A stretch of DNA of 64,000 nucleotides from Spirochaetaceae bacterium (GTDB taxonomy: Bacteria > Spirochaetota > Spirochaetia > DSM-2461), in assembly GCA_051531975.1 (NCBI GenBank), contig JAOPTT010000014.1:1-64000 (forward strand), given 5' to 3'. The notes under the pieces are model-generated. The model had not been told where the DNA came from, did no database searches, and saw only the letters and a program-made list of their open reading frames with translations. Of this stretch, positions 1 through 64,000 are shown piece after piece. Numbering within the stretch: position 1 is the first letter of the stretch; each line of letters starts with the position of its first letter. A program made the position numbers and the translations under genes.

Positions 1-358
1 CGTTGAAAATAGTTCACTAGCGAAGTATCATGAATATATAGAGAAGGCAGTCGAACTAATCAAAGAAGCACTACCGGATGAGATAAAAAGCTTTGTATTG
101 TGGTTTAATAGCAAATTGGGCGAAAAAGATATTGCTTTGAGTGATAAACAATTAGAGTAGATAAAAGAACCTAAGGAGGTTATGTCTATGTTTTCAACAG
201 TTTTAGATCAGATAGAAGAGCAGGGAATGCAAAAGGGATTACAGAAAACCGCATTAAACATGATAAAGCTTGGTTCTGATTTAGCTTTTGTAGCTAAAGT
301 CACAGGATTTACTGAAGAAGAGTTAAAAAAGATGGCTAAGGCTGATTTGACCGACTGA
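1..358 (+). pseudogene. 3' part of Rpn-family (PD-(D/E)XK recombination-promoting nuclease/putative transposase) gene with in-frame TAG
   Basis: Frame 2 reads VENSSLAKYHEY...KQLE*(TAG 158-160)IKEPKEVMSMFSTVLDQIEEQGMQKGLQKTALNMIKLGSDLAFVAKVTGFTEEELKK*. The tail resembles the Rpn C-terminal 'EEG.EKG...A.NM...G......AKVTG.T.EEI' pattern. 5' part lies outside the window. Confidence 0.7.
188..358 (+). CDS. Small C-terminal Rpn protein (RpnS-like, 56 aa) from internal start
   Basis: Strong RBS AAGGAGG at 173-179, ATG 188 eight nt downstream, open to TGA 356-358. Confidence 0.55.
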   Translation: MFSTVLDQIEEQGMQKGLQKTALNMIKLGSDLAFVAKVTGFTEEELKKMAKADLTD

Positions 359-467
359 CATTTTATAGTGGTTTTCAATTCTTTTTTAGATATTTTTACT
401 GGCTCCTGATTATGAGTTCAAAGTACTTCATGATTATCTATTATTGTACCATCCACCATTGCATTTT

Positions 468-1670
468 TTATTGTAATTCCTGAATAGCGCTTCTTAAACC
501 CTCTTCTCGTATAATCTCTACATATCTACGGACTTTCTGGGGGTTGTTATGTATTGTATAAACATCCCGTTGGGCAAATTCCAGCTGGCATCCTTTTGCG
601 GCTTCCACAGTTTTTTTAATATGTTCCCTAAATGTGTTCTCATTCAGTTCCTCATCAACCCGCAGAAAATTAGGGCTTGGTTTTCTATGGTATATAACCT
701 TTTTACCCCTTAGTTTATTACCCATATAGATTTCATCACACCATGGAGAAATGGATACATTTCTGAGGTTTTCCAGTGTAGAAAGGTACTCATCCCATAT
801 TTCATGGGTCGGTTCACAACAGCCGTATGATAGCAGTCCAAATTCCTTGGAAATTCTTTCATAACAAGGGAATATAAACTCACCAAACATGTCTGGGGAG
901 ATACCAACAGTCTCCTGGGAATCCATGTACCCCCAAAGATCAAGGGAATTAAACTCTTCTTTGTCCGTTGGTAACTCCTGGTTAAAACAGAAAGATCCCT
1001 GGCCAAGATGCTGGTTTGAAGTAGTGGATAGCAGTAGATTCTCTTCCTCTAGGAACCTGAAAAACCTTATATAATCATCTGCAATTCTTTCCATAAGCTC
1101 TTTAAACAGTTCAGGAGTGTCGTACATAGCCATAAACATATTCTCCATACCCATTAAATGAACCAATTCCTGGGTTGGGACGGCTCCTAAACATCCTCCG
1201 GTAAAATTAACAGGAATTATATCACCTAGTATATCTTCAACTTCCTTCAGGTATTTAAGTGTTCTATCCCTATCAACCCCAAAAGTTGATTCCTTTAAAT
1301 TTGGCATATCTTTAGACAGGTCTGAAATAACATGGTTGAACTGATGCCCAAGGTTACTTCAATCTGAATTTATAGCATGGGTTCTTTTTATCTCAATATC
1401 AAACAGATGAAACCAGGTCTGCCAGTTTATAGGGAAATAGTCAGGAACAACCCTGTCATCTTCAAACAGTTCATAGTTTAAAATCTGTTTATATATATCT
1501 GTCTCTATCCTCTTTCCAAGTTCCGATTCACATTTTAATCTCTGGGGAATAAGCTCATGTTTAAATGTTTCAAGTTCTACATGAATCATAGGTCTTCCTT
1601 TCTCAAACCTCCGGTGTCTAAACCACTCTTTTTCATTATTTTTATTACGTTCAGAACAGTTATTAATCTT
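468..1670 (-). pseudogene. Uroporphyrinogen-decarboxylase/CIMS-like TIM-barrel protein, split by in-frame TGA and lacking a 5' start
   Basis: ORFs 1359-1589 and 468-1307 share a frame, separated by TGA (1359-1361) and read ...AINSD*SNLGHQFNH...KDMPNL. Motifs SQETVG.SP.MF.EF, YGCCEP and SISPW. Frame is open upstream (EWFRH...GRPMIH) to a TAG at 1671-1673 with no further start codon. Confidence 0.75.
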
Positions 1671-1705
1671 CTATATAGATATGCTCTGTAGTTACCCCAT
1701 GAATT

Positions 1706-2500
1706 TTAAAGAGAATTGATATGCAGGGCCCCATCAACATGTATTACAGATCCTGTTGCATATGAGAAATCACCACTTACTAGATTAGTAACTGCTTTCC
1801 CAAGATCTTCCGGTTGTCCCCATCTTTTCTGAGGAACAAGTCCACCTTCTATAAGTTTGTCATATTTACCTTTTACAGCTCCTGTCATATCTGTTTGAAT
1901 AATTCCTGGTCTTAGCTCGTATACACCAATGTTTTCAGCTGCTAATCTTGTTGCAAACAGTTTTGATGTCATAGATAGAGCAGATTTAGCAATACAGTAC
2001 TCACCTCTATTTATTGATACCATTTCTGAGGAGACAGAGGTTATAAATATAAGGCTTCTAAACCCTCTTTTTTCATTGGATAGGTTTAACCAATAGTTGG
2101 AAACCAACTGACTAAGAAAAAAGGCACCTTTAAGGTTTGTATCTAATAACCTGTCAAAAGAATCCTCCCCCATTTCTAGCAGATCAATTCTCTCTTTAGG
2201 AGCAATTCCCGCATTATTTACAAGACCGTGAATATCTCCAAAATGAATTAAAACATTATCAATTAGATTTTTTCTGCTATCTGCTAAACTTATATCACCC
2301 TGAAATATTTGAAACCTTCCACTCTGTCCTGATTTAGCAGACTCTTCTATACAGAGGATCTTAGTCTCCTCAGCGGCCTGTTCATTGCCTACATAATTAA
2401 TGGCTAGACTGTAACCTTTTTTAGCCAGTTCAATGGCAATACCTCGGCCGATACCCCGGCTAGAACCTGTAACTATTATGACCTTTTCATCTTTTTCCAT
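1706..2500 (-). CDS. SDR family oxidoreductase (3-ketoacyl-ACP-reductase-like)
   Basis: TGSSRGIG, NNAG, YCIAK catalytic motif, RPGIIQTDMT; RBS AGGAG upstream. Confidence 0.92.
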   Translation of the reverse strand: MEKDEKVIIVTGSSRGIGRGIAIELAKKGYSLAINYVGNEQAAEETKILCIEESAKSGQSGRFQIFQGDISLADSRKNLIDNVLIHFGDIHGLVNNAGIAPKERIDLLEMGEDSFDRLLDTNLKGAFFLSQLVSNYWLNLSNEKRGFRSLIFITSVSSEMVSINRGEYCIAKSALSMTSKLFATRLAAENIGVYELRPGIIQTDMTGAVKGKYDKLIEGGLVPQKRWGQPEDLGKAVTNLVSGDFSYATGSVIHVDGALHINSL

Positions 2501-2532
2501 TATACTACTCCTGACTATATTTTACATAATAT

Positions 2533-2545
2533 AGTTGCGTGCAAC
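2533..2545. promoter_or_regulatory. Putative LacI operator AGTTGCGTGCAAC
   Basis: GTTGC-GT-GCAAC inverted repeat between divergent SDR and LacI; near-identical copy at 6971-6983. Confidence 0.6.
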
Positions 2546-2611
2546 AAATATCAATTGCAAATATCAATTTTAAAATGTATTCTTTTAATAAGTATAATTA
2601 TGGGAGAAAAC

Positions 2612-3619
2612 ATGGGTAAACGTATAACAGTATATGATATAGCGTCTGAACTAAACATCTCTCCTAGTACTGTTTCCCGAGTTCTAAATAATTCGAATCT
2701 CATAAGTAGCGAGAGATCAAAGCAGATCAAAGAAACTGCTACTAGGCTTGGCTACAAGAAGAGGTCAATAAAAAAACAGATTAGCAGAGCCATATTAAAT
2801 ATATATATTTTTTTACCGGAAACAGATAATAACCTTACTCATTTTTTCTACAATATTTCAGAGTTAATGGATGCTGTTCAAACTGGATTTGGAGATGTTA
2901 AACTTAACTGTATAACTAGGGTTAATGATGGAAATATTGATTTCTTAGATAATAAAAAGACTGGGCAAATAGATGGATGTATTTTTGCTTTTACCCAACC
3001 GTCAGATCTATTGGCAAAAAAGTGCGAAGAGAGGTTTATTCCATTTATATCCCTTAATAGATTAACAGAGAAAGGAAGTTATATTATCTATGATATAGCT
3101 CAAGGAATAACTCTTTTGGCTGAGAAAATGGTTAAGTCCAAAGGTAAAAAACTGAGGCCATGTTTTATTGGTTTTACAAAACTACCTAGGATATCAAAAG
3201 ATCGTTTTAACGCCGCAAAAAATATTTTTGATAAATATAATATACACTTTGATGAAGACTGCTATTTAGAAATTGATGATTTTAAATATATAAACTCTAC
3301 TGGTCTAGATTGGATTCAGGAGGGTAATTTTAATGGAATTATGGCATTTAATGACCTTGCGGCACTATCTGTATTACAAAGCGGTATGGGCAGAGGATTA
3401 AACTTCCCATCTGATTTAATGTTATCTGGTTTTGATGATTCTCAAATACAGCAACTTCTTGACCGTAGAATAGATACTATTGCGCTATCTATACCAAAAC
3501 TTGGTCAAATGGCAGGTTCCTGGTTAAAGAGTTGGGTTATAGACCGGAAAGAGGTTCAATTACAGGAAAAATTATCTGTAGAGTACATTCCCGGAGATAC
3601 AATACACATTAAAGATTAA
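2612..3619 (+). CDS. LacI family transcriptional regulator
   Basis: ITVYDIASELNISPSTVSRVLN HTH, AFNDLAA, GFDD; start moved to ATG 2612 (RBS GGAGA). Confidence 0.92.
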   Translation: MGKRITVYDIASELNISPSTVSRVLNNSNLISSERSKQIKETATRLGYKKRSIKKQISRAILNIYIFLPETDNNLTHFFYNISELMDAVQTGFGDVKLNCITRVNDGNIDFLDNKKTGQIDGCIFAFTQPSDLLAKKCEERFIPFISLNRLTEKGSYIIYDIAQGITLLAEKMVKSKGKKLRPCFIGFTKLPRISKDRFNAAKNIFDKYNIHFDEDCYLEIDDFKYINSTGLDWIQEGNFNGIMAFNDLAALSVLQSGMGRGLNFPSDLMLSGFDDSQIQQLLDRRIDTIALSIPKLGQMAGSWLKSWVIDRKEVQLQEKLSVEYIPGDTIHIKD

Positions 3620-5573
3620 AAACTGATTTATCTAAATATTCCGCCCAAACTGTTTCAAACCAATATTCATCCTTTGGAATTCCCCGACACTGTTCCCATT
3701 TAAAATCTAAGACATCCGGTTTATTATTATTCCAGCTGATATACTGCATTTGGTTTTTTAATTTGGGATTTGCTTTTAGAGCCTTCCACTCATCAGTAAG
3801 TTCGTGATGTAGAGAATCTCCATCCTTCGATTTAATAAGGTATGATCCACGACTTCCACCATCTTTATCAATATAATTCCTAATAGCTTCAAGGTAAAAC
3901 CAATGAGCAAGTGAAAGATGTCTCATTTTTAGTACATGGGATATCCTATTAATATTAACTCTTAGTTTACTGAATCTATTTATCTGAAGGAATGCATCGT
4001 GACAGCTTTGTTTAATACTTTGTGGATCTCGTATAAATGCACCATCCCTACTCATTCTATTTTGATATTCTGCTCTGAATATTGCTATACAATCTGATTC
4101 TTCAGGTTCTGAACACAGTTTATTTATTAAGGTATAAACCGTGTTAAAAGCTTTTTTTGCACTAACTCTGGCTTCTGACCTATTCAAAGTAGGCTCTCGA
4201 TAAACCGATGCAATTTTCTGGCTGGCTCTAAAGGCTCCAACCTGTCCAGAATTAAGAGCTGTTCCACCAGGTCTATAAATACCATGGGAACCATTAACTT
4301 CACCGATAGGAAAAAAGTGTGGGATATTTGTAGATTCCCACCAAATGTCCCCTGCTAGACCTCCGTTATTATGCTGGGAGCAGACTGCAATTTGTAGTGG
4401 TTCATTATATAGATCTATATTATGATCAAGGTAGAGGGTAATAGCTTCCGGATTCAATTCTTCCAGTCTTTTTATTGGAGTGTTGGCAGAAAGTCCGGAT
4501 TTTTTCCAGTACTCTAACGTCTCACTATCAAGGTTTGAAGGTAAAAAATATCCTATATCTTCATTTCCCTTCAGATTATCTCGAAAATCCATAAATACTT
4601 CTCGATTAAGAACTTCACTCTCTCTATAAATTAGTAGATCTACAAGTGAAGATCCACTGTTTTTTATTTTATCTGGATCAAAAGGCCACTGATACCCCTT
4701 TAGAAATATGCTCCGAGAAAGATCTTTAATAGAATCAAAATAATCTTCTAAAAATTGGAATGTCTCTCCAGTTTTTGGGTCTCTACTAAAGTAGTTTGGT
4801 ATAACCTGCTGGTAACTCCCTGATAGATTCCATCTAAACTTTACAGATCCTATTCCATATTGAGACTCTGTAAGATTAACAACTTCAGCCCCAATCTCAA
4901 GTGCCAGCCCTATTCCTCCGGTGTGTGCTGTTGGATATACTGATGTTTGGTACATTCCCCCAGGACCACCAAGACCAAAAATCATATTCTCACATAGAAT
5001 AGTTTTAAGCCCATAATTTGATGAATTGATACTTTTTTTATCAAGAACAACAGCTCCAGCTATTCTATTCCCTGCTTTTATCAGTCTTACACAGTCATGT
5101 CTATCCAGAATAGGTATATTAAGTAACCTACACTCCTTTTCCAAATACTCAACCATAACTTTTGAGGTATATGGCCCTAAAGAAGTTCCCCGGTTATTTG
5201 GATCATGGTCAGTTTTATATCCTGTATAACCTCCTTTATTATTGTAAGGGAATGGAACCCCAAGTCCTACAAGATGGTAAAATCCATTTTCTGATGTAAG
5301 AGATTCAACAAGAGCTATATCACCGTGAACAGCCCCTCCCTGGAAAAGTGCTTCGGCCATTTTATATGGAGAGTCAGGAGTTCCCGAGGAGTCAGATAGC
5401 TTATAATAAGTCTGCTTATCAGAACCTGTATTTCTTGATGTTCCACCATTTATATCATCTGTAATTATACAAAGATCATCCTGGCCTGCTCTTTTTAATC
5501 TAATTGCTGCTGCAAGGGATGCTGCTCCACTTCCTAATATAATTGTATTATAATAACTTTCGGGAACATTCAC
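3609..5573 (-). CDS. FAD-binding protein, succinate dehydrogenase/fumarate reductase flavoprotein-like
   Basis: N-terminal ILGSGAASLAAA, QHNNGGL, GEVNGSHG.YRPGG.ALNSGQVG; GTG start overlaps upstream TAG. Confidence 0.85.
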   Translation of the reverse strand: MNVPESYYNTIILGSGAASLAAAIRLKRAGQDDLCIITDDINGGTSRNTGSDKQTYYKLSDSSGTPDSPYKMAEALFQGGAVHGDIALVESLTSENGFYHLVGLGVPFPYNNKGGYTGYKTDHDPNNRGTSLGPYTSKVMVEYLEKECRLLNIPILDRHDCVRLIKAGNRIAGAVVLDKKSINSSNYGLKTILCENMIFGLGGPGGMYQTSVYPTAHTGGIGLALEIGAEVVNLTESQYGIGSVKFRWNLSGSYQQVIPNYFSRDPKTGETFQFLEDYFDSIKDLSRSIFLKGYQWPFDPDKIKNSGSSLVDLLIYRESEVLNREVFMDFRDNLKGNEDIGYFLPSNLDSETLEYWKKSGLSANTPIKRLEELNPEAITLYLDHNIDLYNEPLQIAVCSQHNNGGLAGDIWWESTNIPHFFPIGEVNGSHGIYRPGGTALNSGQVGAFRASQKIASVYREPTLNRSEARVSAKKAFNTVYTLINKLCSEPEESDCIAIFRAEYQNRMSRDGAFIRDPQSIKQSCHDAFLQINRFSKLRVNINRISHVLKMRHLSLAHWFYLEAIRNYIDKDGGSRGSYLIKSKDGDSLHHELTDEWKALKANPKLKNQMQYISWNNNKPDVLDFKWEQCRGIPKDEYWFETVWAEYLDKSVFNL

Positions 5574-6943
5574 TATTTTAGCCCCTTTGCTTTTGCTGCT
5601 TCTCGACCTTTTTTAAGTTCAGGTCTATATATTTCACTATCCTTTATAGGGCAGCCATTACAGCCTAAAACATCCTTCATTATCTGGGAACATAGAGAAC
5701 ATGTTATGCAACATTTATTAGGAACCATAGAACCTGTTTTTAATATATCAGCAACAGAGTCAGGATAGGCAAAACTACCTCTACCCTGCCCTATTAATTT
5801 TATCCAACCCTGTTCTACAAGACCTGCTGCGACTGTTGGTAGGTGGTGCCGTATCCAACCAAGTGCCGCTGTTACGACTGGAACATCCCCTAAAGCGTGT
5901 TGAAGTTTTCTTCCAATTTCCTGAAATCGTACAACTCCTTCAAGAGGGTGTTCAGGTGGCATAGATCCTCCTGAAATAGGGACATTAAATGGTCTGTTCA
6001 TATAAGGTTTTGATCTTGGGTATCCAATAGAGAAGTTAAATAGAGGCATTTCTCCAATCTCCACCAACTCCTTTGCAAATTTAAGCGGTTCGGTAAGATC
6101 TGGTTCTGTGGAGCCTAACTCCTGTTTAACACCCCACCCGTATGGGTAAGGTGAAGGTTCAAGCATTGTTAACCTGGCGGTTACAAAGTGGTTTTCACCG
6201 ATTATATTTTTAAGACCTATTGTGCATTCTCTTACAAACCGTGTTCTATTTTCATAACTACCACCATATTTTCCTTCCCTTGTATGGGCACACAGTAGTT
6301 CCCCTGTAAGGTAACCATGAACAGCCTTCATTTCTATACCGTCAAATCCAGCTTTTGTTGCCAATAATCCATTATTAATAAAAAGCTGTTTCAAGCGATC
6401 AAGCTCTTCGTCTGATACAATTGGGTAGCTTTGATCAACATTTACATTTTTATCAAGTTCAGGATTATGATGTACTAAAATAGGTTTTAGGTTCCCATCA
6501 GGTTTACTCCATCTACCTGAATGGGAAATTTGTAATACTGTTATTATTTCATGTCCCCAAACTTTTCTGGCTTCCTGCCTAGTCTCATCAATAAGTTGTT
6601 TCCATATATCTAAATTTTCTTCAGTTATCATTAGTTGCTTTGCATTGCTTTTTCCTTCAGGTTCAATTACTGCAGCTTCAAACCATATAAGACCAGCACC
6701 TCCATGTGCATATCTTTTGTAGCGCCTAAAAGTAAGTTCTGAGGGAGCGGAAGTATCAGTGTCTGCATCAATTCCCTCCATTGGCTGAACTACAAATCTA
6801 TTAGGAAGTGACCATTTTCCTAGATCTAGTTTATCTCCTAATATCGATATATTTTCACTAAAAGGCAGGTTCAGACCTAATGAATCTAATTCACTTTTTA
6901 GCTCAAGGGTTGAGTTTAAATTGAATTTCTTAAAAACTGACAT
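5573..6943 (-). CDS. NADH:flavin oxidoreductase (OYE family) with C-terminal Fe-S cysteine cluster
   Basis: NRFVVQPME, GFDGIEMKAVHGYL, YGGSYENRTRF, CITCSLC...C; start moved to ATG 6943 (RBS GGAG). Confidence 0.9.
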   Translation of the reverse strand: MSVFKKFNLNSTLELKSELDSLGLNLPFSENISILGDKLDLGKWSLPNRFVVQPMEGIDADTDTSAPSELTFRRYKRYAHGGAGLIWFEAAVIEPEGKSNAKQLMITEENLDIWKQLIDETRQEARKVWGHEIITVLQISHSGRWSKPDGNLKPILVHHNPELDKNVNVDQSYPIVSDEELDRLKQLFINNGLLATKAGFDGIEMKAVHGYLTGELLCAHTREGKYGGSYENRTRFVRECTIGLKNIIGENHFVTARLTMLEPSPYPYGWGVKQELGSTEPDLTEPLKFAKELVEIGEMPLFNFSIGYPRSKPYMNRPFNVPISGGSMPPEHPLEGVVRFQEIGRKLQHALGDVPVVTAALGWIRHHLPTVAAGLVEQGWIKLIGQGRGSFAYPDSVADILKTGSMVPNKCCITCSLCSQIMKDVLGCNGCPIKDSEIYRPELKKGREAAKAKGLK

Positions 6944-6970
6944 ATTTACTCCGATACAGATGCTGTAATT

Positions 6971-6983
6971 AGTTGCATGCAAT
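6971..6983. promoter_or_regulatory. Putative LacI operator AGTTGCATGCAAT
   Basis: Perfect palindrome TTGCATGCAA about 30 bp upstream of OYE start; matches 2533-2545. Confidence 0.6.
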
Positions 6984-7064
6984 ATTATTATTGATCTAGA
7001 ATTGTATATTGTCAATTGCAGTTTAAGGAAATAATAAGAAAATAGATTTGTGTCTACTACCGTA

Positions 7065-7892
7065 TTAGGAACGTCCCCTACTATATCTATACCTGTACTC
7101 AACAGGAGATAATCCCGTCTGCTTTTTAAAAAACCGGGAAAAATAATATTCATCATTAAACTCTAAATCCATAGCAATCTCTTTAGATTTTTTATCAGAA
7201 TAGATAAGTCTCCTAGATGCCTCTTTAACTAACTCTTGATTCAAATGCTGTTTAATAGATAGACCTAAGTCTCTAGAAAAGTTTCTCGAGAATGTATCAA
7301 CCGATAATCCGGCTATATTTGCCATCTTAGAAATTGATATTCCAGCTTTAATATTATCTCTTATCCAGTTAAAAACCAGACTATATTTATCCCCAATATT
7401 TTTCATAGACTTTATTTCATCAGTTGTTTTCCTAATAAAAAGTCCGGTAAGCAATAGTATATTAGCCCGGAGATTCACAATCTTCTTAATAGAATCAGAA
7501 CAACCTAAATCCTGCCAAATAGTATCACCAGTTTTAGAGCTATCTTCTAATGATAACATCTGTGTTTCATTGGTAAATAAATCAAGGCCGGAGAATAACT
7601 CTAAACTGAAATGTATACCAATCAGTTTCAATTCTTTATAAAAAGCATATTCAAGATCAAAATTTGATGGAATAAAATAAATATTCCCAGGTTTTAAAAA
7701 ATGTTTTTTCTTGTTTTCTAGTCTATGGCAAATATAGCTATTTTTACATTTGCATGTAGATGGGATAATAAAAAGTCTGTTATATGGGATCATATCATTA
7801 GAATGTAATAGATCATCAAAACTTCCATAATCACAATGAGTTATATTCAAATCAAGTAAATTATTATTAAGAAACCAATGATCAGTTTTCAT
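7065..7892 (-). CDS. AraC family transcriptional regulator
   Basis: C-terminal double HTH (IAMDLEFNDEYYFSRFFKKQTGLSPVEYR); divergent from GH116. Confidence 0.93.
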   Translation of the reverse strand: MKTDHWFLNNNLLDLNITHCDYGSFDDLLHSNDMIPYNRLFIIPSTCKCKNSYICHRLENKKKHFLKPGNIYFIPSNFDLEYAFYKELKLIGIHFSLELFSGLDLFTNETQMLSLEDSSKTGDTIWQDLGCSDSIKKIVNLRANILLLTGLFIRKTTDEIKSMKNIGDKYSLVFNWIRDNIKAGISISKMANIAGLSVDTFSRNFSRDLGLSIKQHLNQELVKEASRRLIYSDKKSKEIAMDLEFNDEYYFSRFFKKQTGLSPVEYRYRYSRGRS

Positions 7893-8005
7893 AATCTCTC
7901 CCTGTCAAATCCCTAAAAAGTGCAAGAAAATAGCCTTTATAGTCCATTGTGACCCTGATATATCTATTTTATACTTATTTTAAGAATAAGTGAAGGAGAA
8001 TATTT

Positions 8006-10552
8006 ATGGACAATTGGCCTAAACTAAAAACATATACAGGCAAATATTTAAGAAGAGTAGCACTACCATTAGGTGGTATTGGTACAGGTACTATATCCCT
8101 TGGTGGAAGAGGAAACTTACAGGATTGGGCTATTATGAACAGTCCTGCTGTAGGTTATATTCCTAATATGACAGAGGGTATGAAAGATATCGGTCCTTTT
8201 TTCTCTCTTTATACAGAAACAGAAGGTAAAAAAACTTTAACCACATTAGAGGGCCCTCTGGATTCAGAAAACTTTGAAGATTCAGAAGGCTGTAGAGCAA
8301 TAAACCATGGACTGCCTAAGTTTAGAGAGTGTAGTTTTGAAACAGCTTATCCACTGGCTGGTGTAAAATTAAAAGATAAAAATATTCCTATAGAAGTTAC
8401 ATTAAAAGCATTTAATCCACTAATTCCAGGAGATAGTGATAACAGTGGAATTCCTGTAGCAGTACTGACTTACCAGTTAACAAATAACACGGATAAAGTA
8501 GTAAAAGCTTCTGTTTGTGGAAATATTATAAACTGTATAGGTTCCGATGGAAGAACCAGTGAAAAAGAGTGGGTTAATACAACATATACAGGTGCAATGG
8601 ATAATAAAAATGAGTATAGAAACACAGAGAATCTTAGTGGTATTTATATGAGTTCAGAGGGAGTAAACACGAATTCACCTGCATGGGGGACAATGGCTTT
8701 AACTACTATTTCAGAAGGGGAAATAAGTTATAGAACATCATGGGCAAACAGGACATGGGGTAATTCAACTCTGGACTATTGGGATGATTTTTCTGCTAAT
8801 GGACTTTTAACAAATAGAGATTCTGACGCTCCAATTAATAGAATGGCATCTTTAGCAGTAAAACAGGAAATCAGACCAAATGAGACTGTAGATGTTACCT
8901 TTTTAATAACCTGGCATTTCCCTAATCGTCAAACATGGCACCCTGAAACAGCTGATATAAAAAAAGGTATTAGTAATAACAAAAAAAACACTATAGGAAA
9001 CTATTATACAACCCAGTATAAAGATGCTTGGGACGTTGCAAAGAAGGTAGAAGAGAATCTGGCTAAACTTGAAAAATCAACTGTTAGTTTTGTAACTGCT
9101 TTCTGTGATTCAGATCTACCAGAACAGGTAAAAGAAGCAGCGCTTTTTAACATTAGTACTTTAAGAACCCAGACATGTTTTAGAACCCCAGATGGTAACC
9201 TTTATGGTTGGGAGGGAATTCATGATCTACTAGGGTCATGTTATGGGTCATGTACTCATGTATGGAATTATGAACAAACAACAGCATTTCTTTTTGGTGA
9301 TCTTGCAAAAACAATGCGGAATGTAGAATTTTTACATGCAGTGGACGATACAGGCCATATGAATTTCAGGGTGGAACTCCCACTTAATGAGAATCTTAAA
9401 AAAAGAGGCTTTGCTGCCGCAGATGGTCAGATGGGTACTATAATGAAAGTCTACCGGGAGTGGCAGTTATCTGGAGATATAACATTCCTTAAAACACTAT
9501 GGCCAAATATAAAAAAATCACTAGAGTTTTGCTGGATTCCAGGTGGCTGGGATGCCGATATGGATGGAGTAATGGAAGGCTGCCAGCATAATACTATGGA
9601 TGTAGAGTATTATGGACCAAATCCACAGATGCAGGGTTGGTATCTTGGTGCCTTAAGAGCAACAGAAGAGATGGCAAAAGCAGTTGCTGATGATAAATTT
9701 TCAATAAAATGCAGGACTCTGTTTGATAAAGGTTCTAAGTATATGGATGATAAACTATTTAATGGGGACTACTACGAACATATAATATCCGTACCAAAAA
9801 CAATTCACCCTAAATTAACATCAAACATGGGAGCAAAAGATCTAGAGAATCCTATTCTACAATTAGGGTCTGGATGCCTTATAGATCAGTTAGTTGGGCA
9901 ATACATGGCTCATGTTCTTGGCCTAGGATACCTGCATAACAAGGACAATGTGAAAAAAACACTGGAAAGTATAATGAAGTACAACTATAAAACTGATTTC
10001 TATAATCACTTTAACCATATGAGGTCCTATGTATTAAATGACGAATCTGCTCTATTAATGGCAACTTACCCAAAAGGTAGAAGACCTGAAGAACCTTTCC
10101 CTTATTACAACGAAGTTATGACTGGTTTTGAACACTCCACAGCTGCCCATATGTTATATGAAGGAATGGAAGATGATGGATTAAAAGTAATAAAATCAAT
10201 TAGGGATAGATATGATGGTTTTAAAAGAAATCCATTTGATGAGGCTGAATGTGGGCATCATTATGCTAGAGCAATGGCTTCATGGGCGGAAGTCCTGGCT
10301 TTAACCGGATTTAGATATTCAGGTGTGAATAAAGAGATATCTTTTGCAGCCAAAGAGGGTAAATTCTTCTGGTCCAATGGTTATTCCTGGGGAACTTGTA
10401 GTATTAGAAAAGAAAATAAAGAGTGGGTATCCACAATAAATGTATTACATGGGGAGTTGGAATTAAAAGCTTTTAATTTAACTGGTGTTGGACAATGGAC
10501 AGGAGAGACTAAAACAGTTAAAGAAGATCAGACAATGGAAATAAAAATATAG
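8006..10552 (+). CDS. GH116 (non-lysosomal glucosylceramidase/GBA2-like) beta-glycosidase
   Basis: LPLGGIGTG, GSCTHVWNY, ADGQMG, QHNTMDVE, EAECGHHYARAMASW; no signal peptide. Confidence 0.93.
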   Translation: MDNWPKLKTYTGKYLRRVALPLGGIGTGTISLGGRGNLQDWAIMNSPAVGYIPNMTEGMKDIGPFFSLYTETEGKKTLTTLEGPLDSENFEDSEGCRAINHGLPKFRECSFETAYPLAGVKLKDKNIPIEVTLKAFNPLIPGDSDNSGIPVAVLTYQLTNNTDKVVKASVCGNIINCIGSDGRTSEKEWVNTTYTGAMDNKNEYRNTENLSGIYMSSEGVNTNSPAWGTMALTTISEGEISYRTSWANRTWGNSTLDYWDDFSANGLLTNRDSDAPINRMASLAVKQEIRPNETVDVTFLITWHFPNRQTWHPETADIKKGISNNKKNTIGNYYTTQYKDAWDVAKKVEENLAKLEKSTVSFVTAFCDSDLPEQVKEAALFNISTLRTQTCFRTPDGNLYGWEGIHDLLGSCYGSCTHVWNYEQTTAFLFGDLAKTMRNVEFLHAVDDTGHMNFRVELPLNENLKKRGFAAADGQMGTIMKVYREWQLSGDITFLKTLWPNIKKSLEFCWIPGGWDADMDGVMEGCQHNTMDVEYYGPNPQMQGWYLGALRATEEMAKAVADDKFSIKCRTLFDKGSKYMDDKLFNGDYYEHIISVPKTIHPKLTSNMGAKDLENPILQLGSGCLIDQLVGQYMAHVLGLGYLHNKDNVKKTLESIMKYNYKTDFYNHFNHMRSYVLNDESALLMATYPKGRRPEEPFPYYNEVMTGFEHSTAAHMLYEGMEDDGLKVIKSIRDRYDGFKRNPFDEAECGHHYARAMASWAEVLALTGFRYSGVNKEISFAAKEGKFFWSNGYSWGTCSIRKENKEWVSTINVLHGELELKAFNLTGVGQWTGETKTVKEDQTMEIKI

Positions 10553-10561
10553 TTATCTGCT

Positions 10562-10657
10562 TTTTACGGAATGAAATCCATAAAAGAACATTAAGTCAAG
10601 AGTTTAAGGAATGTAATCCCAAAACTCTTGATTTTTTCATAGTTTGAGGATTATAGT
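10562..10657. repeat. Array of imperfect palindromes at 40-bp period upstream of AAA/DUF4143 gene 1
   Basis: TTTTACGGAATGAAATCCATAAAA (10562), GTTTAAGGAATGTAATCCCAAAAC (10602; 18/24 identical), half-site GTTTGAGGA (10642). Confidence 0.7.
10596..10637 (+). terminator. Possible intrinsic terminator of GH116 (overlaps second palindrome)
   Basis: TCAAGAGTTT...AAACTCTTGA arms followed by TTTTTT. Confidence 0.5.
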
Positions 10658-10684
10658 AGTAATTAGATAAGGAGGACTTGTCTA

Positions 10685-11881
10685 ATGATACCTAGAAAAG
10701 AATATTTGGACTTCCTAATCCGCGGAAAAGATTTACACCTGATTAAGGTTATATCTGGTATTAGGAGATGCGGTAAATCAACACTATTCGAGTTATACAG
10801 GGACTACCTTTTAAAACAAAACATAGACCATGACCAGCTGATATTCATAAATTTTGAAGACCTTGAATATGACTCAATACGGGATTACAAATCTTTGTAT
10901 GAATATATAAAACCTAAAATTAATGCAGATAAAATGACTTATATCTTTTTGGATGAAATTCAACATGTCAGTGAATTTGAAAGAGTCGTAGACAGTCTTT
11001 TTATACAAAAAAATATCGATATTTATATTACCGGTTCAAATGCATACTTCATGTCAGGAGAACTAGCCACACTGTTGTCGGGCCGTTATATTGAACTTAA
11101 AATGTTACCTTTATCTTTTGGAGAATATTGTATAGGAGAACCGGGAAACAGGAGTATAAGCGAAAAGTATAGTAGATATCTGGTTAACAGTTCTTTTCCA
11201 TATACAGTACAGTTAGGAGACCAAAAGAAGGTCATTGTAGATTACCTGCAGGGTTTATATAACACAGTTATTCTTAAAGATGTCATTGCCAGATACAAAA
11301 TAACTGATGTTATGATGTTAGAGGATGTTGCTAAATTTTTATTTGATAATATTGGAAGTCAGACTTCAATAACAAAAGTAGCAAATACAATGACATCACA
11401 TGGTAGAAAAATCGATCCCAAAACTGTGGAAAAATACGTCACAGCTTTAACAGAGAGTCTAATCATATATAAAGCCAAAAGATATAACATAAAGGGAAAA
11501 CAATATCTAAAAACTTTGGAAAAATATTATGTGGTAGATATCGGCCTTAGGTATATGCTGTTGGGGCGAAGGGATGTTGATGTGGGTCATATACTTGAGA
11601 ACATCATTTATCTTGAATTAATTCGCCGAGGTTATGATGTATATGTTGGACAGGTCGGAGATTTGGAAATTGATTTTGTCGCAATGAATGAAGAAAGTAC
11701 TACCTATTACCAGGTTGCAGCTACAGTTAGGGATGATTCGACTTTAAAGCGGGAACTGGCTTCATTGCAAAAAATAAAAGATCATTATCCCAAATTCATT
11801 CTAACACTTGATGATGATCCTGAAGCAGAATACGATGGGATACGTAGAATAAATGCTTTATCTTTTTTGTTAGATAAATAA
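10685..11881 (+). CDS. AAA_14-type ATP-binding protein with DUF4143-type C-terminal domain
   Basis: Walker A GIRRCGKS, Walker B IFLDEIQ, TGSN, KYYVVDIG, ENIIYLEL, EIDFVA; RBS AAGGAGG. Confidence 0.9.
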   Translation: MIPRKEYLDFLIRGKDLHLIKVISGIRRCGKSTLFELYRDYLLKQNIDHDQLIFINFEDLEYDSIRDYKSLYEYIKPKINADKMTYIFLDEIQHVSEFERVVDSLFIQKNIDIYITGSNAYFMSGELATLLSGRYIELKMLPLSFGEYCIGEPGNRSISEKYSRYLVNSSFPYTVQLGDQKKVIVDYLQGLYNTVILKDVIARYKITDVMMLEDVAKFLFDNIGSQTSITKVANTMTSHGRKIDPKTVEKYVTALTESLIIYKAKRYNIKGKQYLKTLEKYYVVDIGLRYMLLGRRDVDVGHILENIIYLELIRRGYDVYVGQVGDLEIDFVAMNEESTTYYQVAATVRDDSTLKRELASLQKIKDHYPKFILTLDDDPEAEYDGIRRINALSFLLDK

Positions 11882-12099
11882 ATATCATGCTATTTGTATA
11901 GGCAATTACCGGACTATTTGTGCTAAATGTAAGGGTAATTTATTTTCAAATTTCACAATTTATGCGGTGAATATAATAAAAAGTATCATCAATAAACTTT
12001 CAAAATCTTAAATAATTAATATGTTCATAAATACTCTTTACTTTCCCTCAGTCTTGATCTATAAAATATGAATAATCTATTTAAAATAATGAGGTTTTC

Positions 12100-14409
12100 A
12101 TGGTTGATACAAAAGGAAAAAACATTACACCCTCCAGGGTTAATAAATCTATAAAGTGGAGTCTTGCTGCCGGTTCAATCGGTATGACATGGTTTATTCT
12201 CTGTACACCACAGCAGATATTAATGGTTTTTATGAGCAACTATCTGGAAGCCTCACCATTAATCCTGGGAGTCTTGATCGGGGGTATCAACATTGCCGCC
12301 CTTTTTCATTTGGCATCCATTTACTTTTACTCAAAATATAAAACTATAAAACGGTTCTGGATCATAACAGCTATGTTTCAGCGTATGCTGGCATTTCCCA
12401 TCGCTGCTGTCGCCTTCTACATGGCAGGGGGAGGAAACAGGTTTGTCGGAATAACTGTAATTATAATCTCAAGTATGACAGGGGCAGCACTGGGGAACAT
12501 GAGCGCATCGGGATGGTGGTCCTGGATGGCTGCGTTAATTCCTGAAAGCAAACGGGCAACCTTTTTTGGAAAACGTTCAGCTGTAACACAGATAGTTAAT
12601 GTTTTCTTCTTTTTCTCAGCCACTTTTGTTCTCGATTATTTTTTTAAACAGGCTTTCATTGTATTTGGTATTCTATATCTTATAGCCGGTGTTGGTGGTA
12701 CATTGGATATCCTCTTTCACTCTTTCATTCCCGAACCGGCACCTGCTGAATCATCTAGGGGAATCAGTTCAAAAAAGTTCTTTGAACCGGTTAAAGATCC
12801 GGTATTTCTCCGGTTCTGTATATTAATTGGTATTTATCTTATGTCAATAAACATCGCAGCCCCATATCTGGCACCATATACTACCAATAAAGACCAAATT
12901 GGAGCACCAAATATCTGGTTAGGGATTATGGTGGTTATAAGTCAGAGTATATGGGTACTTGTGGTTCCTTTTTGGGGAATGATTATGGATAAAATGGGTA
13001 AAAAACCTGTGGTAATAATTGGTGGATTAAGTTCTTTTGCATGGATAGGATATCTATTTCTAACACCGGAGAATTATTCAATAGTACTGCCTATAATCGC
13101 TGTTATTGCAGGAATCCTTGCACCAGGATTCTGGGAGGGTATTTCCCAGATGATGTTAAGCCTGACTAAAGAAGAAAATAGAACAACATACATAGCCTGG
13201 TTCTGGACATTTTTTGGAACTACAGCAGCCATAGGCTCCTTTTTAGGTGGTGTTCTCTACAACTCCCTGAGCAAATATCCCATAAGGATAGGGGCCATAA
13301 ATATATTACCGATCCATATAATTATAATATTATCCCTTATCATGGTAATATTCAGCCTGAGCCATTTAAGCAGAATGAAAATGGCCAATGAAAAAAGTAT
13401 ATCCATGGTGGTATCCACAATTATCAATCCTGGAATATTCCGGGCGTTTACAGGTATGGGTATTTTATCAAGACCTGCTTCATCAAATAAAGTGACAAAG
13501 GTCTTAAAACAGATGAAAGGTTCCTCGGCCAGCCTAGCCACTTCTGAAGTTATTATGCGTCTCGATGATCCTGATTCCACGGTAAGAAGCGAAGCAGCTG
13601 AAGCCCTAGGTAGAATCGGGGGGGCAGATGCGGAACAAGCACTGATCTCCCATTTAAATGACCAGACATCACCTGTGAAAGTTCCTGCCGCAAAAGCACT
13701 GGGAACGATGAGTTCACAGAGAGCTGTCCCCTTTCTCATTGAAGCTCTGTTAGCTAAATCGGAAGACCTCCAGGAAGCGGCGGTTTTATCCCTGGGAAAT
13801 ATAGACAGTGACGATGCCCGGAACTCTCTTTTAAAGACAATAAGGAGTGATGCCGGGGAAGCTATTAAGGCATCCAGTGCCATCGCCGTATCACAGCAGA
13901 AGGTATGGGATGCAGCGGGAGATATTTTCTATCTGATGCATCACGCGAGTAACTGGATTCTCAAAAGACAGTTGAGCATCGCCATGGCTAACCTTTTGGG
14001 AAATCCCGGAAGATTCTATCAATATGTATCGGGAAACCATGATAATAACAGTATCAAAATTCAGCAGCTCTTCTCAGAAGTGGAAAAGTACATTATAACC
14101 CTAAAGAAACAGTCAGGCCAGTCAAAGCCCCAGAGACAGGATTTTAGAAACCGTCTCATAGAGATAAAAGAGTTCTATGAATCGGGAGATTATATAACCT
14201 CAGCAAGAAACCTGCTTTCTCTTTCAGAAGAAATTAGCAACATATTCCCCGATCAGAATCCCTTCTTTGATTTTGGCGCCTGGTATTTAACCAAGATGCA
14301 GGAAGCACTTGATGAAGGGATAGTTGCAGATGTGGATATCCTTCTAGTTCTCTACTTCCTCAAATCGGGATTTTCTGAGATGGAGAAGAAAAAGACTACA
14401 GTAAAATAA
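12100..14409 (+). CDS. MFS transporter fused to C-terminal HEAT-repeat domain
   Basis: About 12 hydrophobic helices in first ~425 aa (DKMGKK loop), then LDDPDSTVRSEAAEALGRIG / VKVPAAKALG / LQEAAVLSLG repeats. Confidence 0.85.
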   Translation: MVDTKGKNITPSRVNKSIKWSLAAGSIGMTWFILCTPQQILMVFMSNYLEASPLILGVLIGGINIAALFHLASIYFYSKYKTIKRFWIITAMFQRMLAFPIAAVAFYMAGGGNRFVGITVIIISSMTGAALGNMSASGWWSWMAALIPESKRATFFGKRSAVTQIVNVFFFFSATFVLDYFFKQAFIVFGILYLIAGVGGTLDILFHSFIPEPAPAESSRGISSKKFFEPVKDPVFLRFCILIGIYLMSINIAAPYLAPYTTNKDQIGAPNIWLGIMVVISQSIWVLVVPFWGMIMDKMGKKPVVIIGGLSSFAWIGYLFLTPENYSIVLPIIAVIAGILAPGFWEGISQMMLSLTKEENRTTYIAWFWTFFGTTAAIGSFLGGVLYNSLSKYPIRIGAINILPIHIIIILSLIMVIFSLSHLSRMKMANEKSISMVVSTIINPGIFRAFTGMGILSRPASSNKVTKVLKQMKGSSASLATSEVIMRLDDPDSTVRSEAAEALGRIGGADAEQALISHLNDQTSPVKVPAAKALGTMSSQRAVPFLIEALLAKSEDLQEAAVLSLGNIDSDDARNSLLKTIRSDAGEAIKASSAIAVSQQKVWDAAGDIFYLMHHASNWILKRQLSIAMANLLGNPGRFYQYVSGNHDNNSIKIQQLFSEVEKYIITLKKQSGQSKPQRQDFRNRLIEIKEFYESGDYITSARNLLSLSEEISNIFPDQNPFFDFGAWYLTKMQEALDEGIVADVDILLVLYFLKSGFSEMEKKKTTVK

Positions 14410-14589
14410 GCCATCTTGCTATCATACATATACTTTAACCATCTGTTTTGTTACATCAATATAACATATTACATGGTTAAGGTACTGTTTTTGTGATTAT
14501 CAGGAAGGTTCGAAAACCCATTATATAAACGACTAATTGACTTGTAACACTGGATGCATGATAATCTCATCCCTTGTTCAAACTTCTCA

Positions 14590-14649
14590 GGTTGTCCAGC
14601 CCCGGGAACCCACTTTAATACCATCGAGGTTTGGAATCTCCAGAAGGTC
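14590..14649 (-). pseudogene. Short frameshifted remnant of a URO-D/methyltransferase-like gene
   Basis: GAC CTT CTG GAG ATT CCA AAC CTC GAT GGT ATT (A) AAG TGG GTT CCC GGG GCT GGA CAA CCT = DLLEIPNLDGI/KWVPGAGQP. Confidence 0.45.
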
Positions 14650-14797
14650 AGCCATCCCCACCTAGGTCTTCCATAAGTTTTAATAGATTTCTGTATGTTA
14701 TCTATCATTTTGATAATTAACTTTTATATTGTTAGTTTACAGATTTATATTTGTCAATGAATATGGATTATAGATTTTAGTAGGAGAACATACATAT

Positions 14798-16291
14798 ATG
14801 AATAAATTTAAAGCCACATTGAATATTAACAGCACTGCCCGGTACTCACGATATGACAGGATGATATTTGGGGGATTTATAGAGCATTTTGGCCGCCAGA
14901 TTTACGGTGGATTTTTTGAACCCGGTTCGCCACTTGCTGACAAAAACGGCTTCCGTATGGATGTTATAGAGGCGATTAGGGAACTGAGGATCCCTGTTAT
15001 CCGCTGGCCGGGGGGGTGCTTTGTAGACAGCTATCATTGGAAGAAAGGAGTCGGGAGCGAGCGCCAACCTTATGATGATGATCGATGGGGAGTGCGGGAG
15101 CCCAATACCTTTGGTACCCATGAGTTTATTGAATTCTGCACATTACTGGATGCGGAACCCTACATCTGCCAGAATGGACTGGCTGAAGTTCAAGAGATGG
15201 CAGACTGGGTTGCATACTGTAATTCTACAACCGGTCCCCTAGCCGACCTGCGTGGATTGAACGGACACCCGGAACCCTTTAATGTAAAATATTGGAGTGT
15301 GGGTAACGAAAGGAGTGGAAAGGGATACATCGACAGAGTTAATGACGGAACTATTGCCATGAAACAGGTAGATCCCACTATTAAAGTTACCTGCTCTGGA
15401 ACACATAGTTCACCAACCGATCTTGATCCATACCTGTTTGAAACTGCTGCGAAGCAATTAGATATACTCTCCGTGCATCAATATGAGGTACTGAATTTTG
15501 AAGAGCACCAAACACCTGACTACCTAACGTGCATGATGTTTTCAGATAAACCTGGACACCTTATCAAAGGAGTCTCCCAGGGTATAAAGAAAGCAGGTTT
15601 GGCAGACAGGCTCACAATCGCTTTTGATGAATGGAACCTTCGATCCTGGCACCATCCTGGTTTTCCCGGACTTGATGATAGTGAAGTTAATTATGAGGAA
15701 TCTGAAGTAACAAGGTTAATTACTGCCAGGGACAAAAGTCTGGAGCCTTCCCTATATACCATGGCGGATGCACTGTTTTGTGCATCATTTTTTAATACAT
15801 GTCTTCGTTATTCAAAAGATGTAACTATGGCAAATATTGCCCCTATAGTGAATCAGACGGGACCTCTTTATGTACACGACCGTGGAATTGTAAGACGAAC
15901 CCATTTCCACGCTATGGCCATGTATTCTAACCTTCTTAAAGACCATGTGGTTACAACTCACATCGATTCGGATAGTCTGACTCACCTTTCAGAATCTGTT
16001 GCCATGGTGGATGCCATAGCAACGTCTAATGAGAAGGGTGATAAATGGTCAATTGCCATGATAAATCGTCATCCTTCAGAAGAAGTGGCCTGTACAGTTA
16101 TTATGGAGAATGGGGTTCTTGATGGGAAATATACAGCAACTATTCTTACAGGTGCTTCTGTAGATGACTATAACGACATTGAAACCCCTGATAGAGTAGT
16201 TCCTGTTAAGATAGAACTGACTTTCAAGCAAGGCACCACGGATTTGCCTCCTCATTCGTTGACTATTGCTGAAATTACAATGAATAAATAA
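14798..16291 (+). CDS. GH51 alpha-L-arabinofuranosidase family protein
   Basis: FGGFIEH, IRWPGGCF, FGTHEF, WSVGNE, AFDEWN, MANIA. Confidence 0.93.
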   Translation: MNKFKATLNINSTARYSRYDRMIFGGFIEHFGRQIYGGFFEPGSPLADKNGFRMDVIEAIRELRIPVIRWPGGCFVDSYHWKKGVGSERQPYDDDRWGVREPNTFGTHEFIEFCTLLDAEPYICQNGLAEVQEMADWVAYCNSTTGPLADLRGLNGHPEPFNVKYWSVGNERSGKGYIDRVNDGTIAMKQVDPTIKVTCSGTHSSPTDLDPYLFETAAKQLDILSVHQYEVLNFEEHQTPDYLTCMMFSDKPGHLIKGVSQGIKKAGLADRLTIAFDEWNLRSWHHPGFPGLDDSEVNYEESEVTRLITARDKSLEPSLYTMADALFCASFFNTCLRYSKDVTMANIAPIVNQTGPLYVHDRGIVRRTHFHAMAMYSNLLKDHVVTTHIDSDSLTHLSESVAMVDAIATSNEKGDKWSIAMINRHPSEEVACTVIMENGVLDGKYTATILTGASVDDYNDIETPDRVVPVKIELTFKQGTTDLPPHSLTIAEITMNK

Positions 16292-16325
16292 GTTATAAAA
16301 CTATGAATCTCACAAAAAATGTATA

Positions 16326-17084
16326 CTAATAGATCAATTTAACCTGTTGTTCGTCTAAATACTCTATCCATTGTAAAGAAGGTTTCTGGTCCGTGATAAT
16401 AGTATCAATACAATTTATAGAACCTATTTTATAGGAAGAAGTTGTATCAAACTTTGTATGATCACATAGTAAAACAACTTTTCCACTAACATCTATCATC
16501 TTCTTCCGAAGGTCTGCCTCCTGCTCGTCAAAATCAGAAATACCATTCACCATGGAGATGGATCTACAGGAGAAAAAAAGCTGGTGGGCATTAAAATCAT
16601 TTAAGAAAGTTTTTGCTGATTGACCAATAAAAGAGAGGGATTTCTCCCTAAGTAGACCACCTGTAGAATATACTTTTATATTTTGTAAAATAGCTAAATC
16701 CAGTGCTGTTTTTGCTCCATTAGTTAACACAGTAAGGTTATCTAGTTTTTTAAGAAAAGGTACCATACTCAGTGTAGTACTACTAGAATCGATAATAATA
16801 AACTCACCATCACGAATCAGACTAGAAGCATACTTAGCAATAATCTTTTTCTCTACTTCATTATCAGATTCACGAATCTCTAAAGGGATTTCTATCTGGG
16901 ATCTATCCACTAAAAGAGCCCCACCATGGGTTCTTTTTAACAGCCCCGATTCTTCCAGCGTAGTTAAATCTCTGCGAATAGTAGCCTCTCCAGTATTTAA
17001 ACTACTACTTAACTCTTTTACTGAGATCGATTTTACTTCTTTTAGAATCTCTATAATCCCTTGATGACGTTCAATTGAAAACAT
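16326..17084 (-). CDS. DeoR/GlpR family transcriptional regulator
   Basis: EATIRRDL, RTHGGA, EKKIIA, DSSSTT; divergent from the GRE operon. Confidence 0.95.
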   Translation of the reverse strand: MFSIERHQGIIEILKEVKSISVKELSSSLNTGEATIRRDLTTLEESGLLKRTHGGALLVDRSQIEIPLEIRESDNEVEKKIIAKYASSLIRDGEFIIIDSSSTTLSMVPFLKKLDNLTVLTNGAKTALDLAILQNIKVYSTGGLLREKSLSFIGQSAKTFLNDFNAHQLFFSCRSISMVNGISDFDEQEADLRKKMIDVSGKVVLLCDHTKFDTTSSYKIGSINCIDTIITDQKPSLQWIEYLDEQQVKLIY

Positions 17085-17133
17085 TACATTTTATATCATT
17101 TTTATGCAAAATAGTGAATAGTATTGACAATTA

Positions 17134-17145
17134 TGTGAATTCACA
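17134..17145. promoter_or_regulatory. Perfect palindrome TGTGAATTCACA downstream of TTGACA in GRE operon promoter
   Basis: TTGACA at 17124-17129, palindrome, then repeated T(A/G)AAC(A/G) units between 17154 and 17190. Confidence 0.5.
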
Positions 17146-17199
17146 CCTTAATATAAACATAAACGATCGATAATGAACATATATAAACATAGGGTGGAT

Positions 17200-18099
17200 A
17201 TGAAAGCAAACATCTTCAATATACAGAAATTTAGTTTACATGATGGCCCAGGTATTAGAACAGTAATCTTTTTTAAAGGATGCAACTTAAAATGCAAATG
17301 GTGCTGTAATCCTGAATCACAATCAACAAAAACACAGTTATCCTTTAATAGTGACAAATGTACAAGGTGTCGGTCGTGTATTAAGGTTTGTAAAACTAAC
17401 TCACTAAAAATGATAGATAATAGAATTGTATATGATCCAGACAGATGTACCCATTGTAATCACTGTATAAGTGTTTGTATTTACGATGCTATCGCTTTTT
17501 ATGGTAGAGAGTATACCATTACTGAAGTGATTAATGAGGTTCTAAAAGATAGGGCTTTTTACAACAAATCAGGAGGGGGAGTAACTCTCTCCGGAGGTGA
17601 ATTCTTTTTACAAGCACACTTTGTCACCGAACTATGTAAACAATTAATGGCAGAGAAAATAGATATTGCCGTAGAGTCCTCCCTTGCAGTTTCACCTGAT
17701 ACTTTTAATAAGTTTATAGGTATTGTTGATAGATGGTTAGTGGATATAAAACATTATAGTAGCAAAAAACATAGGTTTGGAACTGGAGTTGATAACAGTA
17801 ATATATTAAAAAACATAAAGTTACTTCACTCTATAAAAGCTAATGTAAAGATCAGAATTCCCATAATTCAGGGTTTTAACAGTAGTATAAACGACGCGGA
17901 AAACTTTGCATCATTATTAAAGCAGATAAGAATATCAAAAGTAGAATTATTGCCTTTCCATCAGTATGGAGAGAAAAAATATGAACTTCTAGGTAAAAAC
18001 TATGAGTTAAAAGGGATTCTAGGACTTAATAAGAGTGATCTTACAAAGTTTTCAGGAGTATTGAAGAGACATAGTATTGAAGTTCAGATTGGGGGATAA
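17200..18099 (+). CDS. Glycyl-radical enzyme activating protein (radical SAM with ferredoxin insert)
   Basis: HDGPGIRT, CNLKCKWCCNPES, two CxxCxxCxxxC motifs, GVTLSGGE; start probably ATG 17200. Confidence 0.95.
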   Translation: MKANIFNIQKFSLHDGPGIRTVIFFKGCNLKCKWCCNPESQSTKTQLSFNSDKCTRCRSCIKVCKTNSLKMIDNRIVYDPDRCTHCNHCISVCIYDAIAFYGREYTITEVINEVLKDRAFYNKSGGGVTLSGGEFFLQAHFVTELCKQLMAEKIDIAVESSLAVSPDTFNKFIGIVDRWLVDIKHYSSKKHRFGTGVDNSNILKNIKLLHSIKANVKIRIPIIQGFNSSINDAENFASLLKQIRISKVELLPFHQYGEKKYELLGKNYELKGILGLNKSDLTKFSGVLKRHSIEVQIGG

Positions 18100-18105
18100 G
18101 AATAT

Positions 18106-20502
18106 ATGAGTTATTTTGGAACACCATCAAAAAGAATGGAAGAGTTCAGAAATGAAGTAGTTAACAGTGTTGCTTCAGTTTGTACTGAACGGGCGATTTT
18201 AACAACAGAAGCTTATAAAGAACATGAGATGCAGCAAACTGTATTAAAACGTGCTTACATGCTTAAAAATGTTTTATCAAAAATGACAATTTTTATAGAG
18301 CCGCAAACACTTATTGTTGGTAATCAGGCTAGTGTTAACAGAGCAGCTCCAATTTTTCCTGAATACGCAATGCAGTGGGTTGCAGGCGAGCTTGATAAAT
18401 TCGACAAACGAGATGGTGATCTTTTTACTATTACAGAGAAGTGTAAAAATGATATCAGATCGATCTACCCATTCTGGAAGGGAAGAACCCTCCATGACAG
18501 GGCCTATGCCGCTTATCCGGAACATGCAAAAAGAATTTACGATCTTGGAATTATCAGAAACGAAGGAAATATTACTTCTGGTGATGCTCATTTAGCAGTT
18601 GATTACAATACTGTTTTAAAATACGGCCTTAAGCACTATCGAGAGAGAACACAGGACAAACTAAACAATCTTAACTATGCAGACTATGAGAGCTTGAAAA
18701 AAAGCTACTTTTACCGTGCCATTCTAATAACTATAGAAGGTGTAGAGGTTTTTGCAAACAGGTATGCAGATCTGGCACGAAAAGAGGCAAAAACAGCTGA
18801 TAAAGAGCGTAGAGAAGAACTACTTACTATTGCAGAAATCTGTAGTAGAGTTCCTATGGGACCAGCTACTACTTTTCATGAAGCTATGCAGAGTTTATGG
18901 TTCACTCAATTAGTACTGCAAATTGAGTCCAATGGACACTCTCTTTCATACGGTAGGTTTGATCAGTATATGCTACCCTATTATGAGCACGATAAAGATA
19001 AGGCAGACCATAACAAATTAGTTGATCAGTTACTTGATAACTTGTGGATAAAATCACTTACCATTAATAAAGTAAGGAGTGCTAGACACTCAAAATATGC
19101 TGCAGGAAGTCCTATGTATCAGAATGTAACTATAGGTGGTTTAACAAAAGATGGAAAAGATGCAGTAAACGAACTGTCTTTTAAAGTACTTCACTCGGTT
19201 GCCAGAATGCATTTAACCCAACCGAACCTCTCCGTAAGATACCACAAAGGGATGTCAAAAGAGTTTATGGATGATTGTATCGAGGTAATAAAACTCGGCT
19301 TTGGTATGCCTGCATTTAATAACGATGAGGTTATAGTTCCCATGCTTGTAAATGCTGGTGTATCTAAGGTTGATTCATATAATTATAGTGCTATAGGTTG
19401 TGTAGAAGTGGGAATCCCAGGTAAATGGGGTTACCGTTGTACAGGAATGAGCTATCTAAACTTCCCCAAAACCTTAATGACCGCCTTAAATAATGGTATA
19501 GATATCAATACCTCCCAGAAAATATGTGAAGGTATAGGGCACTTTAGTGATATGTCTAGCTTTGATGAAGTATTAAAAGCGTGGGACAGTGCTGCAAAAC
19601 AACTAATTGCTATCGGAGTGACTCTAGATAACTGTGCAGATATGGTTGTAGAACAAGAGGTGCCGGATATTTTCTGTTCAGCTCTTGTTGATGACTGTAT
19701 AGAGAGAGGAAAACACCTTAAAGAGGGTGGTGCAACATATGATATTGTAAGCCAATTACAGGTAGGAATTGCCAACTTTGCAGACTCTCTTGCTGCTATA
19801 AAAAAGTTTGTATTTGAAGAGAAGATTCTTACACCAAAAGAGTTATGGGATGTTTTAATGTCCAACTTTAGGTGCCATGATGGAGAAAAAATACGTAGAC
19901 TTCTATTAAGTGCTCCTAAATATGGAAACGATGACGATTATGTTGATGAACTAGTGGTTCGTGGTTACGCAACCTACATAGATGAGATTAAAAAATATAA
20001 AAACAGTCGTTATGGCAGAGGACCAATTGGTGGAGGTTACTTTGCGGGGACATCTTCTGTTGCTGCGAACGTACCCCAGGGTGCAGGAACCCCAGCGACT
20101 CCTGATGGAAGATACAAGGGGGACCCATTGGCTGAAGGTGCATCTCCAACCCATGCTGCCGATATCAACGGACCTACAAGTGTATTAAAATCAGTTACAA
20201 AACTTGATACAAAGAGTATCTTTGGTGGAGTTCTTTTAAACCAGAAGATTAATCCTGATACCCTAATCAATAATAGGGATCGAGATAAGTTTAGTATGCT
20301 TCTAAGAACATTTTTTGATGATCTGGGAGGATATCATATTCAATATAATGTAGTTTCAAAAGAGACACTGCTAGATGCACAACAACACCCGGAAAAACAT
20401 AAGGATCTGGTAGTTCGAGTAGCTGGTTACTCAGCCTTTTTTAATATCCTTTCTACTGAAACACAAAATGACATAATAGCTAGAACGGAGCAGGTTATAT
20501 AG
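18106..20502 (+). CDS. Glycyl-radical enzyme, YbiW/PflF (PFL2) clade
   Basis: Single-Cys loop GCVEV, Gly loop VRVAGYS; segments RAAPIFPEY, TSGDAHLAV, QIESNGHS, GKWGYRCTGMS match E. coli YbiW as recalled. Confidence 0.9.
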   Translation: MSYFGTPSKRMEEFRNEVVNSVASVCTERAILTTEAYKEHEMQQTVLKRAYMLKNVLSKMTIFIEPQTLIVGNQASVNRAAPIFPEYAMQWVAGELDKFDKRDGDLFTITEKCKNDIRSIYPFWKGRTLHDRAYAAYPEHAKRIYDLGIIRNEGNITSGDAHLAVDYNTVLKYGLKHYRERTQDKLNNLNYADYESLKKSYFYRAILITIEGVEVFANRYADLARKEAKTADKERREELLTIAEICSRVPMGPATTFHEAMQSLWFTQLVLQIESNGHSLSYGRFDQYMLPYYEHDKDKADHNKLVDQLLDNLWIKSLTINKVRSARHSKYAAGSPMYQNVTIGGLTKDGKDAVNELSFKVLHSVARMHLTQPNLSVRYHKGMSKEFMDDCIEVIKLGFGMPAFNNDEVIVPMLVNAGVSKVDSYNYSAIGCVEVGIPGKWGYRCTGMSYLNFPKTLMTALNNGIDINTSQKICEGIGHFSDMSSFDEVLKAWDSAAKQLIAIGVTLDNCADMVVEQEVPDIFCSALVDDCIERGKHLKEGGATYDIVSQLQVGIANFADSLAAIKKFVFEEKILTPKELWDVLMSNFRCHDGEKIRRLLLSAPKYGNDDDYVDELVVRGYATYIDEIKKYKNSRYGRGPIGGGYFAGTSSVAANVPQGAGTPATPDGRYKGDPLAEGASPTHAADINGPTSVLKSVTKLDTKSIFGGVLLNQKINPDTLINNRDRDKFSMLLRTFFDDLGGYHIQYNVVSKETLLDAQQHPEKHKDLVVRVAGYSAFFNILSTETQNDIIARTEQVI

Positions 20503-20536
20503 GTCTATAAGAATAGAACAAAAGGAGAGATATTAT

Positions 20537-21268
20537 ATGGAAAAAAATATACTTAAGGGTAAAGTCGCCGTAATTACTGGGGCTGGTAGTGGTATAGGAC
20601 GAGCTATAGCAATAAGGCTATCTGGGGAGGGAATAAATCTTGTTTTATGTGGAAGAAATTATAGTAAATTAGAAGAGACAGAAACACTGGTTAAGAAACA
20701 AGGTGTAAAGACATTAATTCTACAGGGAGATTTAACCGAGGAGGAGTATCTTTTGTCTTTTATAGATAAAGCTGCAGAACATTTTGGTGGAATTGATATT
20801 TTAATAAATAATGCAGGTATGGCATTAAATTGTAAGTTTGAGGATACAAAGGTCTCTGATTTTGATAAAATTATGTCATTAAATGTTAGATGCACTTATT
20901 TTTCCTGTCAAACAGCTCTTAAATGGTTAAAAAATAGTGACAGGGCTACCATTATTAATATCTCATCTACAATGGGCCATAATGCATACCCTGAACAGAG
21001 TGCTTATATTGCTTCAAAACATGCAGTACATGGTCTTACAAAGTCTCTTGGGAAAGAGGTTTATAAGGATGGAATAAGATGCCACATAATCAGCCCAGGC
21101 GGAGTCTATACAGATATGGTGAAAATTGCCCGTCCTGATCTCTCCCCGGAAGGGATGATTTCGACCGAGGAGATAGCAGAAGTTGCTGCTTTTTTTATCT
21201 GTCACAGAGGAAATGCAGTAGTTGACGAGATACAGGTTCATAGGATAGGAAAAGAACCTTACTGTTAA
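20537..21268 (+). CDS. SDR family oxidoreductase
   Basis: TGAGSGIG, NNAG, YIASK; 34 bp after GRE, probably co-transcribed. Confidence 0.93.
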   Translation: MEKNILKGKVAVITGAGSGIGRAIAIRLSGEGINLVLCGRNYSKLEETETLVKKQGVKTLILQGDLTEEEYLLSFIDKAAEHFGGIDILINNAGMALNCKFEDTKVSDFDKIMSLNVRCTYFSCQTALKWLKNSDRATIINISSTMGHNAYPEQSAYIASKHAVHGLTKSLGKEVYKDGIRCHIISPGGVYTDMVKIARPDLSPEGMISTEEIAEVAAFFICHRGNAVVDEIQVHRIGKEPYC

Positions 21269-21476
21269 TTTTTACAGATTAATATATGGCGTCATCCATG
21301 TGTCTATTAACTTTAAGTCTTGATTCATAGCTTTACATATTTAAATGACAACTTTAAATATACTTATAAATATTGTATAAGTGGTATTGCACACATTATC
21401 GACTCTATATAATAGAAAATCATACCCTAATTATTTGTATTGGAGCTAAATATTATTGTTATTCTACTGTCAAGAC

Positions 21477-21501
21477 GACATAATTATAGCATAATAATGT
21501 C
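21477..21501. promoter_or_regulatory. TA operator-like inverted repeat
   Basis: GACATAATTAT-AGC-ATAATAATGTC (one mismatch) just upstream of antitoxin RBS. Confidence 0.55.
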
Positions 21502-21514
21502 ATGGAGTTTAAAT

Positions 21515-21775
21515 ATGCCACAAATATTACCTATTAAAGAATTACGTAATACGACTGAGATTTCCCGTCTATGTCATGAGAAAAATGAGCCGATCTTTAT
21601 TACAAAAAATGGATATGGAGATATGGTTTTAATGAGCATAGAAACATATGAAAGAGATTTAGCTAGATTAGATCTACTTAGTAAAATTGCTGAAGGTGAG
21701 GAGGATGTTAGAAACGGGAATTTAGTTGAAGCAGAATCAGCCTTTAAAGAGCTAAGGAAAGAGTTGTTTGATTAA
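21515..21775 (+). CDS. Type II TA antitoxin, Phd/YefM family
   Basis: MPQILPIKELRN...EPIFITKNGYGDMVLMSIETYE; RBS GGAG before ATG 21515. Confidence 0.92.
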   Translation: MPQILPIKELRNTTEISRLCHEKNEPIFITKNGYGDMVLMSIETYERDLARLDLLSKIAEGEEDVRNGNLVEAESAFKELRKELFD

Positions 21776-22095
21776 TCAATATAAAATCTATCTTACTCGG
21801 AAAGCAAATGGAGATATCCGGGATATATATCGGTATATAAAAGAAGAACTTCAAAATAAGAGTTCTGCTCTAAAAAATATTGATAAAATTGACAATGTGC
21901 ATACATCTGAATAAGGATATTAAATGATTATCCTGAATCAGGATCATCTGTAAAAGATGAATTTTTAGCAAAAAAGGGTTATAGAAAATTATAATAAATA
22001 ATTATATAGCACTTTATACTATTGATGTTAATGAAAAAGTTGTTCATATAATTCGTATTGTATATGGCAAGAGAGATTATCTGGATTTCATATAA
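21768..22095 (+). pseudogene. RelE/ParE family toxin, disrupted by two frameshifts
   Basis: Three segments in different frames: MINQYKIYLTRKANGDIRDIYRYIKEELQN..., IRILNDYPESG...KGYRKL, INNYIALYTIDVNEKVVHIIRIVYGKRDY. Confidence 0.88.
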
Positions 22096-22183
22096 AATCT
22101 GATGCCCGTAGGAATATAGCCATTTCGGCCATGACCATCAAGGAACCAATTACCGATCCATCCAATGTCGTAATTTGAAAATT

Positions 22184-22306
22184 TTAATTCCTGCCCCAAA
22201 TAGTGTCCATTATCTCAGTATCTGGAATCTTGTTGGTTCCCCCATGCATTCTTTGCGTGTTGTAATATTCTATAAATTCTGAAATTATGCTCATAACCTG
22301 AGTCAT
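22184..22306 (-). mobile_element. Integrase-core (DDE transposase) C-terminal remnant
   Basis: SIISEFIEYYNTQRMHGG..KIP matches the 'Y..YYN..R.H' motif of integrase-core domains; no ends or N-terminus seen. Confidence 0.55.
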
Positions 22307-22439
22307 CTGTAAATATCAACAGAGAATTAGAAAGGTTATTGATAATTACGCAGATCACTACGCTAAGTAGTTTAAGTTAACCACTAACATAATAAAAGTA
22401 CTTGAGACTAGAACGTCAATTTACTACATTCATACAGGT

Positions 22440-23654
22440 TTATTTGATCGTTCTAATAAAATCAATGATATTCATCCACTCTATACCTTCTCTATTACCA
22501 ATTGGCATGCGGTCCATTGAGACAACTATTTTCCTGTAATTATCATCTACATTCGCAAGTGGGGTGAATTCTCTTGCAATCACCTGATCAGATGCTAATA
22601 AATATGTTACCTGAACATAGAGTTTTTCACCTTGCCGTACTGCTATAAAATCAATCTCACGGTCTACTTCTTTTCCAACGTATACCTGATAACCATGTCG
22701 TTTCAATTCAAGAAAAACTACATTCTCAAGGAGTTGTGCTATATCGTCCTGCCGATAACCTAGCACACTATAACGAATACCTAAATCAGCAATGAAGTAC
22801 TTTTCCATTCTATCAAGTATTTTCTTAACTTTAACATCATAACGTTTGGCTGGATATAATATCATAGCACCCTCTAATGCCTGAATATAACTGTAAACAG
22901 ATTCTATACCTACTTTCCTTCCCTGATTTCTGAGGTACTCAGCAATTTTCTTAGCACTAAAAATCTGTCCAACATTATCCATTATGTAGATGAAGATTCT
23001 CTCTAGCAACTCTGCATCTCTGATTTTATTTCTTTGAATAACATCCTTTAGTACAACAGAATTATAGATCCCCTTTATATACTGGACCTTCAAATCATCT
23101 ACTCCTGGCATATGATATAGCCCTGGAAATCCACCATATTTTAGATAGTCATTGAATGCTTCTTCCACATCTCTTTTATTATCTTCAGCCACTTCATAAA
23201 AATCAATATACTCATTGAACGACAACGGGTATAGCTCAAGCTCGACATATCGACCTGCTAGGTACGTAGCAAGCTCGCCAGATAATAAATGAGCATTGGA
23301 GCCAGTCAAATAAATGTCACAATCCAAGTCGACCATAAATGATCTAACTGCCTTTTCCCATTCAAACACTTCTTGTATCTCATCAATGAGTATATATGTT
23401 TTCAATGTACGATCTATTTCTTTCCCAGTAACATAATCATAGAGAGATTTGTAATCTTTATATGATTCATATTGAATCGACTCAAAATCAATCTTTATTA
23501 TTTGATTTTCACTAATGCCTTGATCTATGAGGTAATTAGACAATAGTTTCAATAAATAAGATTTCCCGCAACGTCTAATGCCTGTTATGATTTTTATCAC
23601 AGGCGAATCAATGTATTTAATTAACTGATTTATATATAATTCTCTACTTTTCAT
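22440..23654 (-). CDS. AAA_14-type ATP-binding protein with DUF4143-type domain (gene 2)
   Basis: GIRRCGKS, ILIDEIQ, TGSN, YGGFP, ENVVFLEL, EIDFIA. Confidence 0.9.
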   Translation of the reverse strand: MKSRELYINQLIKYIDSPVIKIITGIRRCGKSYLLKLLSNYLIDQGISENQIIKIDFESIQYESYKDYKSLYDYVTGKEIDRTLKTYILIDEIQEVFEWEKAVRSFMVDLDCDIYLTGSNAHLLSGELATYLAGRYVELELYPLSFNEYIDFYEVAEDNKRDVEEAFNDYLKYGGFPGLYHMPGVDDLKVQYIKGIYNSVVLKDVIQRNKIRDAELLERIFIYIMDNVGQIFSAKKIAEYLRNQGRKVGIESVYSYIQALEGAMILYPAKRYDVKVKKILDRMEKYFIADLGIRYSVLGYRQDDIAQLLENVVFLELKRHGYQVYVGKEVDREIDFIAVRQGEKLYVQVTYLLASDQVIAREFTPLANVDDNYRKIVVSMDRMPIGNREGIEWMNIIDFIRTIK

Positions 23655-23670
23655 GCTTTCACCTTTACTA

Positions 23671-23783
23671 TAGTTCTATTGTATCCGAACCAATATCTAT
23701 TTATAAATATAGTTCTATTACATTAGAATTATATCATTATGTTATGCTAGCATCAACACATTAGTTCTTTTATACTAGAACTA
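23671..23783. repeat. Three TAGTTC-N10-GAACTA palindromes upstream of AAA/DUF4143 gene 2
   Basis: TAGTTCTATTGTATCCGAACCA (23671), TAGTTCTATTACATTAGAATTA (23710), TAGTTCTTTTATACTAGAACTA (23762). Confidence 0.8.
23728..23756 (-). promoter_or_regulatory. Sigma70 promoter of AAA gene 2
   Basis: TTGATG-17 bp-TATAAT on minus strand, between palindromes 3 and 2. Confidence 0.7.
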
Positions 23784-24001
23784 ATGTACATCAATTACAT
23801 TTAAACCTACTATAATAGTTTTATTTTCACTCATTCAGGAACATAGTTTCAAATAATTAGCAAATAAAAGATCCTCTTGTAGGAAATGTCCACCTTATGA
23901 ATTGGATAATCCTGTTTACGTATAGCTCATGTTTGGTACAATTAAAGTATATCAGCGCTGGTATAAAAAAAATTAAACTTGAACTTATCTTGGAGGATAT
24001 T

Positions 24002-24241
24002 TTGAAAATTGATATAAAAAAAATGTTGTTTTCGTTCTTACTTATTTTAACTGTTTGTTCTTACACTTTTGCAGCTGGGCAAAAGGAAGCAGAAGCTGAA
24101 GAAGCAGAAGTAAAAGTACAAACCCTTATTTTGACTGCTCACGCTTCATGGATTAATGGAGGGATGGAAGCCCTTGTTGAGTATGTAAATTCAAAATCAT
24201 CTGAAACAGGTGCAATAATTGAGCTTGACCTACCAATGTAA
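24002..24241 (+). pseudogene. N-terminal fragment of sugar ABC solute-binding protein
   Basis: RBS GGAGG + TTG 24002; leader ...FLLILTVCSYTFAAGQKEAE; stops after about 79 codons. Confidence 0.7.
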
Positions 24242-24378
24242 ATAGGAGATTAAATCTATATTTTGGAGACAAATATGGGATATCGGTAAAAAGAAATACC
24301 GGACCAGGTACATCAGTTTCAATACGGATTCCTGCAATATTTGAGGATGAACTCCTGGGGATAATGAATAAATCCTGA
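24232..24378 (+). pseudogene. C-terminal fragment of YesM-type sensor histidine kinase (HATPase end)
   Basis: TNVNRRLNLYFGDKYGISVKRNTGPGTSVSIRIP...* resembles 'NV..RL.LY.G..YG......GT.V.I.IP'. Confidence 0.75.
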
Positions 24379-24388
24379 TTCTCTATAT

Positions 24389-25717
24389 TTACACTAGTAT
24401 TTGTCTTATAAGATTAGGAAGCGCTTCCACAGCATACAATGGAATTGATAATAGATTATCTGTGTAGGATAAAGGATGTTTACTAAACCGGATTCCCAGT
24501 GGTGCTTCCTTCTCCTTCATAAAAATATGTAAGCTTTTTAAAGTACCGGTTTTTCCTCTTTTTACTTCTACCGGTAGAATAGCTGTGCCATACTGATACA
24601 AATAATCCAGCTCAGATTCACTTCCTTTTTTCTCTCTCTGCCAAAAAAATAGTTCTGGTTCTCTGTAAAACTCTAAAAGTGATAAAAGCTGCTGTCCTAT
24701 ATATTGTTCCGCAATTGCCCCATTGTATATACCCAGAAGATCTTCAGAGAGATATGTCTCTCTGTTAATCCCCATTGCTGACTGCATTAAGCCTACATCC
24801 AGAAAAAGAATCTTAAATAAATTTTCTTTCTGATGGGATATCATGGGAATTCCCGATCCGGAAGTTGATTTCACTTTAGTTAATACTTGTGCTTTTAATA
24901 GTAAATTCAGAGCTTTTTTTATTTCACGGCTGTGAACTTCAGAGTTTATTTTTGAATATTTGAATTTCTCCCCTACAATCCCTGGGGTTTTTGTAAAAAC
25001 TGCTTCCAGATATTCATGATTTATCTTTTTACCATATTTACCAAAATCCTGCCGGTAATTTTGAAGTATAGTTAGTAAAATTTCATTTGTCTTATGGAAA
25101 TTTCCACTTTCCAGTCTTTCCTTTACTGCTTCAGGCATCCCTCCGGTAAAGAGATAGGTATTTAATAGTTCTTCACACTTTTTCTCAATCGACTCAGGTA
25201 TGATGTCACTGTATTGCAGCGATTTCAGATATATACGTAATTTTTCTTCGTTAGCTGCAGATAAAAATTCTCCAAATGATAGAGGTTTCAAATATTGGTT
25301 TTGAATTCTTCCGACAGGTATGGAGATATCTTCTGACTCCTGAATAAACTCTAATAGTGATCCGGCTCCAATCACATGAAGATCCGGCATCTTTTCGTAA
25401 AAATACCGTAAAGCTTTTACAGCTTGTGGACTTTCCTGAATCTCATCAATAAAAAGTAGGGTTTTTCCAGGAATAATATTAACATTTAGTGAGAGCTCAA
25501 TAGTATTAATAATATTAAGAGGATCTAAACTTGTAAAACAGCTTTTTAAAGTATGTTGAAGCTCTAAATTAATTTCAACATAGTTATTAAAACAGTGCTC
25601 CCCGAAATATCTGACAATCCAGGATTTTCCAACCTGTCTTGCTCCACGTAGTATCATAGGTTTTCTGTTTTTGTCTTTTTGCCAGTCCAATAATATCTTA
25701 AGAATATCTCTCTTCAT
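24389..25717 (-). CDS. AAA-family ATP-binding protein with DUF4143-type domain (gene 3, longer subtype)
   Basis: GARQVGKS, LFIDEIQ, GSLL, TGGMPE, SELDYL, PVEVK. Confidence 0.9.
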   Translation of the reverse strand: MKRDILKILLDWQKDKNRKPMILRGARQVGKSWIVRYFGEHCFNNYVEINLELQHTLKSCFTSLDPLNIINTIELSLNVNIIPGKTLLFIDEIQESPQAVKALRYFYEKMPDLHVIGAGSLLEFIQESEDISIPVGRIQNQYLKPLSFGEFLSAANEEKLRIYLKSLQYSDIIPESIEKKCEELLNTYLFTGGMPEAVKERLESGNFHKTNEILLTILQNYRQDFGKYGKKINHEYLEAVFTKTPGIVGEKFKYSKINSEVHSREIKKALNLLLKAQVLTKVKSTSGSGIPMISHQKENLFKILFLDVGLMQSAMGINRETYLSEDLLGIYNGAIAEQYIGQQLLSLLEFYREPELFFWQREKKGSESELDYLYQYGTAILPVEVKRGKTGTLKSLHIFMKEKEAPLGIRFSKHPLSYTDNLLSIPLYAVEALPNLIRQILV

Positions 25718-25765
25718 AGTAGTAGTATAAGATAATATGAATAATTTGCAAATAAGTTGTGGATA

Positions 25766-25830
25766 TTTTAGTCTAGTTTTGTCTAAAAGATACGGTTGTT
25801 TTAGTCTAATTTCATCTAAAAGAGACGGTT
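25766..25830. repeat. Two 32-bp direct repeats (33-bp period), each containing TTTTAG-N11-CTAAAA, upstream of AAA gene 3
   Basis: TTTTAGTCTAGTTTTGTCTAAAAGATACGGTT (25766) vs TTTTAGTCTAATTTCATCTAAAAGAGACGGTT (25799); 28/32 identical. Confidence 0.85.
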
Positions 25831-26046
25831 ATCACTCATCAACATCTCCCTACTATTTAAAACAACAACAGTATTTTGATTATTTCAGCATAGAATCAGG
25901 CCAATCAATTATAGCCTTCTAATTAAATTGGATAAGGTAGCCGATGATCTGCTTGAGATTATGAATAAAGATTAAAATCTAATTATTTTCATGGGTCTAC
26001 ACTATTGTCGTGTTGCTATTCGGCACACAATACTCTATAATTATAT

Positions 26047-26328
26047 ATGGTCTTTAACTGGAACACCACGAAGAATGAACTACTTAAAATAGAAAGAGGT
26101 GTCAGCTTTGAAATGGTACAGAGTGCCATTGAAGAGAGACGTTTTAGGTTAGTCGCTCCTCATCCTAATAAAGAAAAATACCCTAATCAGGTACTTTATT
26201 ATGTTCTAATTAATGAATATATCTATGTTGTTCCAGCAGTCCCTGAGATTGGAGGGTATTTTCTTAAAACAATTTACCCAAGCCGGAAACAGACTAATTC
26301 TTACCAGAAAGGAGAGTGGAAAATATGA
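26047..26328 (+). CDS. BrnT-like type II toxin
   Basis: FNWN..KNELLK.ERGVSFE, HPNKEKYPNQ, FLKTIYPSRK; promoter TTGCTA-17-TATAAT ends 5 nt before ATG. Confidence 0.8.
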   Translation: MVFNWNTTKNELLKIERGVSFEMVQSAIEERRFRLVAPHPNKEKYPNQVLYYVLINEYIYVVPAVPEIGGYFLKTIYPSRKQTNSYQKGEWKI

Positions 26329-26612
26329 AAGACCCCTTTAAACCTTTAGATGAATATGAACGAGAACTTATGGAATATACAGAATCAGCTAACTTTGTTC
26401 CTGTAGAAAATGAAGCAGAGCAACTAGATTTATTCCAGCAAGTAGCAAAAAATACAGCAAAAAAAGATCAGAGAATGAATATTCGAGTTACTAAGAGAGA
26501 TATGGAAGGAATTAAAGCCATTGCATTACAAGAAGGTCTACCTTATCAAACATTGGTTGCTAGTCTCATTCATAAGTATGTATTAACAAATCTCAATAAG
26601 CAAATTAGCTAG
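26325..26612 (+). CDS. Cognate antitoxin with C-terminal RHH/CopG-like domain
   Basis: ATGA overlap with toxin stop; KKDQRMNIRV, EGLPYQTLVASLIHKYV. Confidence 0.82.
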   Translation: MKDPFKPLDEYERELMEYTESANFVPVENEAEQLDLFQQVAKNTAKKDQRMNIRVTKRDMEGIKAIALQEGLPYQTLVASLIHKYVLTNLNKQIS

Positions 26613-26699
26613 GGGTAACTTAATAGATTAAATAACTCTACAACCCTACATCTATAAATGTAGTCTGATTTTTACAAAATTATAATATGAGGTGATAAC

Positions 26700-27695
26700 A
26701 TGTCAAGTTTACTAGAACCACTAACAAATGGATTATTAAAACTCAAAAATAGATTGGTTATGCCACCAATTGCAACTTCCAAATCAGATAACGATGGAAG
26801 AGTTAATAAAGATATTCTGGACTATTACAATGAAAAATCTTCTGGTGGTTATATAGGACTTTTTATCATTGAACACAGCTATATATTAAAACAAGGGAAG
26901 GCTGGTGACAATCAAGTTTCCATAGAAGATGATAATCTTATTCCTGAACTAAAAGAGCTAGCAAAAGTAATTCATATCAATGGATCAAAAGCTGTAATGC
27001 AGATTAACCATGCAGGAAGTTCGGCTAGAAAAGAAGTAACAAAACAAGAAATTATGGGCCCTTCAGCAGTCCCGAAACCAGGAACTGAAAATATTCCAAA
27101 AGCTATGACAAACAGTGACATAAATAATTTAATAATCGCTTTCTCTGAAGCTGCAAGACGAGTTAAAGAGGCTGGATTTGACGGAGTTGAAATTCATGGT
27201 GCACATGGTTTTCTATTGAGTCAATTTTTCTCAGCTTTAACCAATAAAAGAACAGATGAATATGGAGGAGATCTGTTAAAACGGATTAAAATACATATTG
27301 ATATAATTAAAGCTGTTAGAAAAGAAGTTGGTGATTCATTTCCAATTCTTTTAAGATTAGGTGCGGCTGATTATCTAGAAGGTGGAATCACTATTGATGA
27401 TAGTGTAATAGCAGCTGTAGAATTTGAAAAAGCTGGTGTTAATATATTGGATATTTCAGGTGGTTTTTGTGGGTTTAATGCCCCAGATACTTCGTCTGAA
27501 GGTTATTTCTCGGATTTAACAGAGCAGATAAAAAAAGTTGTTTCAATACCAGTTATTCTCACCGGTGGAATAATTAGTGCAAAAGCAGCTGAAACTCTTT
27601 TATTAGAGGAAAAAGCTGATCTTATAGGAGTTGGTAGAGCTATTTACAATGACTCATCTTGGGCAGAATCAGCTATAAAAGAGATAACTCTGTAA
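26700..27695 (+). CDS. NADH:flavin oxidoreductase (OYE/NamA-like)
   Basis: KNRLVMPP, QINHAG, GFDGVEIHGAHGFLLSQF, NKRTDEYGG. Confidence 0.93.
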   Translation: MSSLLEPLTNGLLKLKNRLVMPPIATSKSDNDGRVNKDILDYYNEKSSGGYIGLFIIEHSYILKQGKAGDNQVSIEDDNLIPELKELAKVIHINGSKAVMQINHAGSSARKEVTKQEIMGPSAVPKPGTENIPKAMTNSDINNLIIAFSEAARRVKEAGFDGVEIHGAHGFLLSQFFSALTNKRTDEYGGDLLKRIKIHIDIIKAVRKEVGDSFPILLRLGAADYLEGGITIDDSVIAAVEFEKAGVNILDISGGFCGFNAPDTSSEGYFSDLTEQIKKVVSIPVILTGGIISAKAAETLLLEEKADLIGVGRAIYNDSSWAESAIKEITL

Positions 27696-28547
27696 TTATT
27701 TAATACGGGTCTTAATATATTTAACACCATTTGTTATGTCTTTAACTCTATCAAAATCACCTTCACACTCTCTTGTTAGATAACCTGTATATCCAATATC
27801 CTCTAAGGTTTTTAGGTATTTAGGGAAGTCTACATCCCCTTCTCCTAATGGAGTTTCAGTGAAATAGTCACCAATTTTAATGTTTTGAGGATTGTTTTCA
27901 GCAAAAGCTGTGTATATCTCTCTTGGATTACACTGTTTATAGAACTTTCCATCCTTTAGGTGGGTATGGACTATGTACTCTTTTAGGATATTAACTGATT
28001 CTACTAGATTTTCATTATGAACCATAACTAGATTTGCAGGATCAAAGTTCACTTTTAGATGTTTTTCATTAGTCTCTTCTATAAATGATTTTAAGAGTTC
28101 AGATTTTTCAGGACCTGTTTCTATAGCGATGTATATTCCAGCTTTTTCTGCATACCTGCATATTGGAACCAGGGCATCTCTAATTATACTGTTTCTGGTT
28201 TCATCAGACTCAGAGAGAACCCCTATATGCGTCGTAATTATATCTGTGCCCAATTCTGATGCAAAATCTATAATCTTTTTAGTGGTTTCTATCTTGTCGT
28301 TATTTTCATCTCTAATTTCAAAACCATGCCCCCCCAGATCCCCGCAGAGAGCTGAGAGTTCAAGATTATAACTTTCTATCTTTTTTTTGATAGTTTTTGC
28401 ACTATTAAAATCAAAACCAAGGGTAGACATATGGTGGGAGGCTACATAAATCTGTATTCCGTCTACCCCTAATTCTGATGTTGTTTGTAATGATTTATCG
28501 AAAGATTGTCTTAGATTATCTAGTAGAATACCGGTTTTAAATTTCAC
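27696..28547 (-). CDS. Sugar phosphate isomerase/epimerase (AP endonuclease 2 TIM barrel)
   Basis: AIETGPE, NFDPANL, HTHLKD, PLGEGDVDF. Confidence 0.9.
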   Translation of the reverse strand: MKFKTGILLDNLRQSFDKSLQTTSELGVDGIQIYVASHHMSTLGFDFNSAKTIKKKIESYNLELSALCGDLGGHGFEIRDENNDKIETTKKIIDFASELGTDIITTHIGVLSESDETRNSIIRDALVPICRYAEKAGIYIAIETGPEKSELLKSFIEETNEKHLKVNFDPANLVMVHNENLVESVNILKEYIVHTHLKDGKFYKQCNPREIYTAFAENNPQNIKIGDYFTETPLGEGDVDFPKYLKTLEDIGYTGYLTRECEGDFDRVKDITNGVKYIKTRIK

Positions 28548-29520
28548 TGTTTGTCCTTTTTATTACCTCATCAATCAATAGTGCTGCTTTAACAGCATCA
28601 TCCATATTTACTAAAGTTTTACTCTTATTTTGAGAGTAGGCAATAAAGTCTACTAGCTGATCTTTTATCTGGTTATTATTATAGGCGATTATATGTTTTG
28701 ATAGCTCCATAAACCGATTAATATCAATTTTTTTATTAACCAGATCCCCATTAAATCTACCATACTCAAAATCGATCTCTATCTCTCGTTTTTTCTCTTC
28801 TATTAACCACGAGGATACAATTTCACCTCTAAGGCCTTTTGAGTGTCTTGTATAAACAGTACACTCCATAATCTCATTGTCTGACCTTTTAACCTTTATA
28901 TCTTCAATTTTATACTTACCAAAGATACAGTGAACAAGATCCAGATCATGGACAAGTTTATCTATTAAAATTCCTTCTTTTACACGTTCAGGTTTTAAAC
29001 TTGTTCTACTGAATTTATATTTAAGTGGTTTCCCATAAGCTGGGAATTTAACAGTTTCTAAAGCTTCTAAAGTTACAGGATTATACCTCTCTATATGCCC
29101 AGGCATAATCCTGATTTTATTCTTTTTAGCAAAATTGTTAATCTCTTTAACCTCTTTAGCTGTTTCACAAACAGGTTTTTCAATTAAGAGGGAAATTTTA
29201 GATAAAATAAGTAATTTTGCAATCCCAAAGTGAGTTTTTATCGGTGTTGAAATTACAGCAGAGTTTATTTCAAGTTCTGGTCTGTTTAACATCTCATCCA
29301 CCGATGGGAAATACCAGATACCCTCCTCCTCATTATAAGTGGATTCTGTAAAAATGGTATCTACTATAGCCTTAAGTTTAAAATCCTTTAACATTTCCGG
29401 GAGATTATATTTATAATAATTTTCTATGTTTTTACGGTCATATAACTCTATACATGCTTTTTTGTATATATGACCCATATAACCATAACCGATAATGGCA
29501 AAGGAAGTTATTTTTTTCAT
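28537..29520 (-). CDS. Gfo/Idh/MocA family oxidoreductase
   Basis: IIGYGYMG, LIEKP, GHIERYNP, DKLVHDLD. Confidence 0.9.
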   Translation of the reverse strand: MKKITSFAIIGYGYMGHIYKKACIELYDRKNIENYYKYNLPEMLKDFKLKAIVDTIFTESTYNEEEGIWYFPSVDEMLNRPELEINSAVISTPIKTHFGIAKLLILSKISLLIEKPVCETAKEVKEINNFAKKNKIRIMPGHIERYNPVTLEALETVKFPAYGKPLKYKFSRTSLKPERVKEGILIDKLVHDLDLVHCIFGKYKIEDIKVKRSDNEIMECTVYTRHSKGLRGEIVSSWLIEEKKREIEIDFEYGRFNGDLVNKKIDINRFMELSKHIIAYNNNQIKDQLVDFIAYSQNKSKTLVNMDDAVKAALLIDEVIKRTNSEI

Positions 29521-29530
29521 AATATCATTA

Positions 29531-30400
29531 TCACTTTAATATTGAAATTAAGCCATTTGCAGTTTTCTTTGCAAGATCCATATCTGGTAAAACCAGGTCA
29601 GGTAATCTTGAAAACGGGATCATCTCAATTGTAATTGGACCATTATAGTTAATTTTATTTAGCTCCAGAATTACATTTTTAAAGTTAACATCTCCTTCTA
29701 ATATATCATCACCAAAACCGTGTAACATTCCACCACAATCTTCTCTAGAGAAGTTTTTAAAATGTATAGCTTTTATATATGAACCAAGTATCTCAACCCA
29801 ATGTTCTGGATATCCATTCATAGTCGCATTTCCAACATCAAAATAAATCCCTATAAATTCAGTATCAAACTGATCTAGAAAAAACTTAAACTCCATTGGA
29901 GATAACAGGAATTTATTCCATACATTTTCAAGGCAGATATTTACATTGTTCTCTTCCGCAAATGGTATAATAGTATTAATAGATTTTGTTGCATTATCCC
30001 AAACAGTTTTGTATTTTGTTACTGGTCTAGATTCATCCCATGCAACATCTACAGCTCCTGGAACAACAAGTATTTTATCTATATTTAGCCACTTAGCTAC
30101 TTTAATATATTTTTTTGTAAACTCTATTGCTTTCTCTCTCTCATCCACATCTTCTGAAGCTAGGGAACAACCCCAATAATAACCAGTAGCAAGTGTTTGT
30201 AATCCTACACCTTGCTTAGTAGCATATTCTAGAATTTCTTTACACTGTTCTTCTGTTACATCCTCTTTTAATACATCAGAAAAAGTAAGTTCGATACCAT
30301 CTAGACCCATTTTTTTTGCATCATCTATGGCTGTAAATGCAGTTTTATCTCCTTCAAACCCACCTAATACCCAATAATTAATTGCTTTAAAGTTCTCCAT
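29531..30400 (-). CDS. Sugar phosphate isomerase/epimerase family protein
   Basis: ILVVPG, LENVWNKFLLSP, YFDVGN, IHFK. Confidence 0.9.
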   Translation of the reverse strand: MENFKAINYWVLGGFEGDKTAFTAIDDAKKMGLDGIELTFSDVLKEDVTEEQCKEILEYATKQGVGLQTLATGYYWGCSLASEDVDEREKAIEFTKKYIKVAKWLNIDKILVVPGAVDVAWDESRPVTKYKTVWDNATKSINTIIPFAEENNVNICLENVWNKFLLSPMEFKFFLDQFDTEFIGIYFDVGNATMNGYPEHWVEILGSYIKAIHFKNFSREDCGGMLHGFGDDILEGDVNFKNVILELNKINYNGPITIEMIPFSRLPDLVLPDMDLAKKTANGLISILK

Positions 30401-31451
30401 AATTCACCTCTATAGTTCTTTTTTCATCTATGGATCTCTGTTCTGCTTCGATTATAGCAATAGAGTCCCTCATCTGATCTGTTGTTAAGTATTTATCTGG
30501 CTTAGTTCCACTTATTATGCAATCTAGGAAATAATTAATTTCAACATGCCAACCTGTAGGCAGATTATCTACAGCTGGTTTTGGTTCAATGATCTCACCT
30601 GTTTCATATATAACCTTATATCCTGTCTCTGAAAGACGAATTGTTGCTTTCTCACATACAATTTGAAAACTCATCTCAAATGGTGAGTCTTTCGCAGATA
30701 CCCAACCACCTTCAGCCATTATAAGTGCATCTATATCATCATAAGCGTAATTTGTAAAAACGTGATCTACACCGTTGTCTGATCTAAAACCTTTTACACC
30801 AAATGAGGTAACAGAGTTTGGTTTTCCAAAGAAGTATCTAATTAGGTCAGTATCATGAAGATGAAGGTCTAATAAAGCACTACCACTTAGCTCTGATTTC
30901 ATGAACCAGTCTTGCCATGCATTACCGTGAATTGAAGGAGAAACTCTTTTAAATGTAGCACTTTTAACAGCACCTAAGTCACCTGTTTTAAATAGTTCCC
31001 AAGCATGTCTATATTCTGGCCAGTGCCGTACACACAATCCATTCATAAACAATTTGTCCGAATCATCAGCTGCTTTTGTTATCTGTGTAGCTTCCTCATG
31101 GTTAAGACCTATAGGCTTTTCACATAGAACGTGTTTTCCATTTTTTATAGCTGCAAGTGCATATTTTTTATGTAGATATGTAGGCAGGCAGATATCGACC
31201 ATATCAATATCGGGATCGTTAATAAGGTCCATTGCATCTTCGTATTTTTTTATCCCCGTCATATCAACTGGAATAGAGTTATCTACATCTCCAATATTTC
31301 CTATTATTTTGCTCCAATCACCTTCTAGTTTATTTTTATCAACATCAGAAACTGCAACTATTTCTGATTTCCCTAACCCCTTGTGAATTTGGAAGTGGGT
31401 TGACCCCATAAATCCTAATCCAATTATTCCTATTCTTATTTTATCGTTCAT
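30387..31451 (-). CDS. Gfo/Idh/MocA family oxidoreductase
   Basis: IIGLGFMG, HVLCEKP, DLHLHDTD; start ATG 31451 (RBS AAGGA). Confidence 0.92.
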   Translation of the reverse strand: MNDKIRIGIIGLGFMGSTHFQIHKGLGKSEIVAVSDVDKNKLEGDWSKIIGNIGDVDNSIPVDMTGIKKYEDAMDLINDPDIDMVDICLPTYLHKKYALAAIKNGKHVLCEKPIGLNHEEATQITKAADDSDKLFMNGLCVRHWPEYRHAWELFKTGDLGAVKSATFKRVSPSIHGNAWQDWFMKSELSGSALLDLHLHDTDLIRYFFGKPNSVTSFGVKGFRSDNGVDHVFTNYAYDDIDALIMAEGGWVSAKDSPFEMSFQIVCEKATIRLSETGYKVIYETGEIIEPKPAVDNLPTGWHVEINYFLDCIISGTKPDKYLTTDQMRDSIAIIEAEQRSIDEKRTIEVNYGEL

Positions 31452-31549
31452 TTTATATTCCTTATAGCAGTATTTTACCACTTAATAAGGAGTTGCAGTT
31501 GTCTGTTTATACTTTAATTTTATACGTTTTACTCAGAATTTTAGTGACA

Positions 31550-31572
31550 TATCTAGAAACTGTTTCTAGATA
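31550..31572. promoter_or_regulatory. Perfect 11-bp-arm inverted repeat (operator or terminator-like)
   Basis: TATCTAGAAAC-T-GTTTCTAGATA between GH13_18 stop and Gfo operon. Confidence 0.45.
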
Positions 31573-31579
31573 ATTTATT

Positions 31580-33112
31580 TTATAACAAAACCCAATCAGA
31601 AGAAACATCTTTATATTCGATGTAATACTTAACTTCTTTTAGGTCGGCAAATAGTCTGGCTTTATGCTCTCCCCTAATCCATAAAAGGTCAATTATATGG
31701 GTATCAGATTTAGTAATTGTTAATTCGCCACCGTCTTTAAAAACCTCAAAGTTATTTCTAAATTTAATAAGTTTTAGTTGTGACGTTACAATATCTCTAT
31801 CTAAACCTTCTGTTATCTGATTAATGTTAAGGTTTGTTCTATTAATATCCTTATGTCCAATATTATTTGCTGCGTCATAATCATTAGTCCCTGCAAAAAG
31901 ATCAAGATACCAAACAATAGGTACTCCCGGCATAAATATCTGAATTGCCCTAGCCAATAAAAACTTCTTTTCATCTTCATCTAATGCACTAAAAAAGGTT
32001 GAGTTTATCTGATAATAAGAAATTTTCTCTCCATCAGGTCCAAATAGATCTTTTAAACGTCCACCTCTTTTTTTGATAATTGAGATAAGATCTGATATTC
32101 TAGTTTCGTCTAATAGTCCTTTAACATCTAAAAGAGGTATTCCATCGTGACAGCCGAGCATATTAAATGTTTTATAGCCTTTTACCTGTATCTCTTTTAT
32201 CCATCTAAGTAGGTTTCTATTTTCCTTAAATTCAATAGCATCTAAAACAAGTCCAGGGAAGAAAAAGTCATAAATAGCATAACCTTTATCTGCTAACTTT
32301 TCATGTAGACCAACCTCATATTTACTATGTATTTCTGGTAGAAGCACTATATTGTATCTATCTGCTATACTTTTAATTCTAGCTAAGTATTCCCAGGTAC
32401 CTGGTTCATTAAAGAAGTTACTGTATCCTATTTTTTTATGTAGATATGCAAATGCATCAAGTCTAACAATTGTTGAACCATAATCACTTAGTTTTCTAAA
32501 AGTTTCTTCATAGAACTCCCAAACTAAATTACAATTTGCATTTAGATCCATCTGTCCAAGATATGATATTTTACTGTTTTTTTCCTTAGTTATCTTCTGA
32601 TAAAATGTATTCCAATAATATCTACTACTACCATCTGGGAATGGAACCTTTAATACTGGAAGACCTGGTTTTCTCATAAACAGTTTTGAAAGGTACTCTT
32701 TATTAGGAATTATTAGTCCATCCTCATTTAAAGTACCTTTACCTTCCCAGTATCTATTCCAATCGATAAACATATGCACATATTTTGATTTATCACCTCT
32801 GTTTAACAGATCCTGGAATTGTGGTGACAGTACAGAGAGATGATTTAAAACAAAGTCTAATTTTAGGTTTATATTCATATTCTGAAGATCTTCTAAATTA
32901 TTATAATTCACCATTTCTTCATCTAGGTCATAACTTTTAATAGAAAACCCACGATCTAAGTCAGATTTAAACATTGATGGAAGTATATAAAGAAGAGAAA
33001 AAAGGTCCTTGAACTGCTCTTTTTTTAATATATCCACTATCACATCCAGATTACCACCAATACTATCAGGATAAACATTTAACATAACACCGTTAAATAT
33101 AGTATTATCCAT
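31580..33112 (-). CDS. GH13_18 sucrose phosphorylase family enzyme (probable sucrose-6-phosphate phosphorylase)
   Basis: DFVLNH, RLDAFAY, LPEIH, LGCHDGIP, YYQIN; overlaps kinase gene. Confidence 0.85.
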   Translation of the reverse strand: MDNTIFNGVMLNVYPDSIGGNLDVIVDILKKEQFKDLFSLLYILPSMFKSDLDRGFSIKSYDLDEEMVNYNNLEDLQNMNINLKLDFVLNHLSVLSPQFQDLLNRGDKSKYVHMFIDWNRYWEGKGTLNEDGLIIPNKEYLSKLFMRKPGLPVLKVPFPDGSSRYYWNTFYQKITKEKNSKISYLGQMDLNANCNLVWEFYEETFRKLSDYGSTIVRLDAFAYLHKKIGYSNFFNEPGTWEYLARIKSIADRYNIVLLPEIHSKYEVGLHEKLADKGYAIYDFFFPGLVLDAIEFKENRNLLRWIKEIQVKGYKTFNMLGCHDGIPLLDVKGLLDETRISDLISIIKKRGGRLKDLFGPDGEKISYYQINSTFFSALDEDEKKFLLARAIQIFMPGVPIVWYLDLFAGTNDYDAANNIGHKDINRTNLNINQITEGLDRDIVTSQLKLIKFRNNFEVFKDGGELTITKSDTHIIDLLWIRGEHKARLFADLKEVKYYIEYKDVSSDWVLL

Positions 33113-33986
33113 TAAAATCTCCCTTGGTTATGATGTTCCCTGACTTACCTACTATTAAAAAAGAATCCATAAATTGATTATTAATTTTATTTTGCTCAAT
33201 CTCTAATACACAATTTGTAAATGATGAATTCACCCCTTTATCACGGCCTCTAGATACCCTATGAGAAAGAGTCTCCCCCGGGGTACTAAATAGAAACACA
33301 GGGTAATCAACACCTTTTAAGTGAGGATTATTGCCATGGGTCCATTCAATAATAAGAACCTCAGTATCTTTAAAATCTATCTTCTCAAAACTTATATCAT
33401 TTATAGTTCGTCCCATTCTTTTTAGATTTATAAATCTTCTGTTATTTTTAAAATCCCCAATAATACTGTTTAATAGGTTAAAATCGACTTCTTTTTCTGA
33501 CGCCAGATATTCCCAAAGAGCCTTTTCACCTGCAACCTGATATATAGATAAAAATGGTTTTGTCCTAGCAATGTCTTTATTAAAATCATCTTTGTTGGCC
33601 AAAAGTTTATTAAGTTCTAATGTCCAAGTAGGATTAAATCCGTTATTGTTTTTTAATCCTAAAAGGCCAGCGTATCTAAATCTATTTAATCTTTCTAAAT
33701 CGTTGTACTTTGGGATTCTATATGGATAGTTATCCCCAGATAAAACATATGTCTTAACACCATTTTTGGTGAGTTCTGATGCTAATAGAGATCCTATTTC
33801 AGACTTCCCTACACCAGATCCTCCATATACAGATATAACAGTTTTATGTCCTGATTCTTTTATTTTATCAAATATTATTGGGTATATTACTTCTGCTCTC
33901 TTAATATGTGATTCATCAATACTTATTTTATCCCCTGGCATATCACCAAAAATGAGATTAATATCTTTATTCAATATGTTCTCCAT
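33105..33986 (-). CDS. P-loop kinase resembling the sucrose kinase domain of AgaSK
   Basis: GDMPGDK, GGSGVGKSE, LSGDNYP.RIP.YND.ERL, IIEWTHG. Confidence 0.7.
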   Translation of the reverse strand: MENILNKDINLIFGDMPGDKISIDESHIKRAEVIYPIIFDKIKESGHKTVISVYGGSGVGKSEIGSLLASELTKNGVKTYVLSGDNYPYRIPKYNDLERLNRFRYAGLLGLKNNNGFNPTWTLELNKLLANKDDFNKDIARTKPFLSIYQVAGEKALWEYLASEKEVDFNLLNSIIGDFKNNRRFINLKRMGRTINDISFEKIDFKDTEVLIIEWTHGNNPHLKGVDYPVFLFSTPGETLSHRVSRGRDKGVNSSFTNCVLEIEQNKINNQFMDSFLIVGKSGNIITKGDFNG

Positions 33987-33992
33987 TATAAT

Positions 33993-34643
33993 TTACTGAG
34001 GATCTAATTCCTGGGTATTTAGAAAGTGATATGTTCCAAAGCCAACTCTATCTTCAGGCCCAACTCCAATGGCTCTAAATCCAGCCTTAAGTGCCCCTTC
34101 AACTCCAGCCCTTGCATCTTCGACAACAATACATTCATCTACTGCTAAACCTATCTGACCGGCAGCATGTAGAAATACATCTGGAGCTGGTTTTGCTCTA
34201 TTAACATGGCCACCATGGGCAATTCCATCAAAATAACTTCTAATATTTAGATGATCAACTATAAAATCTGTATTTCTACTAGCAGATCCTATAGCAAGCT
34301 TTTTACCCATGTTTTTAAGAGCTAGTAAAAGTGGTAATATCCCAGGAAGAATATCATCAGATGTTAAACCTTCTAACATCTGCCTATAATAACCATTTTT
34401 CCTCTTCATCATATCTAAAATTTTATCTTCAGTTACAATTAGTCCATCTAATATAATTTCAAGAGAAGCCCTTCTAGAGACTCCTCTTAATTTTTCATTT
34501 ATATTTTCATTAAAAGTAAGACCCTCTTCATCTGCCATTTTTTTCCACGCTTTATAGTGAAATATGGCGGTATCGGTTAAAACACCATCTAGGTCAAAAA
34601 TCCAACCTTTAATACCATCAATTTTAAGTAATTTTTTTATCAT
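33993..34643 (-). CDS. pgmB: Beta-phosphoglucomutase
   Basis: FDLDGVLTDTA..H..AW, GVSR, SAS, KPAPDVF, EDA. Confidence 0.93.
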   Translation of the reverse strand: MIKKLLKIDGIKGWIFDLDGVLTDTAIFHYKAWKKMADEEGLTFNENINEKLRGVSRRASLEIILDGLIVTEDKILDMMKRKNGYYRQMLEGLTSDDILPGILPLLLALKNMGKKLAIGSASRNTDFIVDHLNIRSYFDGIAHGGHVNRAKPAPDVFLHAAGQIGLAVDECIVVEDARAGVEGALKAGFRAIGVGPEDRVGFGTYHFLNTQELDPQ

Positions 34644-35515
34644 CCTTTAACAGAACCTGCCATCATTCCTCTTACAAAAAACCGTTGTAATGAGAAGAAA
34701 ACAATAAGTGGAACTATCATGGTTAAAAATGCACCTGAAGTTAAAATATGCCAATCTTGACCACGGGAACCTACCATTTCTGCCAATCTTGTAGTAACAA
34801 GAGCATTCTCTTTTTTTGTTCCCAAAAATACCATAGCAACAAGTAGATCATTCCACACCCATAAGAACTGGAATATTGAAAAGGCCGCAATTGCTGGGAT
34901 AGATACTGGTAAAACTAACATTGTAAATGTCTTCATGGGACTTGCACCATCAATATGTGCAGCTTCTATCATTTCTGACGGAATTGTAGATATAAAACCA
35001 TATAAGAGATAAATAGCTAAGGGTAGTCCAAAACCAGTATGGGCTAACCAAACACCTAAATAAGTTCCATTTAATCCAAGTTTTGTATATAACTTTAACA
35101 TTGGGATAAGTGCCATCTGTAAAGGAACAACCATTAATCCTACAACAATTACAAAAAATACCTCTTTCCCTGGAAAGTTCATCCATGCAAAAGCATATGC
35201 CGCAAATGCTGCTATAGTTATTGGTATTACAGTAGACGGGATTGTAACTAATAAACTGTTAACAAATGCATTCCCCATTCCATCTGCAAGTATTACATCG
35301 GTATAGTTACTTAAAGTCCATTTAGTAAAATTAAATGGGTGTGCTAATTGGGTCCACCATCCCGATGATGTAATATCTTCAGGGGGTCTAAAGGAGGAGA
35401 TTAAAAGTCCAATAGATGGAAGTGTCCATAAAAAACATATTAATATAATTGTTAGCTGTAGAGGTGTAGAACTTATCAACTCCCGAAAAAAGCTTTTCTT
35501 ATTTATCTGTTTCAT
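34640..35515 (-). CDS. aglG: Alpha-glucoside ABC transporter permease (AglG/MalG-like)
   Basis: EAAHIDGA loop, VVPLQMAL, QFLWVWND, AGSVKG end. Confidence 0.82.
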   Translation of the reverse strand: MKQINKKSFFRELISSTPLQLTIILICFLWTLPSIGLLISSFRPPEDITSSGWWTQLAHPFNFTKWTLSNYTDVILADGMGNAFVNSLLVTIPSTVIPITIAAFAAYAFAWMNFPGKEVFFVIVVGLMVVPLQMALIPMLKLYTKLGLNGTYLGVWLAHTGFGLPLAIYLLYGFISTIPSEMIEAAHIDGASPMKTFTMLVLPVSIPAIAAFSIFQFLWVWNDLLVAMVFLGTKKENALVTTRLAEMVGSRGQDWHILTSGAFLTMIVPLIVFFSLQRFFVRGMMAGSVKG

Positions 35516-36618
35516 CGAACACTCCTATTCTCTCTAAGATTTTTAATGTTATATATCAGTACAGGAACAACCGCTACTAATAGGATTACGGCCAAAGCAC
35601 TACCCCTACCATAGTTCCTGAATACAAATGACTCTTTATAATATCTAAGTGCAACAACACTTGTATCATACTGACCACTTGTCATAACAAAGACGATATC
35701 AAATATTTTTAAAACCGCTATTAAAACTGTTGTCGTAACAGTTAATATTGTACTTTTAATAAACGGAACTATTACATGAAAAAATATAGTAAATTCATTG
35801 GCTCCATCAATTTTTGCAGCTTCAACTAATGATCCAGGTACACCTTTAACAGCTGCAGATAAAATAACCATTGCGTAACCTGTTTGTAGCCATATCATAA
35901 TTACCATTAAAAAGAAATTATTCCATGGTCTTTGAATAAGCCATCCGGCAGGCTCCCCACCTAATGCAACAACAATTGCATTTAATAGACCAATTTGTTC
36001 TTGACCTGGAGGTTGGTAATAATAGATAAATCTCCATATAACTGCAGCACCAACAAATGATATTGCCATTGGCATAAAAATAAGAGATTTTGCAATCTTC
36101 TCCCATTTAACCTTGTCTACTAAAACAGCTATAACAAGGCCTAATGATACTGTAAAAAATGTTACAAATATTAACCATAAAAGGTTATTTCTTAAAATAA
36201 TTAACATACTTTCGTCTGTTAATGCAAAAATATAGTTCTTTAACCCTACAAATTTATCACCTTTTCTATCTAAAAAACTCATTACGAATGTATGAACTGC
36301 TGGATAAACAAGGTATGTTCCCAAAATAGCTAAAGCGGGTCCAACAAATACAAATGGTCTTAACATCTCCCTTATTTTTCCAGGTAAATGTGAAACTAAA
36401 TTATCCGCTGATACAAATATTACCCAAACACCTAGGACACCAATTATTAAAGCGATGATCCCAATTGTAAATTTAGAAGCATCTGAATCCCTCATAAAGA
36501 TGAAACTCCATCTTAATATGGCAAATGCTAAAATAGGAATCGTTACAGAGATTGCAACCCTGCCAGGTCCCATAGCCAAGACATCAAAGATTCCAGTATT
36601 TTTCTTCTTTTTGTTCAT
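35512..36618 (-). CDS. aglF: Alpha-glucoside ABC transporter permease (AglF/MalF-like)
   Basis: KSLIFMPMAISFVGA, WLQTG.AMVILSAA, EAAKIDGA. Confidence 0.82.
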   Translation of the reverse strand: MNKKKKNTGIFDVLAMGPGRVAISVTIPILAFAILRWSFIFMRDSDASKFTIGIIALIIGVLGVWVIFVSADNLVSHLPGKIREMLRPFVFVGPALAILGTYLVYPAVHTFVMSFLDRKGDKFVGLKNYIFALTDESMLIILRNNLLWLIFVTFFTVSLGLVIAVLVDKVKWEKIAKSLIFMPMAISFVGAAVIWRFIYYYQPPGQEQIGLLNAIVVALGGEPAGWLIQRPWNNFFLMVIMIWLQTGYAMVILSAAVKGVPGSLVEAAKIDGANEFTIFFHVIVPFIKSTILTVTTTVLIAVLKIFDIVFVMTSGQYDTSVVALRYYKESFVFRNYGRGSALAVILLVAVVPVLIYNIKNLRENRSVR

Positions 36619-36637
36619 AAATCCTCCGAGGAATGAA

Positions 36638-36659
36638 CTAGAGGGTTTGACCCCTCTAG
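36638..36659 (-). terminator. Intercistronic hairpin after solute-binding protein gene
   Basis: CTAGAGGG-6 nt-CCCTCTAG, 8 nt after SBP stop, no long U-tract. Confidence 0.6.
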
Positions 36660-36667
36660 ATGTTCTC

Positions 36668-37975
36668 TTATTCAGGCCAACTGTTATCTATTTTTGTCAT
36701 AACTTTATCAAGATCCTGACCACTTACATAATCAACCATTCCAGTCCAGAATGAACCAGCACCAACAGCTCCTGGCATTAAATCTGAAGCGTCAAATCTA
36801 AATGTACTTGCATTAAGTAAAATCTCACCAATTTTTCTATCTGCTTCAGTAGGATACCAACCTAAATCAGCATCTTTATGTGGAGAGATAAATCCACCAG
36901 ATTTAACCCATTCTTTAGTAGAAGCACCTATTGTAAGGAATTTCATAACTTCTCTAACTTCTGGTCTGTCATTAAATGCACCATAAATATCACCGGCACC
37001 TAATACTGGTTTTCCATATTTTGGATCAATTGGTGGAAGATAGAAAAAGTCCATATCACCATCAACTAATTCCTGACCTTTTTTAGGGAAGAATGCAGGT
37101 ATAAAACTAGCTTGTCTATGTAGCCAAGCTTTTGGAGGAGTTGTTGTTAATGCAGTTGGTGCATCACCAAAAGGAACTGTTAATATAGAAGTTGTTCCAC
37201 CATATACATAATCTTTATTAAAAAAGATTTCTCCCATTTTTTTGGCAGCATATTTAACTTCTGGAGAGTTAAATGGTAATTCACCTTTTACCCACATGTC
37301 ATAATTTTTAGTGGAAGTAGTTCTTAACATAATATCTTCCATCCAGTCTGTTGCAACCCAACCAGTAGCACCAGAACTCTCTATTCCAATAGACCATGGG
37401 ATTTCACCATCTGCAACCATCTGGTCAGATAAAGCTAACATTTCGTCCCAAGTTTCAGGAACTTTATATCCTTTAGCATCAAAGGCTTTTTTAGGGTACC
37501 AAACTAAAGATTTAACATTTGCTCTGTACCAAACTCCTGCCATAATTCCATTTATAGTTGCCATTTGAAGCCAACTGTCAATATATTGTTCTTTTAGATA
37601 TGACATATCAAACCAATCATTCATATCTTGAACATGACCGTTTTCAACAAAGTCGCCTAAAATACCAGGTTGAGGGAATGCTGCAATATCAGGTGCATCT
37701 CCACCTTCAACACGTACTGTTACTAATGACTCAAAATCACCTGAACCTTCATAAACAATATCTATTCCAGTCTTCTCTTCAAATGCTACCATTGAAGCAA
37801 TAAATCTTTCTGCATCTACATCTACAAATGCACCAAAGATATTTACTGTTGTTCCAGCTAATGGCTTATTTGAATCAACCGGAGCTTTAACCTCTTGTTG
37901 TTCTTCTTTCTTACATCCGACTAATACCAATGCTAAAAAAGAAATCATCATTAACATTGAAATAATTTTCTTCAT
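36668..37975 (-). CDS. aglE: Alpha-glucoside ABC solute-binding lipoprotein (AglE-like)
   Basis: Lipobox LVGC, PQPG, KSLVWY, ESSGATGW.ATDW.ED, FRFDASDLMP. Confidence 0.85.
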   Translation of the reverse strand: MKKIISMLMMISFLALVLVGCKKEEQQEVKAPVDSNKPLAGTTVNIFGAFVDVDAERFIASMVAFEEKTGIDIVYEGSGDFESLVTVRVEGGDAPDIAAFPQPGILGDFVENGHVQDMNDWFDMSYLKEQYIDSWLQMATINGIMAGVWYRANVKSLVWYPKKAFDAKGYKVPETWDEMLALSDQMVADGEIPWSIGIESSGATGWVATDWMEDIMLRTTSTKNYDMWVKGELPFNSPEVKYAAKKMGEIFFNKDYVYGGTTSILTVPFGDAPTALTTTPPKAWLHRQASFIPAFFPKKGQELVDGDMDFFYLPPIDPKYGKPVLGAGDIYGAFNDRPEVREVMKFLTIGASTKEWVKSGGFISPHKDADLGWYPTEADRKIGEILLNASTFRFDASDLMPGAVGAGSFWTGMVDYVSGQDLDKVMTKIDNSWPE

Positions 37976-38004
37976 TTTGTTTCTCCTTAATTTTTATATA
38001 AAAA

Positions 38005-38018
38005 ACTGCTTAAGCAGT
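38005..38018. promoter_or_regulatory. Perfect 14-bp palindrome ACTGCTTAAGCAGT before aglE
   Basis: In the 47-bp gap between LacI stop and SBP start. Confidence 0.4.
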
Positions 38019-38022
38019 AATT

Positions 38023-39045
38023 TTAACAACTATCTCTTTCTACCAACTTTGGTAGAATAACTTCCTGTACTATATCTCCCTGATTTTTATTCTCTATAAG
38101 CTCAGCAATCCTCTTAGATGCTTTTGTTGCAAGCTCAATTCTTGGTTGTTGAATTGTAGTTAATCGTGGATTTGTAGATTCACAGATTGGAGCATCATCG
38201 TAACCAATAACTTTTAACTCTTTTGGGATTTGTATCCCTTTAAACATTGCTGCACTTAAAAAACCAAAAGCCTGAATATCAGCTTGAAAAAAAATGCCAT
38301 CAATACTATCAATTAATTCTCGCTTTTCAGTTACTAGGGCATATCCACTTATATATGAACATTCTATTGTGATCACAAAATTTGCATTAAATTTAATTCC
38401 ATGTTTATCAAGAGCATCAATATAACCATTAGTCCTCTCTTTATACTCATCTGAGAATTTATCATCTGGTCTAACAGTTAGGATTTTTTTACAACCTCTA
38501 CTAATTAAGTATGATGTGGCCATAAAACCTCCAGACTGATGATCTGTAAAGAAATAATTCAGTGATTTTTCTTTAAAAAATCTCGGTTTCATATGTAGTT
38601 GAACAATAGGTAATCCGGCAAAAATTATACTCTCATAATCTTTGTGTGTAATTTGGTTATGCACTATTAAAAAGCCATCAACTTTTTGTTGTCTTAATAG
38701 TCTGTTTACATTGCTCTCTCCAGTCTCAGGGTGATAAGCTTCTAATAAAATAGCATCGAGACCCATTAACTCTAAAGCTTGCCTGAGTTCAACAAAAAGC
38801 CTATCCACATATAATGAAGCACCAAATTGATCCATGTGAGCTTCGTATACAACACCTATATTTCCTGTCTTTCTGCCACTTAGACTTCTGGCACCAGAAT
38901 TAAATTCAAAATTCATTGATCTAGCTATATTTTTGATCTTATCTTTTGTCTTTGGACTGATTTGTGGACTATCATTTAGAGCTCTTGAAACTGTTGAATG
39001 GCTAACACCAGCGATTACAGCTATATCCTTTATTGTAATTTTCAA
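38023..39045 (-). CDS. LacI family regulator (paralog A)
   Basis: KITIKDIA..AGVSHSTVSRALN; TTG start 39045 with GGAG. Confidence 0.93.
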   Translation of the reverse strand: MKITIKDIAVIAGVSHSTVSRALNDSPQISPKTKDKIKNIARSMNFEFNSGARSLSGRKTGNIGVVYEAHMDQFGASLYVDRLFVELRQALELMGLDAILLEAYHPETGESNVNRLLRQQKVDGFLIVHNQITHKDYESIIFAGLPIVQLHMKPRFFKEKSLNYFFTDHQSGGFMATSYLISRGCKKILTVRPDDKFSDEYKERTNGYIDALDKHGIKFNANFVITIECSYISGYALVTEKRELIDSIDGIFFQADIQAFGFLSAAMFKGIQIPKELKVIGYDDAPICESTNPRLTTIQQPRIELATKASKRIAELIENKNQGDIVQEVILPKLVERDSC

Positions 39046-39117
39046 ACTCCACTCCACTTTATGCACACGATAACAATTAAATAATTAACTTGCATCTATA
39101 CAACAAGTTAACACTCC

Positions 39118-39129
39118 GCACACGTGTGC
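39118..39129. promoter_or_regulatory. Putative LacI operator GCACACGTGTGC
   Basis: Perfect CG-centred palindrome; matching half-site ATGCACACG at 39061-39069. Confidence 0.65.
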
Positions 39130-39233
39130 ATGAAATATATTAAAGCAGGTTATATTAGAAGTCAAGAATATTAATTACAAAAATTGTAAAATTTAAAAAA
39201 AGTGAGATTTTAATATGTGATATACGGTTTTTA

Positions 39234-40256
39234 CTAAGTTGATTCACGTAAAACAATTGAAGTATCAATCATTTTCTGAACCTTTATTTCATCGTCTTTT
39301 TTATTAATTAGATCAATAATACGCTCTGAAGCATATTTTGCCAGCTCTTTTCTTGGCTGATATATTGTTGTTAGTTTTGGAGATGTTGATTCACATACTG
39401 GAGCATCGTCATATCCTATTACTTTAATATCCTGGGGAATTTTTATTCCACTTATTGCTGCAGCATTCATAAAACCAAATGCCTGAATATCCGTTTGGAA
39501 AAATATTCCATCAACTTCCTTTATTATTTCTGGTGCGGTCTTTAATAGGTTATATCCAGCATTATAAGTACATGGAAGAGAGATTAAATATTCATCCTTA
39601 ACTTCTAGACTGTTTTCCACCAATACATCTTTATACCCTCTAGTTCTACTTGGATACTCCTCTGAGTGAATATCGTCTGGAAATACAGTTAATATTTTTT
39701 TACAACCCTTTTTCACGAGATGTTTTGTTGCCAATCTACCACCTTGGATATGGTCAGTAATAAAATAGTCTAATTTGTTTTTATCAAAAAATCTTGGCAT
39801 CATATGAAGTTGTACTATAGGAATTCCTACCATCTGAATACTTGTATAATCTTTTTTAGATATGTGGTCATGAACCATTAAAAATCCATCTACTTTTTGC
39901 TGCCTTAAAAGCCTATCAATATTACTTGCCCCGGATTCAGGGTGATATGCTTCAAGAAGTATGACGTCCATATCCATTCTCTCAAGGTAGTGTCGTAACT
40001 CTAAAAAAAGCTGACTAATATAAAGTGATGAACCAAATTGATCATCGTTAGCATCGTATACTACTGCGATATTACCTGTTTTACTACTTTTAAGACTCCT
40101 AGCTCCTGAATTAAATTCAAAATTTAGAGACTTAGCGATATTTTTTATCTTCTCTTTTGTAGCAGTACTGATCTGATTACTGTCATTTAATGCCCTAGAA
40201 ACAGTAGAATGACTGACACCAGCAACAGCGGCAATATCTTTAATAGTAACTTTCAT
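39234..40256 (-). CDS. LacI family regulator (paralog B)
   Basis: MKVTIKDIAAVAGVSHSTVSRALN; colinear with paralog A. Confidence 0.94.
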   Translation of the reverse strand: MKVTIKDIAAVAGVSHSTVSRALNDSNQISTATKEKIKNIAKSLNFEFNSGARSLKSSKTGNIAVVYDANDDQFGSSLYISQLFLELRHYLERMDMDVILLEAYHPESGASNIDRLLRQQKVDGFLMVHDHISKKDYTSIQMVGIPIVQLHMMPRFFDKNKLDYFITDHIQGGRLATKHLVKKGCKKILTVFPDDIHSEEYPSRTRGYKDVLVENSLEVKDEYLISLPCTYNAGYNLLKTAPEIIKEVDGIFFQTDIQAFGFMNAAAISGIKIPQDIKVIGYDDAPVCESTSPKLTTIYQPRKELAKYASERIIDLINKKDDEIKVQKMIDTSIVLREST

Positions 40257-40313
40257 ATATTCATAGTGTGTAAGATTCCACTATCTGTCAAATGGTTTGA
40301 CAAACTATTTACA

Positions 40314-42788
40314 TTAACTTTTTGGTCTCTTACCTAAAAAAGGGGAGGTTTTTGTTATTTGTTTAATAAATTCACCTCTACTGTTTTTACTACTAGCAAG
40401 GTCAGAATAATAACCCATTTTTATATAATAGTCTCTTTCATTCTCATCTTTAGCAAGAAATAGAACCTCTTCGGGTAACAAATTTTTATCATTAATTATT
40501 TTCCAGATTTTTTCCTCTCTTTCAAGTAATGAACCTTTAATTTCACTATTTTGTATCACCTTCATTTCAGGTAAAGTTTTTAATACTTTTATCTCACCTT
40601 TTGTAAGTTCAACTTTTTCACCAAAGTGATAAATATCAATATTTTTATCCACCGATAGATAGCTAATAACATCATCTTTGATTTCTATTGTTAAGCTACA
40701 ATTTTTAACTATTATATTAAGTTTTATACTAGTAAGTTTTTTGGGAAGCTTAGGTCTAAAACGAATAGTATCCTTAAAGGTCTCTACACCTAAAAATCCT
40801 CGTATTATCATTAAATAGGACCCACCCATAGAAGCTGTGTGAAGACCGTGGGAGACATTATGATGTAGGTTTTTTCTATCTGTATGTATTGTTTCTAAAA
40901 AATATTCCCAGCTAAGATCTTCATAACCTAGCCAAAATGCATTTATCCCCTGGGCACATGCACTTAAAGAAGAATCCCTAGTTGTTAACTCCTCATAATA
41001 ATCAAAGTTCCTTTTTAATAACCCAGGGGAAAATTGATCCCTAAAAATTGATTGGGCCATAACGACATCAGCCTGCTTAAGAACTTGTTTCCTATATATA
41101 TTAAGTGGATGGAAGTTTAATAACAGAGGATATTTATCCGCTGGTGTATTTTTAAAATCCCACTTCTCTTTATCTAAAAAGCTGTCATCTTGGGGAGATA
41201 CTGGTCTTGCTTTTGGTATATATATATTGTTTGCAACTTCTAACCATTTTGATACTTTTTCTTTTGAAACAATATCTTTTAACCATTTAGCTGAAGAGAG
41301 TAAATTCTTTTTAGCCATTAGATTTGTAAATAGGTTATTATCTACCATTGCAGTATATTCATCAGGCCCTGTAACAGAGTTAAAACAATAACCTTTCTCA
41401 TCTATAAAATCGGCTAGACTACACCAAAAGTCAGCTGTTCCAGTTAATAACCCATCCCCACCTTCAGATATAATAGAATAGTCCCCAGTAACTTCTAGAT
41501 ACAGATTTAGGCCAAGAGCAATATCAGCGTTAATATGATACTGAGCAGTTCCAGCAGGGAAATATGCCGAGGACTCTTCACCATTAATTGTTCTCCATGG
41601 AAAAAGAATACCTTGGTGACCTAATAAATTTGCTCTGTCTTTTGCCTTTCCTAATATTGAAACTCTGTATAGAAGCATACTTTTTGCAATTTTTGGATTT
41701 GTATATACAAAAAATGGCAAGACATAAGCTTCTGCATCCCAGAAATAGTGTCCCTCATATCCTAATCCGCTTAATCCTTTTGCTGCTATGGATCTTTTGC
41801 CATCTTGCCCTGCAGACTGGAGTAACTGAAAGATATTATATCTTAAGCTAGTTTCCGCATCGGTATCACCACTTAAAACAATATTACTTCGACTCCAAAA
41901 TAGATCCATATAATTTTCTTGTTTTTTAAGAACTTTGGTAAAACCATCAGACAGAGTTTTATCTAACTCAGCCTCTAGATCTTCTAGAATTCTTTTTTTA
42001 TCACAAAGCTCCCCGTATGAATAAGAGGCAACCTTAGTTATTTGTATAGAATCACCTGCAGTACCACTCCAAGACTTTTCTAGCCCATTTTTAACTACTG
42101 AACTCTGGGTCTCATTTATTTCTAAACCTTTAATATCGTGTCCCATTTTACAACCAGCCAATAGATCACTGCCTGTTGCATGAACAAGTAAATAGTTTTC
42201 GTCTCTAGTTATATCTAAAGATGTACCATTAAAATGAGCAGATACTCTAGGGTCTTCTTCATCAAGATCTGTCTGCATTTCTAAAACTATTGAGCTAACA
42301 ATTGAGACTTTTGAATTCGGCCTGGGAATATTAATATCTAATTTATGGATAACAGTACCAATTGTTGAAAATGGAACAATAGTAATTAGTTCTCCTGAAT
42401 ATATCTGTTTGCTAAAATTATCTTGCCACTCAAATTCCCATTTAAGAGATGAGTTTTTCATGTTTAAATATCTCTTGTTATTTATAAATACTCCATTTAT
42501 ATTAAAAAGTTGTATTCCATCAACTTCAATTTTTATCTCTTTACTATCTGGAACAGGAATCATTGTTTGCCAGTTTTCAGCAAAACCATAGGCTTTTTCC
42601 CCATATTTAATTTTACCCTTCTCATAAAAACCATTTATATATGTACCACGGTCAACTGCTCTATTTTGAATTGTAAGATCTCCACGCAGTCCAAGAAATC
42701 CATTTCCCAGAGTAAATAGAGATTCAAACTTCTTTATCTCCGATATTGTTTCAAAGTTATTTTGCTCAATAATCCACTGTCTATCCAT
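40314..42788 (-). CDS. GH65 disaccharide phosphorylase/hydrolase
   Basis: ESLFTLGNG..G.RG, KGLSG.GYEGHYFWD, VTGPDEY, KQADV, DSSLS; start moved to ATG 42788. Confidence 0.92.
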   Translation of the reverse strand: MDRQWIIEQNNFETISEIKKFESLFTLGNGFLGLRGDLTIQNRAVDRGTYINGFYEKGKIKYGEKAYGFAENWQTMIPVPDSKEIKIEVDGIQLFNINGVFINNKRYLNMKNSSLKWEFEWQDNFSKQIYSGELITIVPFSTIGTVIHKLDINIPRPNSKVSIVSSIVLEMQTDLDEEDPRVSAHFNGTSLDITRDENYLLVHATGSDLLAGCKMGHDIKGLEINETQSSVVKNGLEKSWSGTAGDSIQITKVASYSYGELCDKKRILEDLEAELDKTLSDGFTKVLKKQENYMDLFWSRSNIVLSGDTDAETSLRYNIFQLLQSAGQDGKRSIAAKGLSGLGYEGHYFWDAEAYVLPFFVYTNPKIAKSMLLYRVSILGKAKDRANLLGHQGILFPWRTINGEESSAYFPAGTAQYHINADIALGLNLYLEVTGDYSIISEGGDGLLTGTADFWCSLADFIDEKGYCFNSVTGPDEYTAMVDNNLFTNLMAKKNLLSSAKWLKDIVSKEKVSKWLEVANNIYIPKARPVSPQDDSFLDKEKWDFKNTPADKYPLLLNFHPLNIYRKQVLKQADVVMAQSIFRDQFSPGLLKRNFDYYEELTTRDSSLSACAQGINAFWLGYEDLSWEYFLETIHTDRKNLHHNVSHGLHTASMGGSYLMIIRGFLGVETFKDTIRFRPKLPKKLTSIKLNIIVKNCSLTIEIKDDVISYLSVDKNIDIYHFGEKVELTKGEIKVLKTLPEMKVIQNSEIKGSLLEREEKIWKIINDKNLLPEEVLFLAKDENERDYYIKMGYYSDLASSKNSRGEFIKQITKTSPFLGKRPKS

Positions 42789-42842
42789 TTTTGTACCCTT
42801 TCCAAAATTCAAAAAATTATATATAACTATAATTACAACAAA

Positions 42843-42856
42843 TGTAAGTGCTTTCA
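42843..42856. promoter_or_regulatory. LacI/cre-like operator TGTAAGTGCTTTCA
   Basis: Close to the TGWAANCGNTWWCA pattern; lies between divergent GH65 and LacI. Confidence 0.55.
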
Positions 42857-42924
42857 TGTAATTTATTACAAACATAATTCTCTCTTGAAAGTTTGTCAAT
42901 AGATATATATGATCTGGAGTATAA

Positions 42925-43926
42925 ATGTCTAAAAAAAATTCTACTATATACGATGTAGCAAACAGCGCAGGAATCTCTATTGCAACAGTTTCTAGGGTTT
43001 TAAATAGCCCTGATGTTGTTTCAATTAAAACTAAGGAAAAAGTATATAAGGCTATGGAATCATTAGGTTTTACCCCAAAAGCTGAGGCCAGGGACAGAGC
43101 TAAACGGCACATCGGTAGAATAGGCGTAATTAGCCCACATCTGACATTCCCATCGTTTATACACCGATTAAAAGGTATTACAACTGTTATTGATGGCGCC
43201 TCGTTTGAACTATCTATGATAACAATCAATGACAAAAATGATATTGATCAATATTTAAAATCAAAAGAACTTACACACAGGCTAGACGGTATAATAGTTT
43301 TGAGTATGAAGTTAAACAGATCAACTATAGAGCTTCTTAAAAAATTGAAGATAAAAACAGTATTTATTGAGTTTGGTGAAGAGGACTTTACAAGTATATG
43401 TGTAAATAATTTTAAAGGTGGTGAATCTGTTGCAGAATATCTGTTTAAAAAGAATTACACTACTTTTGCTGTTTTAACCCATTTTGATGTTACTCAGGAT
43501 GAAGTTCCAAACAAATTAAGAGTTGACGGGTTCAAATCTAAATTAAAAGAGCTTGAGATAATTTTAGATGATAATAGTATCTTTTATACAACTAACGATC
43601 TTAACTTAGCTATAGAAGAAGCAACAAATATCTTAACACAAACAAAGAGGCCAGAAGTAATTTTTGCAACCACCGACCTTTTAGCTGTTGCAGTAATAAA
43701 AAGTGCAAAAAAATTAAATATAAACATTCCTGTAGATCTTGGTGTAATCGGTTTTGATGGTACAACAACATCAGAATATCTTGATTTAACAACTGTTGAT
43801 CAATCCCTGGAAGATTCAGGTAAAATGGCTGCAGAACTTCTTATTAAAAGCTTAAATGAACCAGAACAACCGATTCAAAATATTTTTCTTCCATTAAAAA
43901 TAATTGAAAGATCTACGGTAAGATAG
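42925..43926 (+). CDS. LacI family transcriptional regulator
   Basis: TIYDVANSAGISIATVSRVLN, GFDG, LTTVDQ. Confidence 0.94.
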   Translation: MSKKNSTIYDVANSAGISIATVSRVLNSPDVVSIKTKEKVYKAMESLGFTPKAEARDRAKRHIGRIGVISPHLTFPSFIHRLKGITTVIDGASFELSMITINDKNDIDQYLKSKELTHRLDGIIVLSMKLNRSTIELLKKLKIKTVFIEFGEEDFTSICVNNFKGGESVAEYLFKKNYTTFAVLTHFDVTQDEVPNKLRVDGFKSKLKELEIILDDNSIFYTTNDLNLAIEEATNILTQTKRPEVIFATTDLLAVAVIKSAKKLNINIPVDLGVIGFDGTTTSEYLDLTTVDQSLEDSGKMAAELLIKSLNEPEQPIQNIFLPLKIIERSTVR

Positions 43927-43998
43927 AATATAAAAGATAGATCATTAAAATAGGTATATTTTGTTGTATTTCAATATATCTGAACATATAATTATTAT

Positions 43999-45903
43999 AT
44001 GAATAAAATCTTTATCATCCTTCTTATTCTAATGAATTCTCAGATATCTTATTCTGAAACTGAAACAAAGCACTATAATATATTATATATCAACTCTTAT
44101 CATAGTGGCTTTTCCTGGAGTGACAATATAGAAAATGGTTTTATATCTGAAATGTTAAACCTAGAAATAAATTATGAATTATACATAGAAAGACTAGAAT
44201 CCAAGAGGATTAAACTAAATAACAGTAAATCTGAGTATAAAAACCTAATCAAAAAAAAATACCACAATATTCAATTTGATGTTGTTGTTACATCAGATGA
44301 TAACGCATTTAATTTTGCAGCAGAAAATAGGGAAGAACTATTTCCAAATGTTCCTATAGTTTTTAGTGGTGTAAATGACAAAAACAATACATATCTATTA
44401 AATGATACAAATATAGCTGGGGTAATTGAAGATGTAGATATATCTGGATTAATAAAATTAATTCTAGAGGTTCAACCCAAGACAACACACATAGCTATAA
44501 TTGGAGATCAGACAGAATCGGCGGTGATTCATATAAACAATACTGTAAGTGTACTAAAAAACCAGTATCCAGAACTGGAATATAGTATATATAACAGTTG
44601 GACATTAAATTCTCTAGCAGATGAATTAAATAAACTGCAAAAATCGACGGTAGTTATTGAACTGGCATTTCATCTAGACAAAAATGCAGAACCAATTAGT
44701 TTTAATCAGGAACGAGATTTTTTTAAAAACAGAGTAAACATCCCCTCTTACTCTTTATGGGATAGTAGATTAAATTACGGAATTACAGGTGGAGTAATAG
44801 CATCAGGAACTGTACATGGCCAAGTTGCAGCACAGTTAGCAACATCGATATTAAAAGGAAACTTTCCTGAAAACCCCATTCTAAGTAATATCCCCTTTCC
44901 TACTTATTTTGATTATAGGGAAGTTGAAAGGTTTGGTATATCATTTAAAAATATACCTAAGGCAGCAATTTTCATTAATAGACCTGATACATTATGGCTA
45001 AAGTATAAAAACTATATAATTATGATTATTATTTTTACGATAGCCCAAATTGTACTCATAATATTTCTAATATTAAATATTCATTATAGAAGAATTGCCA
45101 AGAAAAAACTTTTGATTCTAAATAAAGAACTAGAAGATAAAGTTAAAATTAGAACTAATGATTTAGAAGAATCTCTAAAAAACCTACAGTTAACACAAAA
45201 AAGTTTAATTGAAAGTGAAAAAATGGCATCTTTAGGAAGTCTAGTAACTGGGATATCTCATCAGATAAATACACCACTTGGAATATGTAAAACAATATCA
45301 TCATTTATGAAAGATAAAATTACAGAGAATCCATCAGATGACTTACAAGAATCTATTATCCTTTTAGAAAAAAATATTGATAAGGTAGCAACTATTATAA
45401 ATAACTTTAGACAAGTATCTGTAGATTTTACCAGCGAATCCCTCACATCAATAAATATGTCAGTATTTATTAATCAGGTAATAAGTAGCCAGGAGTCAAA
45501 GTTTCAAGAAAACAGTATAAGAACAAGTTTTGATTGTCCCAAAAACCTAGTAATTACAACTTATACAGGAGTACTACTAAAGGTTTTTATTATTCTTTTT
45601 AAGAACAGTATTATGCATGGCTTTGATGGAGATTTTGACGCACCAAAAATAGCTATAGTAGTTACAGATCATAACAATTATATCAGTATTAAATATTCAG
45701 ATAACGGTAAAGGTATAGAGTACAAAAATCATGAAAAAATATTTGACCCATTCTACACAACTAAATTAGGAAAAGGTAATAGTGGTTTAGGTTTAAATAT
45801 TGCATATAACGAAATAGTTCATAGGTTAAAAGGTACTATAACTACTGATTTTTCAAATGAGAGAGGATTAAGTTTTATAATAGACTTTCCCAAAGACAGC
45901 TAG
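43999..45903 (+). CDS. Sensor histidine kinase with ABC-substrate-binding-like extracytoplasmic domain
   Basis: Signal peptide, INSYH..F.WS, TM helix, EKMASLG..V.GISHQINTP, DNGKG, FYTTK, SGLGL. Confidence 0.9.
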   Translation: MNKIFIILLILMNSQISYSETETKHYNILYINSYHSGFSWSDNIENGFISEMLNLEINYELYIERLESKRIKLNNSKSEYKNLIKKKYHNIQFDVVVTSDDNAFNFAAENREELFPNVPIVFSGVNDKNNTYLLNDTNIAGVIEDVDISGLIKLILEVQPKTTHIAIIGDQTESAVIHINNTVSVLKNQYPELEYSIYNSWTLNSLADELNKLQKSTVVIELAFHLDKNAEPISFNQERDFFKNRVNIPSYSLWDSRLNYGITGGVIASGTVHGQVAAQLATSILKGNFPENPILSNIPFPTYFDYREVERFGISFKNIPKAAIFINRPDTLWLKYKNYIIMIIIFTIAQIVLIIFLILNIHYRRIAKKKLLILNKELEDKVKIRTNDLEESLKNLQLTQKSLIESEKMASLGSLVTGISHQINTPLGICKTISSFMKDKITENPSDDLQESIILLEKNIDKVATIINNFRQVSVDFTSESLTSINMSVFINQVISSQESKFQENSIRTSFDCPKNLVITTYTGVLLKVFIILFKNSIMHGFDGDFDAPKIAIVVTDHNNYISIKYSDNGKGIEYKNHEKIFDPFYTTKLGKGNSGLGLNIAYNEIVHRLKGTITTDFSNERGLSFIIDFPKDS

Positions 45904-46145
45904 TTATATCTCCCTTATTTAGAAGAAATTGAGTATCCCCAATCAGCTATCTTAGTAATTAAAAGAACTAAAGTAATAATATAAATTCCCTATATAAAAG
46001 TGATGACAAAAAACATTTAAGTTCACTTCCAAGAGAAAAAATACTATACACTGAGTAACTCATTGGATTTATTAAAAGGTTGATTATCTGGACATCTGAC
46101 TCCAGAATGTCTATTAGAAGGCATGCTCAAATTTACAGAAACATA

Positions 46146-46177
46146 AGATATTAGATATTAGATATTAGATATTAGAT
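46146..46177. repeat. Heptamer tandem repeat (AGATATT)x4.6
   Basis: AGATATT AGATATT AGATATT AGATATT AGAT in intergenic DNA. Confidence 0.9.
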
Positions 46178-46315
46178 TAACATTATTAAAAAAAGACATA
46201 GAATAACCTCGTTTTACATTATTGTAGAAAGAAAATTATTTTTTTTATTTGGTTCTCACTTCAAAAAACGACTACACTTATATTTAAGGTAATTAAAAAC
46301 TATGAGGTGTAATCT

Positions 46316-48580
46316 TTGAGTTATTTATCAAAAAAGTCAAATCAATATCTACTTTTATCAATTTTGATTTGGAGTATAATTATAACTATATCAACAATTA
46401 CTCAGAATATTTCAACAAAACAGACAATTATAGATATAGCTGAGAACCAGACAAGAGTAGCATATGAGAAAGATGTTCTTTACAGAAAATGGGCAAGTTC
46501 TCATGGTGGTGTATATGTTCCAGTTACAGAGCTAACACAACCAAACCCAGGATTATCACATATTCCTGAAAGAGACATACAAACACCATCAGGTATTAAA
46601 TTAACACTGGTTAATCCAGCATATATGACCCGCCAGGTTCATGAAATGGGAGCAGATATATACCAATTTAAAGGGCGTATTACAAGCTTGAACCCAATAA
46701 ATATAATTAATACCCCAGATGAGTGGGAATCAAAAGCATTAAGATTATTCGAGACAGGAGTTACTGAAGTAACAGAAGTTGTAGAAGAAGATGGAGTTAA
46801 AATACTAAAGTATATGAATGCTCTTGTCACAGAAGAGAGTTGCCTGAAGTGTCATGCAATCCAAGGGTATAAAGTTGGAGAAATTCGAGGTGGACTTGGG
46901 GTAAGTTTATCTTTAAAAGAACTTGAAGATTCTTTTAAAGATACAATAAGATTTGAATACATTACCCATTTTACAATTTGGTTTATAGGCCTGATAACTA
47001 TACTATTTATATCTAGAATACTAAAAAAAAGAATACGAGAACAAAAAGAATATATTAAAAAACTTGCTTTATCAAAGAGCCATGAAGAGAAAGAGAAACA
47101 GTCTTTATCTATAACCCTAGGGAGCATTGGGGAAGGTGTTATCACAACCGATATGAATGGTGTTGTAACTAGAATGAACAATATTGCTCAAGAATTAACA
47201 GGTTGGAATCTATTAGATGCAAGAAATAGAGAGATCTCTACTGTTTTTAAAATAACTGATGTTCATGATTCTAATCAAAATATTCCTATTAGAGATATGG
47301 TTTTAAAAAGCAATACACCGATAAAACAGAACTACTATTTAACATGTCGAAGTAATAATAATAAATTTTTAATACACAATACAGGCTCAAAAATAATAGG
47401 AGAGGATAAAAAAGAACTGGGAATAGTTTTAGTTTTTCGGGATAAAACAGCTGACCAGCAGATTCAAGAAAAGCTTATTCAGAGCCAAAACCTAGATGCA
47501 ATTGGTCAACTATCAAATGGAATATCCCATAATTTTAATAATATGATTAGTGGAATAATCGGAGGAACAGAACTTTTACAGCTTCATTTAGTTGAGGATG
47601 AAAAGAGTCAAAAATATCTTTCTCTAATTAAGGAAGCATGTTTAAGAGCATCGGATTTAACAACAAAGCTTATCTCTTTTTCAAAATCACAAAAAATAGA
47701 TCTTAAACCATTAGATGTTCATAACACTATAGATGCAGCTATTTCATTATTAGATAATACAATTGATAAATCCATTAAAATTGATGCCCAATTAAATGCT
47801 AAAAAAAGTACTATAATTGGAGACTTAACTCAACTACAAAATGTATTTATAAACCTGGGGATTAATTCTTATCATGCTATGCCTAATGGTGGTAAATTAT
47901 CTTTTATAACAAAAAATGTCATTTTAAATGAAGCTGGGAAATTAGAACAGGAGTTTATAGAAATAGAGGTTACAGATGATGGTTCAGGTATTCCTGTAAA
48001 TATTTTATCTAATATTTTTAACCCATTTTTTACAACAAAAGAGCAAGGGAAAGGATCAGGTTTAGGTTTATCGGTTATATACGGAACTGTGGAAAAACTT
48101 AAAGGTTCTATTCGTGTTAATAGTGTAGAAAATGATGGAACAACATTTACACTTCTGTTTCCAGTGAGCCAAGAACCTATTAAATATAAAAAAAATAAGA
48201 CACTCTTTAATTATCATGGGAAAGGACATATTCTTTTAGTAGATGATGAAGAAATTTTAAGAACTCTAGGGAAAGATATATTAGAAAACTTAGGATTTCA
48301 GGTAGTTTTAGCAATTAATGGGAAAGATGCTCTAGAGAAATTCAAAACCGCTAAAAGTCCATTTAATCTAATAATTTTAGACATGATGATGCCAATTATG
48401 AATGGTAGAGAGTGTTTAAAAAACATAAGAAAATTGGATACAAAGATTCCAGTTATAATATCTTCTGGTTTTAGTAATGAAGAAGATATAGAAGAGATAA
48501 AAAAAATGGGTTGTGAAGGTATATTATCAAAACCTTTTAGTATTTCTAAGATGAGTAAAATAATATCAGAATTAATATAA
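46316..48580 (+). CDS. Hybrid sensor kinase: c-type-heme DUF3365-like sensor, PAS, HisKA/HATPase, receiver
   Basis: NPAYMTRQ, CLKCH, PAS (VITTD..G.V..MN..A..LTGW), HNFNN, GSGLGL, LLVDDE, LDMMMP, KPF. Confidence 0.9.
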   Translation: MSYLSKKSNQYLLLSILIWSIIITISTITQNISTKQTIIDIAENQTRVAYEKDVLYRKWASSHGGVYVPVTELTQPNPGLSHIPERDIQTPSGIKLTLVNPAYMTRQVHEMGADIYQFKGRITSLNPINIINTPDEWESKALRLFETGVTEVTEVVEEDGVKILKYMNALVTEESCLKCHAIQGYKVGEIRGGLGVSLSLKELEDSFKDTIRFEYITHFTIWFIGLITILFISRILKKRIREQKEYIKKLALSKSHEEKEKQSLSITLGSIGEGVITTDMNGVVTRMNNIAQELTGWNLLDARNREISTVFKITDVHDSNQNIPIRDMVLKSNTPIKQNYYLTCRSNNNKFLIHNTGSKIIGEDKKELGIVLVFRDKTADQQIQEKLIQSQNLDAIGQLSNGISHNFNNMISGIIGGTELLQLHLVEDEKSQKYLSLIKEACLRASDLTTKLISFSKSQKIDLKPLDVHNTIDAAISLLDNTIDKSIKIDAQLNAKKSTIIGDLTQLQNVFINLGINSYHAMPNGGKLSFITKNVILNEAGKLEQEFIEIEVTDDGSGIPVNILSNIFNPFFTTKEQGKGSGLGLSVIYGTVEKLKGSIRVNSVENDGTTFTLLFPVSQEPIKYKKNKTLFNYHGKGHILLVDDEEILRTLGKDILENLGFQVVLAINGKDALEKFKTAKSPFNLIILDMMMPIMNGRECLKNIRKLDTKIPVIISSGFSNEEDIEEIKKMGCEGILSKPFSISKMSKIISELI

Positions 48581-48645
48581 TTAAAAACTATATTTATCAG
48601 CCCCCTGTTGGTATCAACCTCCAGGAGACTTTAATATAATTAGTA

Positions 48646-49806
48646 TCATTTACCCTTTAACAGTGCTGCAAATGGGTTATATGTATCAGTATCATCATCT
48701 GTATCAAAGTACTTCTTATTATTTTCATACTCTTCGTCGGAAGCTACCTCTTTTAATGAGATTCTTCTCTCTTTAGTATCAATACTTCTAACTAAAACTG
48801 ATATTTTCTGACCAATCTTTAAGTTATCACCAGACTCTTTATCCCTAGAATCACCTTTAAAATCAGATATATGGATAAGACCATCTAATCCTGATTCAAG
48901 TGTAACAAATACTCCAAAGGCTGCAATTCTGGAAACGACTCCATTATGTTTACTATCTTCTTTGTATTTTTTCCCAGCACCATTCCACGGATCTTTAATT
49001 AGGTTTTTCATACTTACAGAAATTTTGTTATTATCCCAATCTAGATTTAATAATGAAGCCTCTACTTCCTGACCAACAGTAAGATATTTTGATATATCAT
49101 CAACTCTACTTCTGCTAATTTCAGATATAGGTAAAAGTGCTCTTAATCCTCTAACATCTACAAAAGCACCAAACTTCTCTAAAGAGGTAATTTTAGCAGT
49201 AACAACCATACCTACTTCTAATTCTTTTTTAAGATCTTCAATTTTATCCTGTCTCTCTTCTTCTAAAAGAACTCTGCTAGAAACTAAGATATTCCGGCCA
49301 CCCTCTGAGTATTCAATAATTTTAAATTTATGTTTAGTACCGACATACTGGGCAGAATCTTCTACTTTTTTAAGGCCAATCTGAGAGAATGGGCAAAATG
49401 CTCTAGTTTCACCAATTTTAATGTCATATCCACCTTTAATTACGGCACTTACAGTTCCTTCAACAGGTATTCCACCCTCATAAGCACCTTTAAGGGCTTC
49501 TTTTCCAGCTTTATTACCAGCAATTTTAGTCGTAAATAACATATCACCGTGTGAAGCTGAGGTAAAATATGCTCTTATTGTCTCACCCTCTTTTACAGTA
49601 ATTTCACCATCTTTATCTAGTAGTTCTTCACCATCTATTTGACCTTCACTTTTACCATCTAACTGAATAAATACACATCCACCAGAGATGGATACAATTT
49701 CAGCCTCTACAACTTGACCAGGTACAAATGATTTAATATCTTTAAAACTATCTTCAAACAGGGATGCAAAATCCTCTTCTTTATCATCGAATGTATTTAA
49801 TGCCAT
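48646..49806 (-). CDS. S1 RNA-binding domain protein (short RpsA-like, about four S1 repeats)
   Basis: GKSEG, AFCPFSQI, FGAFVD, ALLPISEIS, FGVFV.L..GLDGLIHIS. Confidence 0.88.
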   Translation of the reverse strand: MALNTFDDKEEDFASLFEDSFKDIKSFVPGQVVEAEIVSISGGCVFIQLDGKSEGQIDGEELLDKDGEITVKEGETIRAYFTSASHGDMLFTTKIAGNKAGKEALKGAYEGGIPVEGTVSAVIKGGYDIKIGETRAFCPFSQIGLKKVEDSAQYVGTKHKFKIIEYSEGGRNILVSSRVLLEEERQDKIEDLKKELEVGMVVTAKITSLEKFGAFVDVRGLRALLPISEISRSRVDDISKYLTVGQEVEASLLNLDWDNNKISVSMKNLIKDPWNGAGKKYKEDSKHNGVVSRIAAFGVFVTLESGLDGLIHISDFKGDSRDKESGDNLKIGQKISVLVRSIDTKERRISLKEVASDEEYENNKKYFDTDDDTDTYNPFAALLKGK

Positions 49807-49999
49807 ATATTTTAATATCTCCTATACAATTTAATATTTCTTTATATAGTATAATTTTAGTCCATATTAAGCAAATATTCAGAACTAAAATTTTATCATA
49901 TAAATGTATAATACTAGATATAACACACTATTGATAACCCCTACTATTAACTTATGACCTAAATTGCATTATACTTAAGTAATATATAAGGAGCTAAAT

Positions 50000-50419
50000 A
50001 TGAAAAATAAGCTTATTTTATTAATCGGAATATTATTTTTAGCGAATATAATGATAGTTTCAGAAACTGTAGATGTAGAGTGGTTATCTGGTTATACAGA
50101 AGCTAAAAAGGCTGCAGTAGAGCAGAATAAAAATATATTTGTTTTAATCACAGCACCATCATGGTGTCATTGGTGTAAACTACTTGAAAATAATGTACTT
50201 TCTAAAGATCAGTTAAAAGATACCTTAAACAGTGATTTTATACCTCTTAAACTATTAGATGTTGTAGATGGTGTTAGAAATCCACAACTTAACTTTTTTG
50301 AATTTAGAGGTTTTCCAACAGTTAGGATTTACGATCCAAATGGTAAATTTCTTGAGAATGTATACTCCCAAGATCTCCAAGAGACATTAAAAAACTTAAA
50401 AAAGTATGCGAATATATAA
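50000..50419 (+). CDS. Exported thioredoxin-fold protein
   Basis: Signal peptide, WCHWC, GFPT cis-Pro motif. Confidence 0.85.
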   Translation: MKNKLILLIGILFLANIMIVSETVDVEWLSGYTEAKKAAVEQNKNIFVLITAPSWCHWCKLLENNVLSKDQLKDTLNSDFIPLKLLDVVDGVRNPQLNFFEFRGFPTVRIYDPNGKFLENVYSQDLQETLKNLKKYANI

Positions 50420-52567
50420 AAAATATTCAACAAGTAACATCTTATAATACCTGAAACGTGAGACTCTATCTTTAATAATTGTTCTTGTCTGATCTAGGTA
50501 TAATATAAAAGAGTTTAGCTCTTTATCACCAATAAGTTTATTAAAGTAAAGAACCTTTTCTAGATTGGGAATAAGATCTAGTAGCTCTATCTCAGAACTA
50601 TTAAATTTAAATGAATCTATTCTTTTAGCATACTCTCTATATGTCTCTCCAATTCTAATTTTACTATCCTTGTAATTATAGTAGTATTTAATTGTATCAA
50701 AGACCCTCAGCATCTTCCCAGTTTCCGTTAAACTTAATACATATTTTCTTTTTCTAATAAACAGATATAAAATATAAAACAGAACTAACAGTGGTAAATA
50801 TATAAGATACTTACCAATATATATTTTTTTCTCAGAATTAACTTTATTCTTGGAATTTTCTGATAAATATTCATTTTCTAAAAGTTCTATCTGTTCTAGA
50901 GCCAAATAATTTCTTCCAGGTGTTGGTTCAAACATTATCCAACCTATTTCTGGGAAGTAAACTTCAGGCCATGTATGGGCATCTGAATCATATACTGAGG
51001 CATAACCATCGGATCGATATGTATAATTTGAGGTGTCTACAACTGGTGGTTCAAATGGATTTACATAAAATCCAGAAACATATCTAGATGGAATATCTAA
51101 GGATCTAGTTAATAGAATAAATGCTGAAGCAAAATGCTGACAAAATCCCTCTTTGTTATTAAACAAGAAATTTAGTATTGGATCGACACCCTGTTTTAAC
51201 TCTTCAGTTTTTGTATTGTAGGTATAATTAGCCCTAAGAAACCTCTCAATTGCTAAAGCCTGATCATATTTGTTATCTATACCTTCAGTAATATTTTTTG
51301 CCAGATCTTTAATAAGATCAAAATTCTCTGGTATTTTTGTATATAGCTCTAATACAACAAAAACATCTTCTTTACTTAACTCTCTAGTAAGGTTACTAAA
51401 ATCTACCCCCCCATAATTTGGAAGTATACTTGTAAACTGATATTCAATTCCCTTTAGGATCACATTATCAGAAAAGTAAACACCTCTATTTGGATCATAA
51501 AGAGGAGTTTGATCGGTCTTAAATGTTGATTGTACAATACCATATGTATTAGTAAAAAAGATATTTGTATTAATATTTTTATATATGATACTAGTATCTT
51601 CTAAGGTGTAATATCTATTATATTCAAGGTTATTTATTGAACTTACATTCTGTATATAGTGATTATTTATTTCATTTGTATCCAATTTTAAAATTTTCAT
51701 CCAGTTACCATCTGTATAAACCTCAAAAACATCAGCTTTTAAATAACGAGTATTATTGGTTTTAACTTTTAAAACTTCAATGTTTAAGAATTCTGCTTGG
51801 AAATCGATTGAAGATATATCGCTATTATAATATGAGAGTTTATCTGGTTTGAAGACCTGACTATTATTAGAATTAAACCCTAATACATTAATACTAAAAA
51901 CTTTAGATAATGGATTTGGGTTAATCAAATTAAACATATTAGATAAAGTAAAAACTATAAATATTGTTCCAACACAAATCAAGATATATGGATTAAAAGT
52001 TCTATTTCTATAATTACTTTTCTGATGGAAGATATAAAAATAGTAGATAATTATGGTACATATTAGAACAATAAATGCTTTGTGGTCAGAATTATTCCCC
52101 ATAGATTCAGAAACTATTCCAGCAATTAAAAGTAGTATACTTATGGCAATAATATAAAAATTACTAATTTTTTTATTAGATATTAGAAATTTTAATAACC
52201 ACATAACAGAAATACCAATAAAAAGAATAACAACAAGCTGGTGTCTTAAATCTATACCTAAGGTCTCAACAGTTAATATTAGATAATAGCCCTTTATAAA
52301 TTCACTAATTTTAAGTAGGAGAATATTCAATTTATTATGATATTGCAGATAAGATGCAAATGAAGCTAGGCTAATTGTAATAACCGATAAAAATAACAAA
52401 AACCGTTTTAATGATTTTAAAACCAAAGAATTAAATACAAAACAAAGTATAGATAAAATACCTACCTGTAAAGCTGAAAAGTCGTAACCCATAAATTCAG
52501 TAATAATAAAGATGAGACTAAACCCATATAAAAGTAGGATCATTAGGCTCTCTCCATAATACAACAC
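50396..52567 (-). CDS. Membrane transglutaminase-like domain protein (TgpA-like)
   Basis: N-terminal TM helices; GFCQHFASA, SRYVSGF, HTWPEVYFP..GW..FEPTP. Confidence 0.88.
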   Translation of the reverse strand: MLYYGESLMILLLYGFSLIFIITEFMGYDFSALQVGILSILCFVFNSLVLKSLKRFLLFLSVITISLASFASYLQYHNKLNILLLKISEFIKGYYLILTVETLGIDLRHQLVVILFIGISVMWLLKFLISNKKISNFYIIAISILLLIAGIVSESMGNNSDHKAFIVLICTIIIYYFYIFHQKSNYRNRTFNPYILICVGTIFIVFTLSNMFNLINPNPLSKVFSINVLGFNSNNSQVFKPDKLSYYNSDISSIDFQAEFLNIEVLKVKTNNTRYLKADVFEVYTDGNWMKILKLDTNEINNHYIQNVSSINNLEYNRYYTLEDTSIIYKNINTNIFFTNTYGIVQSTFKTDQTPLYDPNRGVYFSDNVILKGIEYQFTSILPNYGGVDFSNLTRELSKEDVFVVLELYTKIPENFDLIKDLAKNITEGIDNKYDQALAIERFLRANYTYNTKTEELKQGVDPILNFLFNNKEGFCQHFASAFILLTRSLDIPSRYVSGFYVNPFEPPVVDTSNYTYRSDGYASVYDSDAHTWPEVYFPEIGWIMFEPTPGRNYLALEQIELLENEYLSENSKNKVNSEKKIYIGKYLIYLPLLVLFYILYLFIRKRKYVLSLTETGKMLRVFDTIKYYYNYKDSKIRIGETYREYAKRIDSFKFNSSEIELLDLIPNLEKVLYFNKLIGDKELNSFILYLDQTRTIIKDRVSRFRYYKMLLVEYFLYIRILF

Positions 52568-53610
52568 TCACTAATGAAAGAACAATTGTAGACCTTTATA
52601 CCTTGGTCTATTAGATCATACAAATTAAAATCTCTATTGTTTTCAGTTTTGGGTGTAATAATATTAATTTCAAATCCCTGCTTTTGCTTTAAAATTAGTA
52701 AGCTATGTAATTCAGAAGTTATATTGGTGGTAAATAAAATCAATACAGATTTATCAGACAGAACTCGGCTAGAATTCTCAATAAGTTTTCTAAATTCATC
52801 ATCTTCATGTTCAAACCTAATATGGGCAAGGGATTTATAAAGTTTGTAAAAATCCAATACAATCTCACCATAGATCCGCTCTTTAGTATAATTATTCCAC
52901 AAAAGTTCAACTTTATTACTGTTATCTAATAGATGTTTACAAATTGTTGTCGCACTTTCTATAATATTATCTTCTATAAATAGACGATTCTCATCTTTAA
53001 TTTGGCAATTATCTATAAAGATTTTTATCTCATGATTTTTATCCCCCTGATATACCTTCGTTATAAAATCACCCTTTGATGCGCTTAATTTCCAATGTAT
53101 TCTACTAAATGAATCTCCAGATTGATACTCTCTAATATCAGAAAAAAGGCTCTGCTGGTTTTTATCAAAGCTCAAAACAGATTCAGATGTTTCTTTTGTT
53201 TTATGGTTAAAATGAAATGACTTTAGGTTATAGATCTTTGGAAAGACTAATACTTTATGAAACTCAACTTCTTGATAGTTAAAATTAAAGAGTCCTAAAA
53301 AACCAATGATTTCTATTTTACTGATACCTATGTTATAACTTCCACGGTGTTTTAACTCTACACATCGTTCTATCTTTTCTGATGAATTTGGATATAAAAT
53401 AAGACTATTTGTAGTGCCATCTTCATAATGTAAAGTCATTGGACATAAAACTAAAAGACCTGGATTAGTTAAAGATACTCTGTAAATTACACTATCGCCT
53501 TTAGTAATGGTATTTTTATTAATAGAGTGTGAAAGACGAAACGAACTATTTGTAATACTAATAAATATAATTTCAGCAATTGGAATTGTTAAAATTATAT
53601 AAAATAACAT
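52543..53610 (-). CDS. DUF58 domain protein (true start possibly further upstream)
   Basis: IREYQSGD...RIHWKLSA; lies between MoxR and transglutaminase. Confidence 0.88.
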   Translation of the reverse strand: MLFYIILTIPIAEIIFISITNSSFRLSHSINKNTITKGDSVIYRVSLTNPGLLVLCPMTLHYEDGTTNSLILYPNSSEKIERCVELKHRGSYNIGISKIEIIGFLGLFNFNYQEVEFHKVLVFPKIYNLKSFHFNHKTKETSESVLSFDKNQQSLFSDIREYQSGDSFSRIHWKLSASKGDFITKVYQGDKNHEIKIFIDNCQIKDENRLFIEDNIIESATTICKHLLDNSNKVELLWNNYTKERIYGEIVLDFYKLYKSLAHIRFEHEDDEFRKLIENSSRVLSDKSVLILFTTNITSELHSLLILKQKQGFEINIITPKTENNRDFNLYDLIDQGIKVYNCSFISECCIMERA

Positions 53611-53698
53611 AGAAGTTACATAACTAGGTCTAATTCTTAAAAGAATAATGGAAAGGAACAGTGAGATAAAATATACTAATAAATTTTTCTTACTAAAT

Positions 53699-54640
53699 TT
53701 ACCCAGGAATACCTACCCTTTTCAGAATATCAGTAAGTATACTATTGCTAGTTATATTTTCGTACTTAGCTTCAGATTTAACCGATACTCTATGTGAGCA
53801 CACATGAATAAAGATATATTTAACATCGTCTGGAATTACGAAGTCTCTGCCCTGATAAAAAGCCCATGCTTTGGAAACTTTAGCTAACCATAATGTTGCT
53901 CTTGGACTTAATCCAAGAAGTAGATCTTTATTAGTTCTTGTAGCAGCAACCAGGTTTACAATATAATCCATTACATTTTCTGCTATTAATATATTGTTTA
54001 CTAGATTTTTTACTTCCTCTATCTCTTTCGGTGTTGCCATAGACTTAAGAGTATCTAGAGGGTTTGTAGATCCAAAACGTCTAATAATCTCTTTTTCATT
54101 ATCCTTTGTTGGGTAACCAATCTTAATTTTTAATAAAAACCTGTCTAACTGAGCTTCTGGTAGTGGGTAAGTTCCAAGATACTCTATTGGATTTTGTGTA
54201 GCAATTACAAGAAAAGGAGATGGTAGAGTATGTCGAATACCATCAACTGTTACAAATCTCTCTTCCATAGCTTCTAATAACCCAGATTGAGTTTTTGGAG
54301 GAGTTCTATTAATCTCATCTGCTAAAAAAAGGTTTGCCATTATAGCACCCTCTTTATACTCAAACTCTTGGGTTTTTGGATTGTACATTGTGAAGCCAGT
54401 TATATCTGTCGGCATAACATCTGGAGTACAGGATATTCTTTTAAAATTACCACCAATTGTTTTTGATAACGCAAGAGCAAGAGTTGTTTTGCCTGTTCCA
54501 GGAACATCTTCTATCAAAATATGCCCCTCGCATATTAGTGCCATACACATAAGCTCGATAGGCTCTTTGTCCCCTACCATTACCTTCTGTATATTTTCTA
54601 TTATCTGGTTAATTATTACATTTCCAGCTGTTAAATCCAT
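53699..54640 (-). CDS. moxR: MoxR family AAA+ ATPase
   Basis: EDVPGTGKT, LADEINRTPPKTQSGLLEAM, ATQNPIE..GTYPLPEAQLDRF; start ATG 54640. Confidence 0.92.
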   Translation of the reverse strand: MDLTAGNVIINQIIENIQKVMVGDKEPIELMCMALICEGHILIEDVPGTGKTTLALALSKTIGGNFKRISCTPDVMPTDITGFTMYNPKTQEFEYKEGAIMANLFLADEINRTPPKTQSGLLEAMEERFVTVDGIRHTLPSPFLVIATQNPIEYLGTYPLPEAQLDRFLLKIKIGYPTKDNEKEIIRRFGSTNPLDTLKSMATPKEIEEVKNLVNNILIAENVMDYIVNLVAATRTNKDLLLGLSPRATLWLAKVSKAWAFYQGRDFVIPDDVKYIFIHVCSHRVSVKSEAKYENITSNSILTDILKRVGIPG

Positions 54641-54699
54641 ATTACCTACTCCTAGTAAAAAAAGTATATAATGATTTTTACTAGAAGTAGAGACAAAAA

Positions 54700-55296
54700 T
54701 TATTTTAAAAGTATAATTGCCGATAGACAGCACATAAATCCCATAAAATAGTTAAATATTTTTAAGTATCTACGGTTTTTAAGTATCCTCTTTAATATTG
54801 TTCCAAATCCAGCCCATATAGATATAGAACTGACCCCAAAAAGTAAAAATATTACTAATATATAAACTACGGACTTATAAAATAGTCTACCTTCTAAAGA
54901 ATAAACTGTTATTGCAGTTATACACATTATAATAGCCTTTGGATTTAGTGCCTGAAATAACATTGCTTGGAAAAAATTTAGAGGTTTCGAGACCTTATCA
55001 CTATTTTTTACACCTGCTGAAAAAGCTATTTTATAAGCTAAAAACATCATATAAACTATTCCTATATATTTAAGTACATTTTGAATATTAGGAAACATAT
55101 TAAATAGTTTACTAAGACCAACAGCACTTAAAATATTCATAAATGCTATACCTGTTACAATGCCTAAAATATGTGGAATTGTCTTAATAAAACCAAAATT
55201 AGCTCCAGAAGCTGTTAACATTATGTTGTTAGGTCCTGGAGTTATACTCATACTTACTGCAAAAATAATAACTGGTAAAATAAAATCTAAACTCAT
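54700..55296 (-). CDS. LysE family amino acid exporter
   Basis: SITPGPNNIML..SG.NFG, FQALNPK. Confidence 0.92.
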   Translation of the reverse strand: MSLDFILPVIIFAVSMSITPGPNNIMLTASGANFGFIKTIPHILGIVTGIAFMNILSAVGLSKLFNMFPNIQNVLKYIGIVYMMFLAYKIAFSAGVKNSDKVSKPLNFFQAMLFQALNPKAIIMCITAITVYSLEGRLFYKSVVYILVIFLLFGVSSISIWAGFGTILKRILKNRRYLKIFNYFMGFMCCLSAIILLK

Positions 55297-55342
55297 ATTA
55301 AACTCCTTGTATCTTAAGAGTAATTCAGTGATAAAATAGATG

Positions 55343-55379
55343 ACAGATACAGATTATTGATATTTTTTACATAACAGAT
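55343..55379. promoter_or_regulatory. ACAGAT repeats, candidate MocR-family binding sites
   Basis: ACAGAT at 55343, 55349 and 55374 between divergent LysE and MocR. Confidence 0.45.
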
Positions 55380-55390
55380 TATCATAAAAT

Positions 55391-56809
55391 ATGAGTTTTA
55401 AGTACGAAACAGTATATAATGATCTACATACAGCCATATTAAGTGGAGTTTTTTTACCAACAGAGAAACTACCATCTTTAAGAAAATCTTCTTTGAACTA
55501 CAATTGTGGTCTATCAGTAATTATTCAGGCATATAATAAATTAGAGTCAGTAGGGTTGATACAATCTGTGGAAAAATCTGGTTATTTAGTCTGTTCTATT
55601 AAAAATACAACTTTACCAACCCCGGAACTAGATAATCACACCCTACTTCCTAACATTTCAAAAGCAAATATTATGACTTCAGAAATTATAGATATGGCAA
55701 TGGATAAAACTATTTTACCATTTGGTGCTGCTATACCAGACGAGTCTATTTTGGAAACAAAAAAACTTACAAAATATATAAGTAGAAGAGCACAAAACAG
55801 TCCAGAAATACTTAGTGGTTATACACCTGCTGGAGGTTCAATTAACTTACGAAAAGAGATTGTAAAATATATGTTTAATAGAGGTGTTGTAATAAATATT
55901 AAGGATATTATAATTACAAATGGCTGCGCAGAGGCTTTATATATATCATTAAAATTAACTACAAAACCAGGGGATACTGTAGCAATAGAGACCCCTACCT
56001 ACTTTAGCCTAATTAGTATGTTAGAGGATTTAGGTCTAAAAGCAGTTGAAGTTCCAACAAAGGCAGATACAGGTTTAGATCTTAACTATTTAAAGAAATC
56101 TCTAAAAGCACACAAAATAAAATCTCTTATATTTTCTTCAACATTCCAGAACCCGTTATGCTCTGTTATGTCCCAGGAAGTATTAGAAGAGTTATATAAT
56201 CTGTCTATTACAAATAACTTCACTCTGATTGAAGATGATATTTACGGTGACTGTGGGTTTAATAAAACAAATTACCATCCAATTAAAGCTATAGATAAAA
56301 ACGGTAGTGTTATTTACTGTTCATCATTTTCCAAGACCCTAAGTCCAGGGCTTAGAATTGGTTGGGTTATACCAGGGTTATTATCAGATAAGTTTCGAGA
56401 GTATAAACAGTTATCATGTCTTGGGGGTCCTGCTCTGCTTCAGGAAGCTCTTGCAGACTATTTTAGAGACGGTTGTTACGACTTGCATTTAAAGTCCTTT
56501 AGAAAAAAGATATATGCTCAGACATATGGTATTAAAAAATTAACCCAGCAGTACTTCCCTGCTGGTTTTAAAATAACAAACCCTAAAGGTGGTTATTTTT
56601 TATGGATAGAGTTTCCTAAAAACCTGGACTCATATAAGTTATATTCATTAGCATACAAAAATAAAATAGGAATAGTTCCAGGTCCAGTATTTAGCATGTC
56701 TGGAAAATATAGAAACTGTATTAGGTTAAGCTGTGCTACGCCAATAACCCCAAGAATCAGTTCTGGTATTAAAAAACTTGGAGAATTGGTACAGATTTGC
56801 CTAGATTAG
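55391..56809 (+). CDS. MocR/GntR-type PLP-dependent transcriptional regulator
   Basis: wHTH (KLPSLR, QAY..LE..GLI) plus aminotransferase domain (IEDDIY, SFSKTLSPGLRIGW). Confidence 0.94.
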   Translation: MSFKYETVYNDLHTAILSGVFLPTEKLPSLRKSSLNYNCGLSVIIQAYNKLESVGLIQSVEKSGYLVCSIKNTTLPTPELDNHTLLPNISKANIMTSEIIDMAMDKTILPFGAAIPDESILETKKLTKYISRRAQNSPEILSGYTPAGGSINLRKEIVKYMFNRGVVINIKDIIITNGCAEALYISLKLTTKPGDTVAIETPTYFSLISMLEDLGLKAVEVPTKADTGLDLNYLKKSLKAHKIKSLIFSSTFQNPLCSVMSQEVLEELYNLSITNNFTLIEDDIYGDCGFNKTNYHPIKAIDKNGSVIYCSSFSKTLSPGLRIGWVIPGLLSDKFREYKQLSCLGGPALLQEALADYFRDGCYDLHLKSFRKKIYAQTYGIKKLTQQYFPAGFKITNPKGGYFLWIEFPKNLDSYKLYSLAYKNKIGIVPGPVFSMSGKYRNCIRLSCATPITPRISSGIKKLGELVQICLD

Positions 56810-57309
56810 TGTTCGTCACCACATCCACAACCACATTCGTGATCATGTTCTTCTTGAGCTTCTTTTAACTCTTCAGCTGTAGCATCTCTAACTTCGATTA
56901 CTTTACATGTAAATTTAATGTCCATATCTACATATGGCCCATTGGCATCGATTGTTACTGTATCTTTACCAATAGCCATAATTTCCATCTCTTGAGGTTC
57001 ATCATAGTTATTCATAATAGATAGAGACATACCAACTTCAAAATCTGCTACATCTTCAAATTCTTCTTTTGGTACTGGTATAAATTGTTCCTTGTCTCTT
57101 TTACCATAAGCCTTTTCACATGGGATCTCACCATCGAATGTAAAACCTACTTCCTGCCCATCTAATATATCTTCCATTCCAGGAAGTGTCTGATCCATTC
57201 CATGTAAATAAGAAAAAGGCCCACTTTCTTTCGAGTTATCAATATTGATCTTATTACTATCTTTTAGAGAGTACTCAATTGTTACTAATTTATTATCTGT
57301 TATTTTCAT
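56806..57309 (-). CDS. slyD: FKBP-type peptidyl-prolyl isomerase with His/Cys-rich tail
   Basis: YLHG, AYG, VIEVRDATAEEL, HDHECGCGCGDEH. Confidence 0.88.
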   Translation of the reverse strand: MKITDNKLVTIEYSLKDSNKINIDNSKESGPFSYLHGMDQTLPGMEDILDGQEVGFTFDGEIPCEKAYGKRDKEQFIPVPKEEFEDVADFEVGMSLSIMNNYDEPQEMEIMAIGKDTVTIDANGPYVDMDIKFTCKVIEVRDATAEELKEAQEEHDHECGCGCGDEH

Positions 57310-57351
57310 GGGCTTATCTTATAGTTTTATTATGTAACATTCAATGTTCCC

Positions 57352-57376
57352 AAAGTTAAGAACCAGTAGATTTATA
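57352..57376. repeat. 25-bp direct repeat, copy 1 (att-like)
   Basis: AAAGTTAAGAACCAGTAGATTTATA, identical to 59680-59704. Confidence 0.9.
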
Positions 57377-57543
57377 TATTTTCAATGATATCTTAGAAAC
57401 GACCCTTCAATTTTAATAATAAATATTGAAAAACATCAGAATATAAAAACTTTTGAATTAAATAGACTCAAAAATATATGTCCAATAATCCCATATGATG
57501 TTATTATTAACATATTTAAATACATACATGAAAAGGATTTATA

Positions 57544-57804
57544 ATGACAATAGATGATATATTTATAAACTTTAACAAGAGGTTAATTATAAAATATGAT
57601 TCAAAAACATACAGTTCATTTTTGAATAAAAACCCTTTTGAAGAGATCGAAGATGATGGAAAATATTCATGTATACATGAATTAATTGAAGAAGGTTATT
57701 TAGAATTCATTTCACTGGATGTAAGAAATGCGATCTCTACAAAATATATTGTAAAATTATCCGATAAAGCTATAAATAAAATAAAAAGTTTATTAACTAA
57801 ATAA
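57544..57804 (+). CDS. Hypothetical protein
   Basis: 86-aa ORF with RBS AAGGA; no motif recognised. Confidence 0.55.
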   Translation: MTIDDIFINFNKRLIIKYDSKTYSSFLNKNPFEEIEDDGKYSCIHELIEEGYLEFISLDVRNAISTKYIVKLSDKAINKIKSLLTK

Positions 57805-57857
57805 CAATTTTTAGTAATTTCTCTATTAGTTCTTTCTCTGTCATAAATACATTATAA

Positions 57858-58730
57858 CTATTCGTTTAATAAATTAATAAATTCTAAAGTAATAGACTGC
57901 TTTAATTTAATACTTTCCATATATAGATTTAAATTTTCAGCATTTATCTCTTTTGGTTTTTTAAGAAATTTTCTAGTTTCAAGAGTAAGAACAGATACAC
58001 CATCATGGGAGCCTAATATAATATTTTTAATATCGTTTTTATTATAATATTTATTAACCAATGTAGTAAAAGGAACAAATATATTCTCTTTTCCAGAATA
58101 ATAATTATCGTAATAGATTTTAATACCACCATCTAATTCTAAAACTTTAAAATCCACCCCTTTAACTTTTGCCTTACCTTTTGTTCTAATCTGAAATGTT
58201 CCAGGAAAACCTTTATATACAGCTATTGCATTCCCTAAGAAGTATATAACCGATGAGTTATTAGATTGGGTAAAATATTTTAAACCAAAATAGATTGAGT
58301 ATTTGATATTATCACCTGCTAAACCACTTAACCCCATAGTAAAAGACTGTGTTGAGAAACGTGGGTAAAACGAAACTAGTTTATTAATATTCTCTGGTTT
58401 TTTCTTTGATATTATAGATAAAGGATTATCCCCTACATCCACCATCTCATAAAGAATATTTGGCACAATTTTGTTATAAAACCCAGAGTCTTTTATAACA
58501 TAAAAACCAATTAACAATACTAGAACAGATATTATAACCACGGTCAATAATACAATAAACATAACTACAAACAATTTTAAATATCCAACAAAAATAAGCA
58601 CAGTTAATGCGATAAGAATTGCTGATACTCTTAAAAGAATATACCTAAGTTTACCGTTTTTATCTTTGATATACCCGTTATATTCATTTCTTATTTTTTC
58701 AATTTTATATAAATCTATATCACTGTCCAT
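57858..58730 (-). CDS. Hypothetical membrane protein (two N-terminal TM helices)
   Basis: 290-aa ORF, hydrophobic residues ~30-78. Confidence 0.7.
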   Translation of the reverse strand: MDSDIDLYKIEKIRNEYNGYIKDKNGKLRYILLRVSAILIALTVLIFVGYLKLFVVMFIVLLTVVIISVLVLLIGFYVIKDSGFYNKIVPNILYEMVDVGDNPLSIISKKKPENINKLVSFYPRFSTQSFTMGLSGLAGDNIKYSIYFGLKYFTQSNNSSVIYFLGNAIAVYKGFPGTFQIRTKGKAKVKGVDFKVLELDGGIKIYYDNYYSGKENIFVPFTTLVNKYYNKNDIKNIILGSHDGVSVLTLETRKFLKKPKEINAENLNLYMESIKLKQSITLEFINLLNE

Positions 58731-58799
58731 AAACTAAATTTTGTATAAATTAATATAAATGTAAAGATTTATTTTTATTTATATTATAATTAAACTAAT

Positions 58800-59210
58800 A
58801 TGTTTATAGATTATCTGTTAGAACATAAGGATTTATTAATTCTCTTAACTTCTATCACCATTATTACATTTGTTGGTAGTCTTATCCTTATCCCCCTAAT
58901 TATTATCAACCTCTCTCCCGATTATTTCTCAGAGAAGGGACACTCTCTTTACGAATATAAACATCCGATTATCAGGTATACTGTTTTAATTGTAAAAAAC
59001 ATTTTTGGTTATATTCTATTAGTTCTTGGATTTATTATGTTATTTATCCCAGGCCAGGGACTATTATCCATTACTCTTGGAATATTTTTTATTAACTTCC
59101 CTGGTAAGAAAAAGTTAGAATATAAGGTATTATCCAATAAAAAAGTAAGCAGTGTTATTAATTCAATAAGAAGGAAAGCTGGTAAGGATGAGATAAATTT
59201 TATTAAATGA
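58800..59210 (+). CDS. PGPGW-like small membrane protein
   Basis: KNIFG..L..LG..ML.IPGQGLL.I..G....FPGK. Confidence 0.8.
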   Translation: MFIDYLLEHKDLLILLTSITIITFVGSLILIPLIIINLSPDYFSEKGHSLYEYKHPIIRYTVLIVKNIFGYILLVLGFIMLFIPGQGLLSITLGIFFINFPGKKKLEYKVLSNKKVSSVINSIRRKAGKDEINFIK

Positions 59211-59223
59211 AACGAAATTCATT

Positions 59224-59652
59224 TTATGGAAGTGGAGGTATCATTCTATATTTTTGTTTACTGCTATTTGGCTTTTCTGGGATTGTCATTTCAATAACAC
59301 CTAATTTTATTGCAGGTAAAAGATAATTGTAACGGAAAGTTGGGCGATGTTTTAAACTTAATTCATTCATCATATCTTTGGTAGACATTACCTTGTTTCC
59401 AAGAATACCGAGTAATTTTTCAACTTGTACGCTAACTTGTTCGGTATTTGATAATTCTATAATAGTTTCATAGATCGCTTTAAGTATAAACTCAACAAAA
59501 GGACCGGAATCAGATAACCTATCACAATCACCTAAAACTTTATAATACTCTTCCTGATTCTCTTTAATAACAGTCTCTATTGGCAACCATCCAAAAACCT
59601 TCTTCCACCTATATAACAACAGTGTTTGCCACATACGTCCCAGTCTACCCAA
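59224..59652 (-). pseudogene. 5'-truncated Fic family protein with C-terminal HTH
   Basis: Starts at GRLGRMWQTLLL (tail of Fic motif; HPFxDGN missing), QEEYY..L, MTIPEKPNSSKQKYR. Confidence 0.8.
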
Positions 59653-59679
59653 GTAATTATGAGTAGACCAGTATAGTTT

Positions 59680-59704
59680 AAAGTTAAGAACCAGTAGATT
59701 TATA
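59680..59704. repeat. 25-bp direct repeat, copy 2 (3' end of ABC-2 permease gene)
   Basis: Encodes YKSTGS* on minus strand; identical to 57352-57376. Confidence 0.9.
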
Positions 59705-60487
59705 CTTTGTTACTCCATATCTGAAAAATAGTACTGATAAACCTAAGAAACATAGGCATATTGGTAGACCTAAAGTTGTTAGAAGTTTAGCGGAGCTATA
59801 ATAGTCATCTGATACTTTGTTTAATATTAGAAGCACTGGGAAATATACTGTTATAGCTATTGGAACAATATAGGTGAAGAAGTTAGCAAACCACTTCTCG
59901 TAAATACTTAAGGGGTACTGCCCCATCTGTAAACCACCATATGTAAACGCGTTCATGAACTCAAGACCATCTATTGTCCAAAATGAAAATGTTGCCTGAA
60001 AAAGCAGAAGTGAAAAATAAAGGATAAATACATTTATACTACCTAGAAACATAAGAGAAAATTGCCAAACTGATGTTATATTAAGAATATTAATTGCATA
60101 AATAAATGGAATAAATCCTTGTAAAAACCTTCCTAAATTAGCAGCTTTAAACTCAGAACCAAGGACTAAAACAAAAATTGATCTTGGCCTTACTAATATC
60201 CTATCAAAGTTACCACTACGGATTAGTCCTCCAAACATATCAAAGCCCCTGGCAAAAGCTTCAATAACTGAAAAACCCATATGTAATAAGCCATATAATA
60301 GACAGATCTCTGGGAGAATCCAGCCTTCTATCATCTTAAACCGATCAAAAATAATGTATAACCCTACAACATCGATAAAAGAGGCAAAAAAACTTGCTAT
60401 AACAGACATTATAAAACTAACAGGATACTGCATTTGACTAGTTATCTTTGCTGTTGCTAACTTTATATAAAGTGTAGATTCCTTCAT
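59684..60487 (-). CDS. ABC-2 family permease (DUF990-like)
   Basis: G.FDRIL.RP, QYPLSIY, YKSTGS end; start ATG 60487 (RBS GGAGG). Confidence 0.88.
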   Translation of the reverse strand: MKESTLYIKLATAKITSQMQYPVSFIMSVIASFFASFIDVVGLYIIFDRFKMIEGWILPEICLLYGLLHMGFSVIEAFARGFDMFGGLIRSGNFDRILVRPRSIFVLVLGSEFKAANLGRFLQGFIPFIYAINILNITSVWQFSLMFLGSINVFILYFSLLLFQATFSFWTIDGLEFMNAFTYGGLQMGQYPLSIYEKWFANFFTYIVPIAITVYFPVLLILNKVSDDYYSSAKLLTTLGLPICLCFLGLSVLFFRYGVTKYKSTGS

Positions 60488-60488
60488 A

Positions 60489-61295
60489 TCAACCTCCCTG
60501 GACAGAAACATTTTGCAGTTTCTTCTCTAAAATAGAGTCATTTATTAGTGTGATTATACCGATCCAAACAATTTGAACTAACATAGCAGAAATAGATTCC
60601 TGAAAAGAATAGTTCCCTGTAATAACCCTAGAAGGAGTATCCATTAAACCTACAAATGGGGTATAAAAAAATATCCTCTGTAGAAATTCAGGAAACAGTG
60701 GAATTGGAAGTATTAAACCACTAAAAAACATCATTATAATTGGGAATAAAGAACCTATACCTGTAGGAGACATTAGGTAGATAGTTAAAATATTTAGGAA
60801 GTTATTTAAGGCACCACCTAAAAGCCATGCTAACAATAGTGTAAAAAATCCTAGAATAATTGTCTGTAAGTTAAGTATTACCACAAACTTATAAGGTACT
60901 GGTAATAAAGAGGCAACGATTACGATGGGGATACCTCTCATAAGTGGCATTAGACCTCTTCTAGCCAAAGAACGCATAAGCCAGGCATAACTCAACCTTA
61001 TTGGTCTAACCATCTCGTAAGCGATAGATCCCTCTCTTATCATAGCTGAGGTTTCAGGATCTGGTCTCCAAGCCATTAAAGTTAAAAGAATTTGAGTCAT
61101 CCAAACATAGGTTACAACCTGCTCTAAAGATATTGGTTGTTGACTAGTTGATCCCTTGTAAAATGCGATCATTACAAAGATTCTCATGAATCCAAAAGCA
61201 AACTGAGTAAAAACACCTGCCCATGCTCCAGCTCTATACTGTAGAGTCATTAACCCCTGGGTTTTAAGTATTAAAAGATACGCCCTCATGACCAT
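60489..61295 (-). CDS. ABC-2 family permease
   Basis: QYRA, IREGSIAYE.VRP, FFSG..LP..LFP, VQGG end. Confidence 0.88.
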   Translation of the reverse strand: MVMRAYLLILKTQGLMTLQYRAGAWAGVFTQFAFGFMRIFVMIAFYKGSTSQQPISLEQVVTYVWMTQILLTLMAWRPDPETSAMIREGSIAYEMVRPIRLSYAWLMRSLARRGLMPLMRGIPIVIVASLLPVPYKFVVILNLQTIILGFFTLLLAWLLGGALNNFLNILTIYLMSPTGIGSLFPIIMMFFSGLILPIPLFPEFLQRIFFYTPFVGLMDTPSRVITGNYSFQESISAMLVQIVWIGIITLINDSILEKKLQNVSVQGG

Positions 61296-62263
61296 TCACC
61301 ATATAGTCTTGCGATTATCTCCTCTATTGGTGGATTCTCTACTAGTAGATCTTTTATAGTTACATTGTCTGCTAGCCACTTAATTACATTTTGTGCAGGT
61401 ATTGTTTCAGGGTTAAACTCTAAAGTAATAACTCCCTTAGATTGGGATAAGATATCAACATGATCTAATGATGTTGTTATATACTCACCTTCATAATCTG
61501 CTATAATTCTTTTTTTATTATGTACCCTCTTTCTTAAATTTGATAAAGACCCATCAAATGCTAAAGTTCCATGGTCAATTACCATAACTCTAGAACATAA
61601 GGCCTCTATATCATCCATATCGTGGGTGGTTAAAATAACAGTTGTGCCGTGCTTCTGATTAAGTTCTTTAATAAATTCCCTTACTGTCTGTTTAGAAGTT
61701 GCATCTAAACCTATTGTTGGTTCGTCTAAAAATAGAATTTCTGGTAAGTGAAGAAGAGAAGCTACTAACTCGGCTCTCATTCTCTGCCCTAGGCTTAACT
61801 GCCTTACAGGTCTATTAATAAACTCATCAATTTTAAGACCTTTTACTAGCCACTCATACTGTTTATCATAAAGATCTTTTGGGATTTTATAGATAGCTTT
61901 TAGTAGTTCAAAGGAGTCATTCAGTGGAAGATCCCACCATAATTGTGATTTCTGACCAAATACAACACCTATTTTAGCTACGTATTGTCTCCTAGACTTA
62001 TGGGGAGTTAAACCACCTACAGTTATTTGACCCGAATCAGGAACTAAGATACCTGTTAACATTTTAATAGTTGTGGATTTACCTGCTCCATTTGGACCAA
62101 GATACCCTACTAATTCACCCTTTTTTATCTCGAAACTGAGATCTTTAATAGCTTGAACCTGGTTATAGGTTCTGTTAAAAAACTGTTTTACTGCTGCTTT
62201 AGCTCCAGGTTCACGTACCGGGACACTAAACTCTTTAACAAGATTAGATACTGAGATTTGCAT
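61286..62263 (-). CDS. ABC exporter ATP-binding protein
   Basis: GPNGAGKS, FGQKSQLWWDLP, LSLGQ, LFLDEPT. Confidence 0.94.
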   Translation of the reverse strand: MQISVSNLVKEFSVPVREPGAKAAVKQFFNRTYNQVQAIKDLSFEIKKGELVGYLGPNGAGKSTTIKMLTGILVPDSGQITVGGLTPHKSRRQYVAKIGVVFGQKSQLWWDLPLNDSFELLKAIYKIPKDLYDKQYEWLVKGLKIDEFINRPVRQLSLGQRMRAELVASLLHLPEILFLDEPTIGLDATSKQTVREFIKELNQKHGTTVILTTHDMDDIEALCSRVMVIDHGTLAFDGSLSNLRKRVHNKKRIIADYEGEYITTSLDHVDILSQSKGVITLEFNPETIPAQNVIKWLADNVTIKDLLVENPPIEEIIARLYGEWS

Positions 62264-62419
62264 ATTTTACCTATTGTAGTAACACTACGAAACGCTTCTT
62301 TATACAAAGTATAAAAGAATTAATTCTTGGCACTGTCCATTATAGAATTACCAAGGTCTTAATAAAAAATAGCATATTGTAATAATTTAAAATAGTAGAA
62401 TTTATAATTCTATACTAGT

Positions 62420-63037
62420 CTACTGCAGAGTTGCTCTGGCTAAACTCAGACCTAAAAGGACTAATACTCCACCAATGCTTCTTTCTATAATATGTTTAAC
62501 ATTAGTTATTCTATTTTTTAGCGAAACTGATGAGAAGACATAGGCTACTAGGGCAAACCAAATAAGGTGAGTTAATGACATAAACATTCCATAAAGAATT
62601 TTATAGATGAGTAGTGTCTCTGTATCAATTACTTGGGCAAATACTGAAACTATAAACAGAGTAGTTTTTGGGTTGAGAACATTGGTAAAAAAACCTAATT
62701 TGAATGCTTTTTTTGAACTAATACTATCTGAGATATTATCTTCAGTTTTTATGTCGACTTTTTTTGTAAGTATCATTTTGATACCCAGATATATTAAGTA
62801 AAGAGCTCCAATTACTTTTATTACATTAAATAGAATTATAGAGCTTGAAATAATAAGTCCAATGCCTAAAATCGAATAAGTAACATGTACAAGGACTCCT
62901 AAAGATATTCCTAATGATGTAAAAAAACCTATTTTTCTTGATATAGAGATGCTATTCCTTGTAACCATAGCAAAATCAGCACCTGGGCTAATAACCGCTA
63001 TAATTGTAATAGTGATAACTGCTAACATTTCATTCAT
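62420..63037 (-). CDS. LysE/RhtB family exporter
   Basis: ISPGADF, GALYLIYLG, TNVLNPK. Confidence 0.92.
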   Translation of the reverse strand: MNEMLAVITITIIAVISPGADFAMVTRNSISISRKIGFFTSLGISLGVLVHVTYSILGIGLIISSSIILFNVIKVIGALYLIYLGIKMILTKKVDIKTEDNISDSISSKKAFKLGFFTNVLNPKTTLFIVSVFAQVIDTETLLIYKILYGMFMSLTHLIWFALVAYVFSSVSLKNRITNVKHIIERSIGGVLVLLGLSLARATLQ

Positions 63038-63112
63038 TGTTAAATATCCTAAATAATTTTATCTGATATTAACTTGTTGGGGAATGTTTAACAATAAAAC
63101 CTTCCAATATTA

Positions 63113-63910
63113 TTAATCTTTTTTTACCATTAATTGTTTTTTATTAAAAATGATTAAAATGACAGCTAAAATCAGATAAAAAACTGATATGTATATAAGT
63201 AGAGGAAGAAGATCAATTATCACAATTTTCAGTAAAAAATTAAACCAGAAATGCATCCACATTGCTATCAGAATATTGTTACTTTTATTGTAATATAAAG
63301 TTATTACAACTGAAAATGAAACTACTGCCACCATGAATGCAATAATATAATACAACAATTCTAAACCAAAATACCCGGATAAAATCATTAACGGAAGATG
63401 CCACAAACCCCATATCACACCAACTATTAAGCCCGCTTTAAGTGGAATATATTTCTTCTGCAGAATATTTAACGCATATCCCCGCCATCCTAGTTCTTCA
63501 CCTAACGCTCCGCTTGTTAAATTCATGATAATTGCTGGAATAATAGCTGAAGAAGCAATAAAGGTTATTGAATCCAATGGTTTTTTGTTAATTACAAAAA
63601 AAGTTATTACGGCTAATACAATTACTAAAACTTGCAATAAAAATGATGATATAAACTGCCCTGGGTCTACTTTCTTCGTAAATTGAACCTTCAAATACTC
63701 TTTAAATGTGGTATTTGGGTATAGTTTTTTGAACATTATAAGGATAATAAATGTAGGAGTCCACGCACAGATATTTTTCATTATATTCTGGAATAACAGT
63801 GGTACATCCAAGGAGATAAGATACCCAGTCAAACCAAGTAATAACCAAAACATTACATAAGAAAGAATGAAGAATTTTTTCAAATACCTAACATCTTTTT
63901 TTTCTATCAT
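63113..63910 (-). CDS. CPBP/CAAX (Abi) intramembrane metalloprotease
   Basis: GEELGWRG, WGLWHLP, H..FN motifs. Confidence 0.92.
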   Translation of the reverse strand: MIEKKDVRYLKKFFILSYVMFWLLLGLTGYLISLDVPLLFQNIMKNICAWTPTFIILIMFKKLYPNTTFKEYLKVQFTKKVDPGQFISSFLLQVLVIVLAVITFFVINKKPLDSITFIASSAIIPAIIMNLTSGALGEELGWRGYALNILQKKYIPLKAGLIVGVIWGLWHLPLMILSGYFGLELLYYIIAFMVAVVSFSVVITLYYNKSNNILIAMWMHFWFNFLLKIVIIDLLPLLIYISVFYLILAVILIIFNKKQLMVKKD

Positions 63911-64000
63911 AAAACACTCCTTTTCAGCTATTTTATTCCAACTAAGGCTTTTATTTTTTTATAGTTCAACTACAGCTAAAAGTCAATTTATTAAAAATGT

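Follow-up and report, generated by a model that had tools for sequence, protein, structure and literature searches.

The protein family PDC-S01 corresponds to COG1373 and, in Pfam terms, to the combination of AAA_14 and DUF4143; in the portions of the sources available to us its function is given as unknown or as lacking validation (bioRxiv 10.1101/2024.01.29.577857; PMC12988326; PMC3424549), and it is said to rank fourth in frequency among prokaryotic defence candidates, with candidate status only in PADLOC (bioRxiv 10.1101/2024.01.29.577857; PMC12988326). The accessible part of a published phage test, in which T4, T5 and T7 were used on E. coli B, reports four of eight candidates as protective, the PDC-S01 representative not being among them. 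The same partial accounts of PDC-S01 make no mention of promoter boxes, of DNA reading by a winged helix or of a specificity code, and promoter arrays were not found in the literature on DUF4143, COG1373 or PDC-S01, within a limited coverage of subscription papers and bioRxiv supplements. Operators of this kind are described for other systems. C proteins such as C.PvuII act through C-boxes, at least two palindromic operators on their own promoter that provide autogenous control of a nuclease (PMC2175313, in the part available), and the winged-helix protein AbiEi represses its own promoter by way of two inverted repeats located there (PMC3985639, likewise in part). Furthermore, mobile elements of the Crinkler-RHS type join an NTPase to an REase (Zhang et al. 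2016, via the accessible text of PMC11342252).

Here, we describe three genes in a window of 64,000 nt which probably are one-gene cassettes, each autoregulating via boxes on its own predicted promoter, as sequence comparison and a structural model suggest. They share with PDC-S01/COG1373 the single-gene fusion of an ATPase to a PD-(D/E)XK-superfamily domain, without an obligatory partner. The likeness to the C-box systems, as far as the excerpt of PMC2175313 goes, is in the palindromic operators on the own promoter, an arrangement suited to horizontal transfer; however, the DNA would here be read by a winged helix that is part of the ATPase-nuclease and, unlike in C-controlled restriction-modification, both a separate C gene and a conserved methyltransferase are lacking (one methylase among 96 neighbours). 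With AbiEi the cassettes have in common a winged-helix protein with inverted repeats on its own promoter, which it would bind, whereas AbiE, in the consulted part of PMC3985639, is bicistronic with a nucleotidyltransferase toxin and the genes described here are solo, with an AAA+ ATPase; AbiEii was seen beside one of 96 neighbours. The Crinkler-RHS-type elements, in the excerpt of PMC11342252, likewise start with an ATPase and continue with a domain of the restriction-endonuclease fold, and are also sporadic and mobile, but here no second end, near-identical copies or excision were seen. An AAA+ ATPase followed by a winged helix is also found in archaeal Orc1/Cdc6 (2qby, 2v1u), PAB2304 and SSO1545; unlike Orc1/Cdc6, the present proteins have an extra C-terminal nuclease-like domain, and their boxes are fixed to predicted sigma70 elements.

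Domain organization of the proteins

Gene 1 (10685..11881, + strand) encodes a protein of 398 aa matching the PDC-S01 model PDLC04787; the product of gene 2 (22440..23654, − strand; 404 aa), 42% identical to gene 1, matches the same model, and that of gene 3 (24389..25717, − strand; 442 aa) matches PDLC04788. AAA_14 and DUF4143 are above cut-off in all three proteins, and the PDC-S01 models match them with E values of 1e-148 to 1e-159. The original prediction had placed a central helical region between an AAA_14 ATPase and a restriction-endonuclease-like C-terminus; the two outer parts agree with the family matches, whereas the central one is a winged helix in the model, so that gene 1 is organized as ATPase, winged helix and PD-(D/E)XK-like domain. 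The winged helix (11357..11533, + strand; residues 225-283) is modelled with a mean pLDDT of 90.8 in an alignment-based AlphaFold prediction, with a recognition helix at residues 245-257; a weak RpoN helix-turn-helix match (residues 225-256, E 0.37) serves only to place the helix. The codon at 11420..11422 (+ strand) specifies Lys246, a residue that varies in step with the outer core base of the box (G for gene 1); the equivalent residue in gene 2 is Glu251.

As modelled, the gene 1-type fold is that of an Orc1/Cdc6-STAND-like AAA+ ATPase followed by a winged helix. In fact, a fold search over residues 1-292 gave 2qen (PAB2304; Z 17.9, rmsd 3.4, 263 aligned) and 2fna (SSO1545; Z 17.6) as best matches, followed by NLRs and 2qby; DNA-bound Orc1/Cdc6 is among the fold neighbours (Z 14.5, rmsd 10.2, 259 aligned), and the ATPase part alone is similar in fold to TnsC and MuB. 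A PDB sequence search with the family alignment gave no match under E 0.07. Walker A and B are intact, GxRRxGKS and DE being invariant in 230 proteins of the gene 1/2 subfamily. The D...(E/Q)x(K/T/A) motif that had been proposed for the C-terminal domain is present, with its lysine in gene 3 only: this protein carries the canonical PD-(D/E)XK motif (ELD...EVK), whereas genes 1 and 2 have D...Q-x-A and D...Q-x-T, which depart from the canonical motif and have no catalytic Lys. Position 345 is A, S, T, C or V, and Lys in none of the 230 subfamily members, in which E305, D330 and Q343 (100%) and R356, E357 and K370 (97-99%) are conserved. The conserved K370 may substitute for the missing catalytic Lys in genes 1 and 2.

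Repeat arrays on the predicted promoters

Upstream of gene 1 lie a distal box (10561..10586, + strand), a GGA-N6-TCC palindrome with T/A-tract flanks, and a main box (10601..10626, + strand), each self-complementary at 18 of 26 positions, and a proximal half-site (10641..10650, + strand) 40 nt past the main box; the period of the array is 40. The predicted sigma70 promoter (10628..10657, + strand; TTGATT, 18 nt, TATAGT) comes from a consensus scan in which this match alone is not above shuffle expectation, and its layout is identical in homologues. The main box stops 1 nt short of the predicted −35, and the half-site falls within the −35/−10 spacer. Gene 2 has three boxes on the − strand, spaced by 52 and 39: box 1 (23762..23783; 18/22 self-complementary), whose centre is 16 nt ahead of the predicted −35, box 2 (23710..23731; 16/22), which overlaps the predicted −10, and a degenerate box 3 (23671..23692; 12/22), between the predicted transcription start and the ribosome site. 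Its predicted sigma70 promoter (23728..23756, − strand) reads TTGATG, 17 nt, TATAAT, with an extended TG. At gene 3, two 33-bp units on the − strand, A (25798..25830) and B (25765..25797), are arranged head-to-tail and are identical at 28 of 33 positions, each containing TTTTAG-N11-CTAAAA (16/23 self-complementary), and the predicted sigma70 promoter (25724..25751, − strand; TTGCAA, 16 nt, TATACT) is a weak consensus match. Palindrome arrays had first been noted at all three genes; two or three private boxes per gene are indeed present, but at gene 3 the array is better called a direct repeat of 33 bp, since its subfamily shows no enrichment of palindromes (8/41 vs. 76/437 controls). The repeated sites abut or overlap the predicted promoter of their own gene, the promoters being consensus predictions, and this position fits autoregulation.

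A repeat score was computed over 150 nt upstream of each gene and for 1848 control upstream regions from the same genome, of which 47, 47 and 21 scored as high as genes 1, 2 and 3, respectively; none of 200 dinucleotide shuffles reached the score of any of the three. Comparable scores thus occur before about 1-3% of other genes, mostly as plain tandem repeats, which qualifies the earlier remark that no similar arrays were seen before the metabolic genes. The upstream region of paralogue C9- scores at background level, and Rfam gave no match within positions 9000-28000 of the window.

Box matrices for genes 1 and 2, built from homologues alone, were scanned over the 5.46-Mb genome. The main box of gene 1 tops the scan (30.9 bits vs. 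15.4 for the runner-up), and the boxes at 10561 and 10601 form the sole matrix pair in the genome; with the gene 2 matrix, box 2 ranks first genome-wide (26.4 bits) and box 1 second (20.9 bits), box 3 scores 16.6 bits, and the only two pairs are both at gene 2. The two matrices give negative cross-scores and no cross-match, and for unit A of gene 3 the nearest other match in the genome carries 8 mismatches. Motifs common before unrelated genes would have spoken against private arrays; instead, the gene 1 and gene 2 matrices pick out their own promoters only and, since the genome holds no second comparable site or pair, there is no regulon.

Conservation, genomic context and mobility

The predicted enrichment of repeats upstream of homologues was confirmed: among 129 non-redundant upstream regions, 37 score above the 95th percentile set by 437 neighbour controls, whereas 6/126 regions further upstream and 11/122 downstream pass the same threshold. 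The period is 39-41 bp in 89 of 112 repeat-bearing loci of the gene 1/2 type and 32-33 bp in 26 of 28 repeat-bearing relatives of gene 3, the controls being flat in both cases. Arrays are not present everywhere: a blind box caller found confident boxes in 105/230 upstream regions vs. 48/225 control stretches, and in 44 of these 105 TTGA begins 13-17 nt past the box centre. Four Acinetobacter loci gave neither confident boxes (0/4) nor a XerC/D-site-like pattern.

The gene 1 box is kept between spirochaetes and Bacillota homologues. Over 76 loci, the gene 1-clade matrix gave 73 matches within 250 nt upstream, none in the gene, none in 400 nt downstream and one in flanks totalling about 445 kb. 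At the DNA level, homology with close relatives is limited to the gene plus 80-180 nt upstream, ending at the array and at the stop codon. The closest relatives of gene 1 (89% and 77%) are in spirochaetes and the next (71-76%) mostly in Bacillota; gene 3 has few close relatives here, the nearest at 56%, and none on viral contigs, and its model at E 1e-130 matched 0 of 150 Clostridia genomes in a search whose control gave no match either. No fixed partner or neighbouring regulator was found among 96 neighbours scanned, which include no conserved controller gene; most named neighbours are housekeeping genes, and plasmid copies adjoin BREX, restriction-modification, Fic and toxin-antitoxin genes. 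DUF4143 matches reach 27 in one genome.

With homology confined to gene and leader, private motifs and the tracking of residue 246 described below, the proposal of a self-contained cassette with co-varying sites holds. The alternative first offered with it, a mobile unit that binds its own leader, is not supported in the form of a leader serving as transposon end: the 79 same-genome paralogue pairs reach at most 69% identity (assemblies can collapse identical copies), no excision joint was found around the genes in contigs of the source sample, and the boxes do not stand at both ends as in a transposon or insertion sequence, the 400 nt downstream of the 76 loci being empty. RNA contigs of the source sample do not extend over the genes, an absence without informative value. 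No syntenic empty site was found in 37 family genomes, where draft assemblies can hide copies. Candidate element ends near gene 2 were also discarded, as the internal genome matches there are the remnant of a sulfatase and an intergenic stretch of 42 nt.

A residue of the recognition helix and a base of the box

In the gene 1/2 subfamily, for which the rule was derived and to which gene 3 does not belong, one base of the box can be predicted from residue 246 of the recognition helix: K, R or H goes with G and, more weakly, D or E goes with C. The rule is obeyed by 54/72 arms in the first set and by 27/40 held-out arms, vs. 11.8 when shuffled, and in cross-validation residue 246 comes out on top of 398 columns whichever set is used for training; among 14 held-out proteins less than 60% identical to the first set it ranks 10 of 398. 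G occurs in both arms for 20 of 24 K/R/H proteins and in neither arm for 44 of 45 others; at five plasmid loci with K or H and confident boxes 10/10 arms obey the rule, and genes 1 (Lys, G) and 2 (Glu, C) conform to it. Independent tree contrasts for K/R/H-G amount to five pairs only (mean 3.9 same, 0 opposite, p 0.125), and D/E-C gave no signal among phylogenetically independent contrasts. A whole-box Mantel test on held-out data gave a weak correlation (r 0.10-0.14, rank 47-81 among 390 windows), and a covariation of wing and A-tract, the top window in the first set, was not replicated (held-out r −0.05 to −0.01). Same-genome paralogues share residue 246 in 12/79 pairs, which matches the 15.6% expected from random pairs, so that this comparison gave no sign of selection for orthogonal paralogues. 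The link between residue 246 and the box base, as it emerges from the alignments, is new, being absent from the published accounts found.

Mechanism and alternative explanations

Because the box base and the helix residue change together, each protein likely binds to its own gene and restrains its transcription, through phased boxes on its own predicted promoter. Two protomers would occupy each palindrome and place their recognition helices on the 3-bp cores, and the ATPase domains would oligomerise along the array; a copy over the −10 would block RNA polymerase, while one just upstream of the −35 may serve as an anchor or may even activate, by analogy with the controller circuits of restriction-modification. 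The purpose would be to hold a potentially harmful ATP-gated nuclease at a low level without a host regulator, so that the gene could travel alone between phyla and paralogues with different boxes could coexist.

If a different, host-encoded regulator bound the boxes, these would travel with the gene by linkage, and common ancestry alone could make box and protein co-vary, the independent contrasts being few; we consider this very unlikely, since the same box is found in spirochaetes and Bacillota, there is neither a regulon nor a conserved neighbouring regulator, and the best-predicting column falls in the protein's own recognition helix. Still further from plausible are chance palindromes in intergenic DNA of 31% GC, or repeats of a transcribed guide or structural RNA. 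Control upstream regions do score equally in about 1-3% of cases and the blind caller does fire on 48 of 225 control stretches, but the conservation across phyla and the fixed period and position largely refute the chance version, and the RNA version is opposed by the lack of an Rfam match and by the position of most copies upstream of or on the predicted promoter, where they would therefore not be transcribed. In archaea, orc1/cdc6 genes sit beside their own boxes. The arrays described here could be loading sites, instead of a plain off-switch, on which the ATPase assembles, as Orc1/Cdc6 does on origin boxes and TnsC at transposon targets, the nuclease cutting or nicking nearby to mobilise or spread the cassette. 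The fold similarities to Orc1/Cdc6 and, for the ATPase part, to TnsC and MuB agree with such a role, as do a solo gene in unrelated contexts across phyla with no fixed neighbour among 96 and up to 27 DUF4143 matches in a single genome; it is nevertheless improbable, given boxes locked to promoter elements, matches confined to the upstream side (73, against none downstream and one in the flanks), a paralogue identity topping out at 69% and no joint in the source-sample contigs.

Autoregulation as proposed above is compatible with a further alternative, which concerns the effector and which we regard as possible, if somewhat unlikely: that the proteins are DNA-binding ATPase switches, autoregulated, with a non-cutting nuclease-like domain in the gene 1/2 subfamily, and that the family does not serve defence, its link to defence islands being due to hitch-hiking. 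Position 345 without Lys in all 230 members, the mostly housekeeping neighbours and the PDC-S01 representative missing, in the accessible account, from the four of eight candidates protective in E. coli B point this way; the active-site-like conservation of E305, D330, Q343, R356, E357 and K370, the canonical motif of gene 3 and the plasmid copies beside BREX, restriction-modification, Fic and toxin-antitoxin genes point the other. More doubtful, and offered tentatively, is a fuller version of the self-addressed cassette, in which a residue-246 code (K/R/H-G, D/E-C, N-T, P/V-A) and a subfamily-specific oligomer ruler of 40 or 33 bp would be combined with an operator array that tethers the nuclease, to be released when the tether or the supply of protein is lost, for instance during infection.

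These observations provide the first direct handles on PDC-S01/COG1373, namely a DNA site, a candidate reading residue and an array geometry, and, given the native promoter arrays, simple overexpression may fail to reveal native behaviour. If the autoregulatory reading is true, it would connect Orc1/Cdc6-STAND ATPases to self-regulated binding at bacterial promoters and would supply a natural collection of winged helices with orthogonal operators; if the tethering is also true, each protein would be regulator, sensor and effector in one, with naturally orthogonal, reprogrammable operators. The downstream role is most likely defence against invaders, a judgement on which our confidence is about evenly divided.

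Private arrays upstream of three ATPase-nuclease genes

The Spirochaetaceae genome (5.46 Mb, 31.5% GC) contains eight DUF4143 matches, among them gene 1 (10685-11881, + strand), gene 2 (22440-23654, – strand) and gene 3 (24389-25717, – strand), which carry Pfam AAA_14 and DUF4143 domains and match the PADLOC models PDLC04787 (genes 1 and 2) and PDLC04788 (gene 3) of the phage defence candidate PDC-S01. The short repeated palindromes (boxes) that had been noticed upstream of each gene were found again at the same coordinates, and they abut or overlap consensus promoters in the window, each of which is weak when taken singly. In a repeat score computed over the 150 nt upstream, genes 1, 2 and 3 fall within the top 47, 47 and 21, respectively, of 1848 control upstream regions, taken from crude ORF calls with at least 100 nt of non-coding DNA, and 0 of 200 dinucleotide shuffles reached the score of each gene. 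The five remaining paralogues rank 32, 86, 197, 262 and 1483 and, therefore, the signal is present upstream of most paralogues, not all. On contig C1 of the same genome, a private array with a 12-bp word repeated three times at a 33-bp period precedes the paralogue at 40554-41912 (– strand); on contig C9, a long single palindrome upstream of about 86677 (+ strand) encloses the –35 element and is kept in relatives at 65-78% identity.

A matrix derived from 28 homologue boxes, gene 1 itself being excluded, finds its best site genome-wide at 10601 (30.9 bits; runner-up 15.4) and its sole pair at 10561/10601. The gene 2 matrix, from 17 boxes of five gene 2 homologues, places 23710 first (26.4 bits) and 23762 second (20.9 bits), with an unrelated site next at 20.7, and both pairs in the genome are located at gene 2. 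Each of these matrices scores below 0 on the other two promoters. The 33-bp direct repeat unit of gene 3 differs from its twin by five mismatches, the next match in the genome having eight.

Arrays across the family

The upstream boxes are a real, family-wide feature. Among 129 members below 60% identity, 37 score above the 95th percentile set by the 437 upstream regions of neighbouring genes, a cut-off passed by 6/126 stretches further upstream and 11/122 downstream. The expected enrichment of palindromes upstream of homologues holds for the gene 1/2 type (137/274 loci; controls 76/437) and fails for the gene 3 type (8/41). Direct repeats of at least 16 bits, counted over redundant loci (274 gene 1/2-type, 41 gene 3-type, 437 controls), have a period of 39-41 bp in 89 of the 112 gene 1/2-type loci with such a repeat and of 32-33 bp in 26 of the 28 gene 3-type loci; in controls they occur in 43/437, with scattered periods. 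Moreover, at offsets of 38-41 nt a self-matching half-site recurs in 12-25 of 52 loci, vs 1-5 of 52 at other offsets, and the inner halves do so more often than the outer ones.

Among the top 80 of the 137 relatives of gene 1 (identity 57-89%; spirochaetes first, followed chiefly by Bacillota), a TTTT-GGA-N5/6-TCC-AAAA box stands immediately 5′ of TTGA, and a half-site ahead of the –10 is frequent; six close relatives of gene 2 have three to four TCTA-N6-TAGA boxes. Of the 105 confident boxes, 44 have a TTGA starting 13-17 nt past their centre, 26 of these at exactly 15 nt. A literature search, chiefly of open-access papers, found no publication on these promoter arrays.

A winged helix and a candidate residue-base code

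The AlphaFold model of the gene 1 protein, built from a 72-sequence alignment (pLDDT 90.8, pTM 0.91), shows a helix-turn-helix (229-257) followed by a beta wing (261-283). Its best fold matches over residues 1-294, which barely cover the C-terminal domain, are PAB2304 (Z 17.9) and SSO1545 (Z 17.6), with NLR/STAND proteins and DNA-bound Orc1/Cdc6 (Z 14.5) as further ones. Across the 230 members of the subfamily, Walker A/B, R134, R266, E305, D330 and Q343 are conserved at 98-100% and R356, E357 and K370 at 97-99%, while the catalytic-lysine position is A/S/T/C/V; the gene 3 protein has E-V-K at the motif. DUF4143 is catalogued as a PD-(D/E)XK domain of unknown function (PMC3424549).

Boxes were called blind to protein sequence at a fixed threshold, passed by 105/230 upstream regions and also by 48/225 control stretches, so that part of the calls are wrong. 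In the first set of loci, box-core similarity, corrected for overall identity, is in most settings highest at or close to residues 242-251 (rank 1 with the strict threshold at redundancy levels of 90% and 70%, rank 2-4 in the others). It is established that in the major groove Lys, Arg or His recognises G, and Asp or Glu recognises C. The rule derived from this first set relates residue 246, a recognition-helix position that is Lys in gene 1, to the outer core base (K/R/H = G, D/E = C, N = T, the last tested as N/Q): 54 of 72 arms (box halves) agree in the first set, against 22.3 in shuffles, and 27 of 40 in the held-out set, against 11.8 (20 loci with such a residue, of 32). Residue 246 has the highest excess mutual information among 398 columns (0.77; second 0.44) and ranks first in both directions of cross-set training and testing, in which the neighbouring residue 244 ranks first for the next box base.

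Among 13 plasmid loci, confident boxes were found in six and were absent at four Acinetobacter and three other loci. The five with K or H at residue 246, including Moraxella, Listeria and Enterococcus proteins no more than 50-53% identical to any protein used earlier, have G in 10/10 arms, and one with P has A. A widespread Acinetobacter plasmid clade (L383-L386; 172 records) has no confident box in the upstream stretch searched and is a natural exception.

On a 69-row tree with the winged-helix columns removed, K/R/H at residue 246 changes six times. This yields five independent pairs, of which on average 3.9 go in the same direction and 0 in the opposite one (p 0.125); for D/E-C such contrasts give no signal. 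The whole-box test on held-out loci places the helix only 47th to 81st of 390 windows (p about 0.02), and in the subset of 14 held-out proteins that are most distant, residue 246 is tenth, with 9/12 arms agreeing. Judged from these sequence comparisons, the K/R/H-G rule is likely, and the remaining parts of the code are tentative. Taken together, the boxes are most probably operators of their own genes, each recognised by the winged helix of the encoded protein. The candidate one-residue code and the two fixed array periods are what the analysis adds, and make the family directly testable.

Cassette, role and genomic neighbourhood

The original prediction regarded each gene as a self-contained cassette, possibly a mobile unit. 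The former is borne out, as DNA similarity is limited to the gene and its upstream array: with the nearest relatives it spans from the stop codon to 10601 for gene 1 and to 23738-23835 for gene 2, and in 188 loci compared no DNA match extends beyond these genes plus 300 nt. A transposon appears unlikely: in 76 gene 1-clade loci, the gene 1 matrix gives 73 matches upstream (partly circular, since some loci fed the matrix), 0 inside the gene, 0 in the following 400 nt and one in the far flanks; no two paralogues of one genome exceed 69% identity (79 pairs from 40 genomes, in draft assemblies that may hide identical copies); and no joint at genes 1-3 was seen in contigs from the probable source sample.

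The arrays probably are a variant within autoregulated conflict genes and no separate new class, with AbiEi (PMC3985639) and C.PvuII (PMC2175313) as working analogues. For defence as the role of the ATPase-nuclease after de-repression, the chances appear evenly balanced. PDC-S01, whose candidate series originates in bioRxiv 10.1101/2024.01.29.577857, is reported to be the fourth commonest defence candidate and for the most part unvalidated (PMC12988326; PMC13356809), and one representative, vector-expressed in E. coli B and tested with seven others against T4, T5 and T7, does not appear among the four protective systems of the eight (bioRxiv 10.1101/2024.09.26.614923).

No fixed partner gene emerged among 96 nearest neighbours scanned of 97 (the omitted one is a family member): about 15, as a raw count, are mobile or defence-type by manual reading, 29 are without family and the remainder are chiefly housekeeping. 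Of the 215 plasmid records with family relatives, 172 are from Acinetobacter, where a relative lies two genes ahead of BREX in two of four plasmids inspected; 17 phage-collection records contain relatives as well.

In the window, gene 1 is solitary, with a glycosidase on one side and a transporter on the other, the latter (12100-14409, +, immediately after gene 1) being an MFS protein with fused C-terminal HEAT repeats. Genes 2 and 3 are surrounded by toxin-antitoxin genes and gene fragments. A Phd/YefM antitoxin gene precedes a ParE/RelE-like toxin gene that is split by frameshifts and stops (21516-22095, +), a pair with relatives in several of the family's genomes; a decayed sulfatase-like fragment directly behind gene 2 (22111-22214, –) matches a gene of contig C5 at 79%. 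In the interval separating genes 2 and 3 (23877-24241, +), a 42-nt piece with 90% identity to a C5 intergenic stretch is followed by a 114-aa ORF with no Pfam match, which resembles a truncated lipoprotein start. Divergent from gene 3 is a BrnT-like (weak, E 0.04) and CopG-type antitoxin pair (26047-26612, +). Elsewhere, a conjugative element carries a gene 1 relative together with its boxes, flanked by the genes for the coupling protein and TrbL (L046:2113-6573), and near a gene 2 relative an ORF fuses an AAA_14 domain to a CinA domain (L113:1-1182, –).
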